Source: an uncultured Clostridium sp.
GTDB lineage: Bacteria; Bacillota; Clostridia; TANB77; CAG-508
Length of the DNA: 64,000 bases
Direction: 5' to 3'
NCBI GenBank assembly: GCA_905213875.1
Contig: CAJMJN010000004.1
Coordinates: forward strand, 2,370-66,369
In this document: piece after piece, positions 1-64,000 of the stretch
Layout of the letters: the number at the start of each line of letters is the position of its first letter
Position numbering within the stretch: position 1 is the first letter of the stretch
Translations under genes and position numbers: made by a program
The notes under the pieces: generated by a model
What the model was told of the DNA's origin: nothing
Databases searched by the model: none
Seen by the model: only the letters and a program-made list of their open reading frames with translations

Positions 1-327
1 TTCAACATCTGCTGGGTTTTTGTCAACTATTTGTTTTGCAACATCCATAACAAATGTTTTGAATTCTTCATTTTTTGCAACAAAGTCTGTTTCTGAGTTT
101 ACTTCTACAACTGCTCCTACTTTTCCATCTTCTGAAATATATGCTTCAACTAATCCTTCTGCTGCAACTCTTCCTGATTTTTTAGCTGCTTTTGCAATTC
201 CTCTTTCACGTAATAATTCGATTGCTTTTTCCATATCTCCATCTGTTTCTGTTAAAACTTTTTTGCAGTCCATCATCCCTGCTCCTGTTTTTTCTCTTAG
301 GTCTTTTACTTGACTTGCAGTAATCAT
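1..327 (-). CDS. tsf: Elongation factor Ts, N-terminal part (gene runs off the window start)
   Basis: The reverse strand from the ATG at 327-325 reads [60 protein letters not shown]..., the conserved EF-Ts N-terminus. It lies directly downstream of rpsB, the usual arrangement. The listed + ORF 20..313 is its antisense shadow. Confidence 0.9.
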
Positions 328-426
328 ATTATATTCCTCCTTTTATTATATAACTAATATACTAATAGAGAGTAGAGCAGAAAAGCTCCACCCTCTTTTT
401 ATTTAATATAAATAGGTTTTATTAAA

Positions 427-1209
427 TTATTCTGTTACTTCTTCAGCTTCTTCGTTAGCAACAACTTGTTCAATTGTTGTTGTTTCTTCTTCTACTGATT
501 GTTCTTCTTGTTCAGCTTCAAAGCTTTCGCCTTGTTTTCCTTCAATAACTGCATTTGCCATAACATCAGCTATTAATTTAACTGCTCTTATAGCATCATC
601 ATTTCCAGGAATTACATAATCTACATCTTCTGGATTACAGTTTGTATCTACTAATCCAACTAATGGAATTCCTAATTTTTTAGCTTCTAATACAGCTATT
701 CTTTCTTTTTTAGGATCTACTAAGAATATTACTCCTGGTAGTTCTTTCATGTCTTTAATTCCACCAAGGTTTCTTTCTAATTTTTCCATTTCTTTCTTTA
801 ATAATATTACTTCTTTTTTAGGTAATACTTCAAATGTACCATCTTCTGCCATTGCTTCTAAGTCTTTTAATCTTTTAATTCTTGTTTGGATAGTATCGAA
901 GTTTGTTAACATTCCTCCTAACCATCTTTTATCAACATAGTACATTCCACATTTTAAAGCTGCTTCTTTCATGCAGTCTTGAGCTTGTTTTTTAGTTCCA
1001 ACAAATAATATTGTTTTTCCTTCTTCAGCTTGTTCTCTCATGAAGTTATATGCTTCATCTAATTTTTTTGATGTCTTTTGTAAATCGATAATATGGATAC
1101 CATTTCTAGCTTGGAATATGTATTCAGCCATTTTAGGATCCCATCTTCTTGTTTGATGTCCAAAGTGAACACCTGCTTCTAGTAATTGTTTCATTGCAAC
1201 TACTGCCAT
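427..1209 (-). CDS. rpsB: 30S ribosomal protein S2
   Basis: [32 protein letters not shown]... is the canonical S2 N-terminus. It has an acidic C-terminal tail and a GGAGG RBS upstream. Confidence 0.97.
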
Positions 1210-1506
1210 TTTTAATTCCTCCCTTTTTGTTATTCTTCCGCCTAAGTTTCTCGTTTTTTAGGACCTAACTTTTAGGCACTTCCCGTAAAACTAGCTTATG
1301 ACGTGATTAATTACGTTAGCTATTATACCAAGATTTTTGTTAAAAATCAACCCTTTTTCCATATTTTGTGCATATTTGTGAATTATCATTCCGTTATTTT
1401 AAACATATTGTGCAAAATATGTCAATTTATAACATATTATGTATTAATAGAATATAATATTTATTTATTATTTTCTAGGTATTCAATTTTAGAAAGGAGG
1501 GTTTTT

Positions 1507-2559
1507 ATGTCAAAAAGAACAAGTACAATACTATTCTTCTTTGTTTTTTCATTATTTTTAATGTTTTTTTATTGCACTTCTTTGGCATTTGGTCCTTCAA
1601 ATGAAAATCTTTATCAAGGAATTGATATTAGTTCTTGGCAAGGTTATGTTAATTTTTCTGCTGTGAAAAAATCTGGAATTGATATTGTATATATAAAATC
1701 AAGTGAAGGAATATCATATGTTAATCCTTATTTAGAATATAGTTACAAAAATGCTAAATCTAATGGGCTAAAAGTTGGATTTTATCACTATGTTACTGCT
1801 AAAAATACAACACAAGCTCGTAATCAAGCCATTTTTTTTGCTAAAACTATTTTGGGAAAACAATTTGATTGTAAGCTTGCAATGGATTTTGAAGATTTTA
1901 GTAGTTTATCAAAATATGAAGTTAATCAAATATCTAAAGTATTTTTAAATACATTGCAATCATTATCTAATTCACAACCTATCATTTATAGTAATTCTTA
2001 TTCTGCTAGAACCATTTTTGATAAAAATTTAAATTCTTATCCTCTTTGGGTTGCAAATTACGGTGTTACTTCCCCTAGCAATAATGGTAAATGGCAATAT
2101 TGGCAAGGTTGGCAATATACAAGTTCAGGTAGAATAAATGGTGTTTCAGGTAATGTTGATAGGAATGTTTTTACTTCTGATATTTTTGTTACTAATTCTT
2201 CTATTTCAACTTTTCCTACTTCGTCATCTTCTTCAATTATATATACTGTAAAACGTGGCGATACTTTAAGTGCAATTGCTTTAAAATATAAAACTACTGT
2301 AAGTTCAATAGTTGCTCAAAATTCTTTTATAGTTAATCCAAATTTGATTTACCCAGGACAAAAAATTTCTATTAGTTCAAATATTAATTTTGGAAGCTCC
2401 TCTACTAGCACTAAATACTACAAAATAAAATATGGTGATACTTTAAGTCAAATTGCATCTAGATTTGGTACTACAGTATCTAAAATTGCTAGATTAAATA
2501 ATATTTCTAATCCGAACCTTATATATGCTGGAAGAACTATTCTAATTCCTAGTAGGTAA
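1507..2559 (+). CDS. Secreted GH25 (Lyc-type) muramidase with two C-terminal LysM domains
   Basis: The likely start is [12 protein letters not shown] (signal/TM segment) after a [20 protein letters not shown]...VDFVYIK-like and DRNVF motifs are typical of GH25. Two [13 protein letters not shown] / [13 protein letters not shown] LysM repeats follow. The upstream part of the listed ORF (from 1303) is non-coding-looking. Confidence 0.85.
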
Positions 2560-2616
2560 CTACAATTAATATTTTAAAAAAGGAATAAAAATAATTTTTT
2601 ATTCCTTTTTTATATT

Positions 2617-3519
2617 TTATAATGTTGCTCCTATTATTCCAGCTTCATTTCCTAATACTGCTGTTTGTATATTTATCTCTTTTCTAGGATTAAACAACAT
2701 ATCTTCTTTTAATATTGTTTTTTTTACATCTTGTAGCAATACTTCGGAAAAGTATACAAAGCTTCCACCAATTCCAATTGCTTCTGGTTCAAAAATATTT
2801 ACTAAGTTTGCTATACCTACACTTAAATCTCTAATGTATTGTTTTCTAACTTTTTCTATTTTAGCATAATCTTTACTTTCTTTTGTTGTGTCTTTTAAAA
2901 TTGCCATTAATTCTTTTCCACTTGTTTTATCTTCTAACCATAGTTCGTTCCTTAAATTATCCTTAAAAGCTCTCATTGAACCATACTTTTCGAAACATCC
3001 TTTTCTTCCGCAATTACACTTTAATCCATTTTCTTTTATTACCATATGACCAAATTCACACCCTGGATATTCCCCAGTTTCTAATAAATTTCCATTTATT
3101 ATTACTGCTCCACCAATTCCTGTTCCTAATGTCATAAATAATATTCTATTATATTTTTTTAATGCTCCATATTTATTTTCTGCTAAAGCTGCACACTTTG
3201 CATCATTACGTATTTTTATTGGTAAATTTATTTCTTTATTAATTGCATCTACTATATTATAATCTTTTAGTCCTAAATTTACAGATTTAATAATTTTATT
3301 TTGATTTACTGTTCCTGGTATTGCGATTCCTATTTCTGTTATTTTGTAATTATTTTGATATTCTTTTACATTATCTATAATTGTTTCTTCTATTGTTTTT
3401 TTTATTAGTCTATTTGCAATTCCTCTTAACTTTTTTTCTCTTTTATCCAAAATTTTTCCATCTTTGTCTACAACTCCTATTGCAATGTGGCTTCCTCCTA
3501 AATCTATTCCTATTTTCAT
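2617..3519 (-). CDS. glcK: ROK-family glucokinase
   Basis: MKIGIDLGGSHIAIGVV N-terminal ATPase motif. GTGIGGAVII motif. CxCGxxGCFE zinc motif (CNCGRKGCFEKYGS) characteristic of ROK sugar kinases. Confidence 0.8.
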   Translation of the reverse strand: MKIGIDLGGSHIAIGVVDKDGKILDKREKKLRGIANRLIKKTIEETIIDNVKEYQNNYKITEIGIAIPGTVNQNKIIKSVNLGLKDYNIVDAINKEINLPIKIRNDAKCAALAENKYGALKKYNRILFMTLGTGIGGAVIINGNLLETGEYPGCEFGHMVIKENGLKCNCGRKGCFEKYGSMRAFKDNLRNELWLEDKTSGKELMAILKDTTKESKDYAKIEKVRKQYIRDLSVGIANLVNIFEPEAIGIGGSFVYFSEVLLQDVKKTILKEDMLFNPRKEINIQTAVLGNEAGIIGATL

Positions 3520-3647
3520 TTATTTCCCTTTCATTTTATATTTATATAAAAAGACTGATAGTATTTCTACTTTCAGCCTTTTTGAATTTTTTATTTTTTC
3601 GTGTTTTAAAATGATTTTTTGCTCCGTCCCCAAAATCACCAAAATCA

Positions 3648-4997
3648 TTAGCCAACTCCATACGCTGAGAATAAGAAATTTCCCATATATACTTGGATAC
3701 AAGGTACTAATACTACTAATACGAAGAATATTAATACTACACCTACTATTGCATATACTACTTGTGGTAATGCTTTCATTATCTTTGTCATTATGTTGTC
3801 TATATCTATTTCCATATATTCAACTAATTTTTCCATCATTTCTGATAAATCTGTTTGCATACCTATTTTTAACATTTCTGTTACCATTGGTTTTGACAAT
3901 CCTGCTTTTTCAAATGGTTCTATCCATGATGTTCCCATTAATATATTATTTATTGATGTTTCAACCATTGATAGCATGACATAGTTTTTTACTACGTTTT
4001 TACTTACTTCTAATGCTTCTTGAATTCTCATTCCATTACGTAAGTTTAGTAACATTGCCTTCATTAATCTTGAAAAATCTAAGGCATATATAAGTTCTCC
4101 AAATATTGGCATCTTATATTTAAAATAATGAAAATTATATTTTCCTCTTGGTGTATTTATATATGCTATAATTCCTACAACAATTGCTACTACAATAAAT
4201 GTTGGTATATACCAATATTGAATAACTTTGTTTAAGAAGTCTGCAAACCATAATGTAACTGCTGGTAATGTGTCTTGTGTTCCCATTTCATCAAATACAT
4301 TTTGAATTGCTGGTATTGCTACTAATGTTCCTACAACTAGCATTACAAGTAATAATACAAATTGTACTATATTAGGTATTAAGATTGATCTTATCTTTTT
4401 ATTTAAACTTTCTGATTCATCTAAGTATTGAACTGCTTGTTCTAGTGATTTTGTTAATGATCCAGATAATTCACCAACTTTTATCATATTTATATAAATA
4501 TAAGGAAATACATTTGAATAATATTCCATTGTTGTATACATATTTTCACCAGCTTCTACCCCTGCAAGTATATCTTCTAGTATTCCTTTAAATGATACAT
4601 TTTCAGTTCCTTCAATAATTGTACTTAAAGCATGAATATTATTAAAGTTGGCCTTTTTTAATAAATAAAAGTTCTGTGTAAATACAACCACGTCTCTTGT
4701 TGTTATTTTTTCTGTTTTAGCAAAATATAAATTTATTTTTCCTTTTGTTGTAAGTGTTTTTGGCTTTCCTGCTATTTGTGTTGTATTAACATTTTTCATT
4801 ATTTCCTGAATGTCTGTTACATTTTTCTTTTTCCTTTTTGGTGCACTGTTTTTTCTATATGCCATTTGTTCTATAGATATTGGAAGTAAATTATTTTCTT
4901 TTAAACTTTTTATAAGATATAATCTACTTGATGCTTCAACTCTATTTTTTACAATTACGCCTTTATCGGTCATTGCTTTATACATATATGTTGGCAT
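3648..4997 (-). CDS. pilC: Type IV pilus assembly platform protein PilC (GspF family)
   Basis: 449 aa with duplicated T2SSF-type domains and three TM segments. It is the last gene of the pilus cluster after pilB and pilT. Confidence 0.9.
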   Translation of the reverse strand: MPTYMYKAMTDKGVIVKNRVEASSRLYLIKSLKENNLLPISIEQMAYRKNSAPKRKKKNVTDIQEIMKNVNTTQIAGKPKTLTTKGKINLYFAKTEKITTRDVVVFTQNFYLLKKANFNNIHALSTIIEGTENVSFKGILEDILAGVEAGENMYTTMEYYSNVFPYIYINMIKVGELSGSLTKSLEQAVQYLDESESLNKKIRSILIPNIVQFVLLLVMLVVGTLVAIPAIQNVFDEMGTQDTLPAVTLWFADFLNKVIQYWYIPTFIVVAIVVGIIAYINTPRGKYNFHYFKYKMPIFGELIYALDFSRLMKAMLLNLRNGMRIQEALEVSKNVVKNYVMLSMVETSINNILMGTSWIEPFEKAGLSKPMVTEMLKIGMQTDLSEMMEKLVEYMEIDIDNIMTKIMKALPQVVYAIVGVVLIFFVLVVLVPCIQVYMGNFLFSAYGVG

Positions 4998-5015
4998 AAA
5001 TTTATCCTCCTTCTA

Positions 5016-6122
5016 TTAAAGTTTTCTATCTCCTTTTTTTATCTTTAGTTGCATTATTGTTCTATTTAATATTTCTTGGTTTTTCTCTTCTATTTGTGCT
5101 TTTGCTTGATCTAGTGTTATTTTATTTTCAACAAATAATTCTGCAAGTGAATTTATTAATCCTATACTTCCTTTTTCTAAGTTACTTTGTATAGCATCTT
5201 CTATTTCTGATACACTTAATTTTTCTTTACGAATAATACCTGCTACTATGTTATCTACAACCATTACTTCTGGTACTAATACTAATTTGCCATCTCTTCC
5301 TTTTAATAATCTTTGTGATACAACAAGTTTTAATAATGCTGATAATAAGTATTTAATACTTGCTTGATCTCTTACTTCGTAGAAGTTTATCATTCTGTCT
5401 ATTGTTTCTGCACAAGATTTTGTATGCAATGTTCCTATAACTAAATGTCCAGATTCTGCCATTTCTATTGCTGCTTCCATTGTTACTTTATCACGAATCT
5501 CTCCTATTACAAGAATATCACAGTCTTCTCTTAATGCGTTTTTAACACCATCACTAAATGTTAAAGAATCTCTACCTTTTCCCACCTCTTTTTGTACAAT
5601 TAATGACATTTTAGAATGATGCTTATATTCTACTGGATTTTCTAGTGTTAATATTTTCTTATTTTGATTTTCATTTATATAATCTATTAATGAGTTTAAT
5701 GTTGTTGTTTTACCAGAGTTTGTTTTACCTGTTACTAATATCAATCCTTGTGGTTGATATGACATTCTTCTAACTATATCAGGTATTCCTAATGATTCAT
5801 ATGGTGGTAATTCACTTTTTATTAATCTTAGTGTGCAAAGTGGTACTTCATCTGTTAATGATATATTTACTCTTAAACGTATATCTTTATATTCATAAGA
5901 CATATCTAATTTTCTAGTTGTATTAAAAACTTCATCTTTATCTATATTCCCTCTAACTAAAAAATCATATATTTCGTTCATATCATCTGGTGTTAATATT
6001 TTTGTCCCTTTAACTGGTATCAAATCTCTTGATACTCTAAGCATTGGTTTGTTTCCAGGTACTAAATGTATATCTGAAGCATCTAATTCTATTGCTTCAT
6101 CTAATATTTTATTCATATCCAT
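5016..6122 (-). CDS. pilT: Type IV pilus retraction ATPase PilT
   Basis: ELDASDIHLVPG start, Walker A GKTNSGKTTT, Asp box/Walker B DILVIGEIRD and His box GHLVIGTLHT. About 368 aa, typical of PilT. Confidence 0.9.
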   Translation of the reverse strand: MDMNKILDEAIELDASDIHLVPGNKPMLRVSRDLIPVKGTKILTPDDMNEIYDFLVRGNIDKDEVFNTTRKLDMSYEYKDIRLRVNISLTDEVPLCTLRLIKSELPPYESLGIPDIVRRMSYQPQGLILVTGKTNSGKTTTLNSLIDYINENQNKKILTLENPVEYKHHSKMSLIVQKEVGKGRDSLTFSDGVKNALREDCDILVIGEIRDKVTMEAAIEMAESGHLVIGTLHTKSCAETIDRMINFYEVRDQASIKYLLSALLKLVVSQRLLKGRDGKLVLVPEVMVVDNIVAGIIRKEKLSVSEIEDAIQSNLEKGSIGLINSLAELFVENKITLDQAKAQIEEKNQEILNRTIMQLKIKKGDRKL

Positions 6123-6144
6123 ACTCTTTTTCTCCTTTGCAAAA

Positions 6145-7779
6145 TTAATAAATAAGTAATTTTTTATTTAGTTCTTCTAATGTTGTATAACCTTGTACAA
6201 CTTTTCTTATTCCATCTACAACTAATGGTCTATATCCTTGTTTTAATGCTTCTTGTTTTATTTCTATACTAGATTTTCCTCTCATTATTTCAGCTTGAAT
6301 TTCTTCTGTTACATTCAATATTTCAAACACACCTATTCTATCAAAAAATCCAGTATTATTACAATGTTTACATCCTATTGCATCATATGTCATTCCATTT
6401 AAGTTATATTCTACACCATATTTTTTACCTATTTTTTCTATTATTTGTTTTTCTTCTTCTGTAAATGGTCTTTCTTTTCTACATTTTGTGCATAATTTTC
6501 TTACTAATCTTTGTGATATTATAGTTGCTAATGTACTTGCTACATCATAATCTGAAAGTCCCATTTTTCTAAGTCTTGTTATAACTTCTACTGCATTTAT
6601 TGTGTGAATTGTTGATAAAACATAATGTCCTGTTTGCCCTGCTTGTATTGCAATTTCTCCTGTTTCTTTGTCTCTTATTTCTCCAACTAAAATTATATCA
6701 GGGTCTTGTCTTAAAACTGTTCTTAATGAATCTGAGAATGATGCTCTTGCATCTATTTCTATTTGGTTTAGCCCTTCTATACGAATTTCAACTGGGTCTT
6801 CTATTGTTGTTATATTTATTTCTGGACTATTTAAATAATCTATAATACTATATAAACTTGTTGTTTTACCTTCACCAGTAGGTGCTGCCATAATTGTTAT
6901 ACTATTTCTTTTGTTAATACTTTTACTAAGTTCTTCTTCTGTTGCTGGAAATCCTAGATCAAATATATTACGTATGTTTGAATTTTTCTTTAATAATCTT
7001 AAAACAAATTTTTCTCCATATACATTTGGTTGTGAAGATACACGAATATTATAATCTTCATATAATAAAATTCTACCATCTTGTGCTTCTTGTTTTTCTT
7101 GATGCATATTTGATATTGCTTTTAATCTTCCTATAATTTGTCCTTGTTTTTCTTTGGCAATATTTGCAGCTGTAAATAATTCACCATCTATTCTGTATCT
7201 AACTCTTACTTTATTTTCCATTGGTTCAATATGAATATCACTAGCACGTCTTTCAATTCCCGTTTTTATGATACTATCAACTAGGTTTGTTATAGTGTCA
7301 TTTCTTCCTCTTACATTTAAATTAGTTGTTGCTTCTCCTTCTTGTGATTTTATTATTCTATCTATATCACTTTCAAAAGTAATGTAACTTTCCATTACTA
7401 ATCCTTTATTTAAAAGTAATAATCTCATTGCATCCATTGATCTTTGGTTCACATTATCTGCAAAACATACTTTAATCTTTCCATTATTAATTTCAAATGG
7501 TATTGCTTTATTTTCTTTTGCAATATCCAAAGATATATAATCTGTTATTTTTATTTTTAAGGTTTTGTTTGTTAATAATACACCTTTTGTTCCTATTATA
7601 TCTCCTATTGCTTCTACCAACTTAAATGGATCACATACTTCTAATATATATAAAATATCACCTAATTTTTTCTTAGGATGTTCTCTTTGATATTCTAATG
7701 CTTTTTCTATATCATTTTCTGTTACAATCCCTCTTTTTACTAATTCCACACCTATAGGTTGTCTTCTTTTTAAATCCAT
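6145..7779 (-). CDS. pilB: Type IV pilus assembly ATPase PilB (GspE family)
   Basis: Walker A PTGEGKTTS, DIILVGEIRD and GHYVLSTIHT motifs, a tetracysteine cluster (CTKC...CKHCNNTG), and an N-terminal GspE-N/MshEN-like domain. Confidence 0.9.
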   Translation of the reverse strand: MDLKRRQPIGVELVKRGIVTENDIEKALEYQREHPKKKLGDILYILEVCDPFKLVEAIGDIIGTKGVLLTNKTLKIKITDYISLDIAKENKAIPFEINNGKIKVCFADNVNQRSMDAMRLLLLNKGLVMESYITFESDIDRIIKSQEGEATTNLNVRGRNDTITNLVDSIIKTGIERRASDIHIEPMENKVRVRYRIDGELFTAANIAKEKQGQIIGRLKAISNMHQEKQEAQDGRILLYEDYNIRVSSQPNVYGEKFVLRLLKKNSNIRNIFDLGFPATEEELSKSINKRNSITIMAAPTGEGKTTSLYSIIDYLNSPEINITTIEDPVEIRIEGLNQIEIDARASFSDSLRTVLRQDPDIILVGEIRDKETGEIAIQAGQTGHYVLSTIHTINAVEVITRLRKMGLSDYDVASTLATIISQRLVRKLCTKCRKERPFTEEEKQIIEKIGKKYGVEYNLNGMTYDAIGCKHCNNTGFFDRIGVFEILNVTEEIQAEIMRGKSSIEIKQEALKQGYRPLVVDGIRKVVQGYTTLEELNKKLLIY

Positions 7780-7802
7780 AAGATTCCTTCCTTTCTTTTG
7801 TG

Positions 7803-8219
7803 TTATTTTAATGTATATGTTGTAGTTCTATTTTGACTTCCTGCTTTGAATTTTACTTGTATCACTTGTTTTCCATTTTTTATTTGTTCTATAAATGTAC
7901 AGTAATCTACATTTTTTGCTATTTTCACTTGGTTTTTATATATCCCCTTATTTGCTGATATATATGTGTATTGAACTCCATTATCAAATGCTACATAATC
8001 TTCTTTACATTCTAAAATTTTTATTCCTTGATGATTAATTTCATCTGTAAAATTACTATTAAATGCTGTATATTCAGTTAATGGGTCTGTATAAAAATTT
8101 GATGTTTTAACACTTTTAACAAAAGCACCTGTTATGATTCCTATTACAGCTACTACAATTGTTAACACAAGTATATATATTGTTAATGATATCAGTGTAA
8201 TACCCTTTTCTGAATTCAT
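7803..8219 (-). CDS. Minor pilin-like protein (prepilin-type N-terminus)
   Basis: The likely start is MNSEKGITLISLTIYILVLTIVVAVIG after an AAAGGAG RBS. This is a short basic leader ending in G followed by a hydrophobic helix. It lies within the pilus operon. Confidence 0.6.
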   Translation of the reverse strand: MNSEKGITLISLTIYILVLTIVVAVIGIITGAFVKSVKTSNFYTDPLTEYTAFNSNFTDEINHQGIKILECKEDYVAFDNGVQYTYISANKGIYKNQVKIAKNVDYCTFIEQIKNGKQVIQVKFKAGSQNRTTTYTLK

Positions 8220-8220
8220 T

Positions 8221-8646
8221 TTAATTCTCCTTTGTAAGTATTGTTGATAATTCAACTGTTTGCTCTTTTGCTTTAAACATATATGTTATTTTAACATTTA
8301 CCTTTTTTACTATATCTTTTGTTTTATCTGTTTTTCCTTCTAAATCTGTATAATCTGTTACTGTAATTGTTTTATAATATCCTTGTTTCTCTGTTTCTTC
8401 ATTTTCAGCAATAATACTATTTCCATTTGCCACACTTTTTCCTATATATGCTTCTATTCCTTCATTTTTTATATTTTCAACTTCATTTATTGCAACATAT
8501 GTAGCATCAGATTTTAACTGAATTTCCTGTGATGTACTATTTATTCTATATACTAATAATGAAATAATTGAAATAAATATAAAAATTACAATTACTGAAA
8601 CAGATATGTCAATTCCTGTAAATCCTTTTTCACTACATACTTTCAT
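8221..8646 (-). CDS. Minor pilin-like protein
   Basis: MKVCSEKGFTGIDISVSVIVIFIFISIISLL is a leader ending in G-F followed by a hydrophobic helix. It lies between pilD and another pilin-like gene. Confidence 0.55.
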   Translation of the reverse strand: MKVCSEKGFTGIDISVSVIVIFIFISIISLLVYRINSTSQEIQLKSDATYVAINEVENIKNEGIEAYIGKSVANGNSIIAENEETEKQGYYKTITVTDYTDLEGKTDKTKDIVKKVNVKITYMFKAKEQTVELSTILTKEN

Positions 8647-8675
8647 TACAATTTTAATTCCTTTCTTATTGTTTT

Positions 8676-9494
8676 TTATATTATGTAATAATTATAATTA
8701 TAAATTAATGTTATTACAAAAATTAAAATATTCGAAGCTCCTAACCAAAAGCCTATACTGATTTCATCTGATATTTGTTTGTCTGATTTTTTTCTTTTTA
8801 AATCTTGTTTTATTTTATAAATTAATATGTATATACCTATTCCTAAAAGTGCTGTTACTAATGATATAGATGTAATAAATTCACCTGTAAATGATGCCAT
8901 TATTAAAATTAATAATAATATACCATTTAAATATGTACTTTTAGCAAATTTTTTTAATGTTATTGTATCTACTAATAGAATTAAAATATATAAAATTAAA
9001 TATATACCATATCTATATATATTAGTTTCTCCTACTATGCATAGATATGACATATACATAATAGATATTGCTATACCATAGATATTTACTGCTTTATCAA
9101 TTTTTCTGTTTTCCTTATCTATACCTGCCATTAAAATTATATATGTTAAATATAAAACTACAAAACAAAAATTAATAATATTTATTGAGTTTAAATTTTC
9201 TAATTTTAATCCCATAAAATATGCTATTATTATAAATAATAATCCTGATAAAGTTTCTAATATCAAATAACGAGGTCTTATTTTTTGTTTACAATATCTA
9301 CATTTTCCACCTAAAAAGATATAACTAAAAATTGGGAACAAGTCTAATAAACCTAATTTATGGTTACAATTAGGGCAATATGAATGTGTATGAACTATAT
9401 CTTGTCTTTTTGGAATTCTATATACTGCTAATGTATAAAAACTTCCAAATAGAGTTCCTATTATAAATATTATTACATAAAAAAATATTTCCAT
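8676..9494 (-). CDS. pilD: Prepilin peptidase PilD (A24 family)
   Basis: Polytopic membrane protein with paired CxxC motifs (CPNCNHKL...CRYCKQKI) in the first cytoplasmic loop. The start was chosen at MEIFFYV (RBS AAAGGAA) because the longer ORF would include the pilA terminator hairpin. Confidence 0.85.
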   Translation of the reverse strand: MEIFFYVIIFIIGTLFGSFYTLAVYRIPKRQDIVHTHSYCPNCNHKLGLLDLFPIFSYIFLGGKCRYCKQKIRPRYLILETLSGLLFIIIAYFMGLKLENLNSINIINFCFVVLYLTYIILMAGIDKENRKIDKAVNIYGIAISIMYMSYLCIVGETNIYRYGIYLILYILILLVDTITLKKFAKSTYLNGILLLILIMASFTGEFITSISLVTALLGIGIYILIYKIKQDLKRKKSDKQISDEISIGFWLGASNILIFVITLIYNYNYYII

Positions 9495-9518
9495 TTTAGT
9501 TTTTCCTTTTATTAATTT

Positions 9519-9547
9519 AGCCATACACACATTGTGTGCGTATGGCT
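9519..9547 (-). terminator. Stem-loop immediately after pilA (candidate partial terminator/attenuator)
   Basis: AGCCATACGCACACA/TGTGTGTATGGCT palindrome between the pilA stop and the pilD start. A partial terminator after the major pilin gene is a common way to set pilin excess. Confidence 0.4.
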
Positions 9548-9566
9548 ATTTTACTTTTTATTTTTA

Positions 9567-9968
9567 TTATTGTACATCAGCTTTTGTTACAGCTTGGAAT
9601 GATTTTCCTGCTGCTGTTAATGTTACTGTGTATGTTGCTGAATTTTGTGTAATAGTTAATTTGTTTTCTGCTACTGCTGCAGAACCAGTACCATTGTCAG
9701 AAATATATTGATTTTTAACTTCATCTAATGTTAATGCTGCTGATGCAACACCACTTCCATCTGCTACTTTTTGTGCGTAAGCTGCTTGAACAGCCATATT
9801 TACTTTTTCAGCAATTTCAGCTTTTGCTGTATCTGATTTTGCATTACTTGCTTGTGTTAATATACCATTTTGTCCTGTTAACATCGCAATTGATACACCT
9901 GCTAATATTAATAGAACTATAATTGTTATTACTAATGCAATAAGTGTTATACCTTTGTTATTTGTCAT
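9567..9968 (-). CDS. pilA: Major type IV pilin
   Basis: MTNNKGITLIALVITIIVLLILAGVSIAML is a prepilin leader plus hydrophobic alpha-1 helix. The protein is 133 aa with a strong RBS (AAAGGGGGG) and its own AT-rich promoter region. Confidence 0.8.
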   Translation of the reverse strand: MTNNKGITLIALVITIIVLLILAGVSIAMLTGQNGILTQASNAKSDTAKAEIAEKVNMAVQAAYAQKVADGSGVASAALTLDEVKNQYISDNGTGSAAVAENKLTITQNSATYTVTLTAAGKSFQAVTKADVQ

Positions 9969-10043
9969 TTGTTTTTCCCCCCTTTTCTTTAGAATTTTAT
10001 TGTACTATATTTATATATATAAATATAATGTTAATAACTAATT

Positions 10044-10544
10044 TTATTTTGTTCCCTTATCTGGGAAATAACTTCCTCCTGATGTTGTTGTGTTATTATT
10101 AGTTGATGAATTTGATTGTTGGTTTCCTGAAGAAGTTGTATTTTCTGTTGTAGTACTTCCTGAATTATTATTTGAAGAACTACCTGTATTACTATTTCCA
10201 TTTGTAGTATTTGTTCCAGTTGATGAACTAGAGCCTTCACCACTTCCTGAAAATGGATTTGCTTTTCCTGGTTTATAATTTTGTATCTTTTTATAGTTAT
10301 TTAAGTCATCTTGATTAACTTCATATGTTACTATTATTTGATCATCATCTACATCACTGCTTGAAAGTAATTCTTCTTTTACATCACTTGGTGTTGTATA
10401 AGCAACCTCATTTGGTATTGTTTTAGATATTGGTACATATTCATATAATAGTATTCCTAATACTAAAATTATAGCCAAGCATATCAATAATATAATTATA
10501 ATTTCTTTTATAATTGATTTTGCCATTTTCTGTTTCCTTTCCAT
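10044..10544 (-). CDS. Single-pass membrane protein with S/N/T-rich tail (pilus-cluster accessory)
   Basis: N-terminal TM segment (IIIILLICLAIILVLGILL) and a low-complexity C-terminus (GSSSSTGTNTTNGNSNTGSSSNNNSG). The start overlaps the stop of the PilO-like gene. Confidence 0.5.
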   Translation of the reverse strand: MERKQKMAKSIIKEIIIILLICLAIILVLGILLYEYVPISKTIPNEVAYTTPSDVKEELLSSSDVDDDQIIVTYEVNQDDLNNYKKIQNYKPGKANPFSGSGEGSSSSTGTNTTNGNSNTGSSSNNNSGSTTTENTTSSGNQQSNSSTNNNTTTSGGSYFPDKGTK

Positions 10545-11290
10545 TATCTTGCATTTGATGTCGCTGTATTATTAGTTGTATTATTTGTTGTATTAGCATT
10601 ATTTACAGCATTTGCAGTATTATTACCTGTTGTGTTATTCCCTGCTGTATTTGTATTTGCTGTATTATTTCCATCAGTTGTTGTGTTTTGTGTTACTGTT
10701 GTAGTTGATGAAACTTGCTTTATAGGAATATCTTTACATACAAATGTTGCTTGTAAATCATTTCCAGATGGTGCCATTTTAAATTCTTCTATTTTGAATC
10801 CTAATGTACTATCATTTTCAATAGATGATATAAAATCTTCTATTTGTACATATCCACCTGTAACTGTAAAATTTAAGTTGTAACTATCTTGTGCTCCACT
10901 GCTTCCTGATGTTACATCCATTTTCATTACAACCCCTTCACTTGTTGCATGATTTCCTAGTTTTACCCATAATGTCTCGATTTCATATTTTTCTATTTGA
11001 TTTACTGCTTGTGTTTCTCCATCTGAACTTATTGCCGTCATATCTTGATAATTTTGTTTTTCTTCTTTTAATTTTTTTGCATTACTATTTACTTCACTAA
11101 TTGTTTGTGCATATGTTTTTTCAACCAATTTAGCTGCATCTTGTATTTTGCTATCAAGTTCGCTATTTTTGGCTTGAATTCCTTGAATTCCAAGAATTTC
11201 TATTTTTCCAATAGTTACTCCTTTTATTCCAATAAACATTGTAAGTATTAATAGTAATGTTATAAGAATTAAAATCAACAATTTTTTCAT
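10544..11290 (-). CDS. PilO-like pilus assembly protein with N/T-rich tail
   Basis: TM segment, then a coiled coil, then a globular domain, which is the PilO architecture. It overlaps pilMN by 4 nt. The C-terminal tail is TTTDGNNTANTNTAGNNTTGNN. Confidence 0.5.
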   Translation of the reverse strand: MKKLLILILITLLLILTMFIGIKGVTIGKIEILGIQGIQAKNSELDSKIQDAAKLVEKTYAQTISEVNSNAKKLKEEKQNYQDMTAISSDGETQAVNQIEKYEIETLWVKLGNHATSEGVVMKMDVTSGSSGAQDSYNLNFTVTGGYVQIEDFISSIENDSTLGFKIEEFKMAPSGNDLQATFVCKDIPIKQVSSTTTVTQNTTTDGNNTANTNTAGNNTTGNNTANAVNNANTTNNTTNNTATSNAR

Positions 11291-12906
11291 GGTAAGTCTC
11301 CTTCTATTTTTATAGTAACAATACTATTATCTTTTTGTCCCGCTGTTGAAACTACATTTGTTAATATAACATCATTTTTCAACTTTGCTACAAAAAATCC
11401 TAATTGTTCGTATTTGCTTGATTGTGCATTTATTACTACTTTTGTTCCTGTTGTGTTTTCTATTGATGTTAATTGCACTTGTTCAGGTATAACTGACATT
11501 ATTTGATTTAATAAGTTTGGAATCGCATTTCTTGTTTTGTTTCTATCTGTTATCCTGTCATTTGCATCTTCTAAGTTTTTAATCATTGTTGAATAATCAT
11601 TTGTTTTTGTTTTTATTTTTTCATTATCACTTTTAGCTAATGCTATTTGACTATTTGTTTGAGCCATAGACTCTTCTGCTTCTTGTTCCTTTTTGTTCAT
11701 TTGATAATTTAACATTCCTGAAAATCCACTATATATTACTACTAACAAAAATAGTGAAACAGCTATTCTTACTAGGCTTTTTTCAGTTTTATCTAGTTTT
11801 TCTCCTAAGTCCCATGTTAATAGTCCACCTTTATTTTTCTTTTCTTTTTTCGTTTTTTCCGGATCTATTTCTATTTTCATCCAACTTGGAATTTTTTCAA
11901 CAAAACTCATTTTTTTAAAGTTCATTCCTGCAATTCCTTCATTAAGTCCCATTAATGCAAGTGATATTGCCGAATTCACTTCTATATAATCTTTTATATT
12001 TATATTTCCTGTATTTTCCACAAAATATGGTTTTAATATTTCACATGTTACTTCTGTTAAATATTCTTGAAAATATAAGTCTATATTATTAACTAATGAT
12101 GCTGTACCTGTAATATATACTTTTTCAATTTTTTCTGTAGTTGAATTTATTGCTTTTTTTACTTGTCCTACAATATTATATAATGTAGGCATTATATCTG
12201 CTAAATATCCTTCTTCTTCTGATTGTAATTCTCTTCCTTCTGATGTATATATAGTTGTATTTTTACATATTTCATATGCTTTTGAATAAGAGTTTTCCCT
12301 TAGGTTTATTTTATCAAGTATTTCTTGACTTCCTTCATCTAGTTTTTCTACATTATATATTTTTCCATTTATTATTGTTGTCAACTCTGTATGGTCTTCT
12401 ATATTTACTATAATACAGTTTTCATCTTTTTCTATTTGTGCTAAATTCGGAATTGACATTCCTATAGGAGAAACATTTCCTAAATGATAATCTGAAATTT
12501 GTTGTATTCTTTTATTTAATTCAATTTTGTTATCTGCTATATGAATTATTCTTAATTTATCTCTGTCTAATTGATTATCTACAACTGCATATCTGGTTTC
12601 AAAAACATTTGGGTTGTAACCTTTATCTGCACAATATGCTTCAAATTCAGTTCTTATTGCCTTTTGCAAGTCACTTTTGGTTAATAATGCATACATGTTA
12701 AAGTAATTGTACATTTCTTCTGACATATTAACACTTATAGGTGTTTTTTGGCTATATGTTTCTTCTACAACTTGATCTATAGCATCGCCTAATTTTTCAT
12801 AAAATTTTATCCCAAAAGCATCTATTTTTAGATTGTCATGATCTTTTGAAACTTTTGCATATTTAATTATATTGTTTTCTATATATAGCCCTAAGCAACT
12901 TGACAT
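11287..12906 (-). CDS. PilM-PilN fusion protein
   Basis: The N-terminal ~330 aa are an actin-like ATPase fold of PilM type (LGLYIENNIIKYAKV...). These are followed by a TM segment (IAVSLFLLVVIYSGF) and a PilN-like coiled-coil/periplasmic part. It is the first gene of the cluster. Confidence 0.75.
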   Translation of the reverse strand: MSSCLGLYIENNIIKYAKVSKDHDNLKIDAFGIKFYEKLGDAIDQVVEETYSQKTPISVNMSEEMYNYFNMYALLTKSDLQKAIRTEFEAYCADKGYNPNVFETRYAVVDNQLDRDKLRIIHIADNKIELNKRIQQISDYHLGNVSPIGMSIPNLAQIEKDENCIIVNIEDHTELTTIINGKIYNVEKLDEGSQEILDKINLRENSYSKAYEICKNTTIYTSEGRELQSEEEGYLADIMPTLYNIVGQVKKAINSTTEKIEKVYITGTASLVNNIDLYFQEYLTEVTCEILKPYFVENTGNINIKDYIEVNSAISLALMGLNEGIAGMNFKKMSFVEKIPSWMKIEIDPEKTKKEKKNKGGLLTWDLGEKLDKTEKSLVRIAVSLFLLVVIYSGFSGMLNYQMNKKEQEAEESMAQTNSQIALAKSDNEKIKTKTNDYSTMIKNLEDANDRITDRNKTRNAIPNLLNQIMSVIPEQVQLTSIENTTGTKVVINAQSSKYEQLGFFVAKLKNDVILTNVVSTAGQKDNSIVTIKIEGDLP

Positions 12907-13103
12907 CTCTTTCTCCTTTTATTTTATATTTTTATTTTTTACATTAAATAAAAAAACATACTTGTAATATATTTTATATTATTCTATTTTTTTCTTGTTC
13001 ATAAAATCTCGAATATACTTATATTTTATATTTTATTGTAAAAAAGTCAATATGTTTAACAGAACCGTAATGTAAATGTAATAGAATTGTAATATTACGA
13101 TTT

Positions 13104-14477
13104 TTAGCCATTTTTAGCCATTTTGCAAATGAAAAATCCATCTGTTTTTTCATTCTGATATACTTGTAAGTACTTACAGTTTTTTATATATTTTTGAAAG
13201 AATTCATTTGCATTTTTTTCATCTTTTAATTGTTCATTTTTTTCAAAATCAAATTTTTCCACATTAAAATTCGAATTGTTTTTCATAAATTCTTCTATTA
13301 CATCTTCGTTTTCTTCTTTAAATATACTACAAGTCGAATACACAATTTTTCCATTTTTCTTTAAATATTTTGAACAATTTTCTAAAATTTTATATTGTAT
13401 TTTTGAAATTTCTTTTATATTTTTTTCATTTTTTTGCCATTTTATGTCTGGTTTTCTTTTTAAAACACCTATTCCCAAACATGGTACATCTAATAAAATT
13501 TTATCAAATTTTTCTTTATATTCATCTTTATATATTGTTGCATCTTGTACATTTGTTTCTATGATTTTTAGTTCTAATCTTTTGGCTGCATTTTCCACTA
13601 ATTTCGTTCTGTGTTCATGTATATCCCATGCTTCAATTTTTCCTTTGTCTTCCATTATCTCTGCTAAATATGTAGTTTTCCCTCCAGGACTACTACAAGC
13701 ATCTAAAATATTTTCTCCTGAGTCTGGATTTAAAACTAAAGCTGTTAATCCTGCTACCTCATCTTGTATCGTAAAATATCCTTTTTTAAATTCTTCTATA
13801 TTTTCTATTTTTTTAGCTTTTTTTATTATAAGGAAATCATTTAATATTCCGTCTTCTACTTCTATTCCTTTATTTTGCAATTTTTCTTTTAATTCTTGTT
13901 TGCTTATTTTTAAATTGTTAACACGAATAGAAATATTAGGTCTAATATTTGAACATTTACATATTTTTTCTATTTGTTCTAATGATAATCCTTCTTTTTT
14001 TAATTCCAAAATTATCCATTCTGGCATTGACGTAATTTTTGATATTCTTTTTATATTGTCTTTTTCTTCAAATAATTCAGTGTAATCTTTTTTATCCACT
14101 TTTCTTAATACTGCATTTACAAAACCTACGCTACCTTTATTTCCATATCTTTTAGCTAATTTTACTCCTTCATTAACTGCTGCTGATTTTGGTATTTTGT
14201 CTAAAAATATTATTTGATATATTGACATTCTTAAAATATTTAAAATCCATTTTGATATCTTTTTTAATTTTATTTTTGAATATTTTTTTATTATTTCATC
14301 TAATGTAAGTTTCCATGTTGTTACACCATATATAATTTCAGATATTAAACTAATGTCTTTAATATTTAAATTTTCTTTCTGTTTTTTTATTTCATTATTT
14401 AACACAATATTTGAATAAGCATTTTCTTCATCTATTTTATATAGAATTTTTAATGCTGTTTCTCTTGCTTTATCCAT
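13104..14477 (-). CDS. rsmB: 16S rRNA (cytosine967-C5)-methyltransferase RsmB/Sun
   Basis: NusB-like N-terminal domain (ARETALKILYKIDEENAYSNIVL), SAM-binding motif (LDACSSPGGKTT) and catalytic motifs DVPCLGIG and YSTCSI. Confidence 0.85.
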   Translation of the reverse strand: MDKARETALKILYKIDEENAYSNIVLNNEIKKQKENLNIKDISLISEIIYGVTTWKLTLDEIIKKYSKIKLKKISKWILNILRMSIYQIIFLDKIPKSAAVNEGVKLAKRYGNKGSVGFVNAVLRKVDKKDYTELFEEKDNIKRISKITSMPEWIILELKKEGLSLEQIEKICKCSNIRPNISIRVNNLKISKQELKEKLQNKGIEVEDGILNDFLIIKKAKKIENIEEFKKGYFTIQDEVAGLTALVLNPDSGENILDACSSPGGKTTYLAEIMEDKGKIEAWDIHEHRTKLVENAAKRLELKIIETNVQDATIYKDEYKEKFDKILLDVPCLGIGVLKRKPDIKWQKNEKNIKEISKIQYKILENCSKYLKKNGKIVYSTCSIFKEENEDVIEEFMKNNSNFNVEKFDFEKNEQLKDEKNANEFFQKYIKNCKYLQVYQNEKTDGFFICKMAKNG

Positions 14478-14582
14478 TTTTTTATTTCCTTTCTTTATTT
14501 CATATTGCAATTATACATTTTTTTGTATATTTTTTCTAGCTTTTGGAAAAGATATTTTTAAAAGCTATTTAGGAGGTTTTAA

Positions 14583-14801
14583 ATGGAAGTTAAAAAACAT
14601 TTATTTATTACTGGAACTTCAACAGTTTCATGGAAAGATGCTATTGTAAAAACAATTGCAGAAGCATCTAAAAGTATTGATTATTTATCAAATGTAAAAA
14701 TAATTGAGCAAAGAGCAAATATTGATGGTGATAAAATTTCTGAGTATTTTGTCGATTTAGATTTAACTTTTACTATTGATGAAAACAGAAAAAATAGTTA
14801 G
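14583..14801 (+). CDS. Dodecin-like small protein
   Basis: 72 aa. ITGTSTVSWKDAIVKTIAEASKSI...YFVDLDLTF resembles the dodecin (flavin-binding) fold pattern. It has a GGAGG RBS and directly precedes spoVAC. Confidence 0.5.
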   Translation: MEVKKHLFITGTSTVSWKDAIVKTIAEASKSIDYLSNVKIIEQRANIDGDKISEYFVDLDLTFTIDENRKNS

Positions 14802-14818
14802 GAGGTTTATTTATTATT

Positions 14819-15283
14819 ATGGATCCTTTAGAAAGTAAACAAACTTATCAAAAATATGTTGATAAGAAATCACCAAATTCACCTATATTAAAAAATTGCT
14901 TTAATGCTTTTTGGGTTGGTGGATTAATTTGTACAATTGGTCAAGTCATTTTTAATATTTGCAAAGAACGTGGTTTTGATACATCAACTTCAAGTACAAT
15001 TGTTTCCATCTTGCTTATTGGAATTTCTGCATTTTTGACTGGTCTTAATTTATTTAATAAAATAGGAAAATTTGCAGGCGCAGGTTCTTTAGTTCCTATA
15101 ACTGGTTTTGCTAATTCTATCGTTTCCCCTGCTATGGAATATAAATCTGAAGGATATGTTATGGGAGTTGGTGGAAAAATGTTCACAGTTGCTGGTCCTG
15201 TTTTAGTTTTTGGTATTTCTGCATCTATTTTAGTTGGAATTGTTTATTTAATTTTTAATACACAAGCTATTACTTTAGTATAA
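14819..15283 (+). CDS. spoVAC: Stage V sporulation protein AC
   Basis: 154 aa, four TM segments, conserved NAFWVGGLICTIGQ and ITGFANS motifs of SpoVAC. It is followed by spoVAD and spoVAE. Confidence 0.9.
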   Translation: MDPLESKQTYQKYVDKKSPNSPILKNCFNAFWVGGLICTIGQVIFNICKERGFDTSTSSTIVSILLIGISAFLTGLNLFNKIGKFAGAGSLVPITGFANSIVSPAMEYKSEGYVMGVGGKMFTVAGPVLVFGISASILVGIVYLIFNTQAITLV

Positions 15284-15308
15284 ATTATTTATAGCTTTAC
15301 TTAATTTT

Positions 15309-15410
15309 ATATATTTTTTTCTTGCAACTCCCAACTGCATAACAATCTGTAACTTCGTAACAGCTTGTAATTTGTCTGTCCCCCCGAATTGTTGCCACAA
15401 AAAAATATAT
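15309..15410 (+). repeat. Copy 1 of a ~102-nt structured inverted-repeat element (candidate cis-RNA or MITE-like insertion)
   Basis: Sequence ATATATTTTTTTCTTGCAAC-TCCCAACT-...hairpin...-GTCCCCCCGAATT-GTTGCCACAAAAAAATATAT. It occupies an atypical 178-bp gap between spoVAC and spoVAD. An inverted homologous copy lies at 19382..19483. Confidence 0.7.
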
Positions 15411-15461
15411 AAAATTATTCAAATGTGTATTAATGGATTTTAAAAGAAAGAGGTTGATTTT

Positions 15462-16463
15462 TTGAAAAAAGTAGGTAAACAAACTATTAGTTTTGATTCT
15501 CCACCAACCATTACAGAGTGTAATAGTATAGTTGGTCCTAAAGAGGCTCAAGGACCACTTGCTAAGTATTTTGATTTAACTTTAGATGATGAGTTTTGGG
15601 GCGAAAAAACTTGGGAAAAAGCTGAAAGTAAAATTATAAAAGAAAATGTAAGTGCATTAGTCACAAAGTCTGGTATATCTACAAATGATATTGATTGTAT
15701 TTTTGCAGGTGATTTATTAAATCAATGTATTTCATCTAGCTTTGGATTACGTGACAGTAATATTCCTTTTATCGGAATGTTTGGAGCTTGTTCAACTTTT
15801 GTTGAAAGTATGTGTATGGGTGCAATCGCAGTTGAAAGTTTTGCCAAAAATGTTATTTGTGCTACTTCTAGTCATTTTTGTAGTGCAGAAAAACAATTTA
15901 GGTTTCCATTAGAATTAGGAAATCAACGTCCACCAACAAGTCAATGGACTGTAACAGGTTCAGGAGCTACTATTTTATCAAAAGATGGTACAGGTCCTTT
16001 TATTACAAATATAACTTTAGGGAAAATTGTGGATATGGGTATAAAAGATGCAAATAATATGGGTGCAGCTATGGTCCCTGCTTTTGCAGATACTTTATTA
16101 ACACATTTTGCAGACACAGGCAGAAATCCTAGTTATTATGATGCTATTATTAGCGGAGATCTTGGTAAAATTGGAAAAGAAATAGCTATTGATATTGCCA
16201 TGTCTAAAGGTTATAACATAAAAAGTAATTATAATGATTGTGGACTTATGATTTTTGATACTAAAGCTCAAGATACTCATGCGGGTGGAAGTGGATGTGC
16301 TTGTTGTGGTTCTGTTTTTTCAGGATTTTTATTCAAACAATTAAAAGAGAAAAAAATTAAAAAATTGTTATTAATTGCAACAGGTGCTTTAATGAATTCT
16401 ACAAGTTCTCAACAAGGAGAAAGCATCCCTGGAATTGCACATGCTGTTAGCATTGAACTATAA
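15462..16463 (+). CDS. spoVAD: Stage V sporulation protein AD
   Basis: 333 aa with a thiolase/KAS-III-like fold and the SpoVAD signature (IVGPKEAQGPL, FAGDLLNQ, MFGACST). TTG start with an AGAGG RBS. Confidence 0.9.
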   Translation: MKKVGKQTISFDSPPTITECNSIVGPKEAQGPLAKYFDLTLDDEFWGEKTWEKAESKIIKENVSALVTKSGISTNDIDCIFAGDLLNQCISSSFGLRDSNIPFIGMFGACSTFVESMCMGAIAVESFAKNVICATSSHFCSAEKQFRFPLELGNQRPPTSQWTVTGSGATILSKDGTGPFITNITLGKIVDMGIKDANNMGAAMVPAFADTLLTHFADTGRNPSYYDAIISGDLGKIGKEIAIDIAMSKGYNIKSNYNDCGLMIFDTKAQDTHAGGSGCACCGSVFSGFLFKQLKEKKIKKLLLIATGALMNSTSSQQGESIPGIAHAVSIEL

Positions 16464-16571
16464 ATTTCTGTGCTTTATATGCTGATTTTACTTTTTTATT
16501 ATTTGTAAATTATATATTTATTTTTATAGATTTTTGTTTAAAATCTAAATTTGTTAATAAGGATTTTAATT

Positions 16572-16964
16572 ATGGATATAAATTGGACAAATATTTTTGA
16601 TGTTTATTCGCTATTAAAATGTTTTATAGTAGCTGGAATTATATGTGTCATTGGTCAAATTTTAATTGATAAAACCAAACTTACACCCGCCAAAATATTA
16701 GTAATTTTTGTTACAACTGGTGCTATTTTGGGAGGTTTAGGTATTTATAAATATTTAGTTGAATTTGCTGGTTGTGGTGCTACTGTTCCACTTACAGGTT
16801 TTGGTTATAATTTATCTAAAGGAGCAATTGAAGCAGTAAAAGAATCTGGTTTGCTTGGTGCATTTACTGGTGGTGTAAAAGCTGCTGCTGGCGGTATTGC
16901 TGCTGCTGTGTTTTTCGGTTATCTTGCTTCTTTAATTTCTAAGCCTAAAATGAAAAAACAATAA
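16572..16964 (+). CDS. spoVAE: Stage V sporulation protein AE (AEB-type)
   Basis: The start was chosen at MDINWTNIF. Membrane protein with the VPLTGFG motif paralogous to SpoVAC. It is the last gene of the spoVA operon. Confidence 0.85.
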   Translation: MDINWTNIFDVYSLLKCFIVAGIICVIGQILIDKTKLTPAKILVIFVTTGAILGGLGIYKYLVEFAGCGATVPLTGFGYNLSKGAIEAVKESGLLGAFTGGVKAAAGGIAAAVFFGYLASLISKPKMKKQ

Positions 16965-17012
16965 AAAAAGTCCTTATTACTTTCTATATTGAAAATAATA
17001 AGGATTTTTATT
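16965..17012. terminator. Bidirectional rho-independent terminator between spoVAE and rplT
   Basis: TCCTTATTA...TAATAAGGA stem flanked by an A-run and a T-run, between convergent genes. Confidence 0.6.
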
Positions 17013-17026
17013 TATAATTATAATAA

Positions 17027-17377
17027 TTATGCTTTTTTTGCTATTTCAGCAATTTCTGCAAATGCTTTTTCATCATTTACAGCTAAGTCAGCTAACATTT
17101 TTCTGTTAATTTCTACATTAGCTTTTTTAAGTCCTGCTATTAATTTGCTGTATGTAGTACCATTAATTCTTGCTGCTGCATTAATTCTTGTAATCCATAA
17201 TTTTCTGAAATTACTTTTTTTGTCTTTTCTTCCTACATATGCATATGTTAATGATTTTAAAACTGCTTGGTTTGCGTTTCTAAATCTATAACTTTTTGCT
17301 CCATAATATCCTTTTGCTTGTTTTAATACTTTTTTATGTCTTGCTCTTGTTGTTCTAGCTGTTTTTACTCTTGCCAT
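17027..17377 (-). CDS. rplT: 50S ribosomal protein L20
   Basis: [29 protein letters not shown] is the canonical L20 N-terminus. Confidence 0.97.
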
Positions 17378-17411
17378 TTATAATTCACCTTCCTTTGATT
17401 TCTACTTTATT

Positions 17412-17615
17412 TTAGTTTCCATATGGTAATAATTTTTTAATTGTATTTACACATGTTTTATCTGCATAAGCATCTTGTACTTTTCCAGATTTTCTTTGTC
17501 TAGCTGTTTTATTAGCTAGTAAATGTCTTCTGTTTGATTTTGTTCTTTTTACTTTTCCTGTAGCTGTTATTGAATATCTTTTTTTAGCAGCTTTATTTGT
17601 TTTTAATTTTGGCAT
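17412..17615 (-). CDS. rpmI: 50S ribosomal protein L35
   Basis: MPKLKTNKAAKKRYSITATGKVKR is the canonical L35 N-terminus. Confidence 0.95.
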   Translation of the reverse strand: MPKLKTNKAAKKRYSITATGKVKRTKSNRRHLLANKTARQRKSGKVQDAYADKTCVNTIKKLLPYGN

Positions 17616-17645
17616 AATGATATACTCCTTTCGATTTTTGTTATA

Positions 17646-18173
17646 TTATTTAGCAGAATTTTTTTCTGCTTTTTTAGCTAATATTGTAAACATATTTCTA
17701 CCTTCTAATTTAGGTTTCTTTTCCACTGTAGCAACATCTTCTAGGCTTTCAATAAACTTATTTAAAACAGTTTCTCCTGCTTTAGCATTATTTATTTCCC
17801 TTCCTCTAAATCTTACTGTTACTTTTACTTTGTTGCCATCATCTAGAAATTTTTTTGTGTTTTTTAATTTAAAACTAAAGTCATGTTCTTCAATATTCGG
17901 AGTTACTCTTATTTCTTTTACTTCAAGAGTTTTTTGCTTTTTCTTAGCTTCTTTTTCCTTTTTTGCTTGTTCAAATTTATATTTTCCATAGTTCATTATT
18001 TTGCAAACAACTGGATTTGCATTTGGTGCTACTAATACTAAATCTAAATCATTATCTTCTGCTTTTTTTAAAGCTTCTTCAAAAGAAACTAATCCTATTT
18101 TTTCTCCATCTGCTCCTATTAATTGAACTTCTTTAGCTCTAATTTGTCTATTGATTGGTAATTCTTGTTTTAT
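17646..18173 (-). CDS. infC: Translation initiation factor IF-3 (non-AUG start)
   Basis: The listed ORF starts at an internal Met. The frame stays open upstream as (M)KQELPINRQIRAKEVQLIGADGEKIGLVSFEEALKKAEDNDLDLVLVAPNANPVVCKIMNYGKYKF, matching the IF-3 N-domain. An ATA codon at 18173-18171 lies 7 nt after GGAGGTG. Atypical AUU/AUA starts are the established autoregulatory feature of infC. Confidence 0.9.
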   Translation of the reverse strand: MKQELPINRQIRAKEVQLIGADGEKIGLVSFEEALKKAEDNDLDLVLVAPNANPVVCKIMNYGKYKFEQAKKEKEAKKKQKTLEVKEIRVTPNIEEHDFSFKLKNTKKFLDDGNKVKVTVRFRGREINNAKAGETVLNKFIESLEDVATVEKKPKLEGRNMFTILAKKAEKNSAK

Positions 18174-18189
18174 GTTAAAACACCTCCAT

Positions 18190-18350
18190 AAATAAAAAAA
18201 TTTGACTTTTGTTACAAGTCAAATTAAAAAATACTTTAATACTTACATATTAAAATTATTTAATTCTAACCTTTTTCCCTCTTTGGATTAGGTGAGAAGT
18301 TTATTACTTCTTCTTGTAACGCTTATTATTATACACTGCCTTTTGTCCTT
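18190..18350 (-). promoter_or_regulatory. L20-leader-like attenuator upstream of infC-rpmI-rplT
   Basis: On the minus strand a terminator hairpin AATTTGACTTGTAACAAAAGTCAAATTTTTTT (about 18194-18224) lies just 5' of the infC RBS. It is preceded by GC-richer, stem-forming sequence (GAAGAAGT..ACTTCTC). Firmicute infC operons are known to be controlled by an L20-binding leader. The assignment is by position and architecture only. Confidence 0.45.
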
Positions 18351-18486
18351 TTGTCAAGGATTTTTCATGATTTTTTTATTTTTATATACATAAATTGGTC
18401 ACAAATTTTCATTTAGTTCCCAGCTAATTGTTTGGCTTTTTATGTGACAGACTTGAATATAAGCTTTTCTATAAATAAAATATTAA

Positions 18487-19317
18487 CTAATAACTTATCA
18501 GATATATTAATATACCAATTGATTGTATTACAAATAAATTCAACATATTTGAACTTATTAAATTATTTGTAGCCTCTATCACACCTTTTAACTGTTCTTT
18601 GCTTTCTTTTTTGTGATATTTTTGCGCCTCATTAAATGTTATAAATTCAGGTGCACTTGTAATTACTCCAAGTAATATTCCTATTATTATTTGTGATACT
18701 CCAAAGTTGTTGCACAATATTTCTAGTGAATCTGATAAAATATTACCTATTATAAATATTAAAATTGTTGCTCCAATTAATATAATTATATATTTTAATA
18801 TTTGCTTTTTATTTTTTTCCTCTGCTCCTTGCTTTTTTTCTATTTCATTTTCTTTTCCTAAATATTTCTTATGAATTTTGCTATCTGTTATAGAAAATAT
18901 ACAAAATAGCAATAAAAATATGATTATTATCATAAAATTTAGTTCTATATCTTTTACATATATTATAACTGGAATTATTATTGTAATTAGTACAATTATT
19001 AATTCTATTATAATTACTTTGTTTTTCATTTTTTTAATATTTCCATTTATTTTTACTGTTAAAAAATATTCTAATACATTAATTACATTTGAACTAAGTA
19101 TATTAAATATTCCGGTATCTATTAGTCCTGTGAAACCAGCTATACCAAGTGATAGTAGTTCTGGCACTGATGTTGCAATTCCTGCTATATTTCCAACTGT
19201 TTTTGACTTTAAATTCATACTTTGTGCTAATTTTCGAAGTGTGGTTGCTAATATATTTTTAGATATTATAACTATTAAGATTGAACAAATTATAAATTTT
19301 AAAAATGTTATTATCAT
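18487..19317 (-). CDS. CaCA-family cation/Ca2+ exchanger membrane protein
   Basis: 276 aa polytopic protein with two alpha-repeat motifs (GIATSVPELLSLG and GVITSAPEFITF) typical of Na+/Ca2+ or H+/Ca2+ exchanger (PF01699-type) halves. Confidence 0.8.
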   Translation of the reverse strand: MIITFLKFIICSILIVIISKNILATTLRKLAQSMNLKSKTVGNIAGIATSVPELLSLGIAGFTGLIDTGIFNILSSNVINVLEYFLTVKINGNIKKMKNKVIIIELIIVLITIIIPVIIYVKDIELNFMIIIIFLLLFCIFSITDSKIHKKYLGKENEIEKKQGAEEKNKKQILKYIIILIGATILIFIIGNILSDSLEILCNNFGVSQIIIGILLGVITSAPEFITFNEAQKYHKKESKEQLKGVIEATNNLISSNMLNLFVIQSIGILIYLISY

Positions 19318-19381
19318 AAAATCACCTATTATTATTTTGACATTTCTTTACCTTTTTATTCTAAATTTTATATATAGTTTA

Positions 19382-19483
19382 ATATATTTTTTATGCAGTA
19401 ACAATTCGGGGGGACCGACAAGTTACAGACTGTTATATAATTACAGTCTGTACGTAGTTGGGAGTTACAAAGAAAAAATATAT
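19382..19483 (-). repeat. Copy 2 (inverted) of the ~102-nt structured element
   Basis: The reverse complement aligns with 15309..15410 over its whole length, with conserved CTCCCAACT and GTCCCCCCGAATTGTT blocks and compensatory stem changes. It lies about 65 nt 5' of the exchanger start on the minus strand and upstream of the serS promoter on the plus strand. Confidence 0.7.
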
Positions 19484-19511
19484 TAAACTTGGAATATCTT
19501 TAGATAAATTA

Positions 19512-19540
19512 TTGATATTTGTCACAAAATACGATATAAT
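19512..19540 (+). promoter_or_regulatory. SigA-type promoter for serS
   Basis: TTGATA (19512-19517), a 17-nt spacer, then TATAAT (19535-19540). It lies about 30 nt upstream of the serS RBS AGAGGAG. Confidence 0.5.
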
Positions 19541-19571
19541 ACCTTAGAATTAAAGAAAAGAGGAGATTTTT

Positions 19572-20861
19572 ATGATAGACATTAAATTTTTAAGAGAAAA
19601 TCCAGATGTTGTAAAAGAAAACATCAAAAACAAATTTCAAGATGCGAAACTTCCTCTAGTAGATGAAGTTATTGAACTTGATAAAAAAAGTAGAGAAGCA
19701 AAATTAAATGGAGATAATTTACGTTCTCAAAGAAAAAATTTGAGTAATCAAATTGGAAGTTTAATGAGATCTGGTAATAAAGATGAAGCTGAAAAAGTAA
19801 AAGCTGAAGTTACTGAAATAAATGCTAAATTAGAAGAAAATGAAAAATTAGAAAATGAATATTCTGAAGAAATAAAATCTAGAATGATGAAAATTCCTAA
19901 TATTATGCATCCATCAGTTCCAATCGGTAAAGATGATAATGAAAATGTTGAAATTCAAAGATTTGGTGAACCTGTCGTTCCAGATTATGAAATTCCATTT
20001 CATGGTGAAATATTAGAAGCTCTTGGTGGTTTAGATTTAGATAGTGCTAGACGTGTTGCAGGTCAAGGTTTTTATTATTTAATGGGTGATGTTGCAAGAC
20101 TTCATTCTGCTGTTTTAACTTATGCAAGAGATTTTATGATAAATAAAGGGTTTACTTATTGCATACCACCTTTTATGATTCGTTCAGATGTTGTAACAGG
20201 TGTTATGAGTTTTGAAGAAATGGATGCAATGATGTACAAAATTGAAGGAGAAGATTTATATTTAATTGGTACTTCTGAACATTCTATGATTGGTAAATTT
20301 AAAGATCAAATTTTAAATAAAGAAGACATGCCATATACTATGACATCATATTCTCCTTGTTTTAGAAAAGAAAAAGGTGCTCATGGTATTGAAGAACGTG
20401 GCGTTTACCGCATACATCAATTTGAAAAACAAGAAATGATAGTTGTTTGCGAACCAGAAGATAGCTGGGAATGGTATGATAAAATGTGGTCATATACAGT
20501 TGAATTCTTTAGAAGTATGGGAATTCCTGTTAGAACATTAGAATGTTGTTCAGGTGACCTAGCTGACTTAAAAGCAAAATCTTGTGATGTTGAAGCTTGG
20601 AGCCCTCGTCAAAAGAAATATTTTGAAGTTGGTAGTTGTTCTAACTTAACTGATGCACAAGCTCGTAGACTTGGTATTAGAATAAAAGGTGAAAATGGAA
20701 CATATTTTGCACATACTTTAAACAATACCGTTGTTGCCCCACCTAGAATGCTTATTTCTATCATGGAAAATAATTATCAACCTGATGGTTCTGTAATTAT
20801 TCCAGAAGTTTTAAGACCATATATGGGCGGATTAGAAAAAATTCAAGTTAAAAAAAAGTAA
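19572..20861 (+). CDS. serS: Serine--tRNA ligase
   Basis: MIDIKFLRENPDVVKENIKNKF with an N-terminal coiled-coil arm, and class II motifs (YRIHQFEKQEM, FAHTLNNT). Confidence 0.95.
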   Translation: MIDIKFLRENPDVVKENIKNKFQDAKLPLVDEVIELDKKSREAKLNGDNLRSQRKNLSNQIGSLMRSGNKDEAEKVKAEVTEINAKLEENEKLENEYSEEIKSRMMKIPNIMHPSVPIGKDDNENVEIQRFGEPVVPDYEIPFHGEILEALGGLDLDSARRVAGQGFYYLMGDVARLHSAVLTYARDFMINKGFTYCIPPFMIRSDVVTGVMSFEEMDAMMYKIEGEDLYLIGTSEHSMIGKFKDQILNKEDMPYTMTSYSPCFRKEKGAHGIEERGVYRIHQFEKQEMIVVCEPEDSWEWYDKMWSYTVEFFRSMGIPVRTLECCSGDLADLKAKSCDVEAWSPRQKKYFEVGSCSNLTDAQARRLGIRIKGENGTYFAHTLNNTVVAPPRMLISIMENNYQPDGSVIIPEVLRPYMGGLEKIQVKKK

Positions 20862-20872
20862 TTAAATACTAA

Positions 20873-20910
20873 AAAAGACGGGTTCCAGATATTTGGAACC
20901 GCCTTTTATA
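20873..20910 (+). terminator. Rho-independent terminator after serS
   Basis: GGTTCC-AGATATTT-GGAACC hairpin with GC-rich flanks (GACGG/GCC) followed by TTTT. Confidence 0.6.
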
Positions 20911-20928
20911 TTATATGGAGGTATAAAT

Positions 20929-21510
20929 ATGATAGTTAAAAATCCTCAATTTGAAGTTTCTGCAGTTAGTCCTAAACAATATCCTAAAAATGGATTACCT
21001 GAAATAGTTTTAGTTGGAAAATCTAATGTTGGAAAATCAAGTTTTGTTAATACTATGATAAATAGAAAAAAATTAGCTCGTACAAGTAGCGAGCCTGGTA
21101 AAACTAGACAAATAAATTTCTACAATATAGATGACTCTTTCTATTTCGTTGACTTACCTGGATATGGGTATAGCAAGATGTCTAAAAAAGAACAAGCACA
21201 GGTTGGTGATTTTATTGAAGAATATCTATTTAACAGAAAAGAAATCGCTTTAATAATTTTCTTAATTGATATTCGTCATAACCCAACTGCAAATGATTTG
21301 CTTATGTACAATTATGTTATTTCAGCCAAATTACCTTTTATAATTTTAACTAATAAGGCTGATAAAATTGCAATAACAAAAGTTGATAATGCAGTTAAAA
21401 ATTTACAAAAACAAATTAATCCAATTGGTGATGTAACTACTTTACCATTTTCAGCTGAAAGAAAAATTTATAAAGATGATGTTTGGAATATAATTGAACA
21501 ATATATTTAA
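20929..21510 (+). CDS. engB: Ribosome biogenesis GTPase EngB/YsxC
   Basis: The start was chosen at MIVKNPQFEVSAV after a GGAGG RBS. G1 GKSNVGKSS, G3 DLPGYG and G4 TNKADK motifs. Confidence 0.9.
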   Translation: MIVKNPQFEVSAVSPKQYPKNGLPEIVLVGKSNVGKSSFVNTMINRKKLARTSSEPGKTRQINFYNIDDSFYFVDLPGYGYSKMSKKEQAQVGDFIEEYLFNRKEIALIIFLIDIRHNPTANDLLMYNYVISAKLPFIILTNKADKIAITKVDNAVKNLQKQINPIGDVTTLPFSAERKIYKDDVWNIIEQYI

Positions 21511-21577
21511 AAAAGAGCTTTTGCTCAGTCAATTACATTTTGTAATTAAACTGTGCTTAGCTCTTTTATTTTATATT

Positions 21578-21871
21578 TTAGCAACAACATTTGCATTTAT
21601 TTTTCTTATCTTTACCTTTGTTACAGAATAATAATATTAGTGTCAAGATTAGTAATATTCCTAGGACTACTGCTAAAACTATTATAGCTGCCAATGCTTC
21701 TAAGAACGTTCCTGCTAATGATGCACCAATTATTATGCCTATAACGGTTGTAAATGCTGCAAGTAATATCGCTGCTACTATTCCTAAACAGTTCTTTTTA
21801 TTTTTGCATTTTGGTTCTTTATTATCATAGCAATAAATTGTATCTTGTGGCTCCATAGAAGTCACCTCCAA
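21578..21871 (-). CDS. Small cysteine-rich membrane protein, unknown function
   Basis: 97 aa. Two predicted TM helices are flanked by Lys/Cys-rich termini (YCYDNKEPKCKNKKNC ... FCNKGKDKKNKCKCCC). RBS GGAGGTG. Confidence 0.5.
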   Translation of the reverse strand: MEVTSMEPQDTIYCYDNKEPKCKNKKNCLGIVAAILLAAFTTVIGIIIGASLAGTFLEALAAIIVLAVVLGILLILTLILLFCNKGKDKKNKCKCCC

Positions 21872-21996
21872 TATAGTATTTATTAATACTATACTATATT
21901 ATATGTATTTTAAGATATATTGTGATATTATACTTTTAATCTTATATTATATTCCATATTATCTTTTTATAAATTTTACTTAAAGTTATATTACAA

Positions 21997-22182
21997 TTAT
22001 TCTGCTTTTTTTTCTATTTTAGTAATTGCTTTTTTAGCTTTTTCTCTAGGTATCATAATAACATGTCCACATCCTTGGCATTTAAGTTTAAAGTCAACCC
22101 CTACTCTTGTTATTTCCCATAATTTACTTCCACATGGATGTTGCTTTTTAGTTCTTACAATGTCTCCTATGTTATATTCCAT
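21997..22182 (-). CDS. DUF951-family small protein
   Basis: MEYNIGDIVRTKKQHPCGSKLWEITRVGVDFKLKCQGCGHVIMIPREKA matches the DUF951 pattern (CG...CxxC), as recalled from the family. Confidence 0.65.
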   Translation of the reverse strand: MEYNIGDIVRTKKQHPCGSKLWEITRVGVDFKLKCQGCGHVIMIPREKAKKAITKIEKKAE

Positions 22183-22286
22183 AATTACTCTCTTTCTTTT
22201 TACTATTTTAGTTATTTTAAATAAAAACAATATATAATATATATATTGTTTTTATCAATAATCATATAAAATTGCAAATATAAATT

Positions 22287-23933
22287 TTATGAATTTATTG
22301 CCTTTTCATATCTAGCAACTATTCTATCTTTTCCTAAAATTTTCATAATTTCATACATATCTGGGGTATTTGTTCTTCCTGTTAATGCAACTCTTAAAAC
22401 TGTACTTATATCTCCAACATGTGCTTTATATTTACCTGGGTTTGCTTTAAATTCTTTTACATCTTTACAATATCCCATTTCTTCTGTTAATTCTTTTATC
22501 TTGTCAAACCAAGTTTGCTTGTCATCTGCATCATCATAGTATTTTTCTATATATGTTTTTAATATTTTATTAATTTCTTCTTTATCTGATATTACTTGAT
22601 ATGGATATTCTTTAACATTAAATAATTCGTCATACATATAATTAATATTTTCTTTTACATCTGACCATTTTGCAATATCCTTTCTTGGCTTTTTATTTCC
22701 TCTTTCTATTCCAAATACTTTTAATGAATATTCTTTATCTTCTAATATTTTTTCAAGTTCACTGTCATGACGTTTTGCCCATTTCATTGCTTCTTCATAT
22801 ACTTGTTCTGCAGTAAATTTAGATATCACTGTTTTCCCTACATCAAGTAATTTTACCATATCAAATAAGGCTCCACTAACACTCATTTTCTTTATTTCTA
22901 AATTAAATTCTGAAATATCTTTATCTGGATTAGCTCTTCTCCAATTTTCAAATGTTGAATTAGCAATATTTAATAAATATTCTTTTACTGCTTCTTTTGG
23001 AATACCTTCTTCTTCGTAATAAGAAACTGCTGCTTCTGCATCTTTTCTTTTACTTAGCTTTCTCTTATTTCCATTATCATTTTTCATAATTGGTGCAATA
23101 TGTGCATATTTAGGTGGTTTGAATCCTAATTCTTGGAATAATTGTAAATGTAATGGAACTGATGATAACCATTCATCACCTCTAATTGCAAGTGTTGTTC
23201 CCATTAAATGGTCATCAACTGCATGTGCAAAATGGTATGTTGGTAATCCATCACCTTTTATGATTACTACATCTTGGTCATTTTCTGGAAATTCTACATT
23301 TCCTTTTATTACATCTTTATGTTTTATTTTTCTATCTTCTCTTCCAGGTGATTTAAAACGAATAATATAGCTTTCACCATTTTTTATTTTTTCAGCCATT
23401 TCTTCTAGTGTTAGATGTCTACATTTTGCCCATACTCCATAATATCCTGGACGTATTTTAGCAGTTTCTTGTTTTTGTCTTATTTCATCAATTTCTTCTT
23501 GGCTACAAAAACATGGATACGCTTTTCCTTGTTCTATCATATATTTAGCATATGCTTGATATATTTCTTTTCTTTCAGATTGTTTATATGGTCCATAACA
23601 TCCTTTTTCTTCTGTTTCTGATGTCATACCTTCATCTGGTACAATATCAAAATCTTTTAAACTATTTACTATTCCACTAACACCATTTTCAACTTCTCTT
23701 TTTTGATCTGTATCTTCTATTCTTAAGAAAAATACTCCTTCTGTTTGGCTAGCTAATTTTCTTGCAATTAAACTTTGATATAAGCCACCAATGTGTACAA
23801 ATCCTGTTGGACTTGGTGCAAATCTTGTTACAATTGATCCTTCTTTTAGATTTCTTCCTGGATATTTTTCTTCATAGTATGATATTTCCTTTGCATTTGG
23901 AAATATTAAGTTTGCTAATTCTTTATAGTCCAT
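22287..23933 (-). CDS. gltX: Glutamate--tRNA ligase (long form)
   Basis: The start was chosen at MDYKELANL after AAGGAGG. RFAPSPTGFVHIGG (HIGH) and KLSKRK (KMSKS) class I motifs. EDTDQKR is typical of GluRS. Confidence 0.9.
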   Translation of the reverse strand: MDYKELANLIFPNAKEISYYEEKYPGRNLKEGSIVTRFAPSPTGFVHIGGLYQSLIARKLASQTEGVFFLRIEDTDQKREVENGVSGIVNSLKDFDIVPDEGMTSETEEKGCYGPYKQSERKEIYQAYAKYMIEQGKAYPCFCSQEEIDEIRQKQETAKIRPGYYGVWAKCRHLTLEEMAEKIKNGESYIIRFKSPGREDRKIKHKDVIKGNVEFPENDQDVVIIKGDGLPTYHFAHAVDDHLMGTTLAIRGDEWLSSVPLHLQLFQELGFKPPKYAHIAPIMKNDNGNKRKLSKRKDAEAAVSYYEEEGIPKEAVKEYLLNIANSTFENWRRANPDKDISEFNLEIKKMSVSGALFDMVKLLDVGKTVISKFTAEQVYEEAMKWAKRHDSELEKILEDKEYSLKVFGIERGNKKPRKDIAKWSDVKENINYMYDELFNVKEYPYQVISDKEEINKILKTYIEKYYDDADDKQTWFDKIKELTEEMGYCKDVKEFKANPGKYKAHVGDISTVLRVALTGRTNTPDMYEIMKILGKDRIVARYEKAINS

Positions 23934-24018
23934 TTTATATTCCTCCTTAAGTGCTTTTACACTCATAATTATAATTTTTATCTTTAATTATATTTAATGT
24001 AAAGTTCCTTAAGATTTT

Positions 24019-25959
24019 TTATACTTCCATAATAATTGGTATAATCATTGGGTTTCTTTTTGTTTTTGCAAATATATAATCTCTTAAGTTTTCTCTTACA
24101 GTTGTTTTTATTGTTGACCAATCACGAATTTCTCTTTCTTCACATTTTTTAACTTCATGTCTTACAACTGCTTTTACATCATCCATTAAATTTTCTGATT
24201 CTCTAACATAAACAAATCCTCTTGAAATAACATCTGGCCCAGCTATTACTTCTCCTGTTGATCCATCCATTGTTAATACTATGATTATTAAACCATCTTG
24301 TGATAAATGTTGTCTATCTCTTAATACAATATTTCCAACATCTCCTACTCCTAAACCATCAACAAGCACTCTTCCACTTTGAACTGTACTTGTAAATTCA
24401 GCACTATCTTCATTAATTTCTAATACTCTACCATTTTGTAACATTATGATGTTGTCTTTGTCTATTCCCATACTTTGAGCGGTTTCACTATGGGCAATTA
24501 ATTGTCTATATTCTCCATGTACTGGTATAAAGTATTTTGGTTTCGCTAATGCTATTATTAATTTTTGTTCTTCTTGACAAGCATGTCCTGATACGTGAAC
24601 ATCTTCTAATGCACTATATACAACTTCTGCTCCTATTTGCATTAAATCATCAATTACTTTTGATACAAATTTCTCGTTTCCTGGTATAGGTGTTGCAGAA
24701 ATAATTACTAAATCATTTGGTGTGATTTTTACTTTTCTATGATCCCCTGCTGCCATTCTTGTTAATGCTGACATTGGTTCTCCCTGACTTCCTGTTGTAA
24801 TTATAACTAGTTGTTCATCAGTATAATTTTTTATCATATCTATATCAATAAATAAATTTTCTGGACATTCGATATATCCTAATTCTCTTGCAGTTGTGAT
24901 CATATTTATCATACTTCTTCCACATACTGCAATTTTTCTGTTATATTTTATCGCTGCATTAACAATTTGTTGAACCCTGTGTACATTTGATGCAAATGTT
25001 GCTACAACTATTCTTTTTGTACAATGTAAAAATAATTTATCAAATACTTCTCCTACTGAACTTTCAGACATTGTAAATCCTTTTCTTTCACTATTTGTAC
25101 TGTCTGACATTAATGCTAAAATTCCTTGTTCTCCTAGTTCAGCAATTCTTCCAAAGTCCATTATTTTTCCATCTATTGGTGTAAAGTCTACTTTGAAGTC
25201 ACCAGTGTGCAATATTGTTCCTGCTGGTGTTGTTATTCCTAGCATTACTGAATCTGGGATACTATGTGAACTTCTAATAAATTCTACTTTAAAGTTTTTT
25301 CCTAATTTAACTGTTTCGCCTTGAGTAACTTCATGTAATTCAGTTGTTCTTAATAATTTGTGTTCTTCTAATTTATTTTTTATTAATCCAACTGTTAATT
25401 TAGTTGCATAAATTGGAACATTTATTTTCTTTAATAAATATGGTATTGAACCAATATGATCTTCATGTCCATGTGTTATTACTAATCCTTTTATTTTATC
25501 CACATTTTTTTCTAGATATGTTATATCTGGTATAACTAAGTCTATTCCTAACATATCATCTTCTGGGAATGATAAACCACAATCAACAACTATTATTTCA
25601 TTTTCATATTCAAAAACTGTTATATTTTTTCCTATTTCATGTAATCCACCTAATGGAATTATTTTTAATTTTGATTTTTTGAATATTGATTTATTTGTAT
25701 TTCTTGTTGTTTTTCTTCTTTGAGTAGTAGTACTTTTTCCTGCTTTTACCGTTTTTGCGTTTTCTCTTTTAGCTATTGATGTACTTTCTTTTTCTACTGC
25801 CCTTGTTCTTCTTTTTGTTTCTGAACTTTTGGCAGTTCTTTTTACTCCTTCTCTAGTCTTTTTTACATTTTCCCCTTCTTTTTTAGCTACTCTTTTTCTT
25901 TTTGTTTCTACTTTGGCTTTACTTTTGGTTTGCTTTTTTTCTAAATTCTCTTCTGCCAT
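24019..25959 (-). CDS. rnj: Ribonuclease J with a ~90-aa Lys/Arg-rich N-terminal extension
   Basis: Metallo-beta-lactamase/beta-CASP motifs (ITHGHEDHIG, HVSGHA). The core begins at KLKIIPLGGLHEIGKN. It is preceded by a KKQTKSKAKVETKRKRVAKK... basic low-complexity region. Confidence 0.92.
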   Translation of the reverse strand: MAEENLEKKQTKSKAKVETKRKRVAKKEGENVKKTREGVKRTAKSSETKRRTRAVEKESTSIAKRENAKTVKAGKSTTTQRRKTTRNTNKSIFKKSKLKIIPLGGLHEIGKNITVFEYENEIIVVDCGLSFPEDDMLGIDLVIPDITYLEKNVDKIKGLVITHGHEDHIGSIPYLLKKINVPIYATKLTVGLIKNKLEEHKLLRTTELHEVTQGETVKLGKNFKVEFIRSSHSIPDSVMLGITTPAGTILHTGDFKVDFTPIDGKIMDFGRIAELGEQGILALMSDSTNSERKGFTMSESSVGEVFDKLFLHCTKRIVVATFASNVHRVQQIVNAAIKYNRKIAVCGRSMINMITTARELGYIECPENLFIDIDMIKNYTDEQLVIITTGSQGEPMSALTRMAAGDHRKVKITPNDLVIISATPIPGNEKFVSKVIDDLMQIGAEVVYSALEDVHVSGHACQEEQKLIIALAKPKYFIPVHGEYRQLIAHSETAQSMGIDKDNIIMLQNGRVLEINEDSAEFTSTVQSGRVLVDGLGVGDVGNIVLRDRQHLSQDGLIIIVLTMDGSTGEVIAGPDVISRGFVYVRESENLMDDVKAVVRHEVKKCEEREIRDWSTIKTTVRENLRDYIFAKTKRNPMIIPIIMEV

Positions 25960-26371
25960 AAAATCTCCCTTCTTTTTTATAACTTTTTGGCTTCTTGCCT
26001 AATCTCCTGAGTTTTATCTTTTTTCCTAATTATTTTTATATACATTAATAAAGCTTATATTTATATTGCTTCTCCCAGCTTTTATATAAACTATTATAGA
26101 AAATTATATTACACAAAAATTCTCTCAATTTTTTCTCGTGTCTAAATAATCTTGCTTTACATTTTTTACATTTACTTTATTAAATTATTTTTCCGCTCTC
26201 ATATTTTTCGTATACCTTACTACATTTTAATTAGGTATCATTTATAATAAAATCTCATAATATAGCATTTACATATGCTATCAACTGTTTCCAATTATAC
26301 TATATTAGCTCGAAAAAGTCAAGAAAAGAGGAAAGCCCAATAATTTTAAACTTTCCTCTTCAATTTTATTA

Positions 26372-27238
26372 TTATTTATTTTCTCCTCTTCCTTCTGGAA
26401 GTGCATCTGAATAGTCTATAACTACTCTTATTCTTGTAATTGCTTTTACAGCTCTCACTATTTTACTATTTTTTATTCTTTGCCATAAACTTGGTTTAGC
26501 TTCAAATGTCATTTCTTGATTATATTGTTGTTGTTCTATTTCTTGTATTGGTGTTTCTTTTTCTGGTTCAGCAACTTCTATATTTTCAACAACAGGTTGT
26601 TCCTCTACTTCTTCAACTGGTGTTGGAATAGATTTTAATGCATCTGCAATTTCAATTCCTATATAACTTAAAGCTTTTGATTTATCTTCTATTCTTTCCA
26701 TATCTATTTCTATATGTAGATTAGATTCCAAATTGTTTACTCTTGCATTTAGTAATTTCATTGCATCTTGATAATTTTGTGAAGTTGTTCCTTTAGCTTT
26801 TCCTATTATATTTAATGGCTCAATTATATCTTCTGAAAAATCTTCTTCTGCTGCTTTAACCTGTTCTTTCCAGTCTTCTTCTTTATTTTCAACTGCTTCC
26901 ATTACTTCTTTTAATTTACCAGCTAATGCAATATTTTCTTCTCTTTGTCTAATTAATTCTTCAATTCTTTTAGTATTTTCTTCAAATTGATTTGTTGCAT
27001 ATTCTACTAATCCGTAAGCTGCTTTATATACACTTGCTGGAAAATTTTTCTTTTTAGGATATTCTATTAAATATGTTTTTATAGATTCAACTAAATCTTT
27101 AAAATATGTATCATCTTCTAGTTGAACTATTTGTTTCTTACTTTTGGGATTTATTAATTTTTGTACTTTATCTATATTTGATAATATTTTTTCTTCAGTG
27201 ATAACCATTCTCACATTTACTATGCCAGATTTAGACAT
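26372..27238 (-). CDS. Hypothetical acidic coiled-coil protein
   Basis: 288 aa, Glu-rich, predicted helical. I recognise no motif. It has an RBS GGAGG and a terminator hairpin downstream at about 26322-26362. Confidence 0.55.
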   Translation of the reverse strand: MSKSGIVNVRMVITEEKILSNIDKVQKLINPKSKKQIVQLEDDTYFKDLVESIKTYLIEYPKKKNFPASVYKAAYGLVEYATNQFEENTKRIEELIRQREENIALAGKLKEVMEAVENKEEDWKEQVKAAEEDFSEDIIEPLNIIGKAKGTTSQNYQDAMKLLNARVNNLESNLHIEIDMERIEDKSKALSYIGIEIADALKSIPTPVEEVEEQPVVENIEVAEPEKETPIQEIEQQQYNQEMTFEAKPSLWQRIKNSKIVRAVKAITRIRVVIDYSDALPEGRGENK

Positions 27239-27434
27239 TGTAAATTACCTCCTTCATCTTACGCGTATTCAGCTTTGCTGTTCTCTATTATTATACATTA
27301 ACCTACAAAAAACTACAAGATACAGCAGTTATTTTTTCTGTTAAATTTTTATTACAGTAACATTACAATAATATTACAAAAAAGTTTTAATGGTATTTCT
27401 GCATTGTTTTTCGATTTCTATGACTCATGAAATA

Positions 27435-27464
27435 AGTCCAATTCTAATCGAATTGGACTCTTTT
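27435..27464 (-). terminator. Terminator after the acyl-CoA ligase gene
   Basis: AGTCCAATTC-TAAT-CGAATTGGACT palindrome with T-rich tails on both strands. Confidence 0.55.
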
Positions 27465-27509
27465 AGAGCTAAAATATCTGTACTTACAATAAATTTATCA
27501 TATTTTTTC

Positions 27510-29222
27510 TTATAATACTGTTTTTATTTCTTCAGCTCTTTTTGTTTTCTGTGTTGTTGTTTTTATTAATTCTTTATCTGTAATACTAATATCCCTAATA
27601 TATTTATAAGCTGGCATTTCCTTATTTACTTTTTTAACTTCTTTCCATAGTATATCTTTTAATTCAGATTCATCTATAGTTCCATATGCTTCTTTTGCAA
27701 TTTCTGGATCATATACAATTTTAGCACAAATTTTATAATCCCCATCATCTTCTGGTCTTCCATATACAAAACTTTCTTTAACCCCTTCAATTTTATTTAC
27801 TAATGTCTCTAGTTCTTCTGGGAATATATTTTTTCCATTTTTTAATACTATTACAAATTTCTTTCTTCCAGAAATAAATATATATCCATCTTTATCTATT
27901 CTTGCTAAGTCTCCTGTATGTAGCCATTCTCCTTCTAATGTTTCTTTTGTAGCTTCTTCATTATTATAATAACCAAGCATAATTGATGGTCCTTTTGCTA
28001 CTAGTTCTCCAATTCCATCTTCATCTGGGTCTAATATTTTCGCATCTATACTCGGAAAAGCTTTTCCTATTGATCCTATTTTTTGATACTTGTCATCCTC
28101 AGCAGCTATAACTGGTGAACTTTCTGTAAGTCCATATCCTTGGTACATTGTAAATCCCATTGCATTAAATCCTTTTTCTGTTTCTGGATCTAATGCAGCA
28201 CCTCCTGAAACAAATAATCTAGCATCTTCACCTAATGTTTGATGTACTTCTTTAAATAATTGTTTTCTTATATCAATACCAAATTTTAGTAGAAATTGGC
28301 TTATTTTCATTCCTTTTTTTACCGTTTCTAGTTTACCTTTTTTCTCAATTCCTTTCATTACTTTTTTATACATAGATTCAAAAAGTATTGGAACTGATAT
28401 CATTGCTGTAATTTTATATTCTTTTATATTTTCTGCAATATGTCTTATCCCATCACAGAAGCAAATTGCTCCACCAACTGATATTGGATATAAAAATCCA
28501 ACTGTACATTCAAAAGTATGATGTAATGGTAAAAACGATAAAAATCTATCTTTTTCTGTTACTTTTATTACTGATGTAATATCTGCTAAATTTGAACAAA
28601 TATTTTTATGTGATAACATTACTGCTTTTGACATTGCTGTTGTTCCTGAAGTAAATAACATTATTCCCATTTTTTCGTTATCTATTTTAGCATTTAAAAA
28701 TTCTTTGTTTCCATTATCTATTAGTACTTTTCCTTGTTCTGTTAGCTCTTTTTGTGATTTTATACCATCTTCTTCTTTTTCTAAATCCATAGATATAAAA
28801 TATTTTAAATTAGTATTTTTTTGTTCTTTTATTTTATTCATAACTTCATTATATTTTTTTGAATAAAATATTGCTTCAACTTCTGAACGAATTATTAAAT
28901 TTTCAATTTCATTGTCTGGTAATGCTTTATCTAAAGGAACAATTACTCCTACTCCTGTTGCAACTGCAAGGTAATCCACTGCCCATTCATATCTATTTTC
29001 TGATATTACAGCTATTCTCTTATCTTTTAGTCCCATATCTATCAATTTTGTTCCTAAATTGTTTATTTCATCTCTGAATTCTTTATGTGTTATTTCCATA
29101 AATTTATCTTTTTTTTCTGTCTTAAATATATATGCTGGTCTATCTCCAAACTTTTTCCCTGATTCTTGTAGCATTTCTTTTAAATCTGAATATTTTGTAA
29201 ATTTATGTATTGGTTTTCTCAT
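27510..29222 (-). CDS. Long-chain fatty acid--CoA ligase (AMP-binding family)
   Basis: AMP-binding signature LFTSGTTAMSKAV, plus YGLTES and GDLARIDKDGYIFISGRKK motifs. Confidence 0.85.
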   Translation of the reverse strand: MRKPIHKFTKYSDLKEMLQESGKKFGDRPAYIFKTEKKDKFMEITHKEFRDEINNLGTKLIDMGLKDKRIAVISENRYEWAVDYLAVATGVGVIVPLDKALPDNEIENLIIRSEVEAIFYSKKYNEVMNKIKEQKNTNLKYFISMDLEKEEDGIKSQKELTEQGKVLIDNGNKEFLNAKIDNEKMGIMLFTSGTTAMSKAVMLSHKNICSNLADITSVIKVTEKDRFLSFLPLHHTFECTVGFLYPISVGGAICFCDGIRHIAENIKEYKITAMISVPILFESMYKKVMKGIEKKGKLETVKKGMKISQFLLKFGIDIRKQLFKEVHQTLGEDARLFVSGGAALDPETEKGFNAMGFTMYQGYGLTESSPVIAAEDDKYQKIGSIGKAFPSIDAKILDPDEDGIGELVAKGPSIMLGYYNNEEATKETLEGEWLHTGDLARIDKDGYIFISGRKKFVIVLKNGKNIFPEELETLVNKIEGVKESFVYGRPEDDGDYKICAKIVYDPEIAKEAYGTIDESELKDILWKEVKKVNKEMPAYKYIRDISITDKELIKTTTQKTKRAEEIKTVL

Positions 29223-29289
29223 TATTAAAATCATTCCCTTCTAAAGGTTTCAAATAATTTACTAATTTTTTATTATTATATCTACCTTA

Positions 29290-29859
29290 TTAATGTACCT
29301 TTAATCCTTTTATTATTGTATTTTCAAATTCTTTATATAATTTTATGATATTAAATTCCTCTTTATCTCTTACTTTATATACTAAACTTGAGCAAATTAA
29401 TCCATATATTTCTGAAGCAATTGCTTGTGGGTTTCCAGCCTTTATCTCTCCTTTTTCTATCCCTTCTTTTACTATTTGTTCAATTTGATTTATGTATAGA
29501 AAAATTTGATTTTTACACATTTGATTTCTTGATTCATTTCCCCAAAATTGACTTAATAAAATTGTTATAAGATCTTCATATTTATCTACAATTTTTATTT
29601 GTATTAAAACAATTGCTTTTAGCTTATCTATATAATTAGAAAATTTTGCAGTTTTTATATCAACACTATTTTGTAATAATTTTATCCCTTCTTCAACAAG
29701 AAAATTAAATATTTCTTCTTTACTCGAAAAATGATAATATAAAGTTCCCTTAGCCACTCCTACTGTTGCAGTTATTTCTTCTATACTGGTAGCGTCATAT
29801 CCTTTTTCTGCAAATAGTTTCATTGAAGTTTCAAATATTTTTCTTTTCGTTTTATTCAT
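29290..29859 (-). CDS. TetR/AcrR-family transcriptional regulator
   Basis: N-terminal HTH (KRKIFETSMKLFAEKGYDATSIEEITATVGVAKGTLYYHFSSKEEI). It lies upstream of and is co-oriented with the acyl-CoA ligase. Confidence 0.85.
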   Translation of the reverse strand: MNKTKRKIFETSMKLFAEKGYDATSIEEITATVGVAKGTLYYHFSSKEEIFNFLVEEGIKLLQNSVDIKTAKFSNYIDKLKAIVLIQIKIVDKYEDLITILLSQFWGNESRNQMCKNQIFLYINQIEQIVKEGIEKGEIKAGNPQAIASEIYGLICSSLVYKVRDKEEFNIIKLYKEFENTIIKGLKVH

Positions 29860-30113
29860 TTTTACCTCATTTCAATTTCATAGGATAAAGTTTTACTTGC
29901 TTAAACTTTTTAATTATTATTTTTTATCCATAATAATTCCTACTTATTATATATATTTTTATTCAATAATGCAATAGTTTTATTTTTTTTTGAATCACTC
30001 GTACAAAAAATACCATTAAACATTTTTATTATTTTAGAAATTTACTTTCTACTTACATGTTTCAATGGTATTTTTATTATAATTATAATTCCTTTATTTA
30101 CATTATAAAAATT

Positions 30114-30701
30114 TTATTTTACTATATGTAATTTGTTTTCTACTTTATTATTGGGATTTACAAGTTGTTTTATATATTCTAAAGTTTCATTTTGTACTTC
30201 TAAGATTTTTCCAATATTTAATCTATTTATTCTAATGTCATCTTTCATGACTAATTGTTCATTTCTAATTTCTATTTGTCCTTCTTTTAGAATTTTAATA
30301 TCACTTTTCATTTGTTTCATATCTTTTTTCATTGTCTGTTGTTCTCTTTTTATATTCTTTATGTCTTTTTTCATTACTTGTTGTTCTTCTTTGATGTTCT
30401 TGATATCTTCTTTCATTACTTGTTGTTCTTCTTTTATGTTTTTGATATCTTCTTTCATTACTTGTTGTTCTTCTTTTATGTTTTTGATATCTTCTTTCAT
30501 TACTTGTTGTTCTTCCTTTATGACTTTGATATCTTTTTCCATTACATCTTGTCTTTCTTTTATGTTCTTGATGTCTTTTTTTATTACATGTTGCTCTTCT
30601 TTTATATTCTTGATATCATCTTTCATCTCGTATTGAGCAGATTTAACATCTTTAACTTCGGAACTTATTGTTTTAAGAATATTTATAATTTTTTCTTCCA
30701 A
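30114..30701 (-). CDS. Coiled-coil protein built of 14-aa tandem repeats
   Basis: KEDIKNIKEEQQVM is repeated about 8 times, with the central copies identical. No TM segment or signal peptide is evident. Confidence 0.6.
   Translation of the reverse strand: MEEKIINILKTISSEVKDVKSAQYEMKDDIKNIKEEQHVIKKDIKNIKERQDVMEKDIKVIKEEQQVMKEDIKNIKEEQQVMKEDIKNIKEEQQVMKEDIKNIKEEQQVMKKDIKNIKREQQTMKKDMKQMKSDIKILKEGQIEIRNEQLVMKDDIRINRLNIGKILEVQNETLEYIKQLVNPNNKVENKLHIVK
30318..30630. repeat. 42-bp tandem repeat array (coding)
   Basis: The unit TTCATTACTTGTTGTTCTTCTTTTATGTTTTTGATATCTTCT recurs head-to-tail. Copies near 30412-30495 are identical and the flanking copies are degenerate. The array is in frame with CDS 30114..30701. 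Confidence 0.85.
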
Positions 30702-31069
30702 TGTAAATTCCTCCTTTCTGCAGTAATTTTACTATTAAATTTTTATTAATTCAATAGTAAATTATTTCTAGGTTTACTAATAGATTTCAGTTTTTTACAA
30801 TTTTTTTGAAATTTTTTTCGATTTAATTTTTGAATTCAATTTAAATAAAAAAATAAATTTTGAATAAAACTTTAGATAAATTAAAATATTTATATTAAAG
30901 AAATTATAATTATCAATTATCTTAACACATTTTTAAAATCACATCAACTATATTTGTTATAATTTTACATTTCTTTTACATTTTATACTATAATCTTTAC
31001 TTTTTATTTTAACTAATATAAAATAACAGAAGATTGGTTATACTAATAAAAAAACTTTGGAGGAAACAA

Positions 31070-33463
31070 ATGAAAAATAAAAATGAATTAAATTACAAAG
31101 ATTTAAAAATGAACTGTAATCCTAATATTTTTAACTTTGATTCTACAGCTGAATTAGAAGCTATTCAAGATGGTATTGGTCAAGAAAGAGGAATTAAAGC
31201 TTTAGAATTTGGTTTACAAGTTGATTTAAAAGGTTATAATTTATATCTTGAAGGACCTAGTGGTGTTGGTAAAACTTCATATACTAGAAATTACTTAAAT
31301 AAAATATCAGCTAAGAAAAAAATTCCTTCTGACTGGTGTTATGTTTATAATTTTCAGAATCCTAATGAGCCTATTGCAATTGAATTTCCTGCTGGAAAAG
31401 GTAAAGAATTCAAAGATGATATGGATGGATTTATTAAAGAAATCAAAAAAGATATTCAAAAAACATTTAATAATGATGATTTTGAAAAAGAAAAAGCTTT
31501 AATAAAACAAGAATTTGAAGCTAGACGTTCTGCTTTATTAGACAAATTGAATGAAAGTGCTTCGAAATACGATTTTCAAGTAAAAACTGCACAAAATGGT
31601 ATTTATATGATGCCTGTAGTTAATGGAAAAGTTATTGAAGAAGAAGATTTTGAAAAATTAGATGATGAATTAAAAAAGAGTTATGAAGAAAAATCTGCAG
31701 TTGTTCAAGAACAAATAATGACGGTAATTAATCAAATAAAAGAAATTGAACGTCAATCAGATAAAAGAATTTCAGAATGGCAATCAAATGTTGCCTTGCT
31801 TACAGTTAACGCACATATTAATTACTTAAAATCAAAATATAAAAGAATTAAAAAAGTTAATAATTTTTTCAATGATGTTAAACAAGATGTATTAAAAAAT
31901 ATACCTGTATTTTTAGATGATAATGAAAAAAATCAAAATACTCAACAACAGCCAATGAATCCGGCAATGAAGAAGCCTGATCCTTGTTTGAATTATAGAG
32001 TTAATCTATTTATAGATAATTCTAATAAAGAAGGTGCACCAGTTATTATGGATTCTAACTATTCTTATAATAACATCTTTGGTGCAATAGAATATGAAAA
32101 TTATTACGGTTCTTTAAAGACTGACCACACAATGTTAAAACCTGGTCTTTTACAACAAGCAAATGGAGGATATATAATATTCCAAGCAAAAGATTTATTA
32201 GCTAATGGTGCTTGTTATGAAGCCCTAAAAAAAGCTTTAAGAGTTAAACAAATTGCTATTGAAAATGCAACAGATCAACGTTCTTCAATGGTATTAATTT
32301 CTTTAAAGCCTGAACCTATTCCACTTAATTTAAAAGTTATATTAATTGGAAATGCTCAAATATACCAAACTCTTTTAGCTATGGATTCTGATTTTAGAAA
32401 ATTATTTAAAATAAAAGTTGAATTTGAAGAATCTGCTACATTAAACACAGCAAATGCTAATAAACTTGCTCAAATAATACATGGGTTCTGTGAGTATGAA
32501 GAATTACCACATTTAGACAAAGATGCAATGGCAAAATTAATTGAATATTCATCTAAATTAGCAGGAAGCCATAGTAAACTTTCTACAAGATTTGACGATT
32601 TAACTCAAATAGTTGGAGAAGCTGCAACTTGGGCAAAACTTTCTCGTTCAAAAACTGTTACTCCAAAATTTATAGATAAAGCTTTGGCAGAGCGTGTTGA
32701 GAGAGTAAAAAAATATGATGAAAAATATTTAGAAATGATTAAACAAAATACACTTCTTATTGATACAACTGGTTTTAAAGTTGGTCAGTTAAATGGTCTT
32801 ACTGTCTTAACAATAGGTGATTATACATTTGGGAAACCTGCTAGAATTACAGTTAATACATATACTGGAAAAAATGGAGTAGTAAATATAGAAAGAGAAG
32901 TTGAAATATCTGGTCCTTCACATTCTAAGGGAGTTCTTATTTTAACTGGATATTTAGGGGAAATGTTTGCACAAGATATTCCATTATGCTTAACTGCTAG
33001 TATATGTTTTGAACAGTTATACAATGGTGTAGATGGTGATAGTGCTTCTAGCACTGAATTATATGGGCTACTTTCTAGTTTGTCTGGAATCCCAATTAAC
33101 CAATCAATAGCTGTAACTGGTTCTGTAAATCAAAAAGGCCAAATACAACCTATTGGTGGTGTTAATGAAAAAATCGAAGGATTTTTCCAAGTTTGTCAGT
33201 CTCGTGGATTAGATGGAAGTCATGGAGTTATGATTCCAATACAAAATGTTGATAACTTACAATTATCTGATGAAATTGTAGAAGCTGTAAAAGATAAAAA
33301 ATTCCACATTTATGCAGTTTCAACTATTGAAGAAGGAATTGAAGTTTTAACAGGTGTTCCAGCTGGCAAAAAAGATAAAGATGGAAATTTCCCTGCAGGA
33401 ACTGTAAATTATTTAGTTGCAGAAAAATTGAAAAAATTTGCAAAAGCAACTGAAAGGAATTAA
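31070..33463 (+). CDS. Lon-like ATP-dependent protease (AAA+ N-terminal part with a C-terminal S16 domain)
   Basis: The start was chosen at MKNKNEL after GGAGG. Walker A GPSGVGKTS. C-terminal Lon protease domain with GDSASS (catalytic Ser context) and VTGSVNQKGQIQPIGGVNEKIEGF (catalytic Lys context). Confidence 0.85.
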   Translation: MKNKNELNYKDLKMNCNPNIFNFDSTAELEAIQDGIGQERGIKALEFGLQVDLKGYNLYLEGPSGVGKTSYTRNYLNKISAKKKIPSDWCYVYNFQNPNEPIAIEFPAGKGKEFKDDMDGFIKEIKKDIQKTFNNDDFEKEKALIKQEFEARRSALLDKLNESASKYDFQVKTAQNGIYMMPVVNGKVIEEEDFEKLDDELKKSYEEKSAVVQEQIMTVINQIKEIERQSDKRISEWQSNVALLTVNAHINYLKSKYKRIKKVNNFFNDVKQDVLKNIPVFLDDNEKNQNTQQQPMNPAMKKPDPCLNYRVNLFIDNSNKEGAPVIMDSNYSYNNIFGAIEYENYYGSLKTDHTMLKPGLLQQANGGYIIFQAKDLLANGACYEALKKALRVKQIAIENATDQRSSMVLISLKPEPIPLNLKVILIGNAQIYQTLLAMDSDFRKLFKIKVEFEESATLNTANANKLAQIIHGFCEYEELPHLDKDAMAKLIEYSSKLAGSHSKLSTRFDDLTQIVGEAATWAKLSRSKTVTPKFIDKALAERVERVKKYDEKYLEMIKQNTLLIDTTGFKVGQLNGLTVLTIGDYTFGKPARITVNTYTGKNGVVNIEREVEISGPSHSKGVLILTGYLGEMFAQDIPLCLTASICFEQLYNGVDGDSASSTELYGLLSSLSGIPINQSIAVTGSVNQKGQIQPIGGVNEKIEGFFQVCQSRGLDGSHGVMIPIQNVDNLQLSDEIVEAVKDKKFHIYAVSTIEEGIEVLTGVPAGKKDKDGNFPAGTVNYLVAEKLKKFAKATERN

Positions 33464-33480
33464 AAAATATATAATTAACT

Positions 33481-33665
33481 AAAAAGACTTTAGGTAAACT
33501 TTGAATGAAGTTACGAATGCGACTGGAGAAATTTTAGAAATTCTTACGTAGTTTTATGGAAAGAGTTCATTTTTAATGGAAGGGTGCCATAAAATAAGTT
33601 AGAATTTCGTAAATTTCGTAATGAGCCGAGAAACGTAATGAAAAGTTTACCTAAAGTCTTTTTTA
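33481..33665. repeat. 185-bp rod-like inverted-repeat element in a convergent intergenic region
   Basis: A perfect 22-bp terminal inverted repeat, AAAAAGACTTTAGGTAAACTTT / AAAGTTTACCTAAAGTCTTTTT, encloses nested complementary blocks (TTAGAAATTC/GAATTTC, TTTTATGG/CCATAAAA). It is GC-richer than its surroundings. Confidence 0.7.
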
Positions 33666-33723
33666 TATTAATAAATTGGTAGCTTTTATAATCCCTGTGT
33701 CATAGTATATACCAATTTTTCAA

Positions 33724-34110
33724 TTAAAAAATGTTTTTCAAATTAAATGCATATTTTTCTTCTATATGTTTAACCAAAAATGCTAACTCATTTATTTCTC
33801 TTATAGTTTCATCATGTTCCTCTGTTTCAATATAACTTTTTAGCAAGACCAAATTTGTATCTATTTTTTCAAGTTCATTATGTTCAATAAAATATGCTAA
33901 TTTATCTTGCTTGTTTTTCCATATTTTTTCTGTTTCTTCTAGCTTTTCTTTTACTTTAACATCATCTTCTTTTGCTTCTACTGCTTGTTTTATTTGTTGT
34001 AACGAATCTAATATTTCTTCTCCAGATTTCTTAGTATAATCTCTACTAAAAAAGTTCCCAATTGCTATTAATGCAATAATTATTAAGCAAATAACAAACT
34101 CTTTTCTCAT
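33724..34110 (-). CDS. DUF4363-like small membrane-anchored protein
   Basis: The start was chosen at MRKEFVICLIIIALIAIGNFF (one TM segment), followed by a helical domain. It lies directly downstream of a DUF421 gene, the usual pairing as I recall it. Confidence 0.55.
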   Translation of the reverse strand: MRKEFVICLIIIALIAIGNFFSRDYTKKSGEEILDSLQQIKQAVEAKEDDVKVKEKLEETEKIWKNKQDKLAYFIEHNELEKIDTNLVLLKSYIETEEHDETIREINELAFLVKHIEEKYAFNLKNIF

Positions 34111-34185
34111 TATAATTATTTTCCTTTCTCCTTCTACTTCTTTCATAACTTTAAGAAACTAAAATTTTATTTATCTTTTAAGAAA

Positions 34186-34872
34186 TTAGTCACCTTTTTC
34201 ACTTTTCTGACAAAATATTTGATTTTTTCCGTCAATTGTAATTATTAATGCTTCTTCTGGTTTTATTTTAAATTTTTCAGCTTGTTTTTTTAACCAATTA
34301 TAATCTTTTCCTATTTGTTGCAAATTCTTTTCCATTACTTTTCCATCTATAACTAAATCATATGGTATTCCTTCATATTCTGGAGTAATATTAAAATCTT
34401 CTGGTATTGTATTTCTTTTTTCTGGTTTTTGGATTACTGTTACTTGACCACTTGTCTCTAGGATTGCATATTCAACATCTCCAAAATTGAATACATTATC
34501 TGTTCTTAATCTTTCTTCTAATTCATTTATTGTAAATCTTTCCTTTTTCAAAATTTTTTCATTGATTTTGCCTCTATATATTAATATGCTTGGCTTTCCA
34601 CAAATAATTTCTCTTGCTCTCATACTTTTTAAATTTATTACAGATATTATTAAATGCATTGTAAGTAAACCTAGTATTGGAATAATTCCATTAAAAATAG
34701 GTATTCCTATATCAGTCATCGGTATTGATGCTAAGTCTGCTATCATTATTGATATTGCCAATTCAAATGGTTGTAATTGACCTATTTCTCTTTTTCCCAT
34801 TAATCTCATTACCAGTAAAACTAGAATATATAATATAATTGATCTTACAAATGTAATTATCATCAATAACAC
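34186..34872 (-). CDS. DUF421 (YetF/YdfS-family) membrane protein
   Basis: N-terminal TM region with the RLMGKREIGQLQPFELAISIMIADLAS motif and a C-terminal soluble domain. The family is known from spore inner-membrane proteins. Confidence 0.8.
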   Translation of the reverse strand: MLLMIITFVRSIILYILVLLVMRLMGKREIGQLQPFELAISIMIADLASIPMTDIGIPIFNGIIPILGLLTMHLIISVINLKSMRAREIICGKPSILIYRGKINEKILKKERFTINELEERLRTDNVFNFGDVEYAILETSGQVTVIQKPEKRNTIPEDFNITPEYEGIPYDLVIDGKVMEKNLQQIGKDYNWLKKQAEKFKIKPEEALIITIDGKNQIFCQKSEKGD

Positions 34873-35021
34873 CTACTTTAAACTTACTTTTTGTTTTAGC
34901 ATTTGCAAAATTTATATAATTTATTCAAAATTTACTGTATACTTTTTTTATTTTTGTAAATAATAATTTTATAACCTTAAAATTTTCTGCATAAATTTTT
35001 TAACTAAGGAGGTTGAATAAT

Positions 35022-35399
35022 ATGTCAGAAGTACAAGAGAATCATACATCTCAAAGTGAAACTTCTACTGTATGGCAAGTGGTTGGTAGGTTAGTTACCG
35101 CTGCTGTAGTGTTAGCTATTACTGCATTTTTCACACCTGGTTTTACTATAAATAACATTTGGACTTTAGCTATTGCAGCAATTGTTCTTACAATAGTAGA
35201 CTATCTTGTAATAAAATTTACTGGATTACATGCTAGTCCTTTTGGTAAGGGGTTTGTTGGCTTTGCATTAGCTGCAATTGTTTTATATGTAACTCAATTC
35301 TTTGTTGCAGGATATTCTATTTCATGGATGGCTGCAATTATAGGTGCTTTAATTTATGGTGTAGTTGATTACTTTATACCTGGAAATCAACAAATGTAG
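35022..35399 (+). CDS. Four-TM small membrane protein (holin-superfamily-IV-like)
   Basis: The start was chosen at MSEVQENH after AAGGAGG. Four hydrophobic helices with the repeated motif FFTPGFTI...DY. No phage genes are adjacent. Confidence 0.45.
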   Translation: MSEVQENHTSQSETSTVWQVVGRLVTAAVVLAITAFFTPGFTINNIWTLAIAAIVLTIVDYLVIKFTGLHASPFGKGFVGFALAAIVLYVTQFFVAGYSISWMAAIIGALIYGVVDYFIPGNQQM

Positions 35400-35543
35400 T
35401 AATATCAATTTAAAAGGACAATCTATTTTATTCATATTAATTGAATAAGATAAATTGTCCTTTTTTTAATTATTATAAATTTTATTTTTACTAACGATGT
35501 TATTTATTAACCTATACAAAACTTATATCTAATTACCAAAATT

Positions 35544-36218
35544 TTAATATTTTTCTACTATTTCATTTTTATTTTTATAAATATGATTTTCTGGGATAAC
35601 CCCTCTAACACATGATAATGGGTATATATTAGTATTTCTGCATACAACTGTTCCTGGATTTAATACACTATTACATCCAACTTCTACATTATCTCCAAGC
35701 ATTGCTCCAAATTTTTTCAAGCCTGTTTCTATTTGTTCTCTTTCATATTTTACAACTACTAATTTTTTATCTGATTTAACATTAGATGTTATAGAACCAG
35801 CTCCCATATGTGCTTTAAATCCTAATATTGAGTCACCTACATAATTATAATGTGGTACTTGCACTTTATTAAATAAAATAACGTTTTTTAATTCTGTTGA
35901 ATTACCAACTACAGCACCATTTCCTACAATTGCTTTTCCTCTAATAAAAGCACAATGTCTTACTTCAGCATTTTCTCCAATTATTGCTGGTCCATTTATA
36001 TATGCTGTTGGAGCAACTTTAGCTGATTTAGCTATCCATATATTTTCTCCTCTTTTTTCATATATATTAGAATCTAATTTATTTCCTAATTCAATTATAA
36101 ATTCTTCTATTTTAGGTAATGCTTCCCAAGGATATGTAACACTTTCTAACAATTCTTTTGCAATTGTTTCATCTAGATTATAAAGATTTTTAATTTTACA
36201 TTTTTCCATTTTTATCAT
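35544..36218 (-). CDS. Left-handed beta-helix (hexapeptide-repeat) acyltransferase, similar to the GlmU C-terminal domain
   Basis: Hexapeptide repeats (IIGENAEVRHCAFIRGKAIVGNGAVVGNSTELKNVILFN...). It lies downstream of a UAP-type pyrophosphorylase. Confidence 0.7.
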   Translation of the reverse strand: MIKMEKCKIKNLYNLDETIAKELLESVTYPWEALPKIEEFIIELGNKLDSNIYEKRGENIWIAKSAKVAPTAYINGPAIIGENAEVRHCAFIRGKAIVGNGAVVGNSTELKNVILFNKVQVPHYNYVGDSILGFKAHMGAGSITSNVKSDKKLVVVKYEREQIETGLKKFGAMLGDNVEVGCNSVLNPGTVVCRNTNIYPLSCVRGVIPENHIYKNKNEIVEKY

Positions 36219-36262
36219 TTCCTCTCTTAATTATTAAATTCGTAACTTAGCCCAAATTATAA

Positions 36263-37519
36263 TTATTTTCTGTTTTGCCAATATTTTTCATACAACTCTT
36301 TAGCAGTTTTAGGGCTATCTACACCTTCTCTATTTTTTACAGGTGCAAAATCATCTTCCCTTTTTCCTCTTAAAATTGCTATATCATCAAAAAATTCAAA
36401 AGCATCAAAAATAAATGATTCAAATTTATATGAATTTGGCTCAGTTGGTATTACTTCTTTTCCATTTTCGTCTATATATGAATTCTTCTTAAATGCTGTA
36501 TGATAAATAAGTGGTTCTTTACTTATTTTTTCTATTGCATCAATTGTATATAAATTACACATTATATGTGATTCTCCAAATTTTAATTCTCCATCACTAT
36601 CAACTTCTTCTGCCATTTTTTCTGGAAGTTCTGTGTATTCTATAACTTTAGGGTGATTATTCATTTTACAAAATACCCCCACTCTTTCTTGTGGGTTTGC
36701 CTTTGCAACAGATTTAGATGCTATTTGAACACCTTTTTTAACTGCCATTCCAAGTAATGTAACATCAATCATTTTTAACAAAGCATTATCCACACTACCA
36801 ATAAATACCCATTTTATTCCTTTTTCTTTCATATCTGCTAAACATCCACTTGCTCTTAAAGATGAATATGTGCCACCATTACCATCTGATGCTTCTTTTA
36901 TTTTATATTCTTTGTTTATTAAAAATTTTCCTTCTGTATCTACTAGTGGTAATTCACTTTGTTTAAATATTGTTACTTTATTTTTGTCATATCCGAAGTA
37001 ATTATTTTTTTCTAAGAACTCTACTGTATCAGCATTATTTTCTTTGCTTGTCATTATGTACCAATTAATAACTACACCATACTTTTTATTTGCTTCTTGT
37101 AAATTGTCTGCCAATATTTCAAATAAATATTTTCCTTTTCCATATACATCTAGTTTAAAAGTTCCTTTTGGGCCTGTATGTCCTAATCTTGTACCTTGAC
37201 CTCCAGCCATTGTTACAACAGCATATTGATTGTTTTTGACAATTTCTTCTCCTAATTTATCAAATTCTTCTCTTTGATCTTTTGTAAGTTTAGCTTTATC
37301 TAAATAAGGTACTGGCTCTATTTTACCTTCTTTAAATTTTATTTCTTTTTTAGTATTTTGATATAATTCCATCATTTGATGAAAATCTATTTTATTTATT
37401 TGTTCTATTAATTCTTGTTTTTTTGTTTCATCTAATTTTTCTAATATATTTACTATATGATTTTGACCATATTCTTTTAATTTGTCTATAGCTTCTTTTT
37501 CTCTATCCATTGTTTTCAT
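36263..37519 (-). CDS. UDP-N-acetylhexosamine pyrophosphorylase (UDPGP/UAP1 family)
   Basis: MAGGQGTRLGHTGPKGTF nucleotide-binding loop and the overall ~420-aa layout typical of the eukaryote-type UDP-sugar pyrophosphorylase family. Confidence 0.8.
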   Translation of the reverse strand: MKTMDREKEAIDKLKEYGQNHIVNILEKLDETKKQELIEQINKIDFHQMMELYQNTKKEIKFKEGKIEPVPYLDKAKLTKDQREEFDKLGEEIVKNNQYAVVTMAGGQGTRLGHTGPKGTFKLDVYGKGKYLFEILADNLQEANKKYGVVINWYIMTSKENNADTVEFLEKNNYFGYDKNKVTIFKQSELPLVDTEGKFLINKEYKIKEASDGNGGTYSSLRASGCLADMKEKGIKWVFIGSVDNALLKMIDVTLLGMAVKKGVQIASKSVAKANPQERVGVFCKMNNHPKVIEYTELPEKMAEEVDSDGELKFGESHIMCNLYTIDAIEKISKEPLIYHTAFKKNSYIDENGKEVIPTEPNSYKFESFIFDAFEFFDDIAILRGKREDDFAPVKNREGVDSPKTAKELYEKYWQNRK

Positions 37520-37747
37520 CCCTTCATAATCTTATATTACATTATATGTTCTATAACTAACGTTGCTATTGTATCACATGTACTTTATTTTCGCAAGTTT
37601 TGGTAAATTTTAAAATTTCATTTCGATTGTTATTTTTTCAAATTAATTTTTGTTACTAAAACTTGTCATATTTCTAATAAAAATTAAATATACATTAACT
37701 AAAGTATTAACGTAGTACAAACATCTACAAAATTCAAAGGAGGGTAT

Positions 37748-39037
37748 ATGATGGATAATACAATATTGTATCAAGACATCGCAAAAAGAACTGATGGTGA
37801 TATTTATGTAGGAGTTGTTGGTCCTGTAAGAACCGGTAAATCTACTTTTATAAAAAGATTTATGGACTTATTGGTTATTCCTAATATAGATAATGAATAT
37901 AAAAAAGAAAGAGCAAAAGATGAATTACCACAAAGTGCTGGTGGTAGGACTATAATGACAACTGAGCCAAAATTTATTCCAAATGAAGCTGTTGAAATAA
38001 GTTTAGCAAATAACTTAAAATTCAAGACACGTTTAGTTGATTGTGTAGGTTATTTAGTTGATAATGCAATTGGATATTTAGAAGATGATATGCCAAGAAT
38101 GGTAAAAACTCCTTGGTCTGAAGAAGAAATTCCTTTTGAAAAAGCAGCTGAAATAGGAACTAAGAAAGTTATAGAAGAACACTCTACTATTGGAATTTTA
38201 GTTACAACAGATGGCTCTGTAACAGGCATTCCAAGAGAAGATTATATAAAGCCAGAAGAACGAGTAGTTGCTGAATTAAAAAGCTTAAATAAGCCTTTTG
38301 TGATATTATTAAATTCTACTGACCCTAATTCTGATTATACTAAAGAATTATCTAAAACATTAGCAGAAAAATATGATACAACAGTTATTCCTATAAATTG
38401 TGAATACCTTGATATTAATGATATAAACAATATTTTTTCAAAAATATTATATGAGTTTCCTGCTGACCAAATTAGAATAAAATTTCCTAGATGGGTTGAT
38501 GGACTTGATTTTTCACACCCATTAAAAGCTGAATTATTTAAAGAAATCAAAGAAGCTTTTGAAAATGTAAATGTTTTAAAAGATATTTCCTCTTGTACTT
38601 CAAAAATTAGTTCCACTGAAATAATTTCTAATACTGTAATTACAGATATTCAACTTGGAACTGGAAATGTAAATGTTCAAATAACTTTAAAAGAAGAATT
38701 ATTTTATAAAGTTCTTTCTGAAATTACTGGTGTTGATGTAGCTAATGAAGGTGATTTATTTAAAATAATTTCAGAACTATCTATTACAAAGAAAAAATAT
38801 GACAAAATATCTTATGCCTTAGATGAAGTTGAACGTAAAGGTTATGGAATTGTTACACCTTCTATCGATGAACTTGTTTTAGAAGAACCTGAAATGGTAA
38901 AACAAGGTTCACGTTTTGGAGTAAGATTAAAAGCAACTGCACCTTCTATACATATAATAAGACCTAAACAGATACTTTTTTTATCCACCTCGCTCATTTC
39001 CAAGCCGAGGTGGAAATTTATTTTTAGCTTAACATGA
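37748..39037 (+). CDS. spoIVA: Stage IV sporulation protein A, 5' segment of a split gene (homology ends at about 38962; the last ~25 codons are element-derived)
   Basis: YQDIAKRTDGDIYVGVVGPVRTGKSTFIKRFM...DELPQSAGGRTIMTTEPKFIPNEA is the SpoIVA Walker-A N-terminus. Similarity runs to ...GSRFGVRLKATAPSIHIIR and is then replaced by PKQILFLSTSLISKPRWKFIFSLT. SpoIVA proteins are about 490 aa and continue VD[IV]E[ST]E... after this motif, so about 85 C-terminal residues are missing. Confidence 0.9.
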   Translation: MMDNTILYQDIAKRTDGDIYVGVVGPVRTGKSTFIKRFMDLLVIPNIDNEYKKERAKDELPQSAGGRTIMTTEPKFIPNEAVEISLANNLKFKTRLVDCVGYLVDNAIGYLEDDMPRMVKTPWSEEEIPFEKAAEIGTKKVIEEHSTIGILVTTDGSVTGIPREDYIKPEERVVAELKSLNKPFVILLNSTDPNSDYTKELSKTLAEKYDTTVIPINCEYLDINDINNIFSKILYEFPADQIRIKFPRWVDGLDFSHPLKAELFKEIKEAFENVNVLKDISSCTSKISSTEIISNTVITDIQLGTGNVNVQITLKEELFYKVLSEITGVDVANEGDLFKIISELSITKKKYDKISYALDEVERKGYGIVTPSIDELVLEEPEMVKQGSRFGVRLKATAPSIHIIRPKQILFLSTSLISKPRWKFIFSLT

Positions 39038-40563
39038 TTTTTTTCAATTCCTTGTACATATATCCTATCGATTTTTTCATGTATAAATTCTTTTGTTAAT
39101 TCAAATGTATCAAAATCAAAAAACTTCTTTATTTTTTGTTGATTTTTTCCAGTTTCATTTGCATCTCTATTTACTTTTAATTGTATTAATTGACTTTTAT
39201 AATCCATAATTTCGTCTTGATATTCATTCTTGATTTTTTCAAACTCATCATCAGTAATTTTATTCATAGTATATAATTTTATTAAATTAGCTTTATTCTT
39301 TTCCTTTTCATTTATTGCATTTTCTAAAATTTTTATATTTTTTTCTAATTTAAAATCCTTTTTGTCTAACCTAGAATTTGCTTTCAACATTTCTTTAAGT
39401 ATCATTGATTTCTTTTCTAATAATTCAGAAAAAACCTCACTTAATATACTATTTAATTCCTCAGTTCCAATATATGTATGATTATTACAATTTTTTAAGC
39501 CATTCTTAGCATATTCAGAACATATCCAAAATTCTTCTTTTGCTGTTGGTCTATGCTTTCTTCTCCAAAATTTTTTTCCATCATTAGTACATATCAATAA
39601 ATTAGAATATTGGTATTGATTATTCCAACGATCTCCAGTTCCAGTATACTTATTACTTCTCTTTTCCATTATTTCATTGCATTTTTGCCATATATCGTCA
39701 TTTACAATTTGTGGTACAATATTCTCTTCAGCTTTATAGGTAATCCATTCCTCTTTTGGAATTTCTATTCTTTCCTTACTCATAAAATCTATCACCTCTG
39801 TTTTTTTACCACAATAACATCCTTTATATTTTGGATTTGTAAGTATATTTTTTATTGTAGAATAAGCAAAAACATCTCCTTTTCTCGTTAATTTTCCCTC
39901 TTCTGCTAGTTTCTTTCCAATTCTCCTTATTCCAATATTTCCTGTGGAATATAATTCAAAAATTCTCGAAACAATTTCTGCTTCTTCATCGATTTTTTTC
40001 AATTTACAATTGTCTTTTTCATATCCCCATATAACATTACTGCCAAGCACTCTTCCTTTTTCTATTGCTCTATTAAATCCAAATTTTACCCTTTCTGAAA
40101 TTCTTCTACTTTCATCCTGTGCAAGTGATGCCATAAGTGTTAATCTCAATTCTCCTTCTTGTTCAAGAGTATTAATATTATCTAATTCAAAATATATACC
40201 TTTTCCTCTTGCTAATAAGTTTCTAGTAAACTGTAGTGTGTCTAATGTATTTCTTGCAAATCTACATACTTCTTTTGTTAAAATCAGATCATATTTATCA
40301 TCCATACCATCCTGTATCATATTATTAAAGTCCTCTCTTTTCTTTATTGATGTTCCTGTTATTCCACTGTCACTATAGCCTTGAACTAATGTCCATTTAG
40401 GTATAGATAAAATTTTGTTTTTGTAATAATCATCCTGATTTATTAGTGAATTTTTTTGTTCATTCTTTCCTGTAGAAACTCTTGCATAATATGTCACCCT
40501 TAAAGGTAAATCATATATTGTTTTTCCTGACATTAATGCTTTTCTAATTTCATATAATTCCAT
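38842..40563 (-). CDS. Large serine recombinase (element-proximal)
   Basis: N-terminal resolvase catalytic domain (YARVSTGKNEQKNSLINQ with catalytic Ser, LTKEVCRFARN), a recombinase domain, a Cys-containing zinc-ribbon region and a long coiled coil. The ORF reads through the junction, so its last ~40 codons are antisense spoIVA. Confidence 0.9.
   Translation of the reverse strand: MELYEIRKALMSGKTIYDLPLRVTYYARVSTGKNEQKNSLINQDDYYKNKILSIPKWTLVQGYSDSGITGTSIKKREDFNNMIQDGMDDKYDLILTKEVCRFARNTLDTLQFTRNLLARGKGIYFELDNINTLEQEGELRLTLMASLAQDESRRISERVKFGFNRAIEKGRVLGSNVIWGYEKDNCKLKKIDEEAEIVSRIFELYSTGNIGIRRIGKKLAEEGKLTRKGDVFAYSTIKNILTNPKYKGCYCGKKTEVIDFMSKERIEIPKEEWITYKAEENIVPQIVNDDIWQKCNEIMEKRSNKYTGTGDRWNNQYQYSNLLICTNDGKKFWRRKHRPTAKEEFWICSEYAKNGLKNCNNHTYIGTEELNSILSEVFSELLEKKSMILKEMLKANSRLDKKDFKLEKNIKILENAINEKEKNKANLIKLYTMNKITDDEFEKIKNEYQDEIMDYKSQLIQLKVNRDANETGKNQQKIKKFFDFDTFELTKEFIHEKIDRIYVQGIEKNHVKLKINFHLGLEMSEVDKKSICLGLIICIEGAVAFNLTPKREPCFTISGSSKTSSSIEGVTIP
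38984..39014 (+). terminator. GC-rich hairpin about 20 nt inside the element's left end
   Basis: TCCACCTCG-(13 nt)-CGAGGTGGA followed by AATTTATTTTT on the plus strand. It would stop spoIVA-derived transcription from entering the element antisense to the recombinase. Confidence 0.4.
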
Positions 40564-40671
40564 TGAAATACCTCCAAAATCTTATTTTAATCGCTTGTGT
40601 TGTAACTCTGTTTGTATTTATTGTCAACATTTTGAAAGATATTTCCAAAATTAAAAAGCCCTTATGGGCTT

Positions 40672-42303
40672 TTAACTAGCAATCTTTTGCTTATCTATGT
40701 ACTTAATTATTTTTTTCTTTTTATATAATAATTCTATTGTAATTCCAACTTTTAAAACTATTTCTAAATTTGCTAATCCTGTATCATCCAGTCTCTCTAC
40801 TTTTATTTTATCTAAAATTACATCTACTAATTGTGCTGGTATTCCTTGAAAAAATTCAAAATCCTTTTCAAAACTTTTCTTTATTATTTGCATCTTATCA
40901 TCTATTTCATCCTTATTTCTTGACATTATAAGTTTATTTTTTTCTTCTTCATAGGCTGATATTTTTTCGTTATATATATTGTTTTCTTCCTCAAATTCTT
41001 TTTCATCAATAAGTTCTGTAGTATATAATTTTATCAATTTTTTCTTTTCTTTCTTCAAGCTTTCAATTTTATTTTGTAGTGAAGTTATATCTATTTCAGT
41101 AGAACAGTCTTCAAAGCACTCTTTACATTTATTTAATAAATTCTCTATAAATTTTTCTTTATTTATAAACATTTCATTAAATATTCGTTTTAATACTTCA
41201 TCTAATGTTTCTGTATATATATTAACATTGTTTGCACATCCACTTATACCTTTTTTCTTATATAATGCACATTGCCAAAATTCTCTTCCTCTACTAATTG
41301 TTCTCCAATAACATTGTCCATCTTTTTTGCAATAAATTTTTCCAGAATATTTATATTTTGTATTATAACCAGTTGTTTCGCTTTTAGCTCTTTCACTTCT
41401 TTCTTTAAAGATTTCATTACATTTTTCCCAAATTTTTTCATCAACAATTTGTGGTACAACGTCATCTGTCGCTTTATATTCTACAATTTCATCTTCTCCA
41501 AGATTTACTCTTTGTTTAGTCATGAAATCTATAACTCTTGTCTTATTCCCAGAATAAAAGCCTTTATATTTCGGATTTGTAAGTATATTTTTTATTGTAG
41601 AATAAGCAAATGTTTCTCCTTTTTTTGTTAATATTCCTTCTTCTTCAAGTTTTTTTCCAACTTTTCGTATTCCAATATCACCTGATGCATATATTTCATA
41701 AATTCTTTTTACAATTTTTGCCTCATCTTCGTTCATTTTTAATTTACAATTATCTTTTTCATAACCCCATATAGCATTATTTCCCAATACTCGTCCTTTT
41801 TCTATTGATCTTTTAAAACCAAACTTTACTCTTTCTGAGATTCGTCTGCTTTCGTCTTGTGCTAATGATGCCATTATTGTTAATCTTAATTCTCCCTCTT
41901 GTTCTAATGTATTTATATTGTCCAGTTCAAAATAAACTCCCTTTCCCTTTGCCAATAAACTTCTAGTTAATTGTAATGTATCTAATGTATTTCTTGCAAA
42001 TCTACACACTTCTTTTGTCAATATTAAATCATACATATCATTAAGTCCATCAGAAATCATTTCATTAAAATCTTTTCTTTTTTTTGTAGAAGTACCTGTT
42101 ATACCTCTATCACTATATCCATCAACTAATGTCCACATTGGTGTATCTAAGATTTTATTTTTGTAATATATCTCTTGGTTATCTAACGAGTTTTTTTGCT
42201 CGTCCTTTTCTGTTGATACTCTTGAATAATATGTAACTCTTAGTGGTAAATCATATATCGTTTTTCCTGACATCAATTCTCTTCTTATTGTATATAAATC
42301 CAT
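40672..42303 (-). CDS. Large serine recombinase (second, paralogous)
   Basis: MDLYTIRRELMSGKTIYDLPLRVTYYSRVSTEKDEQKNSLDNQ... is closely similar to the first recombinase over the N-terminal ~300 aa and divergent in the C-terminal coiled coil. It has its own terminator hairpin (AAGCCC-TTAT-GGGCTT, about 40655-40670). Confidence 0.9.
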   Translation of the reverse strand: MDLYTIRRELMSGKTIYDLPLRVTYYSRVSTEKDEQKNSLDNQEIYYKNKILDTPMWTLVDGYSDRGITGTSTKKRKDFNEMISDGLNDMYDLILTKEVCRFARNTLDTLQLTRSLLAKGKGVYFELDNINTLEQEGELRLTIMASLAQDESRRISERVKFGFKRSIEKGRVLGNNAIWGYEKDNCKLKMNEDEAKIVKRIYEIYASGDIGIRKVGKKLEEEGILTKKGETFAYSTIKNILTNPKYKGFYSGNKTRVIDFMTKQRVNLGEDEIVEYKATDDVVPQIVDEKIWEKCNEIFKERSERAKSETTGYNTKYKYSGKIYCKKDGQCYWRTISRGREFWQCALYKKKGISGCANNVNIYTETLDEVLKRIFNEMFINKEKFIENLLNKCKECFEDCSTEIDITSLQNKIESLKKEKKKLIKLYTTELIDEKEFEEENNIYNEKISAYEEEKNKLIMSRNKDEIDDKMQIIKKSFEKDFEFFQGIPAQLVDVILDKIKVERLDDTGLANLEIVLKVGITIELLYKKKKIIKYIDKQKIAS

Positions 42304-42316
42304 ATTGAAAGCCCCC

Positions 42317-42469
42317 TTATATATTTCTAAGTATATAATCTTTCATCTGGTCATCAATTAACCCCTGTTTATTTGCTGAATTTATCAAATATTTACTTAA
42401 TTCTTCTTTAATACTGTTTTCAAATTTTTCTATTGTTTTGGTTTCGATCTTATCAAATATTTTGTCCAA
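42317..42469 (-). CDS. Small acidic ORF (50 aa) immediately upstream of the second recombinase
   Basis: TTG start 7 nt after AGAGGTGAAG. It reads MDKIFDKIETKTIEKFENSIKEELSKYLINSANKQGLIDDQMKDYILRNI and stops 13 nt before the recombinase ATG. It is not in the supplied ORF track because it is under 60 aa. Confidence 0.3.
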   Translation of the reverse strand: MDKIFDKIETKTIEKFENSIKEELSKYLINSANKQGLIDDQMKDYILRNI

Positions 42470-42526
42470 TTTCTTCACCTCTGTTAATGTATATTGAAGA
42501 AATCATTTAAATATTACTGTATTTTT

Positions 42527-42946
42527 TTATTCCCATAATATTTTCTTGGGTACATCATACCCTGTTATGATTCCACTCTTTAAATGATAAGATTTAGTAT
42601 TTTTATTATAATTATAAATAGATGAATTCCACTTTCTAAAAGCTCTATTATTTATTGTTTTTCTACCACCTGATAATTCTCTACTAGCTTGTATATGCAT
42701 TTGTCTTAATTGTGCATACGCTATATCACCATCTTTTCTTTGCTTTCTTTTTTTAGCAATATATTGCATAGTTTGAGCATTATGCTTTTTTTTGTTTATT
42801 TCTTTTCTTTTTTCTTTTTCTAATTTATATCTAAAATCTTTAGTCACTACTCTTGAAACTTTATATTTTGAAATATTTAATTCTTTCGCAATTTCTATTT
42901 GCTTCATTTTATCTTCAAAATACATTTTTAAAATTTTCTCATTCAT
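42527..42946 (-). CDS. Helix-turn-helix DNA-binding protein (element regulatory module)
   Basis: MNEKILKMYFEDKMKQIEIAKELNISKYKVSRVV has a sigma-region-4/HTH-like N-terminus followed by a basic region. Confidence 0.55.
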   Translation of the reverse strand: MNEKILKMYFEDKMKQIEIAKELNISKYKVSRVVTKDFRYKLEKEKRKEINKKKHNAQTMQYIAKKRKQRKDGDIAYAQLRQMHIQASRELSGGRKTINNRAFRKWNSSIYNYNKNTKSYHLKSGIITGYDVPKKILWE

Positions 42947-43016
42947 AGTACCCTCCTGCAACTTTTTGCTAACAGATTTTAAATATGAAGAAACTAATAG
43001 AGCTTATATTAAAACT

Positions 43017-43175
43017 CTATTTAATTTCTAAATCTTCCATTGCTTTTTTAAAATTTTGCTCACTTAATTTTTTTACAGTTTTATATCTTTTATTTCTTTC
43101 TAATATTTCTATGATCTCTCTAGCAAATATTCCTAAACTGAAAGAGATTATAGAAAAAATTAAATATTTTAGCAT
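43017..43175 (-). CDS. Small single-TM ORF (52 aa)
   Basis: MLKYLIFSIISFSLGIFAREIIEILERNKRYK... The ATG lies 1 nt after the stop of the upstream gene (translational coupling). It is below the track's size cut-off. Confidence 0.3.
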   Translation of the reverse strand: MLKYLIFSIISFSLGIFAREIIEILERNKRYKTVKKLSEQNFKKAMEDLEIK

Positions 43176-43176
43176 T

Positions 43177-43464
43177 TTATTTTTTCTCCTTTTTCTCTTT
43201 CATTATTATACTAGCTAATCTTTTTACTTCTGTATTTCCAAATTTTTCATAAAACATTGTTACTTCTTCTTTTATAGACTTGGCTGTTATGTCTGTATTG
43301 CTATTTTTTAATGTATGGAATGCTAACTGTGCATAAGCAGTAATAAGTTCTATTTCGGTTTTAGAATTATTTTTGCTTATTACATCTTTTGTTTTACTAA
43401 AAGTCTTTGTTTCTTTTAAATCTTTTACTTCTGTAACTTGATTTGTATTTCCTTTTTCATCCAT
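43177..43464 (-). CDS. Hypothetical protein
   Basis: 95-aa ORF with RBS GGAGG. I recognise no motif. Confidence 0.45.
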   Translation of the reverse strand: MDEKGNTNQVTEVKDLKETKTFSKTKDVISKNNSKTEIELITAYAQLAFHTLKNSNTDITAKSIKEEVTMFYEKFGNTEVKRLASIIMKEKKEKK

Positions 43465-43520
43465 ATTGTTACCTCCTTCTAATATTAGGAGTCCTATTTT
43501 TTATATTCGATGTTGCATTT

Positions 43521-43691
43521 TTATAATTTTTTTCTATTTTTTGTTAAAGTTTTATAAATCATATATTTTATTTCTTGCATTAAGTCTTCATCAATTCCAT
43601 TCCTTAGCTTACTCATACTTGTAATTAGTGGATTATAATCATCTAAAATTTTCAATATTTCTACATCATCTAAATTAAAGTTATTAAACAT
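43521..43691 (-). CDS. Small ORF (56 aa) overlapping the stop of the sigma-like gene
   Basis: MFNNFNLDDVEILKILDDYNPLITSMSKLRNGIDEDLMQEIKYMIYKTLTKNRKKL. The ATG overlaps the upstream stop. The arrangement resembles the small-ORF/sigma-like pairs of Firmicute conjugative or integrative elements. Confidence 0.35.
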   Translation of the reverse strand: MFNNFNLDDVEILKILDDYNPLITSMSKLRNGIDEDLMQEIKYMIYKTLTKNRKKL

Positions 43692-44118
43692 TGTTTTTTC
43701 CTCCTAGTAATTTTTTTGTAATCTTTTCTTGTGCCTTATTTCTTATTCTCCATATTGTTGTTCTTTCTACATTCATTTCTTTAGCTATTTGATTTATACT
43801 TTTTTCTTCTTTATATAAAGCAAAAAGCACCATCTTTTCTTTTCCAGACAATGCTTTCGCTACATTATATAATTTTTCATCACAAAAAAGTCTCTCGAAT
43901 TCAAGAGCGGACTTTAACTCATCGACACATTTATTAAGAACAGCATCAAATAAACTGCTACTTTCCATATCCTCACAAATATCCAAATTGATTTCTTTAC
44001 TGTTTAAATATTCATAATTATTTTTTATGTATTTTTTTCTAACATTTATAATCAACTTTTTTAAATATGATTTTTCTTCTTTTGATAATTCTTCTTGTAA
44101 ATAATTTTTTCTTTCCAT
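43684..44118 (-). CDS. Sigma-70 region-4-like / HTH regulator
   Basis: The C-terminal KEKMVLFALYKEEKSINQIAKEMNVERTTIWRIRNKAQEKI is a typical region-4 HTH. Confidence 0.6.
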   Translation of the reverse strand: MERKNYLQEELSKEEKSYLKKLIINVRKKYIKNNYEYLNSKEINLDICEDMESSSLFDAVLNKCVDELKSALEFERLFCDEKLYNVAKALSGKEKMVLFALYKEEKSINQIAKEMNVERTTIWRIRNKAQEKITKKLLGGKNNV

Positions 44119-44461
44119 TTATTATCTCTCCAATTTCTAAAAATTGGACAAATATCTAAAAGAGAAAGAAAAACAAATATTAAATTATTTTTTCTTATTC
44201 TTTATAATTTACTTTTACATATTTTTATCACTCCTAACAAATAATCTTTAATTAATAAAAAATCTCTTGTACTTTATTATTTCTTCTAATGTATTATTTT
44301 TCTAACTCTTAAAGACTATTTGTCCTATTGGAGATTATACTTTTTAATGTTGTTTCATTGTAAAAACGGCGATAGATGGCTAATAAACGGCGAAAAATGG
44401 TTAAAATTATTCATAATCAGTTATATTTTTAGTTTTATTTGTAAAAATCTTCCATTTTGTA

Positions 44462-44490
44462 TTGTGTTTACATAATTTTAGTGATATAAT
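44462..44490 (+). promoter_or_regulatory. Candidate promoter of the Spo0A-like gene
   Basis: TTGTGT, a 17-nt spacer, then TATAAT (44485-44490), about 35 nt upstream of the ATG. Confidence 0.35.
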
Positions 44491-44525
44491 ATTGTTGATT
44501 TATAAAATTGTTAGGAGAAGTTATC

Positions 44526-45230
44526 ATGGTAAAGATTCTTTCAGTCATTCAAAATATTGAGCAAAATTCTCAACTTTGCCAATACCTTACGCAAGATAAC
44601 AATATTGATTTTAAAATTACTAGTGATGAAGTTTCTGTTTTGAAACAGTATTACGATTTTAGACCTGACATTTTTATATTAGACACCAGTTTTAAAAATA
44701 TAAAATATAGTGATGTAATCAATGAGCTTTCATTAGATGATACTGAACAATTCAAATGTAATACCATATTACTTTATAACTCTACTACTGAATTATTAAA
44801 TCTTGCAAATTGGTCTAAAATATATAATATATTTTTAAAAACTACAGATTATAAAAATATTTTAAAAGCTATATATGAAATGTCTAATTACACTTTAGAA
44901 AGAAAAATTGATAGGCTATTTTTAAAGTTACATATTCCATTAGAAAGTAGCCCTTCAAATCGTGTTAGAAAAACATTAATTAAATGTTGTAATTCGCCTA
45001 ATTTACTTGGCAATTTAAACACTTTATTTAATACAGTTGGCAAGGAACTTGGAACAACCGGTGAAGGTATTCGTTCTTCTTTTAGAACTGCATTAAAGCC
45101 TTTAAATGAATTTAAAGATAAAGAAGATTTGCCTTTTGCAATTTATAAATTCTTTCCAAAAGGCGAAGAAGTTACCCCAAAATTATTTTTAGATATTAGC
45201 ATATATTATTTGAAAAACACAAAAAAATAA
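44526..45230 (+). CDS. Spo0A-like regulator paralogue (atypical receiver plus a Spo0A_C-like DNA-binding domain)
   Basis: The N-terminal ~120 aa have a CheY-like layout (DIFILDTSF...). The C-terminal LFLKLHIPLESSPSNRVRKTLIKCC...LFNTVGKELGTTGEGIRSSFRTALKPL parallels the Spo0A effector-domain pattern (..GVPAHIKGY.YLR.AI...LY..IA....TT.SRVERAIRHAI). Confidence 0.65.
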   Translation: MVKILSVIQNIEQNSQLCQYLTQDNNIDFKITSDEVSVLKQYYDFRPDIFILDTSFKNIKYSDVINELSLDDTEQFKCNTILLYNSTTELLNLANWSKIYNIFLKTTDYKNILKAIYEMSNYTLERKIDRLFLKLHIPLESSPSNRVRKTLIKCCNSPNLLGNLNTLFNTVGKELGTTGEGIRSSFRTALKPLNEFKDKEDLPFAIYKFFPKGEEVTPKLFLDISIYYLKNTKK

Positions 45231-45272
45231 CAGATAAGTTTTAGTATGATCAAAAACTTATCTGTTATTTTT
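45230..45272. terminator. Bidirectional terminator between the Spo0A-like gene and the radical SAM gene
   Basis: ACAGATAAGTTT...AAACTTATCTGT stem flanked by an A-run and a T-run, between convergent genes. Confidence 0.6.
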
Positions 45273-46465
45273 TATTTATTATTTTTATAATCATTATATT
45301 GATTAATAATATCCACTACACTATTACTTATGTTATCTGAACTTGATATTACTGAATTTAACTTTCTTCCTATAATATCATACATCTCATCTATTTCATT
45401 TTCTTGTACCTTATTATCTATTATCATATTGAATATAGGAATATTATTTTCTAATTTTTCTTTTGAAGATTTTACAAGATCTAATCCGTTCATATTATCC
45501 ATAGCATATTTTGTAAATATCATTTCTGGTTTTAAATCTACAATTTTATGATATGTTTCTGTTCCATCTTTTGCTGTACCAACTATATCAACAAAATCAA
45601 GTTTTTTTATTGCATCAACTATCTTGTTTGTTATATTTATATCATTATGTGCAATTAAAGTTCTAATTTTTCCATTTGAATATATTTTATCAAAATCTAT
45701 TATTTCTTCTTTTAAAGCATTTCCAAAATAATGATCCTTTCCATTTTGTGTTTGAATTATATCTGCATTTGGAACAATTACTATACTTTTTTCAAATTCA
45801 CTTTGTTTTTTATATTCTACAGTTTTGATATTCTCAAATTTTCTTAATCTTTTTACACTATTTTCTAATTCTTTTTCTTCTATTTCAAATAGTTTTTCAT
45901 TTTTTTCTGCCCTTTCTCTAATAGGCATAAACTTCAAAAATTTCCATTTTTCTATTTGATAGTTATTTAAAAATTCTCCTAATTCATCTAATTTATCAAC
46001 ATTAAGCCTGCTAACAACCGTGTTTATTCTTACTTTTATATTCTTGTTTTTAGTTTTTTCTAAAAGATTTTTTATAATATCTAAATGATTATTTTCTTTA
46101 CCTAATGCTAAATTGATATCATTTTCAATTGAATCAATAGATAAATTGATTTCATCAAGTGTATTTAAAATATCTTCTACATATTCGTTATCGTTCTTTG
46201 ATAAGTAAATTCCGTTCGTTACTAATTTATTATATAATCCTCTTTCTTTTGATTCTCTCATTAATTCATTTACTCTTGGATATAATACCGCTTCTCCACC
46301 AGTCCAAGTAATATGGTTTATCCCACTTGCAATTAAATGATTTAATACTCTTTCATTTTCTTCAAAAGATAGATTTGGTATATTGTTAAATCCAAAACAA
46401 TATTTACATCCTTGATTACATTTAGTTGTTATTTTCCAACAAACTTTTTTCTTAATCATATACAT
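45272..46465 (-). CDS. Viperin-like radical SAM enzyme fused to a C-terminal degenerate receiver (REC-like) domain
   Basis: CNQGCKYC (CX3CX2C) in the context [17 protein letters not shown]. By eye I could align it collinearly to animal viperin: [26 protein letters not shown] vs [34 protein letters not shown] vs FKINSVINRFNV, and [12 protein letters not shown] vs RWKVFQCLLIEG. Residues ~270-390 have a CheY-like alternating pattern, but with Lys where the phospho-acceptor Asp is expected. Confidence 0.7.
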
Positions 46466-46604
46466 CCTCTTTTCATATATAAAATCTCTTTTTACACATT
46501 TATATTATATATGAAAAGCAATTGGAAAACTATTCCTAATATTTTAACATCCCTTAAATATCATTGAAAGCAAAAAACATCCTATTTCTAGGACATTTTT
46601 TACT

Positions 46605-47480
46605 TTATATATTTTTTAAATATTCTTTAATGAATTTTTTATCTACCTTTGTCAATTCACCTTTTAGATAAATTAAGTTTAATTTTAGGCTAGGCAATTC
46701 TATTGGCATTTCAACTTCATATAATTCTTTATTATTTAATTCATTCTTTACAGCCTCTTTTATAACATATGCAATTCCCATATTTTTCTTAACTGCTTCA
46801 ACTCTTACTTCGGTTGCATCACACATTATATCAGCATTAATATTAACATTGTATTCTTTTAAAAGTTCCTTTAATCGTTTTGTTGCTTTTGTATTTTCAA
46901 GGTTTAAAATACAATTCAATTTTTCAATTTCTTTTATATCTGCAATTTTCAATGGTGCTTTTGAAACAAATATATTATTAATTTTTAATAATTCTTCTAT
47001 TTCAATATTGCTATTTTCAATCTCTGTATCTATTATTGCAAAATCAATTTCATGATTTTGCAACAAACTCATCATTTTGTTTATATCAACTTCACATATT
47101 ATTTTTATATTAAGATCTGGATAATCCCTCTTAACTTTTTCTATTTTTTCCATTAGTAAATAACTTGTAAAATGTGATGGGCATCCTATTTTTATGCAGC
47201 CACTTGATATATCATTCTTATCCTTTGCTAATTTTTCTGCAAAGTCAAATCCTGATATTGATTTATTTACTATTTCATATAATTCTTTGCCATTTTCTGT
47301 TAGAGTTACTCCTTTGTTTTCCCTATTAAATAGTTTTAAATTTAATTGTTCTTCTAAATTTGATATTTGTGTACTAACATTTGGAACTGATAATCCTAAT
47401 TTCTCTGCTGCCTCTGAATAACTTTTGGATTGAGCAACTTTACAAAATATTCTATATAAGTTCAAATTTACATTTGACAT
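46605..47480 (-). CDS. LysR-family transcriptional regulator
   Basis: N-terminal wHTH (LYRIFCKVAQSKSYSEAAEKLGLSVPNVSTQISNLEEQLNLKLFNR) and a C-terminal substrate-binding domain. Confidence 0.9.
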   Translation of the reverse strand: MSNVNLNLYRIFCKVAQSKSYSEAAEKLGLSVPNVSTQISNLEEQLNLKLFNRENKGVTLTENGKELYEIVNKSISGFDFAEKLAKDKNDISSGCIKIGCPSHFTSYLLMEKIEKVKRDYPDLNIKIICEVDINKMMSLLQNHEIDFAIIDTEIENSNIEIEELLKINNIFVSKAPLKIADIKEIEKLNCILNLENTKATKRLKELLKEYNVNINADIMCDATEVRVEAVKKNMGIAYVIKEAVKNELNNKELYEVEMPIELPSLKLNLIYLKGELTKVDKKFIKEYLKNI

Positions 47481-47492
47481 ACAATCACACTC

Positions 47493-48062
47493 CTATAAAA
47501 TTTTTCTTAATTCTATTTCAGCTTTCTTTATAAAATAATCATTTGTATCTACTGGAAGATTTAATCTTTCCAACTCTTGTTTTATTTTATCTATTGTATC
47601 TAATTGTTCATTTTCTTCAATCTCAATTAGCTTATCACCATTTAGTACATCTTTTATACATATTTGCAACTCATTTTTCTTATAAAGATAATCCATTTCC
47701 TTAATTTGCATAATTGCTTTATAATCAATTGCTTCTAAAAATTTTTTTCCATCATTTGAATCTATAATTTTACAATCAACTTTACTTTGTTTTACTATAT
47801 TTCCTTCTTGATCAATTTCTTTTTTCTTATATGTTAGTTTACTTTCTCTATATTTGTTTGGAATGTATCCTTCAACATTTCGTAAAATTATTGCTTTACT
47901 TAATATATCTCGTTCTGACATATTCTTTATATTAATTGTATTCGGTATATAATAAATATCGTCCAGTAAATATCTTTCTACAAATTGAAATCCTTTGCTT
48001 TCTAATATTTTGCATATTTCTTCTACAGTACATTTTAATTTGACTGTTATTTCATTACTCAA
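47493..48062 (-). CDS. CYTH-domain protein (CyaB / triphosphate-tunnel family), paralogue A
   Basis: 189 aa with a beta-rich pattern starting NEITVKLK (where ExExK is expected) and ending in a C-terminal helix. It is clearly paralogous to 63335..63925. Confidence 0.65.
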   Translation of the reverse strand: MSNEITVKLKCTVEEICKILESKGFQFVERYLLDDIYYIPNTINIKNMSERDILSKAIILRNVEGYIPNKYRESKLTYKKKEIDQEGNIVKQSKVDCKIIDSNDGKKFLEAIDYKAIMQIKEMDYLYKKNELQICIKDVLNGDKLIEIEENEQLDTIDKIKQELERLNLPVDTNDYFIKKAEIELRKIL

Positions 48063-48204
48063 CTTAATATATCTCCTTTACAGTATCACTCTTAAATTAT
48101 AACATATTATGTAAATTTTGTAAAGTTTTAACCAGTCTCTTTTCTCCTTTATTCCCTTAATATATTGCTTTTTATAAAACAAAAAAGATTAGCACTACGC
48201 TAAC

Positions 48205-48462
48205 CTACTCTTCCTCTTTTAAAAAGTCATCTAACTTTTTATCAAATAAAATACTAAATTTAATCAACAATTTTAATGAGCATGTTTTTACTTCATCATT
48301 TAGTGATTCAATTCTTCTTAAATAATCGTGGGACATATCCAATATTTCTGCTACTTCCATTAATGACATTCCACTTTCTTTTCTATACTTTTTTATATTT
48401 TTGTATATAATAGGCATATAATCTTTTGATAATAATGCCTTTAACTTTTCGTTATTCTCCAT
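48205..48462 (-). CDS. XRE-family HTH regulator
   Basis: 85 aa. ..ESGMSLMEVAEILDMSHDYLRRIES.. is an HTH_3-type motif. Confidence 0.8.
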   Translation of the reverse strand: MENNEKLKALLSKDYMPIIYKNIKKYRKESGMSLMEVAEILDMSHDYLRRIESLNDEVKTCSLKLLIKFSILFDKKLDDFLKEEE

Positions 48463-48644
48463 TTAAAACACCTCTTAACAAACTTATTTTTCCATAAATT
48501 AGATAAAAAATATGTAACTTATTTGTCCCATTTAGTGTTTTTATGGTATAATACTGAATAGTAATAAAAAAGTGGCGATTTTTGACAAGTTTTGTCGATT
48601 GTATTGATTATTTGTAAAAAAGTATTACTATATACTTATAGCAA

Positions 48645-48902
48645 TTACTTTTTTCGATGAATATCGACTCTTGGCTCTAGTTTATTTGCTTTTGGATTGG
48701 CAATAAAAAGCAAATAAGGATCTACATCAAGTGCTTTTGCTATATTTTCAATAGTAGGAATTGATGGACTGTATTTTCCTTGTTCAATATCTGATATATA
48801 ATGTGTACTTAAACCAGACAACTCTCCTAACTTTTCTTGTGAGTAGTCTTGCATAAATCTATAATACTTTACATTTTTGCGAAAAATATCTATTAACTTC
48901 AT
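48645..48902 (-). CDS. XRE-family HTH regulator
   Basis: 85 aa. NVKYYRFMQDYSQEKLGELSGLSTHYISDIEQGKYSPSIPTIENIAKAL is a canonical Cro/C1-type HTH. Confidence 0.85.
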   Translation of the reverse strand: MKLIDIFRKNVKYYRFMQDYSQEKLGELSGLSTHYISDIEQGKYSPSIPTIENIAKALDVDPYLLFIANPKANKLEPRVDIHRKK

Positions 48903-48941
48903 TATATATCACCACACTTTCTAATACCATTCTTTTTAGTA

Positions 48942-48950
48942 TGGTATAAT
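48942..48950 (+). promoter_or_regulatory. Extended -10 element (TGGTATAAT) upstream of the membrane REC gene
   Basis: TATGGTATAAT lies divergent from the XRE gene at 48645..48902. A near-identical TATGGTATAAT occurs at 48542-48552, divergent from the other XRE gene. Confidence 0.35.
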
Positions 48951-49063
48951 TTTGTAGCAATATTCACAATGAAGTATATAGCCCAAACATTTTTCTATTA
49001 TAATAAAATACTTTAAAAATCCCAGTATTTTTATTAAAATTTATAGAAAGGAATTCATAAAAA

Positions 49064-49693
49064 ATGTTGTATTTTTTTATTGGTCTTAGTATTGTATTTT
49101 TTGTGCTTATAATCATATTATTTTATAAGATAAATACCTATAATAATAAATTAGCTAAACTAAATAACACTATTTCACAAAAGGAAAGTAAGATTTCTTT
49201 TCTTAATAATGAAATTACAAGGCTAAAAAATTCAGCACAAATATTAGAAGAAAAAGAATTTGAATCTTTAAAGTCAAATCCTTTTAAATTCTCTGAAATT
49301 CCAGAAGAATATAACGGAAAATTTGAAGGTAAAAAAGCCTTAATTGGTAATTATGATAATTTTTCTTCTAAATTAACTCGTACAATGTTAATGAATTTTG
49401 GAATTTCGGCAGATATTGTTACTACAGGTATTGATATATATGACAGAATAAAAAATGGTTGTACATATGATATTATTTTTACAAACAATATTTATCAAAA
49501 AGGCTATACTGGTCCTGAATTATTACATAAATTAAAAAACATTAACGGTTTTAAAACCCCAGTTATTATTCATACTATATCACATGATGCAAGAGAATAC
49601 TTTGTAAATACTATTGGTTTTGATGATTATTTAGAAAAGCCAATAAAATATGAAGAACTTAAAAATATCTTAAACAAATTTTTAAATACTTAA
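49064..49693 (+). CDS. Membrane-anchored coiled-coil protein with a degenerate receiver domain
   Basis: N-terminal TM segment ([17 protein letters not shown]), a coiled coil, then a CheY-like domain ([10 protein letters not shown]...[19 protein letters not shown]...KPI) with Asn at the phospho-acceptor position. Confidence 0.6.
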
Positions 49694-49736
49694 GAAAAGA
49701 GCCACTTCAAAAGTTGGCTCTTTAATATATTATAAA

Positions 49737-50375
49737 TTAATATTTAAACATCAGATTTTCTATATCATTAATATTTTGTTTCTCATTAATTATTATTTTA
49801 AAAACTTCTGGTGCTTCAATTTGTTTATTAATAATTACTTTATCTTTAAATTTTAAACACTTTCTTTTTTCGTTATCAATATTTATCAGTTCGCACCATT
49901 TCATAAGTAAAAATATTATAGAAGCACCATGAGAAAAAATTGCAATTGTCTTACCTTTATTTTCATTAATTATATGCATAAAAGTTTTATACATTCTGTC
50001 AGTAACTTCTTTTCTGCTTTCTCCCTCTACATTTTTGATTTTTTCATCATAATATTGTTTCAAAGTTATATCTTCTGCATATTTAGGATTCCCATATTTT
50101 CTCTCATTTAAATTTCTATTAACATGAATTTTTTTATCCAACCTTTCTGCTAAATACTTTGCAGTTTGTATTGTCCTAACATAACTACTTGAATATATCA
50201 CATCTACTTTATCAAATTCCTTTTGTTTACTTAATATGTTTGCCTTTCTTTCTCCTTCTGCACTTAGTATTCTTTTTTCTCTAGTTATTTGATAATTCTC
50301 ATCATCATAGTATCTATCAATATATTTCATATCTAATTTTTCCGAGTGCCTAATTAAATAAACTATTGTGTTCAT
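49737..50375 (-). CDS. Histidine phosphatase family protein (phosphoglycerate-mutase-like)
   Basis: The RHSE motif (VYLIRHSEK) near the N-terminus and the SHGA motif (IFSHGASI) are typical of branch 1 histidine phosphatases. Confidence 0.8.
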   Translation of the reverse strand: MNTIVYLIRHSEKLDMKYIDRYYDDENYQITREKRILSAEGERKANILSKQKEFDKVDVIYSSSYVRTIQTAKYLAERLDKKIHVNRNLNERKYGNPKYAEDITLKQYYDEKIKNVEGESRKEVTDRMYKTFMHIINENKGKTIAIFSHGASIIFLLMKWCELINIDNEKRKCLKFKDKVIINKQIEAPEVFKIIINEKQNINDIENLMFKY

Positions 50376-50404
50376 ATCAAAACCTCGATTCTATATCTAA
50401 AAAA

Positions 50405-51571
50405 TCAATCTCTAAAATAAATATCTCTTGTATAAACCTTATCCATTACATCAGCTAATTCATCTTCTATTCTATTGGCAATTATAATCGAACTATTTTC
50501 TTTAAATGATTTTATATCCCTTACTATTTTACAATTTTTATAATTTTCATTTTCATATTGTGGCTCATATATTATTATGTTTTTGTTCTTTTCTATAAGC
50601 ATATCTATTATGTCAAATATAGCACTTGTCCTAAAATTGTCTGAATCTTTTTTCATTGATAATTTATATATGCCAATAATTTTAGGCTCTTTGCTTAATA
50701 TTTCTTTTACAATATGTTGTTTTCTTGTAGCATTACTATTCACAATCGCAGTAATAAGATTTTCAGGTACATCTTTGTAATTAGCTTTTAGTTGCTTGGT
50801 ATCTTTAGGTAAACAATATCCACCATATCCAAAAGATGGATTATTGTAAAAATCCCCTATTCTTTGATCCATGCATACACCTTCTATTAAATTTTTTGTA
50901 TTCAAGCCTTTTATTTCTGCATATGTATCTAATTCATTAAAATATGCAATTCTTAATGCCAAGTATGTATTAGAAAATAATTTTACAGCTTCTGCTTCTG
51001 TTGATTTCATAAATTTTATTGCTACATCTTTTTTTAATGAAGCTTTTTTCAATAACTCTGCAAACTTTTTCGCTTGTTCATTTTTATCTCCCAAAATAAT
51101 TCTAGATGGGTATAAATTATCATATAATGCTTTTCCTTCTCTTAAGAACTCTGGTGAAAATATAATATTATTCATGTTATGCTTTCTTTTCATTTTTTCT
51201 GTAAATCCTACTGGAACAGTAGATTTAATTATTATTGTTGTTGATATTTTCATATTTTTTATTTTTTCTATAATTTCTTCTACCAGAGAAGTATCAAAAA
51301 AATTATTTTTTTCATCATAATTTGTTGGCATACAAATTATAATGAAATCTGCGTTACAAAAAGCATCTTTATAATCTAATGTTGCTCTTAAATTTAATTT
51401 CTTCGTTCTTAGATATTTTTCTATATATTTATCTTCAATAGGACTTATTTTACTATTTATTTTATCCACTTTATCTTCTATAATATCTAATGCCACAACT
51501 TCATTATATTGACTTAACAATGTAGCCAAAGATAATCCAACATATCCTACTCCTGCTATTGCAATTTTCAT
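50405..51571 (-). CDS. ugd: UDP-glucose 6-dehydrogenase
   Basis: The start was chosen at MKIAIAGVGYVGLS (Rossmann GxGxxG) after AGAGGTG. The catalytic region is GFGGYCLPKD-like (SFGYGGYCLPKDTKQL). Confidence 0.9.
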   Translation of the reverse strand: MKIAIAGVGYVGLSLATLLSQYNEVVALDIIEDKVDKINSKISPIEDKYIEKYLRTKKLNLRATLDYKDAFCNADFIIICMPTNYDEKNNFFDTSLVEEIIEKIKNMKISTTIIIKSTVPVGFTEKMKRKHNMNNIIFSPEFLREGKALYDNLYPSRIILGDKNEQAKKFAELLKKASLKKDVAIKFMKSTEAEAVKLFSNTYLALRIAYFNELDTYAEIKGLNTKNLIEGVCMDQRIGDFYNNPSFGYGGYCLPKDTKQLKANYKDVPENLITAIVNSNATRKQHIVKEILSKEPKIIGIYKLSMKKDSDNFRTSAIFDIIDMLIEKNKNIIIYEPQYENENYKNCKIVRDIKSFKENSSIIIANRIEDELADVMDKVYTRDIYFRD

Positions 51572-51582
51572 ATTATTCACCT

Positions 51583-52635
51583 CTATTGCATATAATAATC
51601 TTTATACCATTTAGCAAATTTTTTTAATCCTTCTCTTAATGATGTACTTGGTTTAAAATTCATATCATCTTCCATTTGCTTTGTATCTGCATAAGTTATA
51701 GGTACATCCCCGGGTTGCATCGCCACTAATTCCTTATGAATTTCAAAATCATAATTTTGGGGTAAAACTTTTGCCTCAATTAATTCTTCTTGTAATATAT
51801 TAATAAAATCCAATAAATTTTCAGGTTGACCTTTTCCAATATTATATATTTTATATGGAGGTATTGGTAATCCATCTTCTCCGTTCTTTTTTATTGGAAT
51901 CTTATTTATTGTTCTTATTATTCCTTCTACTATATCATCTATGTAAGTAAAATCTCGTTCACATTTTCCATAATTATATATTTGAATTTTTTCACCATTT
52001 AATAGTTTATTTGTGAATTTAAAATATGCCATATCAGGTCTACCTGCTGGTCCATATACTGTAAAAAATCTCAAACCTGTTGTTGGAATATTATATAATT
52101 TTGAATAGCTATATGCTAAAAGTTCATTAGACTTTTTTGTTGCTGCATATAATGATACAGGCATATCTGTTTTATCATCTGTAGAATACGGTATTTTTTT
52201 ATTTACTCCATAAACAGATGAACTTGATGCATATACTAAATGTTCTATTTCATATTTTCTGCAACATTCTAATATATTATAAAATCCTATAATATTTGAT
52301 TGTATATATTCATCAGGATTAGTTATACTATATCTAACTCCTGCCTGTGCTGCCAAATTTACAACAATATCTGGCTTATATTTTTCAAATATCTGTCCTA
52401 TTTTTTCTTTATTCGCTATATCACATTTAATAAATTCAAATTTATCAAATTTTTGTAATTCTGATAGTCTATATTCTTTTAATTTTACATCATAATAATC
52501 ATTTAAATTATCAATACCTATTATATGTATCTTTTCATTTTTCAAATTTAATATTCTTTTTGCAAGATTTGCTCCAATAAATCCTGCAACTCCAGTAATT
52601 AAATACACTTTTATTTTATCGTTCACATTCTTCAC
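51583..52635 (-). CDS. NAD-dependent nucleotide-sugar epimerase (UDP-glucuronate 4-epimerase-like SDR)
   Basis: ITGVAGFIGANLA Rossmann motif, YAATKKSNE (YxxxK) catalytic motif and RFFTVYGPAGRPDMA, typical of the UDP-GlcA/Glc 4-epimerase subgroup. Confidence 0.85.
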   Translation of the reverse strand: MKNVNDKIKVYLITGVAGFIGANLAKRILNLKNEKIHIIGIDNLNDYYDVKLKEYRLSELQKFDKFEFIKCDIANKEKIGQIFEKYKPDIVVNLAAQAGVRYSITNPDEYIQSNIIGFYNILECCRKYEIEHLVYASSSSVYGVNKKIPYSTDDKTDMPVSLYAATKKSNELLAYSYSKLYNIPTTGLRFFTVYGPAGRPDMAYFKFTNKLLNGEKIQIYNYGKCERDFTYIDDIVEGIIRTINKIPIKKNGEDGLPIPPYKIYNIGKGQPENLLDFINILQEELIEAKVLPQNYDFEIHKELVAMQPGDVPITYADTKQMEDDMNFKPSTSLREGLKKFAKWYKDYYMQ

Positions 52636-53224
52636 TTTCCTTTATATCAACTCTCTCATCTATTCTTTTCAATATTTGATTTAATACTTGTTTTCTATTT
52701 TTAGATGTATCTATATACTCTATCCCATATTTAGGGCATTCTTTCTTTAATAATTGATTCTTCTCATTCCATTTGTCAGCATTTGTTGATAAATTCTCAT
52801 CTGATATTCCATATGTCCAATCTTTTTCTGTATCATATTCTCTACATAATTGCATAATTCCTTGTTTGTCAAGATCTCCATGTCCTAAACAAACACAAAT
52901 TAAATTTCCCATGTCAAGTAGTTCTTTTGCATATTTAGGCTCTAGTTGTCCACTTTCAAGAATAGTTCCATAATTTTTAGTATCTTGCTTTATGGAAGAT
53001 TTATAAATTTCTAATATAATCCTTTGAAATTTATCACTATGTACTAATTCTTTTCTTGCTTTTATGTTTTTAGTATAATATTCCTCTCTACCTGTTCCTC
53101 TTATTATTCCCCATATAATTGAATCTGCATGAATTATATTATACTGATTAAATTCATCTTTAATCATATTCCCTAATGTTGTTTTTCCCGCTCTTGCTAC
53201 TCCTATTATTAAAACATTTTTCAT
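52616..53224 (-). CDS. P-loop NTPase / small-molecule kinase-like protein
   Basis: Walker A GVARAGKTT at the N-terminus. About 200 aa. Its 3' end overlaps the start of the downstream epimerase gene by 20 nt. The substrate is unknown. Confidence 0.55.
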   Translation of the reverse strand: MKNVLIIGVARAGKTTLGNMIKDEFNQYNIIHADSIIWGIIRGTGREEYYTKNIKARKELVHSDKFQRIILEIYKSSIKQDTKNYGTILESGQLEPKYAKELLDMGNLICVCLGHGDLDKQGIMQLCREYDTEKDWTYGISDENLSTNADKWNEKNQLLKKECPKYGIEYIDTSKNRKQVLNQILKRIDERVDIKESEECER

Positions 53225-53245
53225 ATTAAATAAGTTCCTCCAATT

Positions 53246-54214
53246 TTATAAATATAAATTCATTTCATTTGAAAAGTCTTTTATTTCATCTTTATATTTT
53301 TGTGATATTACATCTGTATTAAAGTATCTATATATATCTAATAAACACTCATACATATTATCATCAAAATCAATTTTTTCACTATGTATTACTTTATTGT
53401 TTTGAATAATAGAAACATTTCCATCTTTTAATTTATTCAAATCTTTATCATAAAACAAAAATTCTCCTTTAATAACAATGTTATTTTCACATATAACAAT
53501 TACTTCCCTAATTTTGGTATTCGTTGCAAAATCACTCTCATGAATTACATAAACATCATTTTTCTTTGTAAAAATTTTACTATAGCCATGTTTTTCTAGT
53601 ATTCTATTTCCTCTTTCCATGGCTTTTTCTTCTTCAAGTAGCACTTGAGTATCTTTAGGATTATCTAGCAGAAACTGTGAAATATATACTTGATGTGGTA
53701 TATCATGTTCTATATTTCTTGTGACTTTTTTGTACATTCCCCTACCATTGAAGCTTTCTTCTGTCCTGTTTTTAGAAAAATTTGTATAAATAATAACTGG
53801 TTTTAATTCTTTTTGAACTATATATTCTTTAATTTTCATAACAATTTTTGAATACTCATAATTATGCACCATTGCGATATTTAAATCGTCATTTTCTTCA
53901 AAAAACTCCTTATTTACAATAAATGGTTTTTCGACCAATATATCTCTAATATTTAATTGTTTACATTCCATTATAATATCTAAAAATACACTTTTAGGAG
54001 TACATATATCAACAATAATATTGTTAACATCTAGTTTTTCTTTTTTTATTGTGCTTTCTATACTAGAATATACTTTTGAATCTTTTATATTTTCATTTTT
54101 TATTTTACCATCAATATCTACAAAATAAATTCTTCCTATTTTTTCAAACTTTTTATATGAATAATAATGCAAAAAACCTGCTTTTCCTGTTCCTACAATA
54201 ATTATATCTTTCAT
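53246..54214 (-). CDS. Gfo/Idh/MocA-family NAD(P) oxidoreductase
   Basis: N-terminal IIIVGTGKAGFLHY Rossmann motif and the EKP motif (VEKPF) characteristic of the family. Confidence 0.7.
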   Translation of the reverse strand: MKDIIIVGTGKAGFLHYYSYKKFEKIGRIYFVDIDGKIKNENIKDSKVYSSIESTIKKEKLDVNNIIVDICTPKSVFLDIIMECKQLNIRDILVEKPFIVNKEFFEENDDLNIAMVHNYEYSKIVMKIKEYIVQKELKPVIIYTNFSKNRTEESFNGRGMYKKVTRNIEHDIPHQVYISQFLLDNPKDTQVLLEEEKAMERGNRILEKHGYSKIFTKKNDVYVIHESDFATNTKIREVIVICENNIVIKGEFLFYDKDLNKLKDGNVSIIQNNKVIHSEKIDFDDNMYECLLDIYRYFNTDVISQKYKDEIKDFSNEMNLYL

Positions 54215-54228
54215 TTTTTACTCCTTTT

Positions 54229-55251
54229 TTACTCTAATAACTTTTTTGATATTTCATCTGCTTTTTTATATAAATCTCTACAAATATTAGTCCTATAAAA
54301 AGCAAACTCCAAATATTCATCTTTATTTTCTATATTTTTAAAATATTCACTATATCCAAATGTACTTCTTGCTAATTGTATCAAATATACATATGGTAAA
54401 TATTTAAAATCATATTCATTTAATTCAGTAAATTCTGCTACTTTTTTTGTATATTCAACTAAATTATCAACATCTATTTTTCCATCTTTAGCATCTTTAT
54501 CTATATAACTATAAGATCTAGCAATCTCCCAAACAATTGGTAATCTTTTTGTTTTAATAAAATCTAATATAACTCTTATTTTATCCTCATTATCATAAAT
54601 AAATTGTAAACTACTATAATCGCCATGTGATACTTTATGAGTTATATTCTTTATATCTTCTGCATTTATAGTTTTACTTAATTTAACTAATAATTCTTTT
54701 TTAAAAATAATATCCATTTTTATTTTTTCTGAAATTTTTGAATTATCCAATTTAGATAATATTTCATCATATTTTTTATTTGCTTTTTCAAATTCTTCGT
54801 TTGAATACCAATCTAGTATGTTAACATTATCATCTATCTTATAATTTTTAAATCCTTCTATAATTAACCCTAAATATCTTGCTGATTCCAATATTTGTTC
54901 ATGATTTCCTTTGTTTTTTTCAAAAACTTGTCCTTCTACAAATTTTTGAACCACTATCACTTTTCCTTTATGTACAAAATATAATTCATTGTTATTATTT
55001 TTTAAATATATTGGCAATGGAACTTGCGAATTTTTTCTTAAATATTCTATTGAATTTATTTCTTTTAAAACATTTTCTTTTGAATATTTTGACTGAAATT
55101 CTTTTACTATAAATTTTTCATTATTTGATATAATTTTAAATATATTTGCTGTTCCTTTATTTATTTTTTCTATTTTTTCAACCTTTATCCCATACTTTTT
55201 GTTCAGTTCTATTTGTAATTCTTTTTTAGAAAAAGTTGTTTTTTCAATCAT
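54229..55251 (-). CDS. APH/CotS-like phosphotransferase (protein-kinase-like fold), paralogue A
   Basis: N-terminal INKGTANIFKI...FIVKEF (Gly-rich loop and Lys), catalytic SHGDYSSLQFIY and ILDF metal-binding motif. It is paralogous to 61774..62820. Confidence 0.7.
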   Translation of the reverse strand: MIEKTTFSKKELQIELNKKYGIKVEKIEKINKGTANIFKIISNNEKFIVKEFQSKYSKENVLKEINSIEYLRKNSQVPLPIYLKNNNNELYFVHKGKVIVVQKFVEGQVFEKNKGNHEQILESARYLGLIIEGFKNYKIDDNVNILDWYSNEEFEKANKKYDEILSKLDNSKISEKIKMDIIFKKELLVKLSKTINAEDIKNITHKVSHGDYSSLQFIYDNEDKIRVILDFIKTKRLPIVWEIARSYSYIDKDAKDGKIDVDNLVEYTKKVAEFTELNEYDFKYLPYVYLIQLARSTFGYSEYFKNIENKDEYLEFAFYRTNICRDLYKKADEISKKLLE

Positions 55252-55253
55252 TC

Positions 55254-56024
55254 CTATATCTCCTCTAATTTTTTTATTATTTCTCTTTTATCTCCCCTGA
55301 CTTCAAAATTAAATATTTTACTTTCATCAATTTTACTCAAAAAACTTTTCACAAAAGTATTTGTATTATATAGTTCTACATTATCTGTAAATAAAGGCAT
55401 CATATAGTTCCAATAACAAAAAGGTGCTATATTTTTTACTATATAGTATTTGTTATTATTAATATCTATTTGTGTTTTTCCTTCATCGCATAAGCCTACT
55501 ATTCTAATTATTTTATTAATTTTTATTTCTTTTTTATATTGTTTTGTTTCCAAAGTTTTTATTTTCCCATTTTCTATATCAAAACTTGAGCCTAATTCTT
55601 GATACAAATCATTTTCTTTAAACTTTAGCCATGTTTGATCCGTTGAATTGATTTCATATCCATTATTTACAAACTCTTTTGCAAATGTTGATTTTCCTTG
55701 TCCAAATTCTCCAATAATTAATATTCCATCGTTCCCTTTACTAACTACCAATGAATGTACAAACATATTACTTTTGTCATTTATTATATATGCAATTACA
55801 TTATTAATAATAGGATATATATCTGTTTTTACTATTCTATTTTTTAATATTTTATAATCACCATTTATATTTATTTCAACTGATGTTTCATTAAATCTCA
55901 AATAATTATTGATTTCTTTATTGGTAACAATCTCAAATTGACTGAATCTTTTAAAAATATATTCATCATATTCATTACAATAGTTTATTACTTCTAAATA
56001 TTCATCTTTTATTTTATAAATCAT
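55254..56024 (-). CDS. HPr-kinase-C-terminal-like P-loop protein (short)
   Basis: HSLVVSKGNDGILIIGEFGQGKSTFAKEFVNNGYEINSTDQTWL parallels the HprK motif HG..v...g.GvLi.G.SG.GKS..a..L...G..l..DD. Confidence 0.5.
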   Translation of the reverse strand: MIYKIKDEYLEVINYCNEYDEYIFKRFSQFEIVTNKEINNYLRFNETSVEININGDYKILKNRIVKTDIYPIINNVIAYIINDKSNMFVHSLVVSKGNDGILIIGEFGQGKSTFAKEFVNNGYEINSTDQTWLKFKENDLYQELGSSFDIENGKIKTLETKQYKKEIKINKIIRIVGLCDEGKTQIDINNNKYYIVKNIAPFCYWNYMMPLFTDNVELYNTNTFVKSFLSKIDESKIFNFEVRGDKREIIKKLEEI

Positions 56025-57468
56025 ATTTTATTACCTCTATAAAATTTTCCTTATGCTCTAATATTTTTTCTATAATATCCTCTTGGACATGGTATACATT
56101 AACAAATGATATCAGATCTTTTTTACTATTTATTTTCAATAATTCTTCAAAAATTTTTCTTCTTTCTTCTATAGTATGTCCATTTAATTCATGACCACCT
56201 ATAAACATCAAATTTTTCCTATTAATATCTAATGGATTAATTAAATATTTTTCTTCTCTTGGAACACCTAATAAAATAATTTTAGATAAATTAGGTGCTG
56301 TTTCAACTATACTCTTAATAACTTCACTGCATCCTGTTGCTTCTATATATGTATCATAATCAAAATCATAGTCATCAACAAATTTTATATTTGAGTTATA
56401 TTCCTTATTTAATCTATTAATTGCTTCTGTCTGATATTTTTCAATTTTATTTGTTATTATTGATATATTTTTATAATTATTTTCTAATAAATACAACATT
56501 GCTGTAAAACCTATATTCCCTAGTCCTATTATTAAAATATTATCTTTTATTATATTTAATATAGGTTTTATTGTTATTGCTCCCATTAATTCAAATCTTG
56601 ATATTGCTATATTCTCAATAGAATATTTAGCTGAAATTTCAAATGAATCTTTATATGTATCAATATATTTGTCAAAATGTTTTGCTAATACCAATAGTCT
56701 TTTATTATTTTCTATTTTTGTTATACCTATATAACCTTTGCTACCTGCTTTTTCAGTTCCTCTTGAAACCACAGTGTATTCAATATCTTTTTCGGTTTGA
56801 TTTAATATTTTATTGATTTTTATATATTCTTCTTTAATATGATAGCCTATTTCATCAATGCTATGTGCATCACTTCCTACTGTATATCTTGTTCCATATT
56901 TTTTAAATAAATTCAACATATATTCTAATTGTTGTATATTCCATCTAGAACGATCACTTGTATTAATATCAAACATCAAATTTTTTTCAGTTGCTAATTT
57001 TACTATTTCTTCAATTTTTTCTTTATATTGTTCATACTCTTTTCTTAATTTTAAATGTCCTACAATATTAATTGGATAAGTTTTTATCATATCTATATTT
57101 GCTTGTAGATAATCTATGTAATTTACTTTTTCCATTCCATGTACTGAGCCTATAATATAATCGAATGGATAACTTTTTAATATTTTAATTTCTTTTTCTT
57201 TAAATTCTTCATCATACGAAAAATCACTTTCTATACCTGCATTAATTTCTATATCAGGATTATTTTCTTTTACAATTTTTATGTTTTCAAAAAATTTATC
57301 AATAACTTTGTTTTCATTTAAAACAGGGGTATGTTTTGGAGACATCCTATTTCCATGATCTAAAAATAAAACTCTATTTAATTTCATCTCCTTACATTTC
57401 TCTACATACTTTTGCATAATTGATATATCTGTTACACCTTTTTTTAAATGCATATGCATATCTTCCAT
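56014..57468 (-). CDS. Fusion of a PHP (histidinol-phosphatase-type) domain and an MDR-like Rossmann dehydrogenase domain
   Basis: The N-terminus has MHMHLKKG...FLDHGN...GSVHG...VGSDAHS metal-ligand motifs of the PHP family. The C-terminus has IIGLGNIGFTAMLYLLEN, a dinucleotide-binding motif, within an alcohol-dehydrogenase-like C-terminal half. Confidence 0.65.
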   Translation of the reverse strand: MEDMHMHLKKGVTDISIMQKYVEKCKEMKLNRVLFLDHGNRMSPKHTPVLNENKVIDKFFENIKIVKENNPDIEINAGIESDFSYDEEFKEKEIKILKSYPFDYIIGSVHGMEKVNYIDYLQANIDMIKTYPINIVGHLKLRKEYEQYKEKIEEIVKLATEKNLMFDINTSDRSRWNIQQLEYMLNLFKKYGTRYTVGSDAHSIDEIGYHIKEEYIKINKILNQTEKDIEYTVVSRGTEKAGSKGYIGITKIENNKRLLVLAKHFDKYIDTYKDSFEISAKYSIENIAISRFELMGAITIKPILNIIKDNILIIGLGNIGFTAMLYLLENNYKNISIITNKIEKYQTEAINRLNKEYNSNIKFVDDYDFDYDTYIEATGCSEVIKSIVETAPNLSKIILLGVPREEKYLINPLDINRKNLMFIGGHELNGHTIEERRKIFEELLKINSKKDLISFVNVYHVQEDIIEKILEHKENFIEVIKYDL

Positions 57469-57476
57469 AATTTTTC

Positions 57477-58919
57477 CTACTTTCTCTTGAAATAAAGATT
57501 ATAATATTCTTCAAGAATATTTGATTCATCAATCCACTTATCTACTATATCTAATTCTACTTGATTTCTTAAATCATCTTTTCCATTTATTATTTTATCT
57601 GTAACAACCAATTGACTCGCTTTAAATATATCATTTGATCTATTTGGAATAGCTTCAGAATCAAATAGATTTACTGACCTACCATTTCCTAATACCGTTA
57701 TCTTTTTACCATTAATTTCATATTGTGTACCATATTTAGGAATTGCCTTATATTTACATCCTTCTTTCTCATATTCTTTAAATATATTAAGGTCTGCTGT
57801 TGCTCCTGATGTAATAAATGTTCCATCTTCTAATTGTTCTATAACTTCTTTACTAATACTATTGTATCCACTTGCTCCCACAATAAGGAATGGTTTATCG
57901 TATTTTACTGCTTCTTCTAATGTTCTAAATGTTGTAAATCCTTTTTCTGCTGCCTCTATACATTTCATTACATCTGGTTCGATTACTATAATTCTTGCAC
58001 CATATTGACTGTATCTATCTGCTAAAACTTCTCCCAAATCACCATATCCTAATTGTATTACAGTTCTTCCAACTAATTTTTCACCTGCTAATAATTCAAT
58101 GCTTCGTGTAAAAATTGTATTTGCTATCTCCTTATATGTAATAAACCTTTTTAATTTTGATTTTGCAACATTTAATACTGGATAAGGTAATTCATTTTCC
58201 TTTAATTCACCTATTCTTTTTAATCCAGTTACAGTTAATTCAACAAATGCCTCGACATTTTCATAATTGTGCAATGTTAATATTCTTGATACTATCGCTC
58301 CATCATCTAAAATAACAATTTTTTTATCTTTTCTTTTGTCAATAAATTCTCTTATTAACCTTTTTCCATCTTCTATAAGAATATCATTTGCAACAGCTGT
58401 ATTATCCAAGACATCAACTTGATATCCTAATTTTTTAAATGTTGCCGTAATTTCTTGTCTATGTTTTGTACTATCTCCTTTATCTATTGCAAGTACATCT
58501 TCTGGTTTTACTCCCATTCTTACCATTGAAGTTAACAATCCAACATTTTCTTCTAAGAAATGATCTCTCCATATAATTGCTACTCCTTCGAGATTTTTCT
58601 TTCTTTCTTCTGAATATTTTTTTAAAATTGGCATTGTTTCTTCTATTGCTTCTATTTCTCTATCTGTATATGCAGTACAAATATCTTCTATTTTATTTGT
58701 TAATTCTTTATCATTTCCATCATAATTAATAATTGTTTGGTTTTCAACAAAATATGGAACAGAAAAACTTCTAACTCCAATATCTTTTTCTTCATATTTA
58801 ATGATTTCATTTTCTATTTTTATCTTATTTTCTTTCTCATTTATTTCAATACTTTTATTCAAATTTTTTTCTAAGTCCTTTACAAAATTATCAGCTATAT
58901 CATAATAAACTCTTTCCAT
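57477..58919 (-). CDS. Divergent S-adenosylhomocysteine-hydrolase-like NAD-binding enzyme
   Basis: The start was chosen at MERVYY after GAGGAG. ETMPILKKY...LEGVAIIWRDHFLEENVGLLTSMVRMGVKPEDV parallels SAHH MPGLM...LKGARI.G.LHMT.QTAVLIETL..LGAEV. GRTVIQLGYGDLGEVLADRYSQYGARIIVIEPDVMKCIEAAEKGF parallels GKVAVVAGYGDVGKG.A..L...GARV.ITEIDPI.ALQAAMEGY. Confidence 0.65.
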   Translation of the reverse strand: MERVYYDIADNFVKDLEKNLNKSIEINEKENKIKIENEIIKYEEKDIGVRSFSVPYFVENQTIINYDGNDKELTNKIEDICTAYTDREIEAIEETMPILKKYSEERKKNLEGVAIIWRDHFLEENVGLLTSMVRMGVKPEDVLAIDKGDSTKHRQEITATFKKLGYQVDVLDNTAVANDILIEDGKRLIREFIDKRKDKKIVILDDGAIVSRILTLHNYENVEAFVELTVTGLKRIGELKENELPYPVLNVAKSKLKRFITYKEIANTIFTRSIELLAGEKLVGRTVIQLGYGDLGEVLADRYSQYGARIIVIEPDVMKCIEAAEKGFTTFRTLEEAVKYDKPFLIVGASGYNSISKEVIEQLEDGTFITSGATADLNIFKEYEKEGCKYKAIPKYGTQYEINGKKITVLGNGRSVNLFDSEAIPNRSNDIFKASQLVVTDKIINGKDDLRNQVELDIVDKWIDESNILEEYYNLYFKRK

Positions 58920-58938
58920 TTTATATCTCCTCATATTA

Positions 58939-59724
58939 TTAAATTTTTATTTTTAATTTTTCTAAAATACTATAAAATAAATTTATAGATTTCAAAAATA
59001 ATTCCTGTTTAGTCTCTCCACTCTCATTCATAGGTAAATGTGTTTCAATTGAAATAACACCATCAAAGTTATCTCTTTTTATAATTTCCATAAATTTTTC
59101 AATTCCTATATCACCTTCTCCTAAATGAGCATATTTATTGGTCTTATTATCAAAATCCCTCAAATGTATATAAGTTATTCTATTTTTTGATTTTTCATAT
59201 TCTTCAAACACATTATATCCCTCAAGAAAAGCATTTGATAAATCAAATATTATATTTATGTTTTTTTCTTCTTGCATTAGATTAAAACAATCAACAGGAC
59301 TTTCAGCATAAGTTTTTCTTTCATTTTCCATTAGCAATTTTATATTTCTTTTTTCAGCCTTTTCACATAATCTCTTTAAATTTTCTTTTATTTCGTTTTC
59401 ATCAATATTTCTACCTAAATTAGAAAATATTCTTATATACTCACTCTCAAATATGTCACAAATATCTAAATAAATATCAAATAATTCCATTTTTCTTTCA
59501 TATGGTATCGGTTTCTTTCCAACTGGGCTATCTAATGTTATAACTTTTATATTTTCTCTATCCAAAATTTTCTTAAAATTTATTAACTCCTCTTTTGAAA
59601 ATTCCCACAAATACTTATCATCAATTTTTCTTAATTCAATATTTGAAATATTTGCTTTTTTTAAACTATCTATTTGTTCTTCAATAGATGTTCCTATTTC
59701 ATCTGCAACTACTGCCAATCTCAT
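58939..59724 (-). CDS. Sugar phosphate isomerase/epimerase (xylose-isomerase-like TIM barrel)
   Basis: 261 aa with alternating beta/alpha periodicity and the motifs ...IELR..., ...ENE..., ...IHLRD..., ...ISIETH typical of the AP_endonuc_2/IolE-like family. Confidence 0.7.
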   Translation of the reverse strand: MRLAVVADEIGTSIEEQIDSLKKANISNIELRKIDDKYLWEFSKEELINFKKILDRENIKVITLDSPVGKKPIPYERKMELFDIYLDICDIFESEYIRIFSNLGRNIDENEIKENLKRLCEKAEKRNIKLLMENERKTYAESPVDCFNLMQEEKNINIIFDLSNAFLEGYNVFEEYEKSKNRITYIHLRDFDNKTNKYAHLGEGDIGIEKFMEIIKRDNFDGVISIETHLPMNESGETKQELFLKSINLFYSILEKLKIKI

Positions 59725-59727
59725 ATT

Positions 59728-60801
59728 TTATTCCTCCTCTAACATTTTTAAAATTTCTTCTACCTTAGTATTTACACCATATTTTATTTTTTTTATTTTC
59801 ACCTCTTTCATTATTTTTTCATTTAATCTACTTTTGCAATCTAAAATTATTTTTTCACTTGTTTTTCTTTTTCTTATCCAGGGCTTTCGTAAAGATTCTG
59901 TATCATTTGGTGTAAAATTAGTTATTTCTAACAATTTTTTTTCTTCAACTTCTGACATTTCTAAAACTTCTAATTCTTTTGTATTTATATCAAATCTTGG
60001 ATATATTATATAATCAAGTTTTGTTCTTGCTTTCATTTCTGTATAATCAAAAACTTTTGCAACATCAGTTAATGGAGTATTACAATCAATGTTATTTTCA
60101 GCTTCTTCATAATTAAGTTTTTTTCTTCTTTCTAGTATTTTATTATCTATAAAATACTGATTTAATCTATTATTATTTTTTACCGTTCCCATTGCATAAG
60201 TAACAGCTTGTGGAAAATAATCCATTTGTAAATTTTCATTTACAAACACTCTATCATTTGAAAGAAATCCTTTTATTTCATTCAATTCTAATAATTTAAC
60301 TGCTAAAGTTGTTTTTCCACTTCCACTTGTCCCTAATATCATAATTCCTTTATTATGTATTTCTAGTGCAGTACCATGCATAAAGAAATATCCTTTATCT
60401 TCTTTCTCTCTTAAATATAATTCTCTTATTATTCTAACAATCCAATTTGCTGAAGTTTCTGTGTTTTCTTTTACTATTATTTTGTAATTTTTCTCATCAA
60501 TTTTATTTCCTATGTATTCTTGTGTATCAACTAAATAATAATACTCATTATTTAGTTTCACTTCTTTATGTTTTTGGTTTTTAAAACTATCATAAATAAT
60601 ACCTATACTATCATTTATTAAATTTAGCATTTCAAAAAACTTTTTTGAATCTACTATATATTCAATTGTTATTGTTTTTTCTGTATTTTTTTCAAAGGTT
60701 ATTATTGATTCGTTAATTTTCTTTATAACCTTTTCATAATTTTTCTCATCTACCTTAATATTAAAATTAATATCAGGCAAATTGCATTCTATATTTTTCA
60801 T
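59728..60801 (-). CDS. HPr-kinase-C-terminal-like P-loop protein (long)
   Basis: FMHGTALEIHNKGIMILGTSGSGKTTLAVKLLE...GFLSNDRVFV matches the HprK/P catalytic-core pattern. It also has an N-terminal ~140-aa domain I do not recognise. Confidence 0.6.
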   Translation of the reverse strand: MKNIECNLPDINFNIKVDEKNYEKVIKKINESIITFEKNTEKTITIEYIVDSKKFFEMLNLINDSIGIIYDSFKNQKHKEVKLNNEYYYLVDTQEYIGNKIDEKNYKIIVKENTETSANWIVRIIRELYLREKEDKGYFFMHGTALEIHNKGIMILGTSGSGKTTLAVKLLELNEIKGFLSNDRVFVNENLQMDYFPQAVTYAMGTVKNNNRLNQYFIDNKILERRKKLNYEEAENNIDCNTPLTDVAKVFDYTEMKARTKLDYIIYPRFDINTKELEVLEMSEVEEKKLLEITNFTPNDTESLRKPWIRKRKTSEKIILDCKSRLNEKIMKEVKIKKIKYGVNTKVEEILKMLEEE

Positions 60802-61694
60802 ATTTCAATTTCATCTCCATCATAAACATCTTTAATTCTGTTCTTTTCTATGCATTTAGATAATATTGTCATTTTATAATGATGTTCCTTTTCAGTTCCG
60901 TCTTTTGATAATCCACCTAATTTAACATTAGGTTTCATTATTTCCCCATGAAAGTCTGAGCCACCACTTATTAGTATATTTTCTCTTTTGGCTAACTTTA
61001 AATATCTCTTTATATCACTTAATGTATGTTTAGAATTAAATATTTCTATTCCATCTATTCCAGCATTTTTAAACATTCCAAATATATCCTCTATATTAAC
61101 TCCATATGTTCTTTCTAATGAAATTGGATGTGCCAAAACAGCATATCCTCCTGCCAAATGTATTGTATTAATTGCTTGTTCTAAAGGTGCAGTTGCAGGT
61201 GTCTTTAAGTCCATATATTTAAAATAATGGTCAAATGCATATTGAGTATTTGGAATAATTCCCCCTTTAGTCAACAATCTTGCTATCGTAGTTTGTCCAA
61301 CAAAATTTTTAGCTGTTAATAGTTTTTCAGTTTCATCTTTCGATATAATAATTCCAAATTTTTCTTTCAACTGTTGTATTATCTCTAAATTTCTTAAATT
61401 TTTTCTCATTTTCATATTCTGAAGTAATTGTACTAATTCCGTATTATTAACATCAATGTTATAACCTAATATATGCATTTTATAATCATTTTTTTCACAA
61501 GATATTTCAACACCAGGAATATATACTAATCCTCTTTTATCTACATTTTCCATTGCTTTTATGCTTTCTATATTATCATGGTCTGTAATTGAAAATATAT
61601 CTATTCCACACTGTCTTACTTTTGATACAATTTCTTCTACAGAATAATCACCATCTGAAAATTTTGAATGTATATGTAAATCATATTTTTTCAT
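60798..61694 (-). CDS. PHP-domain phosphoesterase (TrpH/YciV-like)
   Basis: YDLHIHSKFSDGDYSVEEIV...ITDHDN...HILGY...LAHP...GGSDFHG is the full set of PHP metal-ligand motifs in the order seen in nucleotide 3',5'-bisphosphate phosphatases / RNase AM. Confidence 0.85.
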   Translation of the reverse strand: MKKYDLHIHSKFSDGDYSVEEIVSKVRQCGIDIFSITDHDNIESIKAMENVDKRGLVYIPGVEISCEKNDYKMHILGYNIDVNNTELVQLLQNMKMRKNLRNLEIIQQLKEKFGIIISKDETEKLLTAKNFVGQTTIARLLTKGGIIPNTQYAFDHYFKYMDLKTPATAPLEQAINTIHLAGGYAVLAHPISLERTYGVNIEDIFGMFKNAGIDGIEIFNSKHTLSDIKRYLKLAKRENILISGGSDFHGEIMKPNVKLGGLSKDGTEKEHHYKMTILSKCIEKNRIKDVYDGDEIEI

Positions 61695-61773
61695 TTATAG
61701 TCCTCTTTCTAAAAAAAGATACAAATAAAAAACTCTACAAGCTATTTATTTGTATCCTTTGTGGTTTACTTTA

Positions 61774-62820
61774 TTATACTTTAGTATAACCATTAACTTC
61801 TTTCTGTAATCTTGTACTTATTTCTTTTGAATTGTTATATAAATATCTACACAAATTAGTTCTAAACAATGCAAATTCTAGTAAGCCTTTTTTTTCGTAA
61901 TCATCATTATATTGCTTATAACCAAATGGGCTACTTACAATTTGAATTAAATATAATTGTGCTGCATATTTTAAATCATACTCATTTAATTGCACATATT
62001 TTGCAAATTCTTTAACATATTCAACTAATGTATCTATATTTAACTCTCCATTTTTTGCTTCTTCATCAATATAACTATATGATCTCAATACTTCCCAAAT
62101 TATTGGTAGTTTTTTTGCTGTTTCAAAATCAATTACAGTTGTCTTACTATTGTCATTATAAATTAATTGTTGAACACTATAATCTCCATGGCTATTCATT
62201 ATTGTCATCTTTTTAATTATTTCAAAATCAAAATTGTTTAGCAAATCCTTTGACATATTTATTTTGTCTTGTAGATCTTTTTCAAATTTTTCTCTATATG
62301 GATTATCTAGATTTAATTTATTTATTAAATCTTCCATTTTTATTATTCCATTTTCTAAACTTTCTTTTGAAAACCATTTTTCTATTATTCCATCTTCCTC
62401 TAAACCTTCGTAATCCTTCAATTCTTTTGTCATTTTTCCTAATATTTTTGCACTCTCAATTGTCTTTTGATAATCACCTGTATTATTTTCCATTGTATAT
62501 CCATCTATACACTCTTGTAAAATTATTATTCTATTTTCAAACTTAATATAAAAACTATTTTGTCTTGATTTTATATAAACAGGAACATTTATTCCTCTTC
62601 CTTTTAAAAAGTTAATTATATTGGTTTCTTTTATTACTGATTCTTCTGTTCTTCCTTGGCTAAATTCCTTTAAAATATATACTTTGTCATTGGATTTGAT
62701 TTTAAATATATTTGCTGTGCCTCTATTTATTTTTTCAATATCCATTATTTCTATGCCATAATTTTTATTTATCAAATCCTTTATAATCTGCTCATTTAAA
62801 TTAGATTTTTGAATTCCCAT
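61774..62820 (-). CDS. APH/CotS-like phosphotransferase, paralogue B
   Basis: INRGTANIFKI...VYILKEF, catalytic SHGDYSVQQLIY and VIDFE motifs. It is collinear with 54229..55251. Confidence 0.7.
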   Translation of the reverse strand: MGIQKSNLNEQIIKDLINKNYGIEIMDIEKINRGTANIFKIKSNDKVYILKEFSQGRTEESVIKETNIINFLKGRGINVPVYIKSRQNSFYIKFENRIIILQECIDGYTMENNTGDYQKTIESAKILGKMTKELKDYEGLEEDGIIEKWFSKESLENGIIKMEDLINKLNLDNPYREKFEKDLQDKINMSKDLLNNFDFEIIKKMTIMNSHGDYSVQQLIYNDNSKTTVIDFETAKKLPIIWEVLRSYSYIDEEAKNGELNIDTLVEYVKEFAKYVQLNEYDLKYAAQLYLIQIVSSPFGYKQYNDDYEKKGLLEFALFRTNLCRYLYNNSKEISTRLQKEVNGYTKV

Positions 62821-63335
62821 TATCTTTCTTCCTCCAATTCTTTTTCTTTTAACATTTTTATAACAAAATCGCCTGACGGTGCTATTTCTCCTTTATTATA
62901 TAAACAAACATATTCATCTAGTGAAATCCATTTTGACTCAATTACTTCTCCATCATTATAACAAATATCTCTTTTTGCTATATCTCTTTTAAATTTCCAT
63001 ACATCCCTAAAATAATTTTTTTGCTGTATTGTCCCTAAAAATTTTCCTTCTTCTTGTGTAAAGTCAATTCCAATTTCTTCTTTTATTTCTCTTATTGTAG
63101 CATCTATGGAACTTTCTCCTGCTTTTGCAGAGCCTCCTGTGCATTCCCATAATCCTGGATATAACTTTTTGTTTTTATTTCTTCTAGTTATTAAAATTTG
63201 TTTATTAGAATTTTCAACAATTCCAGTAACAACAATGTGATATTCTCCATTTTTTAGTCGTTCATCACTATCTCTTTGTATTGTCTTATTTGTTCTATTT
63301 CTAAATTTATCGTAAACATCCCAGTATTCACTCAT
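62820..63335 (-). CDS. NUDIX hydrolase
   Basis: Nudix box GGSAKAGESSIDATIREIKEEIGI (GX5EX7REUXEEXGU). The start overlaps the CYTH gene stop and the stop overlaps the kinase start. Confidence 0.85.
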   Translation of the reverse strand: MSEYWDVYDKFRNRTNKTIQRDSDERLKNGEYHIVVTGIVENSNKQILITRRNKNKKLYPGLWECTGGSAKAGESSIDATIREIKEEIGIDFTQEEGKFLGTIQQKNYFRDVWKFKRDIAKRDICYNDGEVIESKWISLDEYVCLYNKGEIAPSGDFVIKMLKEKELEEER

Positions 63336-63925
63336 TAAAATTCTCCGTTCTTTATTTTTTCTAATTCTTCTTCTGCTTTTTTTACAAAATAATTGGAATT
63401 ATCAAATGGAATGTTTGTATTATTTATCTCTTTCTTTAATTTTTCTACTGTCCTATATTCCTTGTTAGTTTCTGCCTCAATTAAGATATTATTTTCAGAC
63501 AGTATTTTTACTATAATTTTAAAGTCTCCTTTATAATATGAGAAGTGTTTTTCTTTTATGGTCATGATTTCCTTATATCCTATGCAATCAAATATATTTT
63601 TCGCATCTTGAATATTTAACACTTCACAATTTATAGCATCCTGTTGCAGAATTTCTCCTTTTTCATTAATTTTCTTATGTTTAAAAGTAATTTTCATTTT
63701 ATGTTTGTTACTTGAAATCCCTTGAAATTCCCTTAATATAATTGCTCTGCTTAAACTCTCTCTTGTTGTGACTTTAAATATATCTATATCTTTGGGTATC
63801 ATAAAAATATCTTTTGCATAATATTCATTATTTAAGATAAATTTATCTTTAGCTAATATTTTCTTTAGCTCAACTTCAGAACATTGTACTCTTACTGTAA
63901 TTTCATTTTCTTCTTTAAATCCCAT
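63335..63925 (-). CDS. CYTH-domain protein, paralogue B (first visible gene of the long operon)
   Basis: The start was chosen at MGFKEENEITVRV. It is collinear with 47493..48062 (AIILRE/AIILRN, IEAETNKEY/IEIEENEQL, NYFVKKAEEELEKI/DYFIKKAEIELRKI). Confidence 0.65.
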   Translation of the reverse strand: MGFKEENEITVRVQCSEVELKKILAKDKFILNNEYYAKDIFMIPKDIDIFKVTTRESLSRAIILREFQGISSNKHKMKITFKHKKINEKGEILQQDAINCEVLNIQDAKNIFDCIGYKEIMTIKEKHFSYYKGDFKIIVKILSENNILIEAETNKEYRTVEKLKKEINNTNIPFDNSNYFVKKAEEELEKIKNGEF

Positions 63926-64000
63926 AACTATATTCCTTTTCTTTTTTCTTAAATTATAACATAAAGCAACATTTTTTACCACATTTTAACATTTTTATTA

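Follow-up and report, generated by a model that had tools for sequence, protein, structure and literature searches.

A palindromic fold-back intergenic repeat, very probably of the MITE kind, in uncultured gut Clostridia

The window, which is the whole 64,000-nucleotide stretch analysed from a contig of an uncultured Clostridium sp., contains two inverted copies of a structured sequence, one located in front of spoVAD and the other in front of a gene encoding a CaCA-type Na+/Ca2+ exchanger. Does this placement indicate a structured cis-regulatory RNA tied to Ca2+/dipicolinate (DPA) genes, or have copies of a mobile repeat settled in these spacers? A small MITE/REP-type repeat was the third candidate of the initial annotation, and it is supported by the multi-copy scatter of the element, its gain and loss, and its random orientation. 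The element, which occurs in a single family of uncultured gut Clostridia with small, AT-rich genomes, is very probably a non-coding, palindromic fold-back repeat of the MITE kind that resides between genes. It forms a new family among the fold-back, MITE-like repeats of bacteria.

Anatomy of the two copies in the window

The gene names of the initial annotation agree with the Pfam matches (SpoVAC, SpoVAD, SpoVAEB, Na_Ca_ex, and seryl-tRNA synthetase), and its distances are also correct: the spoVAC–spoVAD gap is 178 nt, copy 1 lies 51-52 nt from the spoVAD start, and copy 2 lies about 65 nt from the CaCA start. A repeat scan ranked the two copies above every other inverted repeat of the window in length, and, as had been claimed, one copy aligns over its full extent with the reverse complement of the other, at 80% identity over 110 nt (BLAST). 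The C-rich blocks CTCCCAACT and GTCCCCCCGAATTGTT, described as invariant, are indeed the same in both copies, the stem labelled outer (the inner stem below) switches from GCAAC/GTTGC in copy 1 to GTAAC/GTTAC in copy 2, and the compensated A-T/G-C change in the inner hairpin was confirmed; one central T·C mismatch in the copy 1 hairpin had not been recorded earlier. The reported flanking inverted repeat (...TATATTTTTT / AAAAAATATA...) is present, but its arms are longer than stated: those of copy 1 measure 18 nt and those of copy 2 measure 17 nt. Both strands fold far better than shuffled sequence (z = -4.3 to -7.0), with 0 of 200 shuffles as good.

The element as a whole is 105-155 nt in length and is bounded by A/T-rich terminal inverted arms of 17-20 bp (...AAGTTTAWNTATTTTTT / AAAAAATANWTAAACTT...). 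Its other helices are a 5-bp inner stem (GTAAC/GTTAC or GCAAC/GTTGC), a second short stem (CCARC/GYTGG), and a central hairpin, the length of which varies among copies. The asymmetric C-rich bulge TCCCCNCGAAWT is conserved; TCCCA(A/G)C is kept across subfamilies and GGTCCCCNCGAA across all of them.

Table 1. Features of the two fold-back copies and the adjoining genes (positions in the window; the strand of each copy is that of its C-rich sense; G044 is the closest relative of the source genome)
Feature	Position	Strand	Evidence
spoVAC	14819-15283	+	Pfam PF03862
Fold-back copy 1, GCAAC/GTTGC subfamily, spoVAC-spoVAD gap	15296..15420	+	CM R1 122.2 bits, E = 6e-22
Copy 1 left arm AATTTTATATATTTTTTT, pairs with 15399-15416	15303..15320	+	sequence, fold; arm kept at element-free G044 site
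Copy 1 inner stem 5' strand GCAAC (pairs with GTTGC 15391-15395), then CTCCCAACT block	15324..15336	+	sequence
Copy 1 central hairpin ACAATCTGT / ACAGCTTGT, one T·C mismatch	15342..15368	+	sequence, fold
Copy 1 C-rich block GTCCCCCCGAATTGTT running into inner stem 3' strand GTTGC	15378..15395	+	sequence
Copy 1 right arm AAAAAAATATATAAAATT	15399..15416	+	sequence, fold
spoVAD	15462-16463	+	Pfam PF07451
CaCA-type Na+/Ca2+ exchanger gene, downstream of copy 2	18487..19317	-	Pfam PF01699 (Na_Ca_ex)
Fold-back copy 2, GTAAC/GTTAC subfamily, CaCA/serS intergenic region	19372..19496	-	CM R1 148.3 bits, E = 2.6e-27
Copy 2 arm AAAAAATATATTAAACT, 3' arm in C-rich sense	19376..19392	-	outer 11 nt present at element-free G044 site
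Copy 2 GTCCCCCCGAATTGTT block	19400..19415	-	sequence
Copy 2 central hairpin ACAGACTGT / ACAGTCTGT, perfect	19425..19451	-	sequence, fold
Copy 2 CTCCCAACT block	19456..19464	-	sequence
Copy 2 arm AGTTTAATATATTTTTT, 5' arm in C-rich sense	19473..19489	-	sequence, fold
serS, divergent from CaCA; shared intergenic region holds copy 2	19572..20861	+	Pfam PF00587, PF02403

Distribution, orientation and pairing

The genome-wide and cross-species search with a covariance model (CM R1), which the initial annotation had recommended, revealed that the element is multi-copy beyond the window. Matches were found in 8 of 25 genomes of the genus, and none of the 16 genomes taken from other families within the order had any; among 400 genomes of the order, 52 were positive, all of them from a single family (f1) and representing 9 of 50 genera. 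The number of copies per positive genome ranges from 1 to at least 29, the latter being a lower bound for genome G234. All 58 examined copies are intergenic, usually 10-250 nt from gene ends, and are therefore probably co-transcribed. The element is not accompanied by promoter or terminator signals, and no Rfam family matches it, even at E <= 5-10.

Seven full copies (BLAST) are present in the 1.48-Mb source genome (G000), together with an internally deleted eighth copy at G000:C1:84015-84080. Besides the window pair, the remaining five full copies adjoin genes for M23 peptidase/XRE regulator, response regulator/IspG, oxidoreductase, PgsA, and MMPL transporter, and the proposed tie to Ca2+/DPA genes is not supported. 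Two of the full copies sit between convergent genes, and there is thus nothing downstream for them to regulate. With 8 copies in 1.48 Mb, simple arithmetic gives about 0.16 pairs within 4.2 kb by chance; therefore, the nearness of the two window copies is not remarkable.

Where the flanking genes are co-directional, the element is oriented at random: 20 copies have the same orientation as the flanking ORFs and 15 the opposite one, while further copies lie in divergent (10) and convergent (10) contexts. The core is also able to invert between its arms. The orthologous loci G014:C29 and G001:C53 have it in opposite orientations, and within a carrier unit of G234, described below, it occurs in both orientations (9 vs 7 copies). 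Given these flips, half of the transcripts would carry the G-rich complement.

Pairing statistics were computed on 59 copies. Helices 1-3 are 97% Watson–Crick with 222 double-sided changes, a result that 0 of 500 shuffles reach, and when the structures are slid by 1-3 columns, only 37-49% of cells pair. The initial annotation had expected a plain repeat or MITE to be scattered in random orientations without covariation; scatter and random orientation were found, whereas covariation proved to be very strong. The compensatory stem changes it had noted are real, but reading them as RNA structure is not supported, since the non-Watson–Crick cells among 1,825 include G·T and A·C equally (9 each) with no wobble excess. 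Covariation of this purely Watson–Crick kind is better explained by a symmetric DNA palindrome than by a selected RNA. The stems turn over across genera while the bulge motifs stay, which shows that something is under selection; a role at the RNA level may be part of it.

Occupied and empty sites in relatives

The closest relative, G044, is collinear with the source genome over the whole 5.5-kb region, with 92% nucleotide identity, and lacks just the two window elements at the syntenic sites (about 15315-15422 and about 19387-19497 are missing). Conversely, two G044 copies are missing from syntenic sites of the source genome, and gain and loss of copies is seen at intergenic sites that are unrelated to one another. 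The four sites polymorphic between these two genomes could reflect either insertion or deletion. Three of the element-free sites retain one arm and one retains a short palindrome; in view of this and of the deletion-like carrier copies described below, G044 may have lost its copies secondarily. 'Naked' copies showed no clean target-site duplication, and no 8-bp duplications flank the window copies. Different fold-back families were also observed to occupy the same sites in close relatives.

Of 80 relatives, 78 have no copy of the element at the spoVAC–spoVAD junction. Ancestrally, this gap spans about 10-30 nt, a length retained by many of them, and in many others the gap contains unrelated palindromic repeats. 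The only other carrier among the 80 is L095, whose copy has the same sequence as that of G234 and is nested within another inverted REP-like pair; copies of the element are often nested at the centre of other palindromic repeats. The gaps of the source genome and of G234 each contain a GCAAC-subfamily copy in the same orientation, which could stem from common ancestry or else be a striking coincidence.

An IS66-type carrier, related repeats and alternative readings

In at least one lineage, the element multiplies as cargo of an IS66-derived MITE making 8-bp target duplications. About 20 copies in G234 are located inside a 181-nt unit with the terminal inverted repeat (TIR) GTAACTATTCAGA, which has 129 occurrences compared to 7 for a control pattern, and perfect 8-bp direct duplications were found at no fewer than nine units. 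Over 14 nt, this TIR exactly matches both ends of a 1,672-nt G071 contig; these ends share the same GTAACTATTCAGAC and enclose a gene for an IS66-family DDE protein (PF03050, 61.6 bits). GTAA-initiated inverted repeats and 8-bp direct repeats are hallmarks of the IS66 family (PMC11946415). The carrier is similar in its GTAAC-initiated TIRs and 8-bp duplications; however, this link concerns the carrier and not the fold-back proper, and the source genome has neither the carrier TIR nor an IS66 transposase match. Searches for PF03050 in G000 and G234 and for a Y1 transposase in G000 gave no matches, which is weak evidence because these are MAGs. Several core-less carrier copies resemble deletions between 6-nt direct repeats. 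An autonomous element with the fold-back's own arms was not found; its G-rich inner end, formed by the bulge and the inner-stem strand, reads GTAACAATTC and resembles the IS66-type TIR start GTAACTATTC.

Among known repeats, ERIC/IRU and YPAL are imperfect palindromes of about 125 nt, strictly intergenic, in either orientation and often co-transcribed with their neighbours; their copy number is patchy among related species, and they have length variants with internal insertions. The element is like them in layout and distribution but has no sequence similarity to them, resides in Clostridia and not Enterobacteria, and differs in its A/T-only arms, T6/A6 runs, and conserved C-rich asymmetric bulge. 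The MITEs Correia/NEMIS (Neisseria) and RUP/BOX (Streptococcus pneumoniae) are multi-copy, polymorphic between strains and able to form long hairpins in mRNA; they are short, non-coding, and bounded by TIRs. The element shares this small, non-coding, multi-copy, strain-polymorphic build; however, whereas Correia and RUP elements come with defined TA duplications and proposed parent IS, neither a duplication nor a parent was found for the fold-back. REP/REPIN sequences (RAYT, Y1 HUH transposases) are likewise palindromic intergenic repeats, often in inverted pairs and nested arrangements, but a REP unit has about a quarter of the element's length and carries a 5' GTAG, which the element lacks. 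Y1_Tnp matches occur in about 37 of the 52 element-positive genomes compared to 245 of 400 overall, so there is no clear association. The element-bearing genomes also hold REP-like hairpins of 29-35 nt with a CGTCCCC loop.

Control of spoVAD and the CaCA exchanger by a riboswitch or leader responding to Ca2+, DPA, or a similar signal is hardly credible and has already been largely refuted by the distribution. Such an RNA would account for the sense orientation of both window copies about 52-65 nt upstream of Ca2+/DPA-related genes, for the strong fold with conserved loops, and for the same-orientation copy in the G234 gap. It is contradicted by the unrelated genes beside five of the seven full copies and the two convergent locations, by the empty sites in the 92%-identical G044 and at 78 of the 80 junctions, and by random orientation and the flip at an orthologous locus; moreover, Rfam contains no match, and proximity is unremarkable given the chance expectation. 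Could a functional RNA core (a C-rich anti-Shine-Dalgarno sRNA, protein-sponge hairpin, or RNase-processing site) be spread by a mobile repeat and act wherever transcribed? This is improbable. The bulge motifs TCCCAAC and GGTCCCCNCGAA persist across 9 genera with covarying stems, the strictly intergenic copies are probably co-transcribed, and CGTCCCC is also displayed in the loops of the REP-like hairpins; however, there is no strand bias with respect to transcription (20 vs 15), the core flips, wobble pairs are not enriched, and associated promoter or terminator signals are absent.

Flipping, nesting at palindrome centres, and strict Watson–Crick symmetry would also be explained by a DNA-level site (an attC-like, inverton-like, or Xer-type hairpin/cruciform) for a dedicated recombinase, as opposed to a transposon relic; we consider such a site unlikely. 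Integron attC sites are imperfect palindromes of 57-141 nt with conserved structure and not sequence, extrahelical bases, and short AAC/GTT core stems. The element is similarly an imperfect palindrome with short GTAAC...GTTAC inner stems and, as in folded attC sites, purely Watson–Crick pairing around a conserved asymmetric bulge, and its core is inverted both between orthologous loci and within the carrier. However, ordinary recombination between inverted arms of about 17-25 bp suffices for inversion without any dedicated enzyme. By sequence reading, the attC R''/R' consensus RYYYAAC/GTTRRRY is not fitted; copies are scattered singly and not in cassette arrays, no integrase is adjacent, no recombinase consistently adjoins the element among the flanking genes examined, and the Y1 transposase is not clearly associated.

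For the MITE-like fold-back repeat, the exact complementarity of arms and stems would be kept at the DNA level and is unlikely to result from RNA selection; the process may be correction mediated by hairpins or template switching, or else transposition with a hairpin as intermediate. The conserved bulge probably serves a putative mobilising enzyme as its recognition site. Belonging to different subfamilies, the window copies appear to be independent residents of the spoVAC–spoVAD and CaCA/serS spacers, and their closeness to Ca2+/DPA genes looks like coincidence. If they are co-transcribed with the neighbouring genes, the mRNA would gain a long interrupted hairpin; its processing or stability could be affected as a side effect only, and any effects on the spoVAD and CaCA transcripts would be incidental.

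Two inverted copies and their counterparts in the same genome

The two longest inverted repeats found in the window by a repeat search are copies of one fold-back element, which lie in the spoVAC–spoVAD gap and in the CaCA/serS spacer and share 80% identity across 110 nt (BLAST). The initial annotation, made without database searches, had described two inverted copies aligning end to end, with invariant blocks CTCCCAACT and GTCCCCCCGAATTGTT, an outer stem reading GCAAC/GTTGC in copy 1 and GTAAC/GTTAC in copy 2, a compensated change in the inner hairpin, and flanking T-run/A-run arms. All of this was borne out, the blocks by reading of the sequence, and the distances given for the copies to spoVAD and CaCA are correct. 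Besides the compensated change, the inner hairpin of copy 1 contains one T·C mismatch. The fold is much better than that of shuffled sequence on both strands (z = -4.3 to -7.0). The observation thus holds, and the structure is genuine. With a length of 105-155 nt, the element has no ORF inside, and every examined copy is intergenic; terminal inverted arms of 17-20 bp occur in every copy, with 98.8% of arm cells paired in 59 copies.

A search of the window against Rfam 15 (E <= 10) gave no match on the element, and none was obtained for six divergent copies at E <= 5. A promoter and terminator scan around both window copies revealed no enrichment and no site within the elements. Elsewhere in the window, a weak match to RF00558, the ribosomal protein L20 leader, was found upstream of the infC-rpmI-rplT operon (36.4 bits, E = 3e-4, below the gathering score of 58.7); this is probably a divergent AT-rich L20 leader. 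The window also contains tandem repeats of 42-nt period (at least seven overlapping register copies, 62-76% identity), which probably encode a repeat of 14 residues, and two stretches of ~390 nt, 1,740 nt apart, whose 75-79% identity suggests tandem paralogous genes.

The window spans C4:2370-66369 of a genome of 1.48 Mb (26% G+C, 99.98% completeness), in which BLAST revealed seven full copies of the fold-back, and a motif scan and a covariance model indicated an eighth, internally deleted one. This count supports the MITE/REP-type repeat that the initial annotation had listed among its candidates. The proposed association with Ca2+/DPA genes fared differently, since the other copies lie beside unrelated genes. 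Among the neighbours of the five other full copies, no calcium, dipicolinate or sporulation link was noted: these are an M23 peptidase with an XRE regulator, a response regulator with IspG, an MMPL transporter with a large surface protein and, at two convergent sites, a glutamate-synthase-like oxidoreductase with an unknown gene and PgsA with an unknown membrane protein. By our own arithmetic, eight copies in 1.48 Mb give ~0.16 pairs within 4.2 kb by chance, so that a window with two copies is nothing unusual. The nearness of the window copies to Ca2+/DPA genes looks like a coincidence.

Fold-back copies in the genome and other features of the window, with the state of the corresponding site in the closest relative (G044)
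Feature	Coordinates	Strand	Context	State in G044
Fold-back copy 1	window 15296-15420	+	spoVAC-spoVAD gap	absent
Fold-back copy 2	window 19372-19496	-	CaCA/serS spacer	absent
Full copy	C1:66597-66710			flanks without match
Internally deleted copy	C1:84015-84080			
Full copy	C3			common to both genomes
Full copy	C11			short palindrome only
Full copy	C17:7783-7889		between convergent genes	at synteny break
Full copy	C19:14300-14416			different fold-back family (C4:~185900-186100, L173)
REP-like 29-nt hairpins outside the window	C1:~11990, C2:~57480, C5, C8, C13, C30, C35			
RF00558 match	window 18219-18321	-	upstream of infC-rpmI-rplT	
IF3_C	window 17646-17996		infC-rpmI-rplT operon	
L20	window 17027-17377		infC-rpmI-rplT operon	
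Tandem array	window 30239-30616			
Paralogous pair	window 39655-40047 and 41395-41787			

Distribution and turnover among relatives

A covariance model (R1) built from the seven full copies matched 8 of 25 genomes of the genus and none of the 16 genomes that represented the order's other families. When 400 genomes of the order were considered, 52 were matched, all of them in one family and distributed over 9 of its 50 genera. Positive genomes contain from one to at least 29 copies, the maximum being found in G234; across the genomes of the genus, the number varies from 0 to at least 29. What distinguishes the subfamilies is central-hairpin length (about 125 vs. about 150 nt) and stem sequence; TCCCA(A/G)C and GGTCCCCNCGAA are kept in all of them. 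Copies 1 and 2 belong to different subfamilies, and the GCAAC/GTTGC type also occurs four times in G234; the difference that the initial annotation took as compensatory is therefore a difference between subfamilies.

The spoVAC–spoVAD junction was inspected at 80 loci (L060-L139, position ~2300-2500) of SpoVAD relatives, all from MAGs of uncultured gut Clostridia (e.g., 'Clostridium sp. CAG:492'). In many of them the spacer is merely 10-30 nt long (e.g., GGAGGTAATATT), and in many others it is occupied by unrelated palindromic repeats. L095 alone has the fold-back at this junction, nested between two inverted REP-like units, which brings the junctions with the element to 2 of 81. Across the 80 relatives the spacer ranges from 10 to >400 nt and is a recurrent landing site, where, depending on the species, at least five unrelated families of palindromic repeats were found, some of them nested.

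The closest genome among those compared, G044, aligns collinearly with window 14600-20100 (92% identity), and the alignment is interrupted exactly at both elements; according to junction alignments, G044 lacks about 108 nt at one site and about 111 nt at the other. The reverse case was also found, two G044 copies being absent at the syntenic sites of the genome under study. At three of the four sites polymorphic between these genomes the element-less allele retains one arm, and at the fourth a short palindrome is left, in which a G-to-C change is compensated; given these residues, the derived state can be either an insertion or a deletion. No clean target duplication was seen for the naked fold-backs at these sites. 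The flanks of the C17 copy map to different G044 contigs (C5 and C4), and the repeat thus coincides with a synteny breakpoint. Unrelated fold-backs were also noted at one intergenic site in two other genomes (G014:C2, L054, and G001:C1, L261). The presence of different fold-backs at equivalent sites of close relatives indicates a fast turnover of palindromic repeats at preferred sites.

Covariation and orientation of the element

When 59 copies were aligned to the model, standard pairs were found in 94-99% of the cells of the arms, inner stem and central hairpin. The paired columns contain 222 double-sided changes; none of 500 shuffles reached the observed pairing, and only 37-49% of cells were paired when the structures were slid by 1-3 columns. 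The 1,825 cells comprise 1,777 Watson–Crick pairs, 9 G·T, 9 A·C and 30 others. In an RNA selected on one strand, G·U should be much better tolerated than A·C, and the equal numbers of G·T and A·C fit a DNA palindrome that is symmetric on both strands. Many of the changes are double transversions (A-T to C-G to T-A in one column), with each copy perfectly paired. This argues for a copying or correction process instead of stepwise compensatory mutation, and points to such a process as what keeps the arms and stems complementary; template switching within the hairpin or a hairpin intermediate in transposition would be candidates.

A small helix proposed by RNAalifold (helix 4, GG..CC in the C-rich block) was dropped, being 77% paired and without covariation. 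CCARC/GYTGG pairs and covaries (AGC/GCT vs. AAC/GTT, with A·C in GTCGG variants), which leaves TCCCCNCGAAWT as a conserved 12-nt bulge. On the G-rich strand the bulge and the inner-stem strand read GTAACAATTCGGGG, and 11 of 14 positions match the IS66-type end GTAACTATTCAGAG; we treat this likeness as a lead to a possible transposase-recognition origin of the bulge, not as a demonstration of it.

The genome also contains at least seven copies of a REP-like 29-nt hairpin family, ATGATTTTTTGCTCCGTCCCCAAAATCAT, with CGTCCCC in the loop. The same motif occurs in several further palindromic repeat families of related genomes (TTGCCAAA..GGTCCGTCCCC..TTTGGCAA; TGAGACA..GGGACAG..TGTCTCA). These loops resemble the C-rich bulge of the fold-back, and judging from the sequences a common binding factor is conceivable.

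Orientation was classified for 58 copies with usable flanks. Between co-directional ORFs, the C-rich strand has the gene sense in 20 copies and the opposite sense in 15, i.e., there is no strand preference; ten copies lie between divergent and ten between convergent ORFs, and three have incomplete flanks. The initial annotation had associated a plain repeat with scattered, randomly oriented copies and no covariation. Scatter and random orientation are indeed what was found; the covariation, in contrast, is strong, but without wobble excess. In addition, the core flips. It occurs in both orientations (9 vs. 7 copies) inside a carrier in G234, and at an orthologous locus (G014:C29 and G001:C53) with about 95% identical flanks it is inverted, with the adjacent arm segment replaced. 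Elsewhere, copies occupy the middle of inverted REP-like pairs or of other long palindromes. An origin of the outermost stem from the target, by insertion into terminator hairpins, was partly rejected: the arms are homologous between copies and hence belong to the element, while longer palindromy is due to nesting inside other palindromic repeats.

Mobility and assignment of the family

In G234 (L221-L259), about 20 copies lie inside a 181-nt unit with GTAACTATTCAGA(S)G inverted repeats, and at least nine of these units have perfect 8-bp direct duplications (e.g., AAAACTTG, GAAAACAG, CTACTATT). The terminal inverted repeat (TIR) of this carrier occurs about 129 times in G234, vs. 7 times for the reversed control pattern. 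Carrier versions without the fold-back are 70-82 nt long and are flanked by duplications of their own; at least three distinct internal junctions were seen among them, and a deletion between two 6-nt direct repeats would account for each. In another genome, a 1,672-nt contig (G071:C1, L260) has a 503-aa open frame with an IS66 DDE domain (PF03050, 61.6 bits) and GTAACTATTCAGAC at both its start and its end, its 14-nt ends being identical to the carrier TIR. This IS66-family element, assembled as its own contig, is the putative parent of the carrier MITE. GTAA-initiated inverted repeats and 8-bp duplications are hallmarks of the IS66 family (PMC11946415). The carrier TIR, the duplications and the ends of the G071 element together show that, in the G234 lineage, an IS66-derived MITE carries the fold-back as cargo and thereby multiplies it.

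This explanation does not extend to the window copies, which have A/T arms and are without 8-bp duplications; the duplications of the G234 composite belong to the carrier TIRs, and neither this TIR nor the carrier flanks were found in the genome under study. A search for PF03050 in G234 and 12 other genomes gave a match in G071 only, G234 and the genome under study being without it, which limits the IS66 link to the carrier's TIR. A scan for unpaired 5' or 3' motifs revealed no protein-coding element with the fold-back's own arms in the latter genome. The RAYT/Y1 transposase (PF01797) was considered as a mobiliser; it is present in 245 of 400 genomes, with or without the element, and shows no clear association, with no match in five element-positive genomes (G000, which is the genome under study, G176, G209, G238 and G348). 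MAGs often lack their IS copies. As neither IS66 nor Y1 matches were found in the genome under study, its copies may be immobile relics.

A riboswitch or cis-regulatory leader of Ca2+/DPA genes would agree with the stable fold and the conserved loops. Its position and orientation should then be conserved, whereas the element is rare at the spoVAC–spoVAD junction, absent at both G044 sites and without strand preference; the missing wobble excess and the lack of an Rfam match also speak against it. Against a REP/REPIN–RAYT system speaks the lack of a RAYT match in several element-positive genomes. Integron attC sites have R''/R' cores RYYYAAC / GTTRRRY and form cassette arrays adjoining intI; the inner stems TTGTAAC / GTTACTG are off this consensus, and the copies are solitary and scattered. 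The fold-back shows several traits of a MITE, being small and without coding capacity, with terminal inverted repeats and dispersed copies polymorphic between relatives, and in its form and its behaviour within genomes it is comparable to the ERIC, Correia and RUP elements. No described equivalent was found in the literature. The element is a member of a previously undescribed fold-back, MITE-like intergenic repeat family in one family of gut Clostridia.

Three features, namely the conserved asymmetric bulge, the strictly concerted evolution of the arms and the tendency of copies to occupy palindrome centres, together give a small probability that a new mechanism of hairpin-guided mobility or a mobile RNA module is involved. 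It seems improbable to us that the core, i.e., the inner stems with the invariant asymmetric C-rich bulge, is a self-contained hairpin module recognised by a protein. Such a core could be a site at which single-strand DNA recombines or inserts, with palindrome centres as its targets and the arms re-templated at each event. It could also be a structured RNA or protein-binding hairpin hitch-hiking on several unrelated carriers, which could be the IS66-derived MITE, REPIN-like pairs and bare A/T palindromes. If true, either option would amount to a novel type of hairpin-guided mobility or a novel mobile RNA module for gut Clostridia.

The assignment to a MITE-like repeat family disposes of an attractive but misleading idea, a 'Ca2+/DPA riboswitch' within a sporulation operon, and documents an undescribed repeat family in poorly studied, uncultured gut Clostridia with small genomes. 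For a DNA palindrome, strong covariation alone is no proof of RNA structure, and the missing wobble excess is a cheap discriminator between the two. In these genomes, intergenic spacers, even within operons such as at spoVAC–spoVAD, are hotspots taken in turn by different fold-back families, which complicates both ncRNA discovery and MAG assembly. The fold-back in an IS66-derived MITE, with its flipping and recurrent deletion, offers a compact natural system for palindrome maintenance and turnover.

Follow-up and report, generated by a model that had tools for sequence, protein, structure and literature searches.

A large-serine-recombinase element interrupting spoIVA in uncultured gut Clostridia, a candidate for excision in the mother cell

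In the literature searched, intervening elements interrupt the sigK, spsM, spoVFB, spoVR, gerE, kamA, and yabG genes (skin, SPbeta, vfbin, vrin, gin, and yin are among them). No report of spoIVA as the target of an intervening element or of a developmental DNA rearrangement was found in this literature, which leaves standing the possible novelty raised in a preliminary description of the locus. Here a spoIVA gene interrupted by a large element is characterized in a 64-kb window, that is, the whole stretch of DNA that was analysed, together with related loci of uncultured gut Clostridia.

The skin element of sigK (SpoIVCA/Skr in B. subtilis; CD1231/CD1234 in C. difficile) shares with the spoIVA element a large serine recombinase (LSR) gene beside the junction, a small ORF next to the recombinase as the directionality factor (in the spoIVA element only a candidate for it), sigma-E control of the recombinase or the factor (in the spoIVA element judged from a motif only), restoration of the reading frame by excision (in the spoIVA element inferred and undemonstrated), and the retention of reduced non-mobile derivatives. 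In C. difficile both spoIVA and the skin directionality factor CD1234 are sigma-E controlled (PMC3789822). However, the target of skin is a sigma factor, while SpoIVA is a structural morphogenetic ATPase, and skin is a defective prophage, while the spoIVA element appears to be of conjugative type, possesses two paralogous recombinases, and is at present spreading between species.

The gin element of gerE (B. cereus ATCC 10987), for which the GirC recombinase and a tiny ORF, GirX (42 aa), suffice (PMC5595907), is similar to the spoIVA element as a non-prophage insertion with several recombinase genes and no phage genes, a likeness drawn without sequence comparison to the gin recombinases or GirX; unlike the spoIVA element, gin is small, is not described as conjugative, and has a target transcribed late (sigma-K). 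SPbeta in spsM (SprA/SprB) and phi3T in kamA are active mobile elements, as is the spoIVA element, and in these phages one recombination unit serves both horizontal spread and mother-cell gene reconstitution, with directionality-factor expression as the switch (PMC4191935, PMC6957869). SPbeta is, however, a functional phage with dual control by stress and sporulation promoters on sprB, whereas the spoIVA element would spread by conjugation, and a division of the dual use between its two recombinases is a matter of speculation. The yin element of yabG (C. botulinum V73; PMC10747680) is likewise clostridial, interrupts a mother-cell sporulation gene, and has, where the 5' fragment meets the element, an LSR of matching relative orientation, but it is prophage-like and comes from a single strain, whereas the spoIVA family is known from at least 17 genomes at species level and from many metagenomes.

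Tn5397 (TndX), other clostridial conjugative transposons, and SCCmec (CcrA/CcrB) are conjugative or mobilisable, as the spoIVA element appears to be, and like it are integrated by large serine recombinases. The sigma-like and HTH regulatory genes ahead of the spoIVA-element recombinase recall the Tn916-family layout, and the tandem paralogous recombinases recall CcrAB, although only by analogy, as there are no data on heteromeric action. For Tn5397-type elements and SCCmec neither a sporulation-gene target nor a sporulation-type promoter is known, while the spoIVA element has the former and a candidate for the latter.

In the window the ORF at 37748-39037 (plus strand, 429 aa) is SpoIVA from its Walker-A N-terminus through ...KATAPSIH; the ORF opens at 37748, and the start codon used by SpoIVA homologues is at 37751. 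Codons 1-402, which encode the ATPase and middle domains, occupy 37748..38953 on the plus strand with an intact reading frame, the break lies after the His-402 codon CAT (38951-38953), and the DNA beyond it is foreign. In base-level comparison with the uninterrupted locus of a near-identical strain (L001, 99% identical) homology stops at ATACAT, 38948-38953. The preliminary description had placed the break at about 38962, codon 405, which failed by 9 bases (three codons), because the element codons IIR directly after the break by chance resemble the host codons LIK; its estimate of about 490 aa for SpoIVA orthologues held, since the intact gene encodes 492 aa. The tail of the truncated ORF, PKQILFLSTSLISKPRWKFIFSLT followed by a stop codon, is the antisense of the 3' end of the recombinase gene LSR1. 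Pfam-typed SpoIVA homologues of 492 aa consist of SpoIVA_ATPase, SpoIVA_middle, and SpoIVA_C, the last of which is missing from the window copy and from several 428-aa database proteins. No spoIVA 3' fragment was detected in the 64-kb window by tblastn with the B. subtilis SpoIVA C-terminus.

The 5' part of the gene differs from intact L001 by 1 nonsynonymous and 15 synonymous substitutions, all interrupted spoIVA 5' halves tested are free of stop codons and have dN/dS of 0.11-0.24, and the spore-only genes spoVAC, spoVAD, and spoVAE are intact in the window genome. Upstream of the gene an exact match to a sigma-E-type promoter pattern, TCATATT-N16-TATACATT(AA), is located at 37666..37696 on the plus strand, and its GTCATA ... 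TATACATTAA blocks are conserved in 13 related loci. Taken with the mapped sigma-E promoter of C. difficile spoIVA, which has the -35 motif ATA (PMC3789822), this conservation in the clade supports the earlier claim that spoIVA is a SigE-dependent mother-cell gene. Just inside the element a conserved hairpin, CCACCTCG...CGAGGTGG (38984..39014, plus strand, 8 predicted pairs), is followed by a T-rich run; it is kept in 7 of 8 family members, with two pairs retained in L091 via changes on both sides, and it may possibly terminate the truncated spoIVA transcript, a function which is only inferred.

The right junction of the window's own element was not recovered, and its genome is apparently outside the GTDB representative set. 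None of the GTDB-representative attR junctions had a 100% identical C-terminus; therefore the right junction was sought in a different sample of the same species via the downstream PAP2 gene. A metagenome contig, L135, whose downstream PAP2 protein is 99% identical, carries the right end of the element joined to spoIVA codons 403-492, and this 3' fragment matches the C-terminal part of the intact allele with 100% identity. The left side of the window attL and the right side of the L135 attR together equal the uninterrupted attB of L001 (within positions 6930-7000 of that contig), base for base. That recombination of attL with attR would restore the 492-aa spoIVA exactly is shown at the level of sequence, while the recombination itself has not been observed. 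By these data, the L001 comparison and the L135 fragment, the claim that spoIVA is split by an inserted element held, and its proposed refutation as a dead pseudogene, with no 3' fragment anywhere, failed.

In all seven genomes with both junctions, joining attL to attR at CA keeps the reading frame through the junction. Four of these rejoined genes have the complete 492-aa ORF intact, and the other three have an N-terminal frameshift, likely an assembly error, because the same shifts occur in uninterrupted MAG loci. When proteins were searched with the last 91 aa of SpoIVA, the matches were all cluster representatives at most 95% identical, among which the window allele was absent and many attR-derived ORFs appeared, and tblastx of attR loci against the window gave low-complexity noise only. 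Close relatives do not end at the break: the species is polymorphic, with an uninterrupted 492-aa spoIVA in 9 of 10 PAP2-linked contexts, and a 492-aa spoIVA is present in about 75 related genomes. The occurrence of uninterrupted spoIVA on many contigs of the species also fits simple insertion polymorphism, which counts against a developmental reading.

Comparison of attL, attR, attB, and attP across the family defined the attL core as ATACAT (38948..38953), the Ile-His codons, within which the 2-bp crossover is likely CA (38951-38952), the position of the dinucleotide being inferred. The element-side half-site of attL (P' arm), TATAATAAGACCTAAACAGATAC at 38953..38975, is an inverted copy of the arm at the opposite end, GTGTCTGTTTAGAGCC... 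The inverted attP arms, GTCTGTTTAG-N24-CTAAACAGAT, were reconstructed for the window family and observed side by side in the metagenome contig L117 of the single-LSR subfamily, which has exactly the predicted arms, with the small ORF o53 and an LSR adjoining; the predicted attP is TCTGTTTAGAGCCTGTCATACATATAATAAGACCTAAACAGATAC. A pattern scan of JGI metagenomes for attP yielded this single-LSR subfamily as its one match and none for the two-LSR type of the window. The att sites are short, imperfect inverted arms around a 2-bp crossover (CA, by inference), with attP the more symmetric when set against attB, as is typical of large serine recombinases. It is shown, then, that spoIVA is split, that both halves are intact, and that the element ends carry inverted arms. 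The CA crossover is consistent with every attL/attR pair except an off-target copy, L087, a near-identical element located in another gene, where the junction dinucleotide is TA (a one-base disagreement). A crossover at AT of CAT was considered and rejected, as the two junctions of one genome disagree at the third base of the His codon (L091/L102, L086/L111).

Two recombinase genes follow the junction on the minus strand, LSR1 (38842..40563) and LSR2 (40672..42303), in agreement with the preliminary description, which had large serine recombinase genes abutting the break. Both proteins have Resolvase, Recombinase, and Zn_ribbon_recom domains (PF00239, PF07508, PF13408), the RVST motif, and lengths of 533-543 aa, and they are paralogous with 56% identity; they conform to the large-serine-recombinase plan, in which a resolvase catalytic domain with the active-site serine at the N-terminus is joined to a recombinase domain, a zinc ribbon, and a coiled-coil C-terminal region. 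The conserved LSR1 protein ends near 38954, but its ORF finds no stop inside the element and extends 40 codons into antisense spoIVA; it has a PHROG integrase match (E = 6e-101) and as best PDB match 3g13, a conjugative transposon recombinase (C. difficile-type). LSR1 overlapping attL with LSR2 beside it is the layout of 7 of 10 related loci; LSR1 is degraded in two of the others, and the remaining one is located outside spoIVA. LSR2, directly after whose stop codon a terminator-like hairpin was found by consensus scan only (40654..40673, minus strand), is the sole recombinase retained in reduced elements.

The o53 ORF (50-53 aa; 42317..42478, minus strand) lies 14 bp upstream of LSR2, is present in every family locus covering the position, and is kept even in the inferred 3.2-kb mini element and in the attP contig. 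It had no Pfam or PHROG match and no detectable homology to known directionality factors, and its designation as a candidate recombination directionality factor is a possibility inferred from where it lies, how small it is, and its retention.

Directly upstream of the o53 ribosome-binding site, family alignment and pattern search indicated a sigma-E-type promoter-like site, TAATATT-N16-TATACATT(AA) (42486..42516, minus strand), the -10 block of which, the 14-mer TCAATATACATTAA, does not vary among 8 aligned family members. The o53-LSR2 site, TAATATT-N16-TATACATTAA, and the host spoIVA site, TCATATT-N16-TATACATTAA, have the same -35 type, spacing, and -10. The strict pattern occurs in the 64-kb window only at these two places, with 0.03 expected, and all 11 family loci have the motif in a relaxed form; the pattern was, however, defined after both sites had been seen, and the genome is very AT-rich. 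The sigma-E assignment of the o53 site rests on its similarity to the spoIVA promoter and on published consensus features, and is inferred from sequence alone with no expression data. The shorter motif ATATACATTAA taken alone was discarded as not specific, since the window has 4 such sites, including one ahead of a pilus ATPase gene. Scanning 37400-44700 for the sigma-70 consensus was uninformative, with a site count no higher than in shuffled sequence.

Ahead of this unit is a regulatory module (42527..44118, minus strand) composed of an HTH protein (42527-42961), small ORFs (43017-43175, 43177-43464, and 43521-43691), and a sigma-70-region-4-like protein (43684-44118), and 45-78% identity of the module is retained in divergent family members. 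The cargo, typed with Pfam and PHROG, extends from 44508 to 64000 and runs off the window end, so that the element covers more than 25 kb of the window; it includes a radical-SAM/receiver fusion, LysR, a response regulator, UDP-glucose dehydrogenase, an epimerase, paired APH-like kinases, PHP phosphoesterases, HPr-kinase-like P-loop proteins, and NUDIX. Positions 38948-50566 are 99.3% identical to L087 and positions 52825-64000 are 99.0-99.5% identical to the contigs L096-L101, among which L099 (99.5%) runs on into VirD4/TraG, AAA_10, TrbL, TraC-like, M23, and MT-A70 genes within 10 kb, and L096-L098 run on into a TED/SpaA adhesin gene instead. RadC, DUF3560, SAM synthetase, and sortase are encoded at the right ends of the elements. 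No type IV secretion or conjugation genes (coupling protein, VirB4-like ATPase, relaxase) were found inside the window, and no relaxase was identified. By Pfam the cargo holds metabolic, regulatory, and conjugation-type genes only, and the element is likely ICE-like, the conjugation genes being seen only on related contigs; the earlier claim that the cargo is not phage-like held. A prophage reading was rejected, as PHROG matches were limited to an integrase and sigma-like regulators, with no phage structural, packaging, or lysis genes.

Members of the family sit at one and the same spoIVA codon in uncultured gut Clostridia, in at least 17 genomes counted at species level. GTDB species representatives contributed 9 attL and 15 attR junctions at this codon, and 7 genomes have both, in three cases on one contig, with element sizes of 54.3, about 14.7, and about 14.2 kb; one further copy was inferred at about 3.2 kb. 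The reduced elements (about 14 kb and the inferred 3.2 kb) keep o53, a single LSR, and the att sites, and such spoIVA halves as were recovered beside them are intact, the elements themselves being apparently without conjugation genes. In a metagenome collection 45 indexed blocks contain the exact truncated 428-aa allele of the window with both recombinases behind it; 23 contigs were inspected and had the identical junction, and the 10 places shown were all from different samples. The interrupted allele is found, for example, in the metagenomes ERZ27261680 and ERZ27242813, and the 119,884-bp contig ERZ27261680:k119_35603 extends about 59 kb to the element side of attL. LSR proteins are 98-100% identical across hosts whose SpoIVA is 81-88% identical to that of the window, and the element is clearly mobile between species.

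The reading preferred here is that of a spoIVA-intervening element, spoIVA being a new target, which is likely excised under sigma-E control in the mother cell, although excision during sporulation is inferred and has not been observed. On this reading the element has integrated into the spoIVA coding sequence by LSR recombination at ATA CAT, with CA as the probable crossover dinucleotide. In the mother cell sigma-E RNA polymerase would transcribe both spoIVA and the o53-LSR2 unit from promoters of the same architecture, o53 would act as the directionality factor turning the recombinase toward excision, and the element would exit as a circle, with spoIVA restored by the time it is needed for assembling coat and cortex. 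The forespore chromosome would retain the element, which would be inherited through the spore. In vegetative cells the element would still be able to excise and transfer by conjugation, and such transfer from growing cells is proposed as the reason for near-identical copies (LSR 98-100%) in hosts with SpoIVA differing by 12-19%. The skin/SPbeta-like architecture claimed in the preliminary description is supported by the junction recombinases, the inverted-arm attL and attR, and the in-frame restoration, while sporulation excision is still an inference. There is no experimental or read-level evidence for sporulation excision, for which the attP junction of the single-LSR subfamily in one metagenome contig is the sole indirect support, and purely vegetative excision for transfer remains compatible with the data.

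The alternative which survives best, ranked below mother-cell excision but possible, is plain insertional inactivation, where a target-preferring conjugative element sits in spoIVA and its carriers are unable to sporulate, excision takes place at low frequency in growing cells only, for transfer, and element-free spore-proficient siblings sustain the population. It is favoured by the species polymorphism (9 of 10 PAP2 contexts uninterrupted), by the clear movement of the element between species attested by LSR identity as against SpoIVA divergence, and by the lack of excision data; gut Clostridia are also known to lose sporulation. Against it stand the integrity of both spoIVA halves where both junctions were recovered, bar the frameshifts common to uninterrupted MAGs, and equally beside reduced elements apparently devoid of conjugation genes, the sigma-E-like motif that all 11 members conserve directly ahead of o53 and the LSR gene, the intact spoVA genes of the window, the wide occurrence of the interrupted allele in independent samples, and the low dN/dS.

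A split protein without DNA rearrangement, composed of the 402-aa N-terminal part and a separately translated C-terminal domain, is very unlikely. Gene callers do give many attR-side ORFs their own starts (e.g., MNVCVCLEPIIH-LIKTNV... and MIKTNV...), but the 3' ORFs showed neither a promoter nor a ribosome-binding site, their start codons are variable or missing (none was called in L135), and the conserved recombinase module with its promoter is left unexplained. Localisation and polymerisation of SpoIVA in B. subtilis and C. difficile are known to need a covalently linked C-terminal domain, which also speaks against this model. An assembly or binning artefact joining unrelated DNA at a low-complexity AT-rich site, for which it can be said that most related sequences are MAG or metagenome contigs and that the L087 copy has a different flank, is all but excluded by the identical junction in the 23 contigs inspected (all 10 places shown being from different samples), by the reciprocal junctions with attL and attR on single contigs in 3 genomes, and by the existence of a matching attP junction.

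Beyond mother-cell excision as the preferred reading, a bolder one may be considered as a possibility, that a conjugative element spreading between gut Clostridia has come to follow the promoter logic of its target gene and assigns separate tasks to its two recombinases. The sigma-E-driven o53-LSR2 cassette, the only part kept in the 14-kb and the inferred 3.2-kb derivatives, would perform mother-cell excision, so that the host still sporulates and the element rides in the spore, and LSR1 would serve conjugative excision and integration, the roles of the two recombinases being unresolved. If this is true, the element would be both an infectious agent and a developmental switch on the earliest coat morphogenetic protein.

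The family offers new serine recombinases, for which attB and attP sites are defined and a directionality factor is proposed, as possible tools for genome engineering. As a widespread, horizontally mobile, and non-phage group ranging in size from 54.3 kb to a cassette inferred at 3.2 kb, the family is well suited to comparative study of the way in which mobile elements turn into developmental DNA rearrangements. Among coat morphogenetic proteins SpoIVA alone is conserved in every spore former, and therefore a removable insertion in its gene would be a strong on/off control over sporulation, which is relevant to gut commensals transmitted as spores.

In many gut Clostridia spoIVA is split at a single codon by a family of non-phage, site-specific mobile elements bearing large serine recombinases. 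In the window, SpoIVA sequence runs through the open reading frame at 37748-39037 (+) from its Walker-A N-terminus as far as ...GVRLKATAPSIH, where 27 unrelated residues and a stop take over; SpoIVA homologues are 492 aa long with the Pfam domains SpoIVA_ATPase, SpoIVA_middle and SpoIVA_C, the last of which the window copy lacks. Two database proteins 99% identical to the window SpoIVA (P0001 and P0002) extend as ...APSIHLIKTNVQTEVSPIVGSEKQ... through residue 492, and their uninterrupted locus (L001) shares the upstream genes of the window (UDPGP, hexapeptide transferase, a holin-like gene, DUF421, DUF4363) and carries 3' of spoIVA the PAP2 and tRNA_edit genes, both missing from the window. 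Compared base by base, L001 and the window lose homology at ATACAT (38948-38953), the Ile-His codons 401-402. Directly after the break lie LSR1 (38842-40563, -) and LSR2 (40672-42303, -), which share 56% identity and each have Resolvase, Recombinase and Zn-ribbon domains. The preliminary description of a spoIVA split with serine recombinase genes at the break was thus upheld by reading frame, Pfam and L001 comparison; its break position, about 38962, was 9 bases too late, since the element opens with the codons ATA ATA AGA, which are similar to the host TTA ATA AAA.

The LSR1 frame meets no stop within the element and crosses the left junction (attL) into antisense spoIVA, gaining 40 codons in the window (38842-38953, -); for L002 the called gene or frame has 537 aa, for L087 560 aa, and its tail would differ again in the joined element ends (attP), so that the recombinase C-terminal tail varies with integration state and host. 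About 30 nt inside the element a conserved hairpin is followed by a T-rich run (38984-39014, +), kept in 7/8 family members, with compensatory changes in 2/8 pairs in one member; it could conceivably terminate the truncated spoIVA transcript, shielding LSR1 from antisense transcription.

The missing 3' fragment of spoIVA was not found in the 64-kb window. The right junction (attR) of the same species was sought via the downstream PAP2 gene, and in nine of ten such contexts spoIVA was intact, the interrupted one being L135, a 60,994-bp contig. Its attR reads ...TCTGTTTAGAGCCTGTCATACA joined to TTTAATAAAAACTAATGTCC..., with the element right end (SAM synthetase, DUF3560) just upstream and a spoIVA 3' fragment 100% identical to the intact allele. 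The fragment which the preliminary description had proposed to seek elsewhere therefore exists, on a contig of the same species. The left side of the window attL and the right side of the L135 attR together give exactly the uninterrupted site (attB) of L001. Precise recombination would rebuild spoIVA.

Among species-representative genomes the scan for the SpoIVA C-terminus gave 80 loci, with the N-terminal part directly upstream in 77; the other three (L041, L082 and L081, the last at a contig edge) contain only the 3' part and all start at the same codon. At right junctions the arm GTGTCTGTTTAGAG... is an inverted copy of the arm CTAAACAGATAC adjoining attL, and the pattern of this arm plus codons for TEVSPIVG revealed 15 attR junctions. 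The LSR1 search gave 10 loci, nine abutting the spoIVA 5' part at the same codon, with LSR2 and LSR1 both intact in 7/9. Both junctions are present in seven genomes and lie on a single contig in three, where the element measures 54.3 kb (CALXFH01), ~14.7 kb (CALXCA01) and ~14.2 kb (CAKPOF01). When the left and right host sides were joined at the CA of the His codon, the frame continued across the junction (...APSIH[LM]I[KR]...) in all seven; the 492-aa frame was whole in four, and the frameshift near codon 29 or 108 in the other three is probably sequencing error, because such frameshifts are also found in uninterrupted MAG loci. Single-base frameshifts recur near codon 29/30 or 100-109 in interrupted and uninterrupted MAGs (L023, L024, L031, L038, L065, L073, L088, L092, L093) and most likely represent homopolymer assembly errors, though their positions recur.

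The attL and attR of one genome are identical through ...CA, after which the next base can differ (CAC/CAT in L091/L102 and L086/L111), and four attR junctions from different hosts share the attP-side sequence as far as ...ATACA; from these comparisons a 2-bp crossover at CA (38951-38952) is inferred as the likely one. In L087 (CAAEQN010000006.1, HGM13641; 11560-11700) another gene, which by eye only we take to be an ABC-2-like permease/membrane protein gene, adjoins a further copy of the element that matches window 38948-50566 at 99.3% identity. This junction reads GCTGATATA followed by TATAATAAGACC, with TA where every spoIVA junction has CA, and may reflect off-target integration, later mutation or a chimeric contig.

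Reduced elements retain a single recombinase. In CAKPOF01 (~14.2 kb) and CABQAZ01 it is of LSR2 type, 83-84% identical to the window LSR2, preceded by a homologue of o53, the small candidate directionality factor gene (42317-42478, -), and followed by a ~250-bp remnant of the LSR1 3' end with the att arm. In CABQAZ01 less than 3 kb separates attR from the recombinase gene end (L104 4981-8000, CABQAZ010000022.1), containing only a gene pair, o53 and the recombinase; the pair we take, by eye from translations, to be nucleotidyltransferase/HEPN-like, possibly a toxin-antitoxin module. This appears to be a mini spoIVA-intervening element of ~3.2 kb, a size inferred since attL lies just beyond the fetched stretch. 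Scanning of JGI metagenomes for both arms side by side gave one contig, OGWV01000496.1, reading ...TTTTATCTGTTTAGAACGTACAATGCA joined to TATAATCAAACCTAAACAGATAC... immediately beside o53 and a gene of LSR2 type; the CAKPOF01 junctions predict precisely this attP. An excised or pre-integration form therefore exists for this one subfamily, and the core had been predicted correctly.

Elements of other types interrupt spoIVA after the same His codon with different junction sequences (L138 8001-17362, L140 360-692, P0041, P0216, P0224), with tails IERIKQKYK... and heads ending ...GLLLIIH and MFQTIH, the recombinase gene in L138 lying ~8 kb from the junction. Judging by these junctions the codon appears to be a recurrent target of several recombinase lineages. 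The NCBI protein P0003 (520 aa), a SpoIVA homologue with a ~115-residue internal duplication in the N-terminal ATPase region, is truncated at the same point (...KLKAIKPLLYI) and probably represents either an assembly artefact or a further interrupted copy.

The search for phage structural genes in the element was negative, PHROG matches being confined to the integrase and sigma-like regulators, in agreement with the preliminary view of the cargo as not phage-like. The conserved module comprises, in order, LSR1, LSR2, o53, an HTH protein, three small ORFs and a sigma-70-region-4-like protein. It is followed by a radical-SAM enzyme fused to a response-regulator receiver-like domain (45272-46465, -), which adjoins a LysR regulator (46605-47480), a pair kept in divergent family members at 47-77% identity. 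Then comes an operon of unclear function (50405-63982, -) with sugar-nucleotide enzymes (UDP-glucose dehydrogenase, epimerase), two paired APH-like kinases, two PHP phosphoesterases, two HPr-kinase-like P-loop proteins, an AdoHcyase-like NAD-binding protein, a xylose-isomerase-like TIM barrel and NUDIX; for the exact NUDIX protein the assembly collection has 2612 indexed blocks, and the cargo is thus extremely frequent in gut metagenomes. Six long metagenome contigs match window 52825-64000 at 99.0-99.5% identity and reach 9.3 kb past the window end, where L099 carries VirD4/TraG, VirB4-like AAA_10, TrbL, TraC-like, M23 peptidase and MT-A70 genes and L096-L098 a TED/SpaA adhesin gene. Right ends of family members contain RadC, sortase, DUF3560 and SAM synthetase, and among PDB entries LSR1 best matches a 'putative conjugative transposon recombinase'. 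On these grounds, with the absence of phage structural genes, the element is regarded as ICE-like, which is an inference for the window copy, as its middle and right parts fall outside the window. It is mobile, since recombinases remain 98-100% identical between hosts while SpoIVA identity to the window copy falls to 81% (L086) or 88% (L002-L005).

Upstream of the o53 ribosome-binding site TCAATATACATTAA is invariant, with GTAATAWTT 16 nt upstream, in an alignment of eight family members with coding sequences only 50-80% identical; across 13 aligned genomes, GTCATA and TATACATTAA stand out as conserved blocks in the region of the host spoIVA promoter. In the window the spoIVA site is TCATATT-N16-TATACATTAA (37666-37696, +) and the o53 promoter-like site TAATATT-N16-TATACATTAA (42516-42486, -). 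The pattern KMATAWW-N16-TATACATT occurs in 64 kb only at these two (0.03 expected), a measure of specificity and not an independent discovery, as it was derived from them; a relaxed pattern lies within 80 nt of o53 in 11/11 family loci (background, 0.39 per 10 kb per strand). A sigma-E promoter has been mapped for C. difficile spoIVA; the -10 element is common to sigma-E and sigma-K, the -35 is not (ATA vs AC, respectively), and the skin directionality factor CD1234 is under sigma-E control (PMC3789822); both window sites have ATA. Because a terminator-like hairpin comes after LSR2, o53-LSR2, the pair also kept in reduced elements, may form a sigma-E-type unit, a possibility inferred from sequence alone. 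The invariant -10 block AATATACATTAA (42484-42494) resembles the spoIVA attB core CTATACATTTAA (38948-38960; L001 attB), which could arise by chance in AT-rich DNA or mark a putative recombinase binding site, the evidence being resemblance only. ATATACATTAA is also present upstream of the pilus ATPase gene (7808-7818, -).

The main rival explanation, plain inactivation of spoIVA with excision in vegetative cells only, is given a rather low probability but is not excluded. Several results speak against a decaying pseudogene: spoVAC, spoVAD and spoVAE are intact in the window and a LonC-type protease gene is present, the spoIVA 5' half differs from the intact strain by one non-synonymous and 15 synonymous changes, and interrupted 5' halves were without stops in 8/8 tested, with dN/dS 0.11-0.24; these data do not date the insertions. 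The chromosomal flank (3648-12906 and 14819-16964) contains a type IV pilus cluster (two T2SSE ATPases, T2SSF, prepilin peptidase, PilN-like) and the intact spoVAC-spoVAD-spoVAE operon. An assembly artefact at the junction is ruled out, since the assembly collection has 45 indexed blocks with the exact truncated allele followed by both recombinases; 23 contigs were read, and the 10 places examined each come from a different sample.

The literature searched names sigK, spsM, spoVFB, spoVR, gerE, kamA and yabG as interrupted genes ('spoIVFB' in one list of PMC6957869 is possibly a slip for spoVFB, named elsewhere in it) and holds no report of a split spoIVA; most subscription journals were outside the search, and an earlier mention is possible. 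By analogy with skin, SPbeta, gin and yin, the preferred reading is excision in the mother cell: sigma-E would drive expression of o53, as directionality factor, and LSR2, which together would excise the element, an event not observed; the forespore would retain it, and conjugation would provide horizontal spread. Such a mechanism would be the same in kind as that of the known intervening elements, the differences being the target gene, the putative conjugative carrier, the paired recombinases, a promoter matching the target gene's own and the breadth of the family.

Follow-up and report, generated by a model that had tools for sequence, protein, structure and literature searches.

The interrupted spoIVA gene and the element

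The window analysed here is a 64-kb stretch of DNA from an uncultured gut Clostridium, and all coordinates are positions in this window. The 5' part of spoIVA lies on the forward strand at 37748..38967 and is recognised by the Pfam families SpoIVA_ATPase (5.7e-120) and SpoIVA_middle (2e-60), with no Pfam match to SpoIVA_C. The gene is cut after codon 406, at about 38967, and the open reading frame of the fragment runs on into foreign DNA up to a stop at 39037. Intact alleles exist elsewhere: one of 492 aa (P0037) is 99% identical and those of loci L020-L024 are 96-99% identical; L020 matches the window from 32001 to 38967 and then diverges. The left junction (attL), with the crossover region, is located at 38948..38967, a segment that is common to intact spoIVA up to 38967 and to an alternative flank (L001) from 38948.

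The DNA that follows the junction is a mobile element, of which more than 25 kb is within the window, with a cargo that includes sugar-nucleotide genes; in one relative, T4SS genes follow. As in the elements of the skin/SPbeta type, a sporulation gene is interrupted, an intact allele is known and a large serine recombinase is encoded beside the junction. The 3' fragment of spoIVA, or a second junction, was found neither in the window, nor in the 10 kb beyond its right end, nor in L016-19, and an exact-match metagenome scan for the 3' end of spoIVA returned four matches, all of them intact alleles. L006 has kept this insertion, as have several clusters of truncated, 428-aa SpoIVA proteins, which suggests that the reconstitution of spoIVA is probably required.

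The leftward operon

A series of genes on the reverse strand ends at the junction. The last one, at 38842..40563, encodes a large serine recombinase of 573 aa (Pfam Resolvase, Recombinase and Zn_ribbon_recom; PHROG integrase, 2e-102) whose last ~41 codons, an approximate figure deduced from the coordinates, cross the junction into spoIVA DNA. It is preceded by a tandem paralogue, a second large serine recombinase of 543 aa at 40672..42303 (~79% DNA identity over ~900 nt). Directly upstream, a 53-aa ORF (42317..42478, reverse strand), which has a 54-aa counterpart at the equivalent position in L025-27, is a candidate directionality factor by its position only. Then come, on the same strand, a 144-aa sigma-region-4-like HTH protein that is conserved in the module (42527..42961), a conserved 95-aa protein that has no family match (43177..43464) and, as the first gene of the operon, a sigma-factor-like protein of 144 aa (43684..44118). 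The matches of the latter to NCBIfam sigma70-ECF (1.2e-7) and to Pfam Sigma70_r4/DUF1492 are all below threshold, and its PHROG category is transcription regulators. This sigma-like gene is divergent from, and paired head-to-head with, the Spo0A-like gene described below, at 44526..45230 on the forward strand, beside which it is conserved in 13 out of 15 genome loci.

The viperin side of the module

On the other side, the Spo0A-like gene converges with a gene on the reverse strand (45272..46465) for a viperin-like radical SAM enzyme (PADLOC pVip, 6e-41; NCBIfam viperin_w_prok, 1.3e-36, which is below the cut-off) that is fused to a second pseudo-receiver domain. In this receiver tail HN replaces the acidic pair DD and a Lys replaces the acceptor Asp; a BLASTP comparison of the tail with the receiver half of the Spo0A-like protein detected no similarity. 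The two convergent genes are separated by a hairpin, ACAGATAAGTTTT...AAAACTTATCTGT, with a T-run (45230..45265), which by direct reading of the sequence is likely a bidirectional terminator. The consensus scan reported no terminator here, its rule requiring more G-C pairs than the stem contains.

The conserved module continues (46605..49693) with a LysR regulator (46605-47480), a 189-aa protein (47493-48062) and two XRE repressors (48205-48462 and 48645-48902), all on the reverse strand, and ends on the forward strand with a membrane/coiled-coil protein that has a third degenerate receiver (49064-49693); the block that is common to L025-27 stops just past this last gene. The module is kept in L001-L009, L012-15 and L025-27. 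The Spo0A-like gene always adjoins the viperin-like, LysR and 189-aa genes, even where the recombinase module is different or undetected (L008, L009), and its product is the only nearby protein that combines receiver-like and DNA-binding domains, the other regulators being LysR, XRE or sigma-like.

Elements carrying an 88%-identical Spo0A-like gene and a near-identical copy of the regulatory module are present at three places where the left flanks differ and contain no spoIVA fragment; in addition, the module accompanies a different recombinase at sites that lack spoIVA in the left flank. A role specific to spoIVA is therefore not indicated.

A diverged member of the Spo0A family

The ORF at 44526-45230 has a ribosome binding site (AGGAGAA, 44513-19) ahead of an ATG at 44526, and shares its MVKIL start with its homologues. 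It encodes 234 aa, with a pseudo-receiver in residues 1-120 followed by a DNA-binding domain of the Spo0A_C fold in residues 121-234. The earlier note had proposed that this protein is an element-encoded paralogue of Spo0A, to be verified with the Spo0A_C profile, PF08769. The gene is indeed 5.5 kb inside the element that cuts spoIVA, and it is absent from the intact spoIVA locus. The profile search gave a divided answer: the single sequence has no Pfam match, PF08769 included, even at E<=10, but 18 of 23 close homologues match PF08769 (best 1.4e-4) and 19 of 23 match the receiver family PF00072 (best 1.2e-6), and the more distant relatives P0270, P0187 and P0281 pass the 25-bit Pfam cut-off for PF08769. 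Generally, searches with the single sequence (Pfam, NCBIfam, PADLOC, PHROGs, PDB) gave nothing useful, and only family profiles and structure prediction were informative.

A profile built from the 23 homologues and run against 1.8 billion proteins gave 502 matches at E<=1e-3 and reached the canonical Spo0A P0302 at E=6.9e-11; the latter is identified by its own matches to Pfam Spo0A_C (1.5e-39) and REC (1.5e-18). This database protein was used as the Spo0A reference for alignment, in place of the host's own spo0A. The family profile also matches the crystal structures of the N- and C-domains of Spo0A, and a tblastn alignment of the paralogue with canonical Spo0A is collinear over residues 5-219.

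The structure prediction leads to the same assignment. When the full-length model was compared to the PDB, regulators of the NarL/LiaR type dominated through the receiver half and the C-domain remained uninformed, so that a model of residues 121-234 only was made (pLDDT 91.7). Its top seven PDB matches are all Spo0A-C (query-normalised TM 0.71-0.80, rmsd 2.6-3.3 A), the next having E>1; the only structures matched are those of Spo0A, 1LQ1 and 1FC3 (TM 0.75-0.80), the best being 1LQ1_C (TM 0.80/0.82, rmsd 2.8 A), and the first fold of another kind falls below TM 0.4. On the basis of these sequence profiles and of the predicted structure, the ORF is a diverged member of the Spo0A family; its N-terminal half is receiver-like and its C-terminal half is a DNA-binding domain of the Spo0A type. 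The gene belongs to the regulatory core of an integrative mobile element and is not the sporulation regulator of the host. No relatives were found in IMG/VR, in GenBank phages or in PLSDB plasmids.

The earlier note had also raised the idea that the protein mimics Spo0A, and this is not what the residues suggest. Where a receiver should have the acidic pair DD, the paralogue has IQ and the family consensus NQ, so the Mg2+-binding pair needed for phosphorylation is missing from the aligned sequence. The paralogue itself has the phospho-acceptor Asp (Asp53), but 11 of the 23 close homologues have another residue there; among 118 full-length family members, the two acidic residues and the Asp are all three retained in only 37. 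The paralogue is thus probably blind to phosphorylation. In the DNA-binding domain, the recognition-helix segment TASRVERAIRHAIE of Spo0A aligns with TTGEGIRSSFRTALK in the paralogue; SRVERAIRH of Spo0A, whose residues E213 and R214 are said in the 1LQ1 paper to contact bases, is aligned with EGIRSSFRT, which is invariant in the close family. Since both the receiver and the recognition helix are altered, the protein is to be regarded as a paralogue rather than as a faithful mimic of Spo0A. It departs from canonical Spo0A in its receiver residues, its PF08769 score (below gathering), its recognition helix and the lack of vertical chromosomal inheritance. In the wider family (about 500 sequence clusters), recognition helices are highly diverse and receivers are repeatedly degenerate.

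A phased array of boxes on the predicted leftward promoter

Two direct repeats of 16 nt upstream of the paralogue gene, at 44364-79 and 44385-400, had been noticed for their resemblance to the 0A box, TGNCGAA; their positions are exact and the resemblance holds. The repeats contain four phased heptamers (44367..44404, forward strand): CGGCGAT (44367-73), TGGCTAA (44377-83), CGGCGAA (44388-94) and TGGTTAA (44398-404), whose start-to-start spacing is 10/11/10 bp (gaps of 3, 4 and 3 bp), so that successive boxes are one turn of the helix apart. They have 2, 1, 1 and 2 mismatches to TGNCGAA, respectively. The motif ACGGCGA occurs twice in the 64 kb, both times in these repeats, where 0.07 occurrences are expected (none of 100 shuffles reached 2), and the phased array is unique within the window.

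The repeats are kept upstream of the orthologous gene in eight other loci, as a full array in L002 and L004-L009 and as half an array in L003. Two types of boxes alternate, with the cross-locus consensus CGGCGAA for the odd and TGGTTAA for the even ones. The odd boxes have on average 1.6 mismatches to TGNCGAA across loci, and L004 has an exact TGGCGAA. The boxes drift between loci (CGGCGAA, AAGCGAA, TGGTCAA) while the IRSSFRT helix is constant in the close family, so a simple one-to-one co-variation of box and helix is not seen in the alignments. Exact TGNCGAA sites occur five times in the window, which is the level expected by chance, and none was found in the regulatory regions of the element within the window.

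Two promoters are predicted around the array. The paralogue appears to be transcribed from a rightward promoter (44462..44490, forward strand) with the extended -10 TGATATAAT (44482-90), upstream of which TTGTGT (44462-67) is conserved; this TTGTGT overlaps the TTTACA that the consensus scan paired with TATTGT. GTGnTATAAT and TTGTGTTnACATAA of this promoter are invariant in nine loci. In the other direction, a leftward promoter is predicted from conservation: a TATAAT on the reverse strand (ATTATA on the forward strand, 44334..44339) is 100% identical in nine loci, and the adjoining spacer is only 52-56% identical. No good -35 was found at 17 nt from it. On the recombinase strand, simple regex scans detected no promoter of the sigma-E or sigma-K type, which is weak evidence, and an Rfam scan of 38.5-50.5 kb returned nothing relevant.

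The distance from box 1 to the leftward TATAAT is 26-27 nt in all nine loci (counted by hand in L005 and L008), whereas that from the boxes to the rightward promoter varies from 68 to 113 nt. This fixed spacing places the boxes, as far as the comparison of loci can tell, on the leftward promoter of the operon of the sigma-like, HTH and serine recombinase genes, and not on the promoter of the paralogue itself.

Sites in the XRE region at 48.57-48.60 kb had been put forward as closer matches to the 0A box. TGGCGAT (48573-79) and TGTCGAT (48593-99) are there as described, but they are rejected as 0A boxes: in L003 the CG cores are lost and the counterpart is a perfect palindrome, TGACAAG-T-CTTGTCA, so that they are half-sites of a palindromic operator.

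What binds the boxes?

As a whole explanation, we propose that the paralogue is a phosphorylation-independent, element-encoded regulator with the Spo0A fold that controls the excision module, and we give this reading slightly less than even weight. By analogy with Spo0A on tandem 0A boxes, the paralogue would bind the four boxes as a head-to-tail oligomer, independently of phosphorylation. Sitting at about -43 to -74, it would control the leftward promoter and hence the operon that starts with the sigma-like and HTH genes and ends with the recombinases, that is to say, integration and excision. Since this promoter has no usable -35, activation may be more likely than repression. The paralogue gene would be a separate unit with its own terminator and a strong extended -10 promoter. 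The latter looks strong and constitutive, and an activator of the excision operon would then need further control.

Alternatively, host Spo0A~P may bind the boxes, with or without the paralogue beside it, and a signal of entry into sporulation would then switch on the recombinase operon. The odd boxes are one or two mismatches away from the 0A box of the host, which makes Spo0A~P a credible alternative ligand, and this mode of control would suit an element that interrupts spoIVA, is kept there in L006 and in the 428-aa SpoIVA clusters, and must leave early in the mother cell. On the contrary, the CGAA core is missing from all four boxes of L007 and is weakened in L006 and L009, while the recognition helix of host Spo0A is nearly invariant; the regulatory regions of the element within the window are devoid of exact TGNCGAA sites, and the module with the 88%-identical paralogue also exists where the left flank has no spoIVA fragment. 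In favour of Spo0A~P, each odd box is followed 3 bp on by a weaker one, and a good box with an imperfect box 3 bp away is the layout of proven Spo0A sites, which the phages phi29 and Nf use, with the Spo0A of their host, between divergent promoters (PMC2731898). On balance we consider this explanation unlikely.

The constant association of the paralogue with the viperin-like, LysR and 189-aa genes, even in L008 and L009, could also mean that it regulates the viperin-like operon or cargo beyond the window, and that the boxes are iteron-like or are bound by another protein of the element (sigma-like, HTH, LysR or XRE), several further DNA-binding proteins being encoded within 5 kb. We think this quite unlikely. 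Direct repeats at a spacing of one helical turn are what effector domains of the response-regulator type usually bind. The usual targets of LysR and XRE proteins have dyad symmetry, and a clear palindrome is available to the XRE proteins at 48583-97. A second array of boxes was looked for near the viperin, LysR and XRE promoters and none was found, and there is no replication initiator gene nearby.

The two types of boxes may also be read as a mixed site, with host Spo0A~P on the CGGCGAA-type boxes and the paralogue on the TGGTTAA-type ones, an AND gate that would time the exit from spoIVA. The two proteins, possibly joined via their receiver domains, would then fire the leftward excision operon only when the commitment of the host to sporulation coincides with the presence of the element's own factor. 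We regard this scheme as very unlikely.

Little probability is also left for an action of the paralogue on the host, in which it would delay or force sporulation, either as a mimic or decoy of Spo0A on the 0A boxes or by titrating kinases and partners. According to one proposal, the spo0A homologues of phages serve to manipulate sporulation (PMC10294663), and the fold and the order of the domains are those of Spo0A. Yet almost all the residues that align with the recognition helix of Spo0A are different, which makes binding to identical 0A boxes unlikely, and without the acidic pocket the paralogue cannot act as a phosphate sink. The diversity of the recognition helices in the family fits many private targets, not one shared host regulon.

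Last, it is extremely improbable that the repeats encode a peptide, and this reading is rejected. A small ORF (44320/44346-44475), whose peptide would contain the motif NGDRWL/NGEKWL in repeated form, covers them in the window and in L002 as a TTG-initiated ORF of 51 aa. However, no ORF with a start codon crosses the array in L005, L008 and L009, the other loci differ in frame, length and start without a convincing ribosome binding site, and TGG to AGG changes preserve the GG and not the residue; the boxes are thus covered by no conserved ORF.

Implications and comparison with known systems

The effector fold of Spo0A has so far been treated as almost private to the master regulator of sporulation, and the earlier surveys that reported Spo0A_C domains in mobile elements and phages of the gut gave neither a target nor a mechanism for them. 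The spoIVA element provides a testable case, with a named protein, a four-box site, a promoter and an output, the recombinase operon. With spoIVA, one more sporulation gene is seen to be split by a recombinase element and, since this gene is needed early in the mother cell, a question of timing arises for the element. If the boxes were shared with host Spo0A~P, a mobile element would be wired into the sporulation decision of its host.

Compared to canonical Spo0A, the paralogue has the same succession of a receiver and a Spo0A-specific helical DNA-binding domain (its C-domain model superimposes on 1LQ1 with a TM of 0.80), and the nearby boxes are 7 bp long with gaps of 3 bp, like tandem 0A boxes. 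It differs from Spo0A by its length (234 aa instead of about 270, with a short linker), the loss of the acidic pair, the helix EGIRSSFRT in place of SRVERAIRH, the lack of a single-sequence Pfam match, and its location on a mobile element beside recombinases rather than in the chromosomal spo0A locus.

Spo0A-type domains outside this locus have been described: PF08769 is enriched in the mobile elements of gut Firmicutes (PMC6907783), truncated spo0A homologues are found in gut phages (PMC10294663) and some Clostridiales have spo0A paralogues (bioRxiv 10.1101/2022.02.25.481979). The case described here is similar in that an element of a gut spore-former carries a Spo0A-type domain that is free of the normal phosphorelay control. 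However, the phage homologues consist of the effector domain only, whereas the family of the paralogue keeps a receiver-like half, often degenerate, and in our case there are candidates for both the target site and the target operon.

Intervening elements that split sporulation genes are known in sigK (skin), spsM (SPbeta), spoVFB, spoVR, gerE and kamA (PMC4191935, PMC6957869, PMC5025042). The element of spoIVA, which is a mother-cell gene and a sigma-E target (PMC5025042), resembles them: a large-serine-recombinase element splits a sporulation gene of which intact alleles exist, and related species share the split. These three reports do not list spoIVA among the genes that are interrupted. 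The present element, known here from its sequence, also differs by its two tandem recombinases, its sugar-nucleotide cargo and the occurrence of the module at left flanks other than spoIVA.

Regarding the array, Spo0A sites are pairs of 7-bp boxes 3 bp apart, including between divergent phage promoters (PMC2731898). In phi29 and Nf, as here, a mobile genome has the pairs of boxes between two divergent promoters, one of them without a -35. There the boxes, TGTCGAA, are bound by the Spo0A~P of the host (PMC2731898), whereas the spoIVA element encodes its own protein with the Spo0A fold and its boxes alternate between the CGGCGAA and TGGTTAA types.

The receiver half of the paralogue calls for another comparison. 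Atypical response regulators that function independently of phosphorylation include HP1043 of Helicobacter, ChxR of Chlamydia, and GlnR and JadR1 of Streptomyces. Like them, the paralogue keeps the receiver fold and has lost the phosphorylation pocket, and it is presumably active constitutively or via partners. Unlike them, its effector domain is of the Spo0A type and not of the OmpR/NarL type, and its gene is carried by an element and has, within 5 kb, neighbours that code for two more degenerate receiver domains.

Relation of the paralogue to Spo0A

The ORF encoding the paralogue (44526-45230, plus strand), in a window that is AT-rich (22–29% GC), has a good ribosome-binding site (AGGAGAA, 44513-44519), and the protein starts, like all its homologues, with MVKIL. 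On the 3' side of the gene, a hairpin followed by a T-run (45230-45265) is common to it and to the convergent downstream gene. The matches to this locus come from MAGs of gut samples, labelled uncultured Clostridia or Clostridium.

Taken singly, the sequence of the paralogue has no match in Pfam, even at E ≤ 10, nor in the PDB. The Spo0A_C profile search proposed in the earlier note therefore fails on this protein, and succeeds on its family. About 35 close homologues (48–99% identity) were found; when the 23 that make up the alignment A1 are scanned one by one, 19 match the receiver family PF00072 (best 1.2e-6) and 18 match PF08769, Spo0A_C (best 1.4e-4). The A1 profile matches the Spo0A receiver structures 9PHZ (6e-4) and 1DZ3 in the PDB and, over its positions 123-191, the Spo0A effector structures 1LQ1 and 1FC3, which are also the only near-significant PDB matches (0.008 and 0.019) of a profile restricted to the C-terminal half. 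A search of 1.8 billion representative proteins with the A1 profile retrieves 502 at E ≤ 1e-3, mostly of 230–250 aa. One of them, P0302 (E = 6.9e-11), is a textbook Spo0A according to Pfam (Spo0A_C 1.5e-39, REC 1.5e-18) and aligns collinearly with the paralogue across both domains; the intermediate relatives P0270, P0187 and P0281 pass the Pfam cut-off for Spo0A_C. The structure of residues 121-234 is predicted with confidence (pLDDT 91.7, pTM 0.85), and the best seven PDB matches of this model are all Spo0A effector domains (for 1LQ1_C, TM 0.80/0.82, rmsd 2.8 Å, 114 columns), the remaining ones having E > 1 and TM < 0.4. The profile match to P0302 and the fold of the C-terminal half thus bear out the claim that this ORF encodes a Spo0A-like protein.

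In the receiver of the paralogue, IQ stands in place of the acidic pair, where the family consensus has NQ. The paralogue keeps the phospho-acceptor aspartate (D53), for which 11 of the 23 close homologues have A, G, N, Y or H; both acidic residues and the aspartate are kept in only 37 of 118 full-length family members. In the C-terminal domain, TASRVERAIRHAIE of Spo0A aligns with TTGEGIRSSFRTALK of the paralogue. R183, S184, S185, R187 and T188 are invariant across the close family, and the helix that aligns with the Spo0A recognition helix is highly variable in the wider family. The paper on 1LQ1 is reported to show that E213 and R214 of the Spo0A helix read the 0A box; these positions are R and S in the paralogue. 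Because of these differences in the receiver and in the helix, the paralogue is, judging from its sequence, a protein with a pseudo-receiver and not Spo0A itself, and its DNA specificity is most likely its own.

The distant Spo0A-like genes of loci L011–L015 keep an acidic receiver (AEDNE…ILDLGLP, for example L014 7903-8619), and their frame breaks at one point in all five loci, which are from different MAGs: …LPKMT is followed by a +1 shift to GLEVLNEL…. The shift may be programmed, or else the five loci share a frameshift mutation.

An insertion that splits spoIVA

The spoIVA ORF of the window (37748-39037, plus strand) is truncated and lacks the C domain. The locus of P0037 (L020), a 492-aa SpoIVA that is 99% identical, matches window 32001-38967 at 98.6% and diverges after that point. 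Intact spoIVA is also found on four further metagenome contigs, and the intact alleles of the same species in other assemblies (L020–L024) are 96–99% identical. Neither the 3' end of spoIVA nor attR was found in the window or in the next 10 kb rightward, so that the insertion takes up more than 25 kb of the window. P0039 has the same truncation and the same read-through tail, locus L006 has the same split spoIVA adjoining the same recombinases, and there are several more clusters of 428-aa truncated SpoIVA (83–88% identity). The paralogue was claimed to be element-encoded, and it does lie within an insertion that cuts a gene found intact elsewhere. Since the loci are from MAGs and metagenome contigs, strain mixtures are indistinguishable from excision.

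The recombinase ORF next to the junction (38842-40563, minus strand) has no stop codon within the element, and from the window coordinates about 41 of its C-terminal codons (in 38842-38967) are the antisense strand of spoIVA. This tail is read from the flank and is different in locus L001, so the C-terminus of the recombinase depends on the DNA joined to the element end. In one assembly (L019, 1-6400), T4SS proteins (TraG/VirD4-like, TrbL-like, TraC-like, VirB4-like and an M23 peptidase) are encoded 3.5–10 kb beyond the right end of the window, a place occupied in other assemblies by a SpaA/TED surface protein; in some hosts, the larger element could be capable of conjugation.

A mobile module

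Inward from the junction, the minus strand encodes two tandem large serine recombinases, small ORFs, an HTH protein, a 95-aa protein and a sigma-like protein, in this order; next is the paralogue, on the plus strand. Past it lie a gene that fuses a viperin-like radical SAM enzyme with a degenerate receiver, and genes for a LysR protein, a 189-aa protein, a pair of XRE repressors and a membrane protein that contains a third degenerate receiver. This order is kept in L001–L007, and the pairing of the sigma-like gene with a divergent paralogue is also seen in the distant clade L012–L015 and in L008 and L009, the partner in the latter two being a DUF1492 protein. P0003, an 88%-identical paralogue, belongs to the same module with a different, 599-aa recombinase (L025–L027), and the left flanks, which differ at these three places, all lack spoIVA. 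In L001 the same element, 99.9% identical, has yet another left flank, starting at 38948. By its gene order and flanks, the regulatory module appears to be mobile and modular.

When L002 and L025–L027 are compared with window 38842-42961, the paralogue is 88–98% identical and the module nearly identical, and a single 599-aa enzyme, only 37% identical, takes the place of the recombinase; the identity, 94% in the 95-aa gene, breaks before the HTH gene, where it is about 60%, a modular exchange of integration units. The left flank of L001 (1-2422) has polysaccharide deacetylase-like and ABC-2 permease-like ORFs and joins the element at the same AT-rich core (ATATAATAAGA) as window 38948, and would represent a second site of integration or else the attP (joined ends) of an excised copy.

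The viperin-like fusion (45272-46465, minus strand; PADLOC pVip, 6e-41) has HN for DD and K for the acceptor aspartate in its receiver; its two halves are separate genes in L005, L008 and L009, and a receiver fused to a pVip-type enzyme looked unusual. The third receiver belongs to a membrane-anchored coiled-coil protein (49064-49693, plus strand) whose acceptor aspartate reads as Asn. The presence of three degenerate receivers within 5 kb suggests a partner-switching set rather than phosphotransfer. The conserved 189-aa protein (47493-48062, minus strand) matches no family; its start (EITVKLK) and size may resemble those of CYTH/triphosphate-tunnel enzymes.

A phased box array and the promoter it serves

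Both direct repeats described in the earlier note upstream of the ORF are present, and ACGGCGA occurs in the 64 kb at these two repeats only (0.07 expected). They form part of an array of four heptamers, CGGCGAT (box 1, 44367-44373), TGGCTAA (box 2, 44377-44383), CGGCGAA (box 3, 44388-44394) and TGGTTAA (box 4, 44398-44404), whose starts are 10, 11 and 10 bp apart; no second such phased array was found in the window. L002 and L004–L009 have the array upstream of their orthologue, and L003 has it minus exactly one 21-bp unit. Across eight loci, the consensus is CGGCGAA for odd boxes and TGGTTAA for even boxes; in L007 all four are TGGTYAA-like. No conserved ORF runs across the array.

The pair TGGCGAT/TGTCGAT (48573-48599) also exists, but we rejected its reading as 0A boxes: it overlaps a dyad, TGACAAG-T-TTTGTCG (48583-48597, between the two XRE genes), and the equivalent in L003 is a perfect palindrome (TGACAAG-T-CTTGTCA) with changed CG cores (TAGTGAT, TGTCAAT). 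The dyad is likely the operator of the flanking XRE repressors.

A TATAAT hexamer on the minus strand (44334-44339, ATTATA on the plus strand) does not vary among the nine aligned loci, the adjacent 27 nt being only 52–56% identical. It lies 27 nt from the start of box 1 in the window, L002–L004, L006 and L009, 26 nt in L007, and, by hand count in the sequence, 27 nt in L005 and L008. The promoter of the paralogue (TTGTGT, then an extended −10, TGATATAAT; 44462-44490, plus strand) is conserved, whereas its distance to box 1 varies from 68 to 113 nt among loci. From this fixed versus varying distance, the boxes are predicted to belong to the leftward promoter. A good −35 is missing from this promoter, whose −35 position borders on the array; assuming a start near 44327, the box centres are at about −43, −53, −64 and −74. 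It faces the sigma-like gene, beyond which are the HTH protein, the small ORFs and the recombinases. L012–L015 have the same layout with other box sequences (GGGCTAC, GGGTTAA, GGGTACA and others), and their helix is also different (EKIKSCLRG).

The motif TATTTGTCC has five copies in the window (1.06 expected), of which those at 44146-44154 (minus), 44317-44325 (plus) and 48520-48528 (plus) are in regulatory regions of the element. Two of the copies, 162 nt apart, make up an inverted repeat of 13 nt that flanks the long leader of the leftward operon. The fold predicted for this leader is better than those of shuffled controls (z = −3.9), and its 3' hairpin covers the ribosome-binding site of the sigma-like gene.

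Proposed mechanism and alternatives

We propose that the paralogue binds the four-box array head-to-tail, without phosphorylation, and that the array-bound protein would control the leftward sigma-like/recombinase operon and, we infer, excision. The paralogue is the candidate ligand since the geometry of the boxes is like that of Spo0A sites and since it is the only protein of the neighbourhood that combines a receiver-like and a DNA-binding domain; the missing −35 of the leftward promoter favours activation as the sign of control.

The ligand of the CGGCGAA-type boxes could instead be host Spo0A~P, as these boxes have one or two mismatches to TGNCGAA (L004 has an exact match), and this would suit an element that needs to leave spoIVA early. 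However, the CGAA core is missing in L007 and weak in L006 and L009, the regulatory regions of the element in the window contain no exact 0A box, and the same module occurs at sites without spoIVA on the left flank. It may also be that the boxes are the target of another regulator, and the viperin-like operon or distant cargo that of the paralogue. That the paralogue is a decoy or mimic acting on the host, as the mimicry first put forward would have it, is unlikely, considering that the acidic pair is lost, the phosphorylation pocket dead and the helix aligned with the recognition helix changed.

Comparison with known systems

Spo0A sites consist of 7-bp boxes in pairs, 3 bp apart, and in phages phi29 and Nf such sites lie between divergent promoters, one of which has no −35 (PMC2731898). 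Mobile elements of gut Firmicutes have been reported to be enriched in PF08769 (PMC6907783), the truncated spo0A homologues of gut phages comprise the effector domain only (PMC10294663), and in some Clostridiales spo0A is present in two or three copies (bioRxiv 10.1101/2022.02.25.481979). Reports on split sporulation genes (PMC4191935, PMC6957869, PMC5025042) list sigK, spoVFB or spoIVFB, spoVR, spsM, gerE and kamA, and spoIVA is absent from these lists. What is new here is a family that bears a receiver and yet would be phosphorylation-blind, a candidate operator with a candidate target operon, the association with recombinase modules, and spoIVA as a target site.
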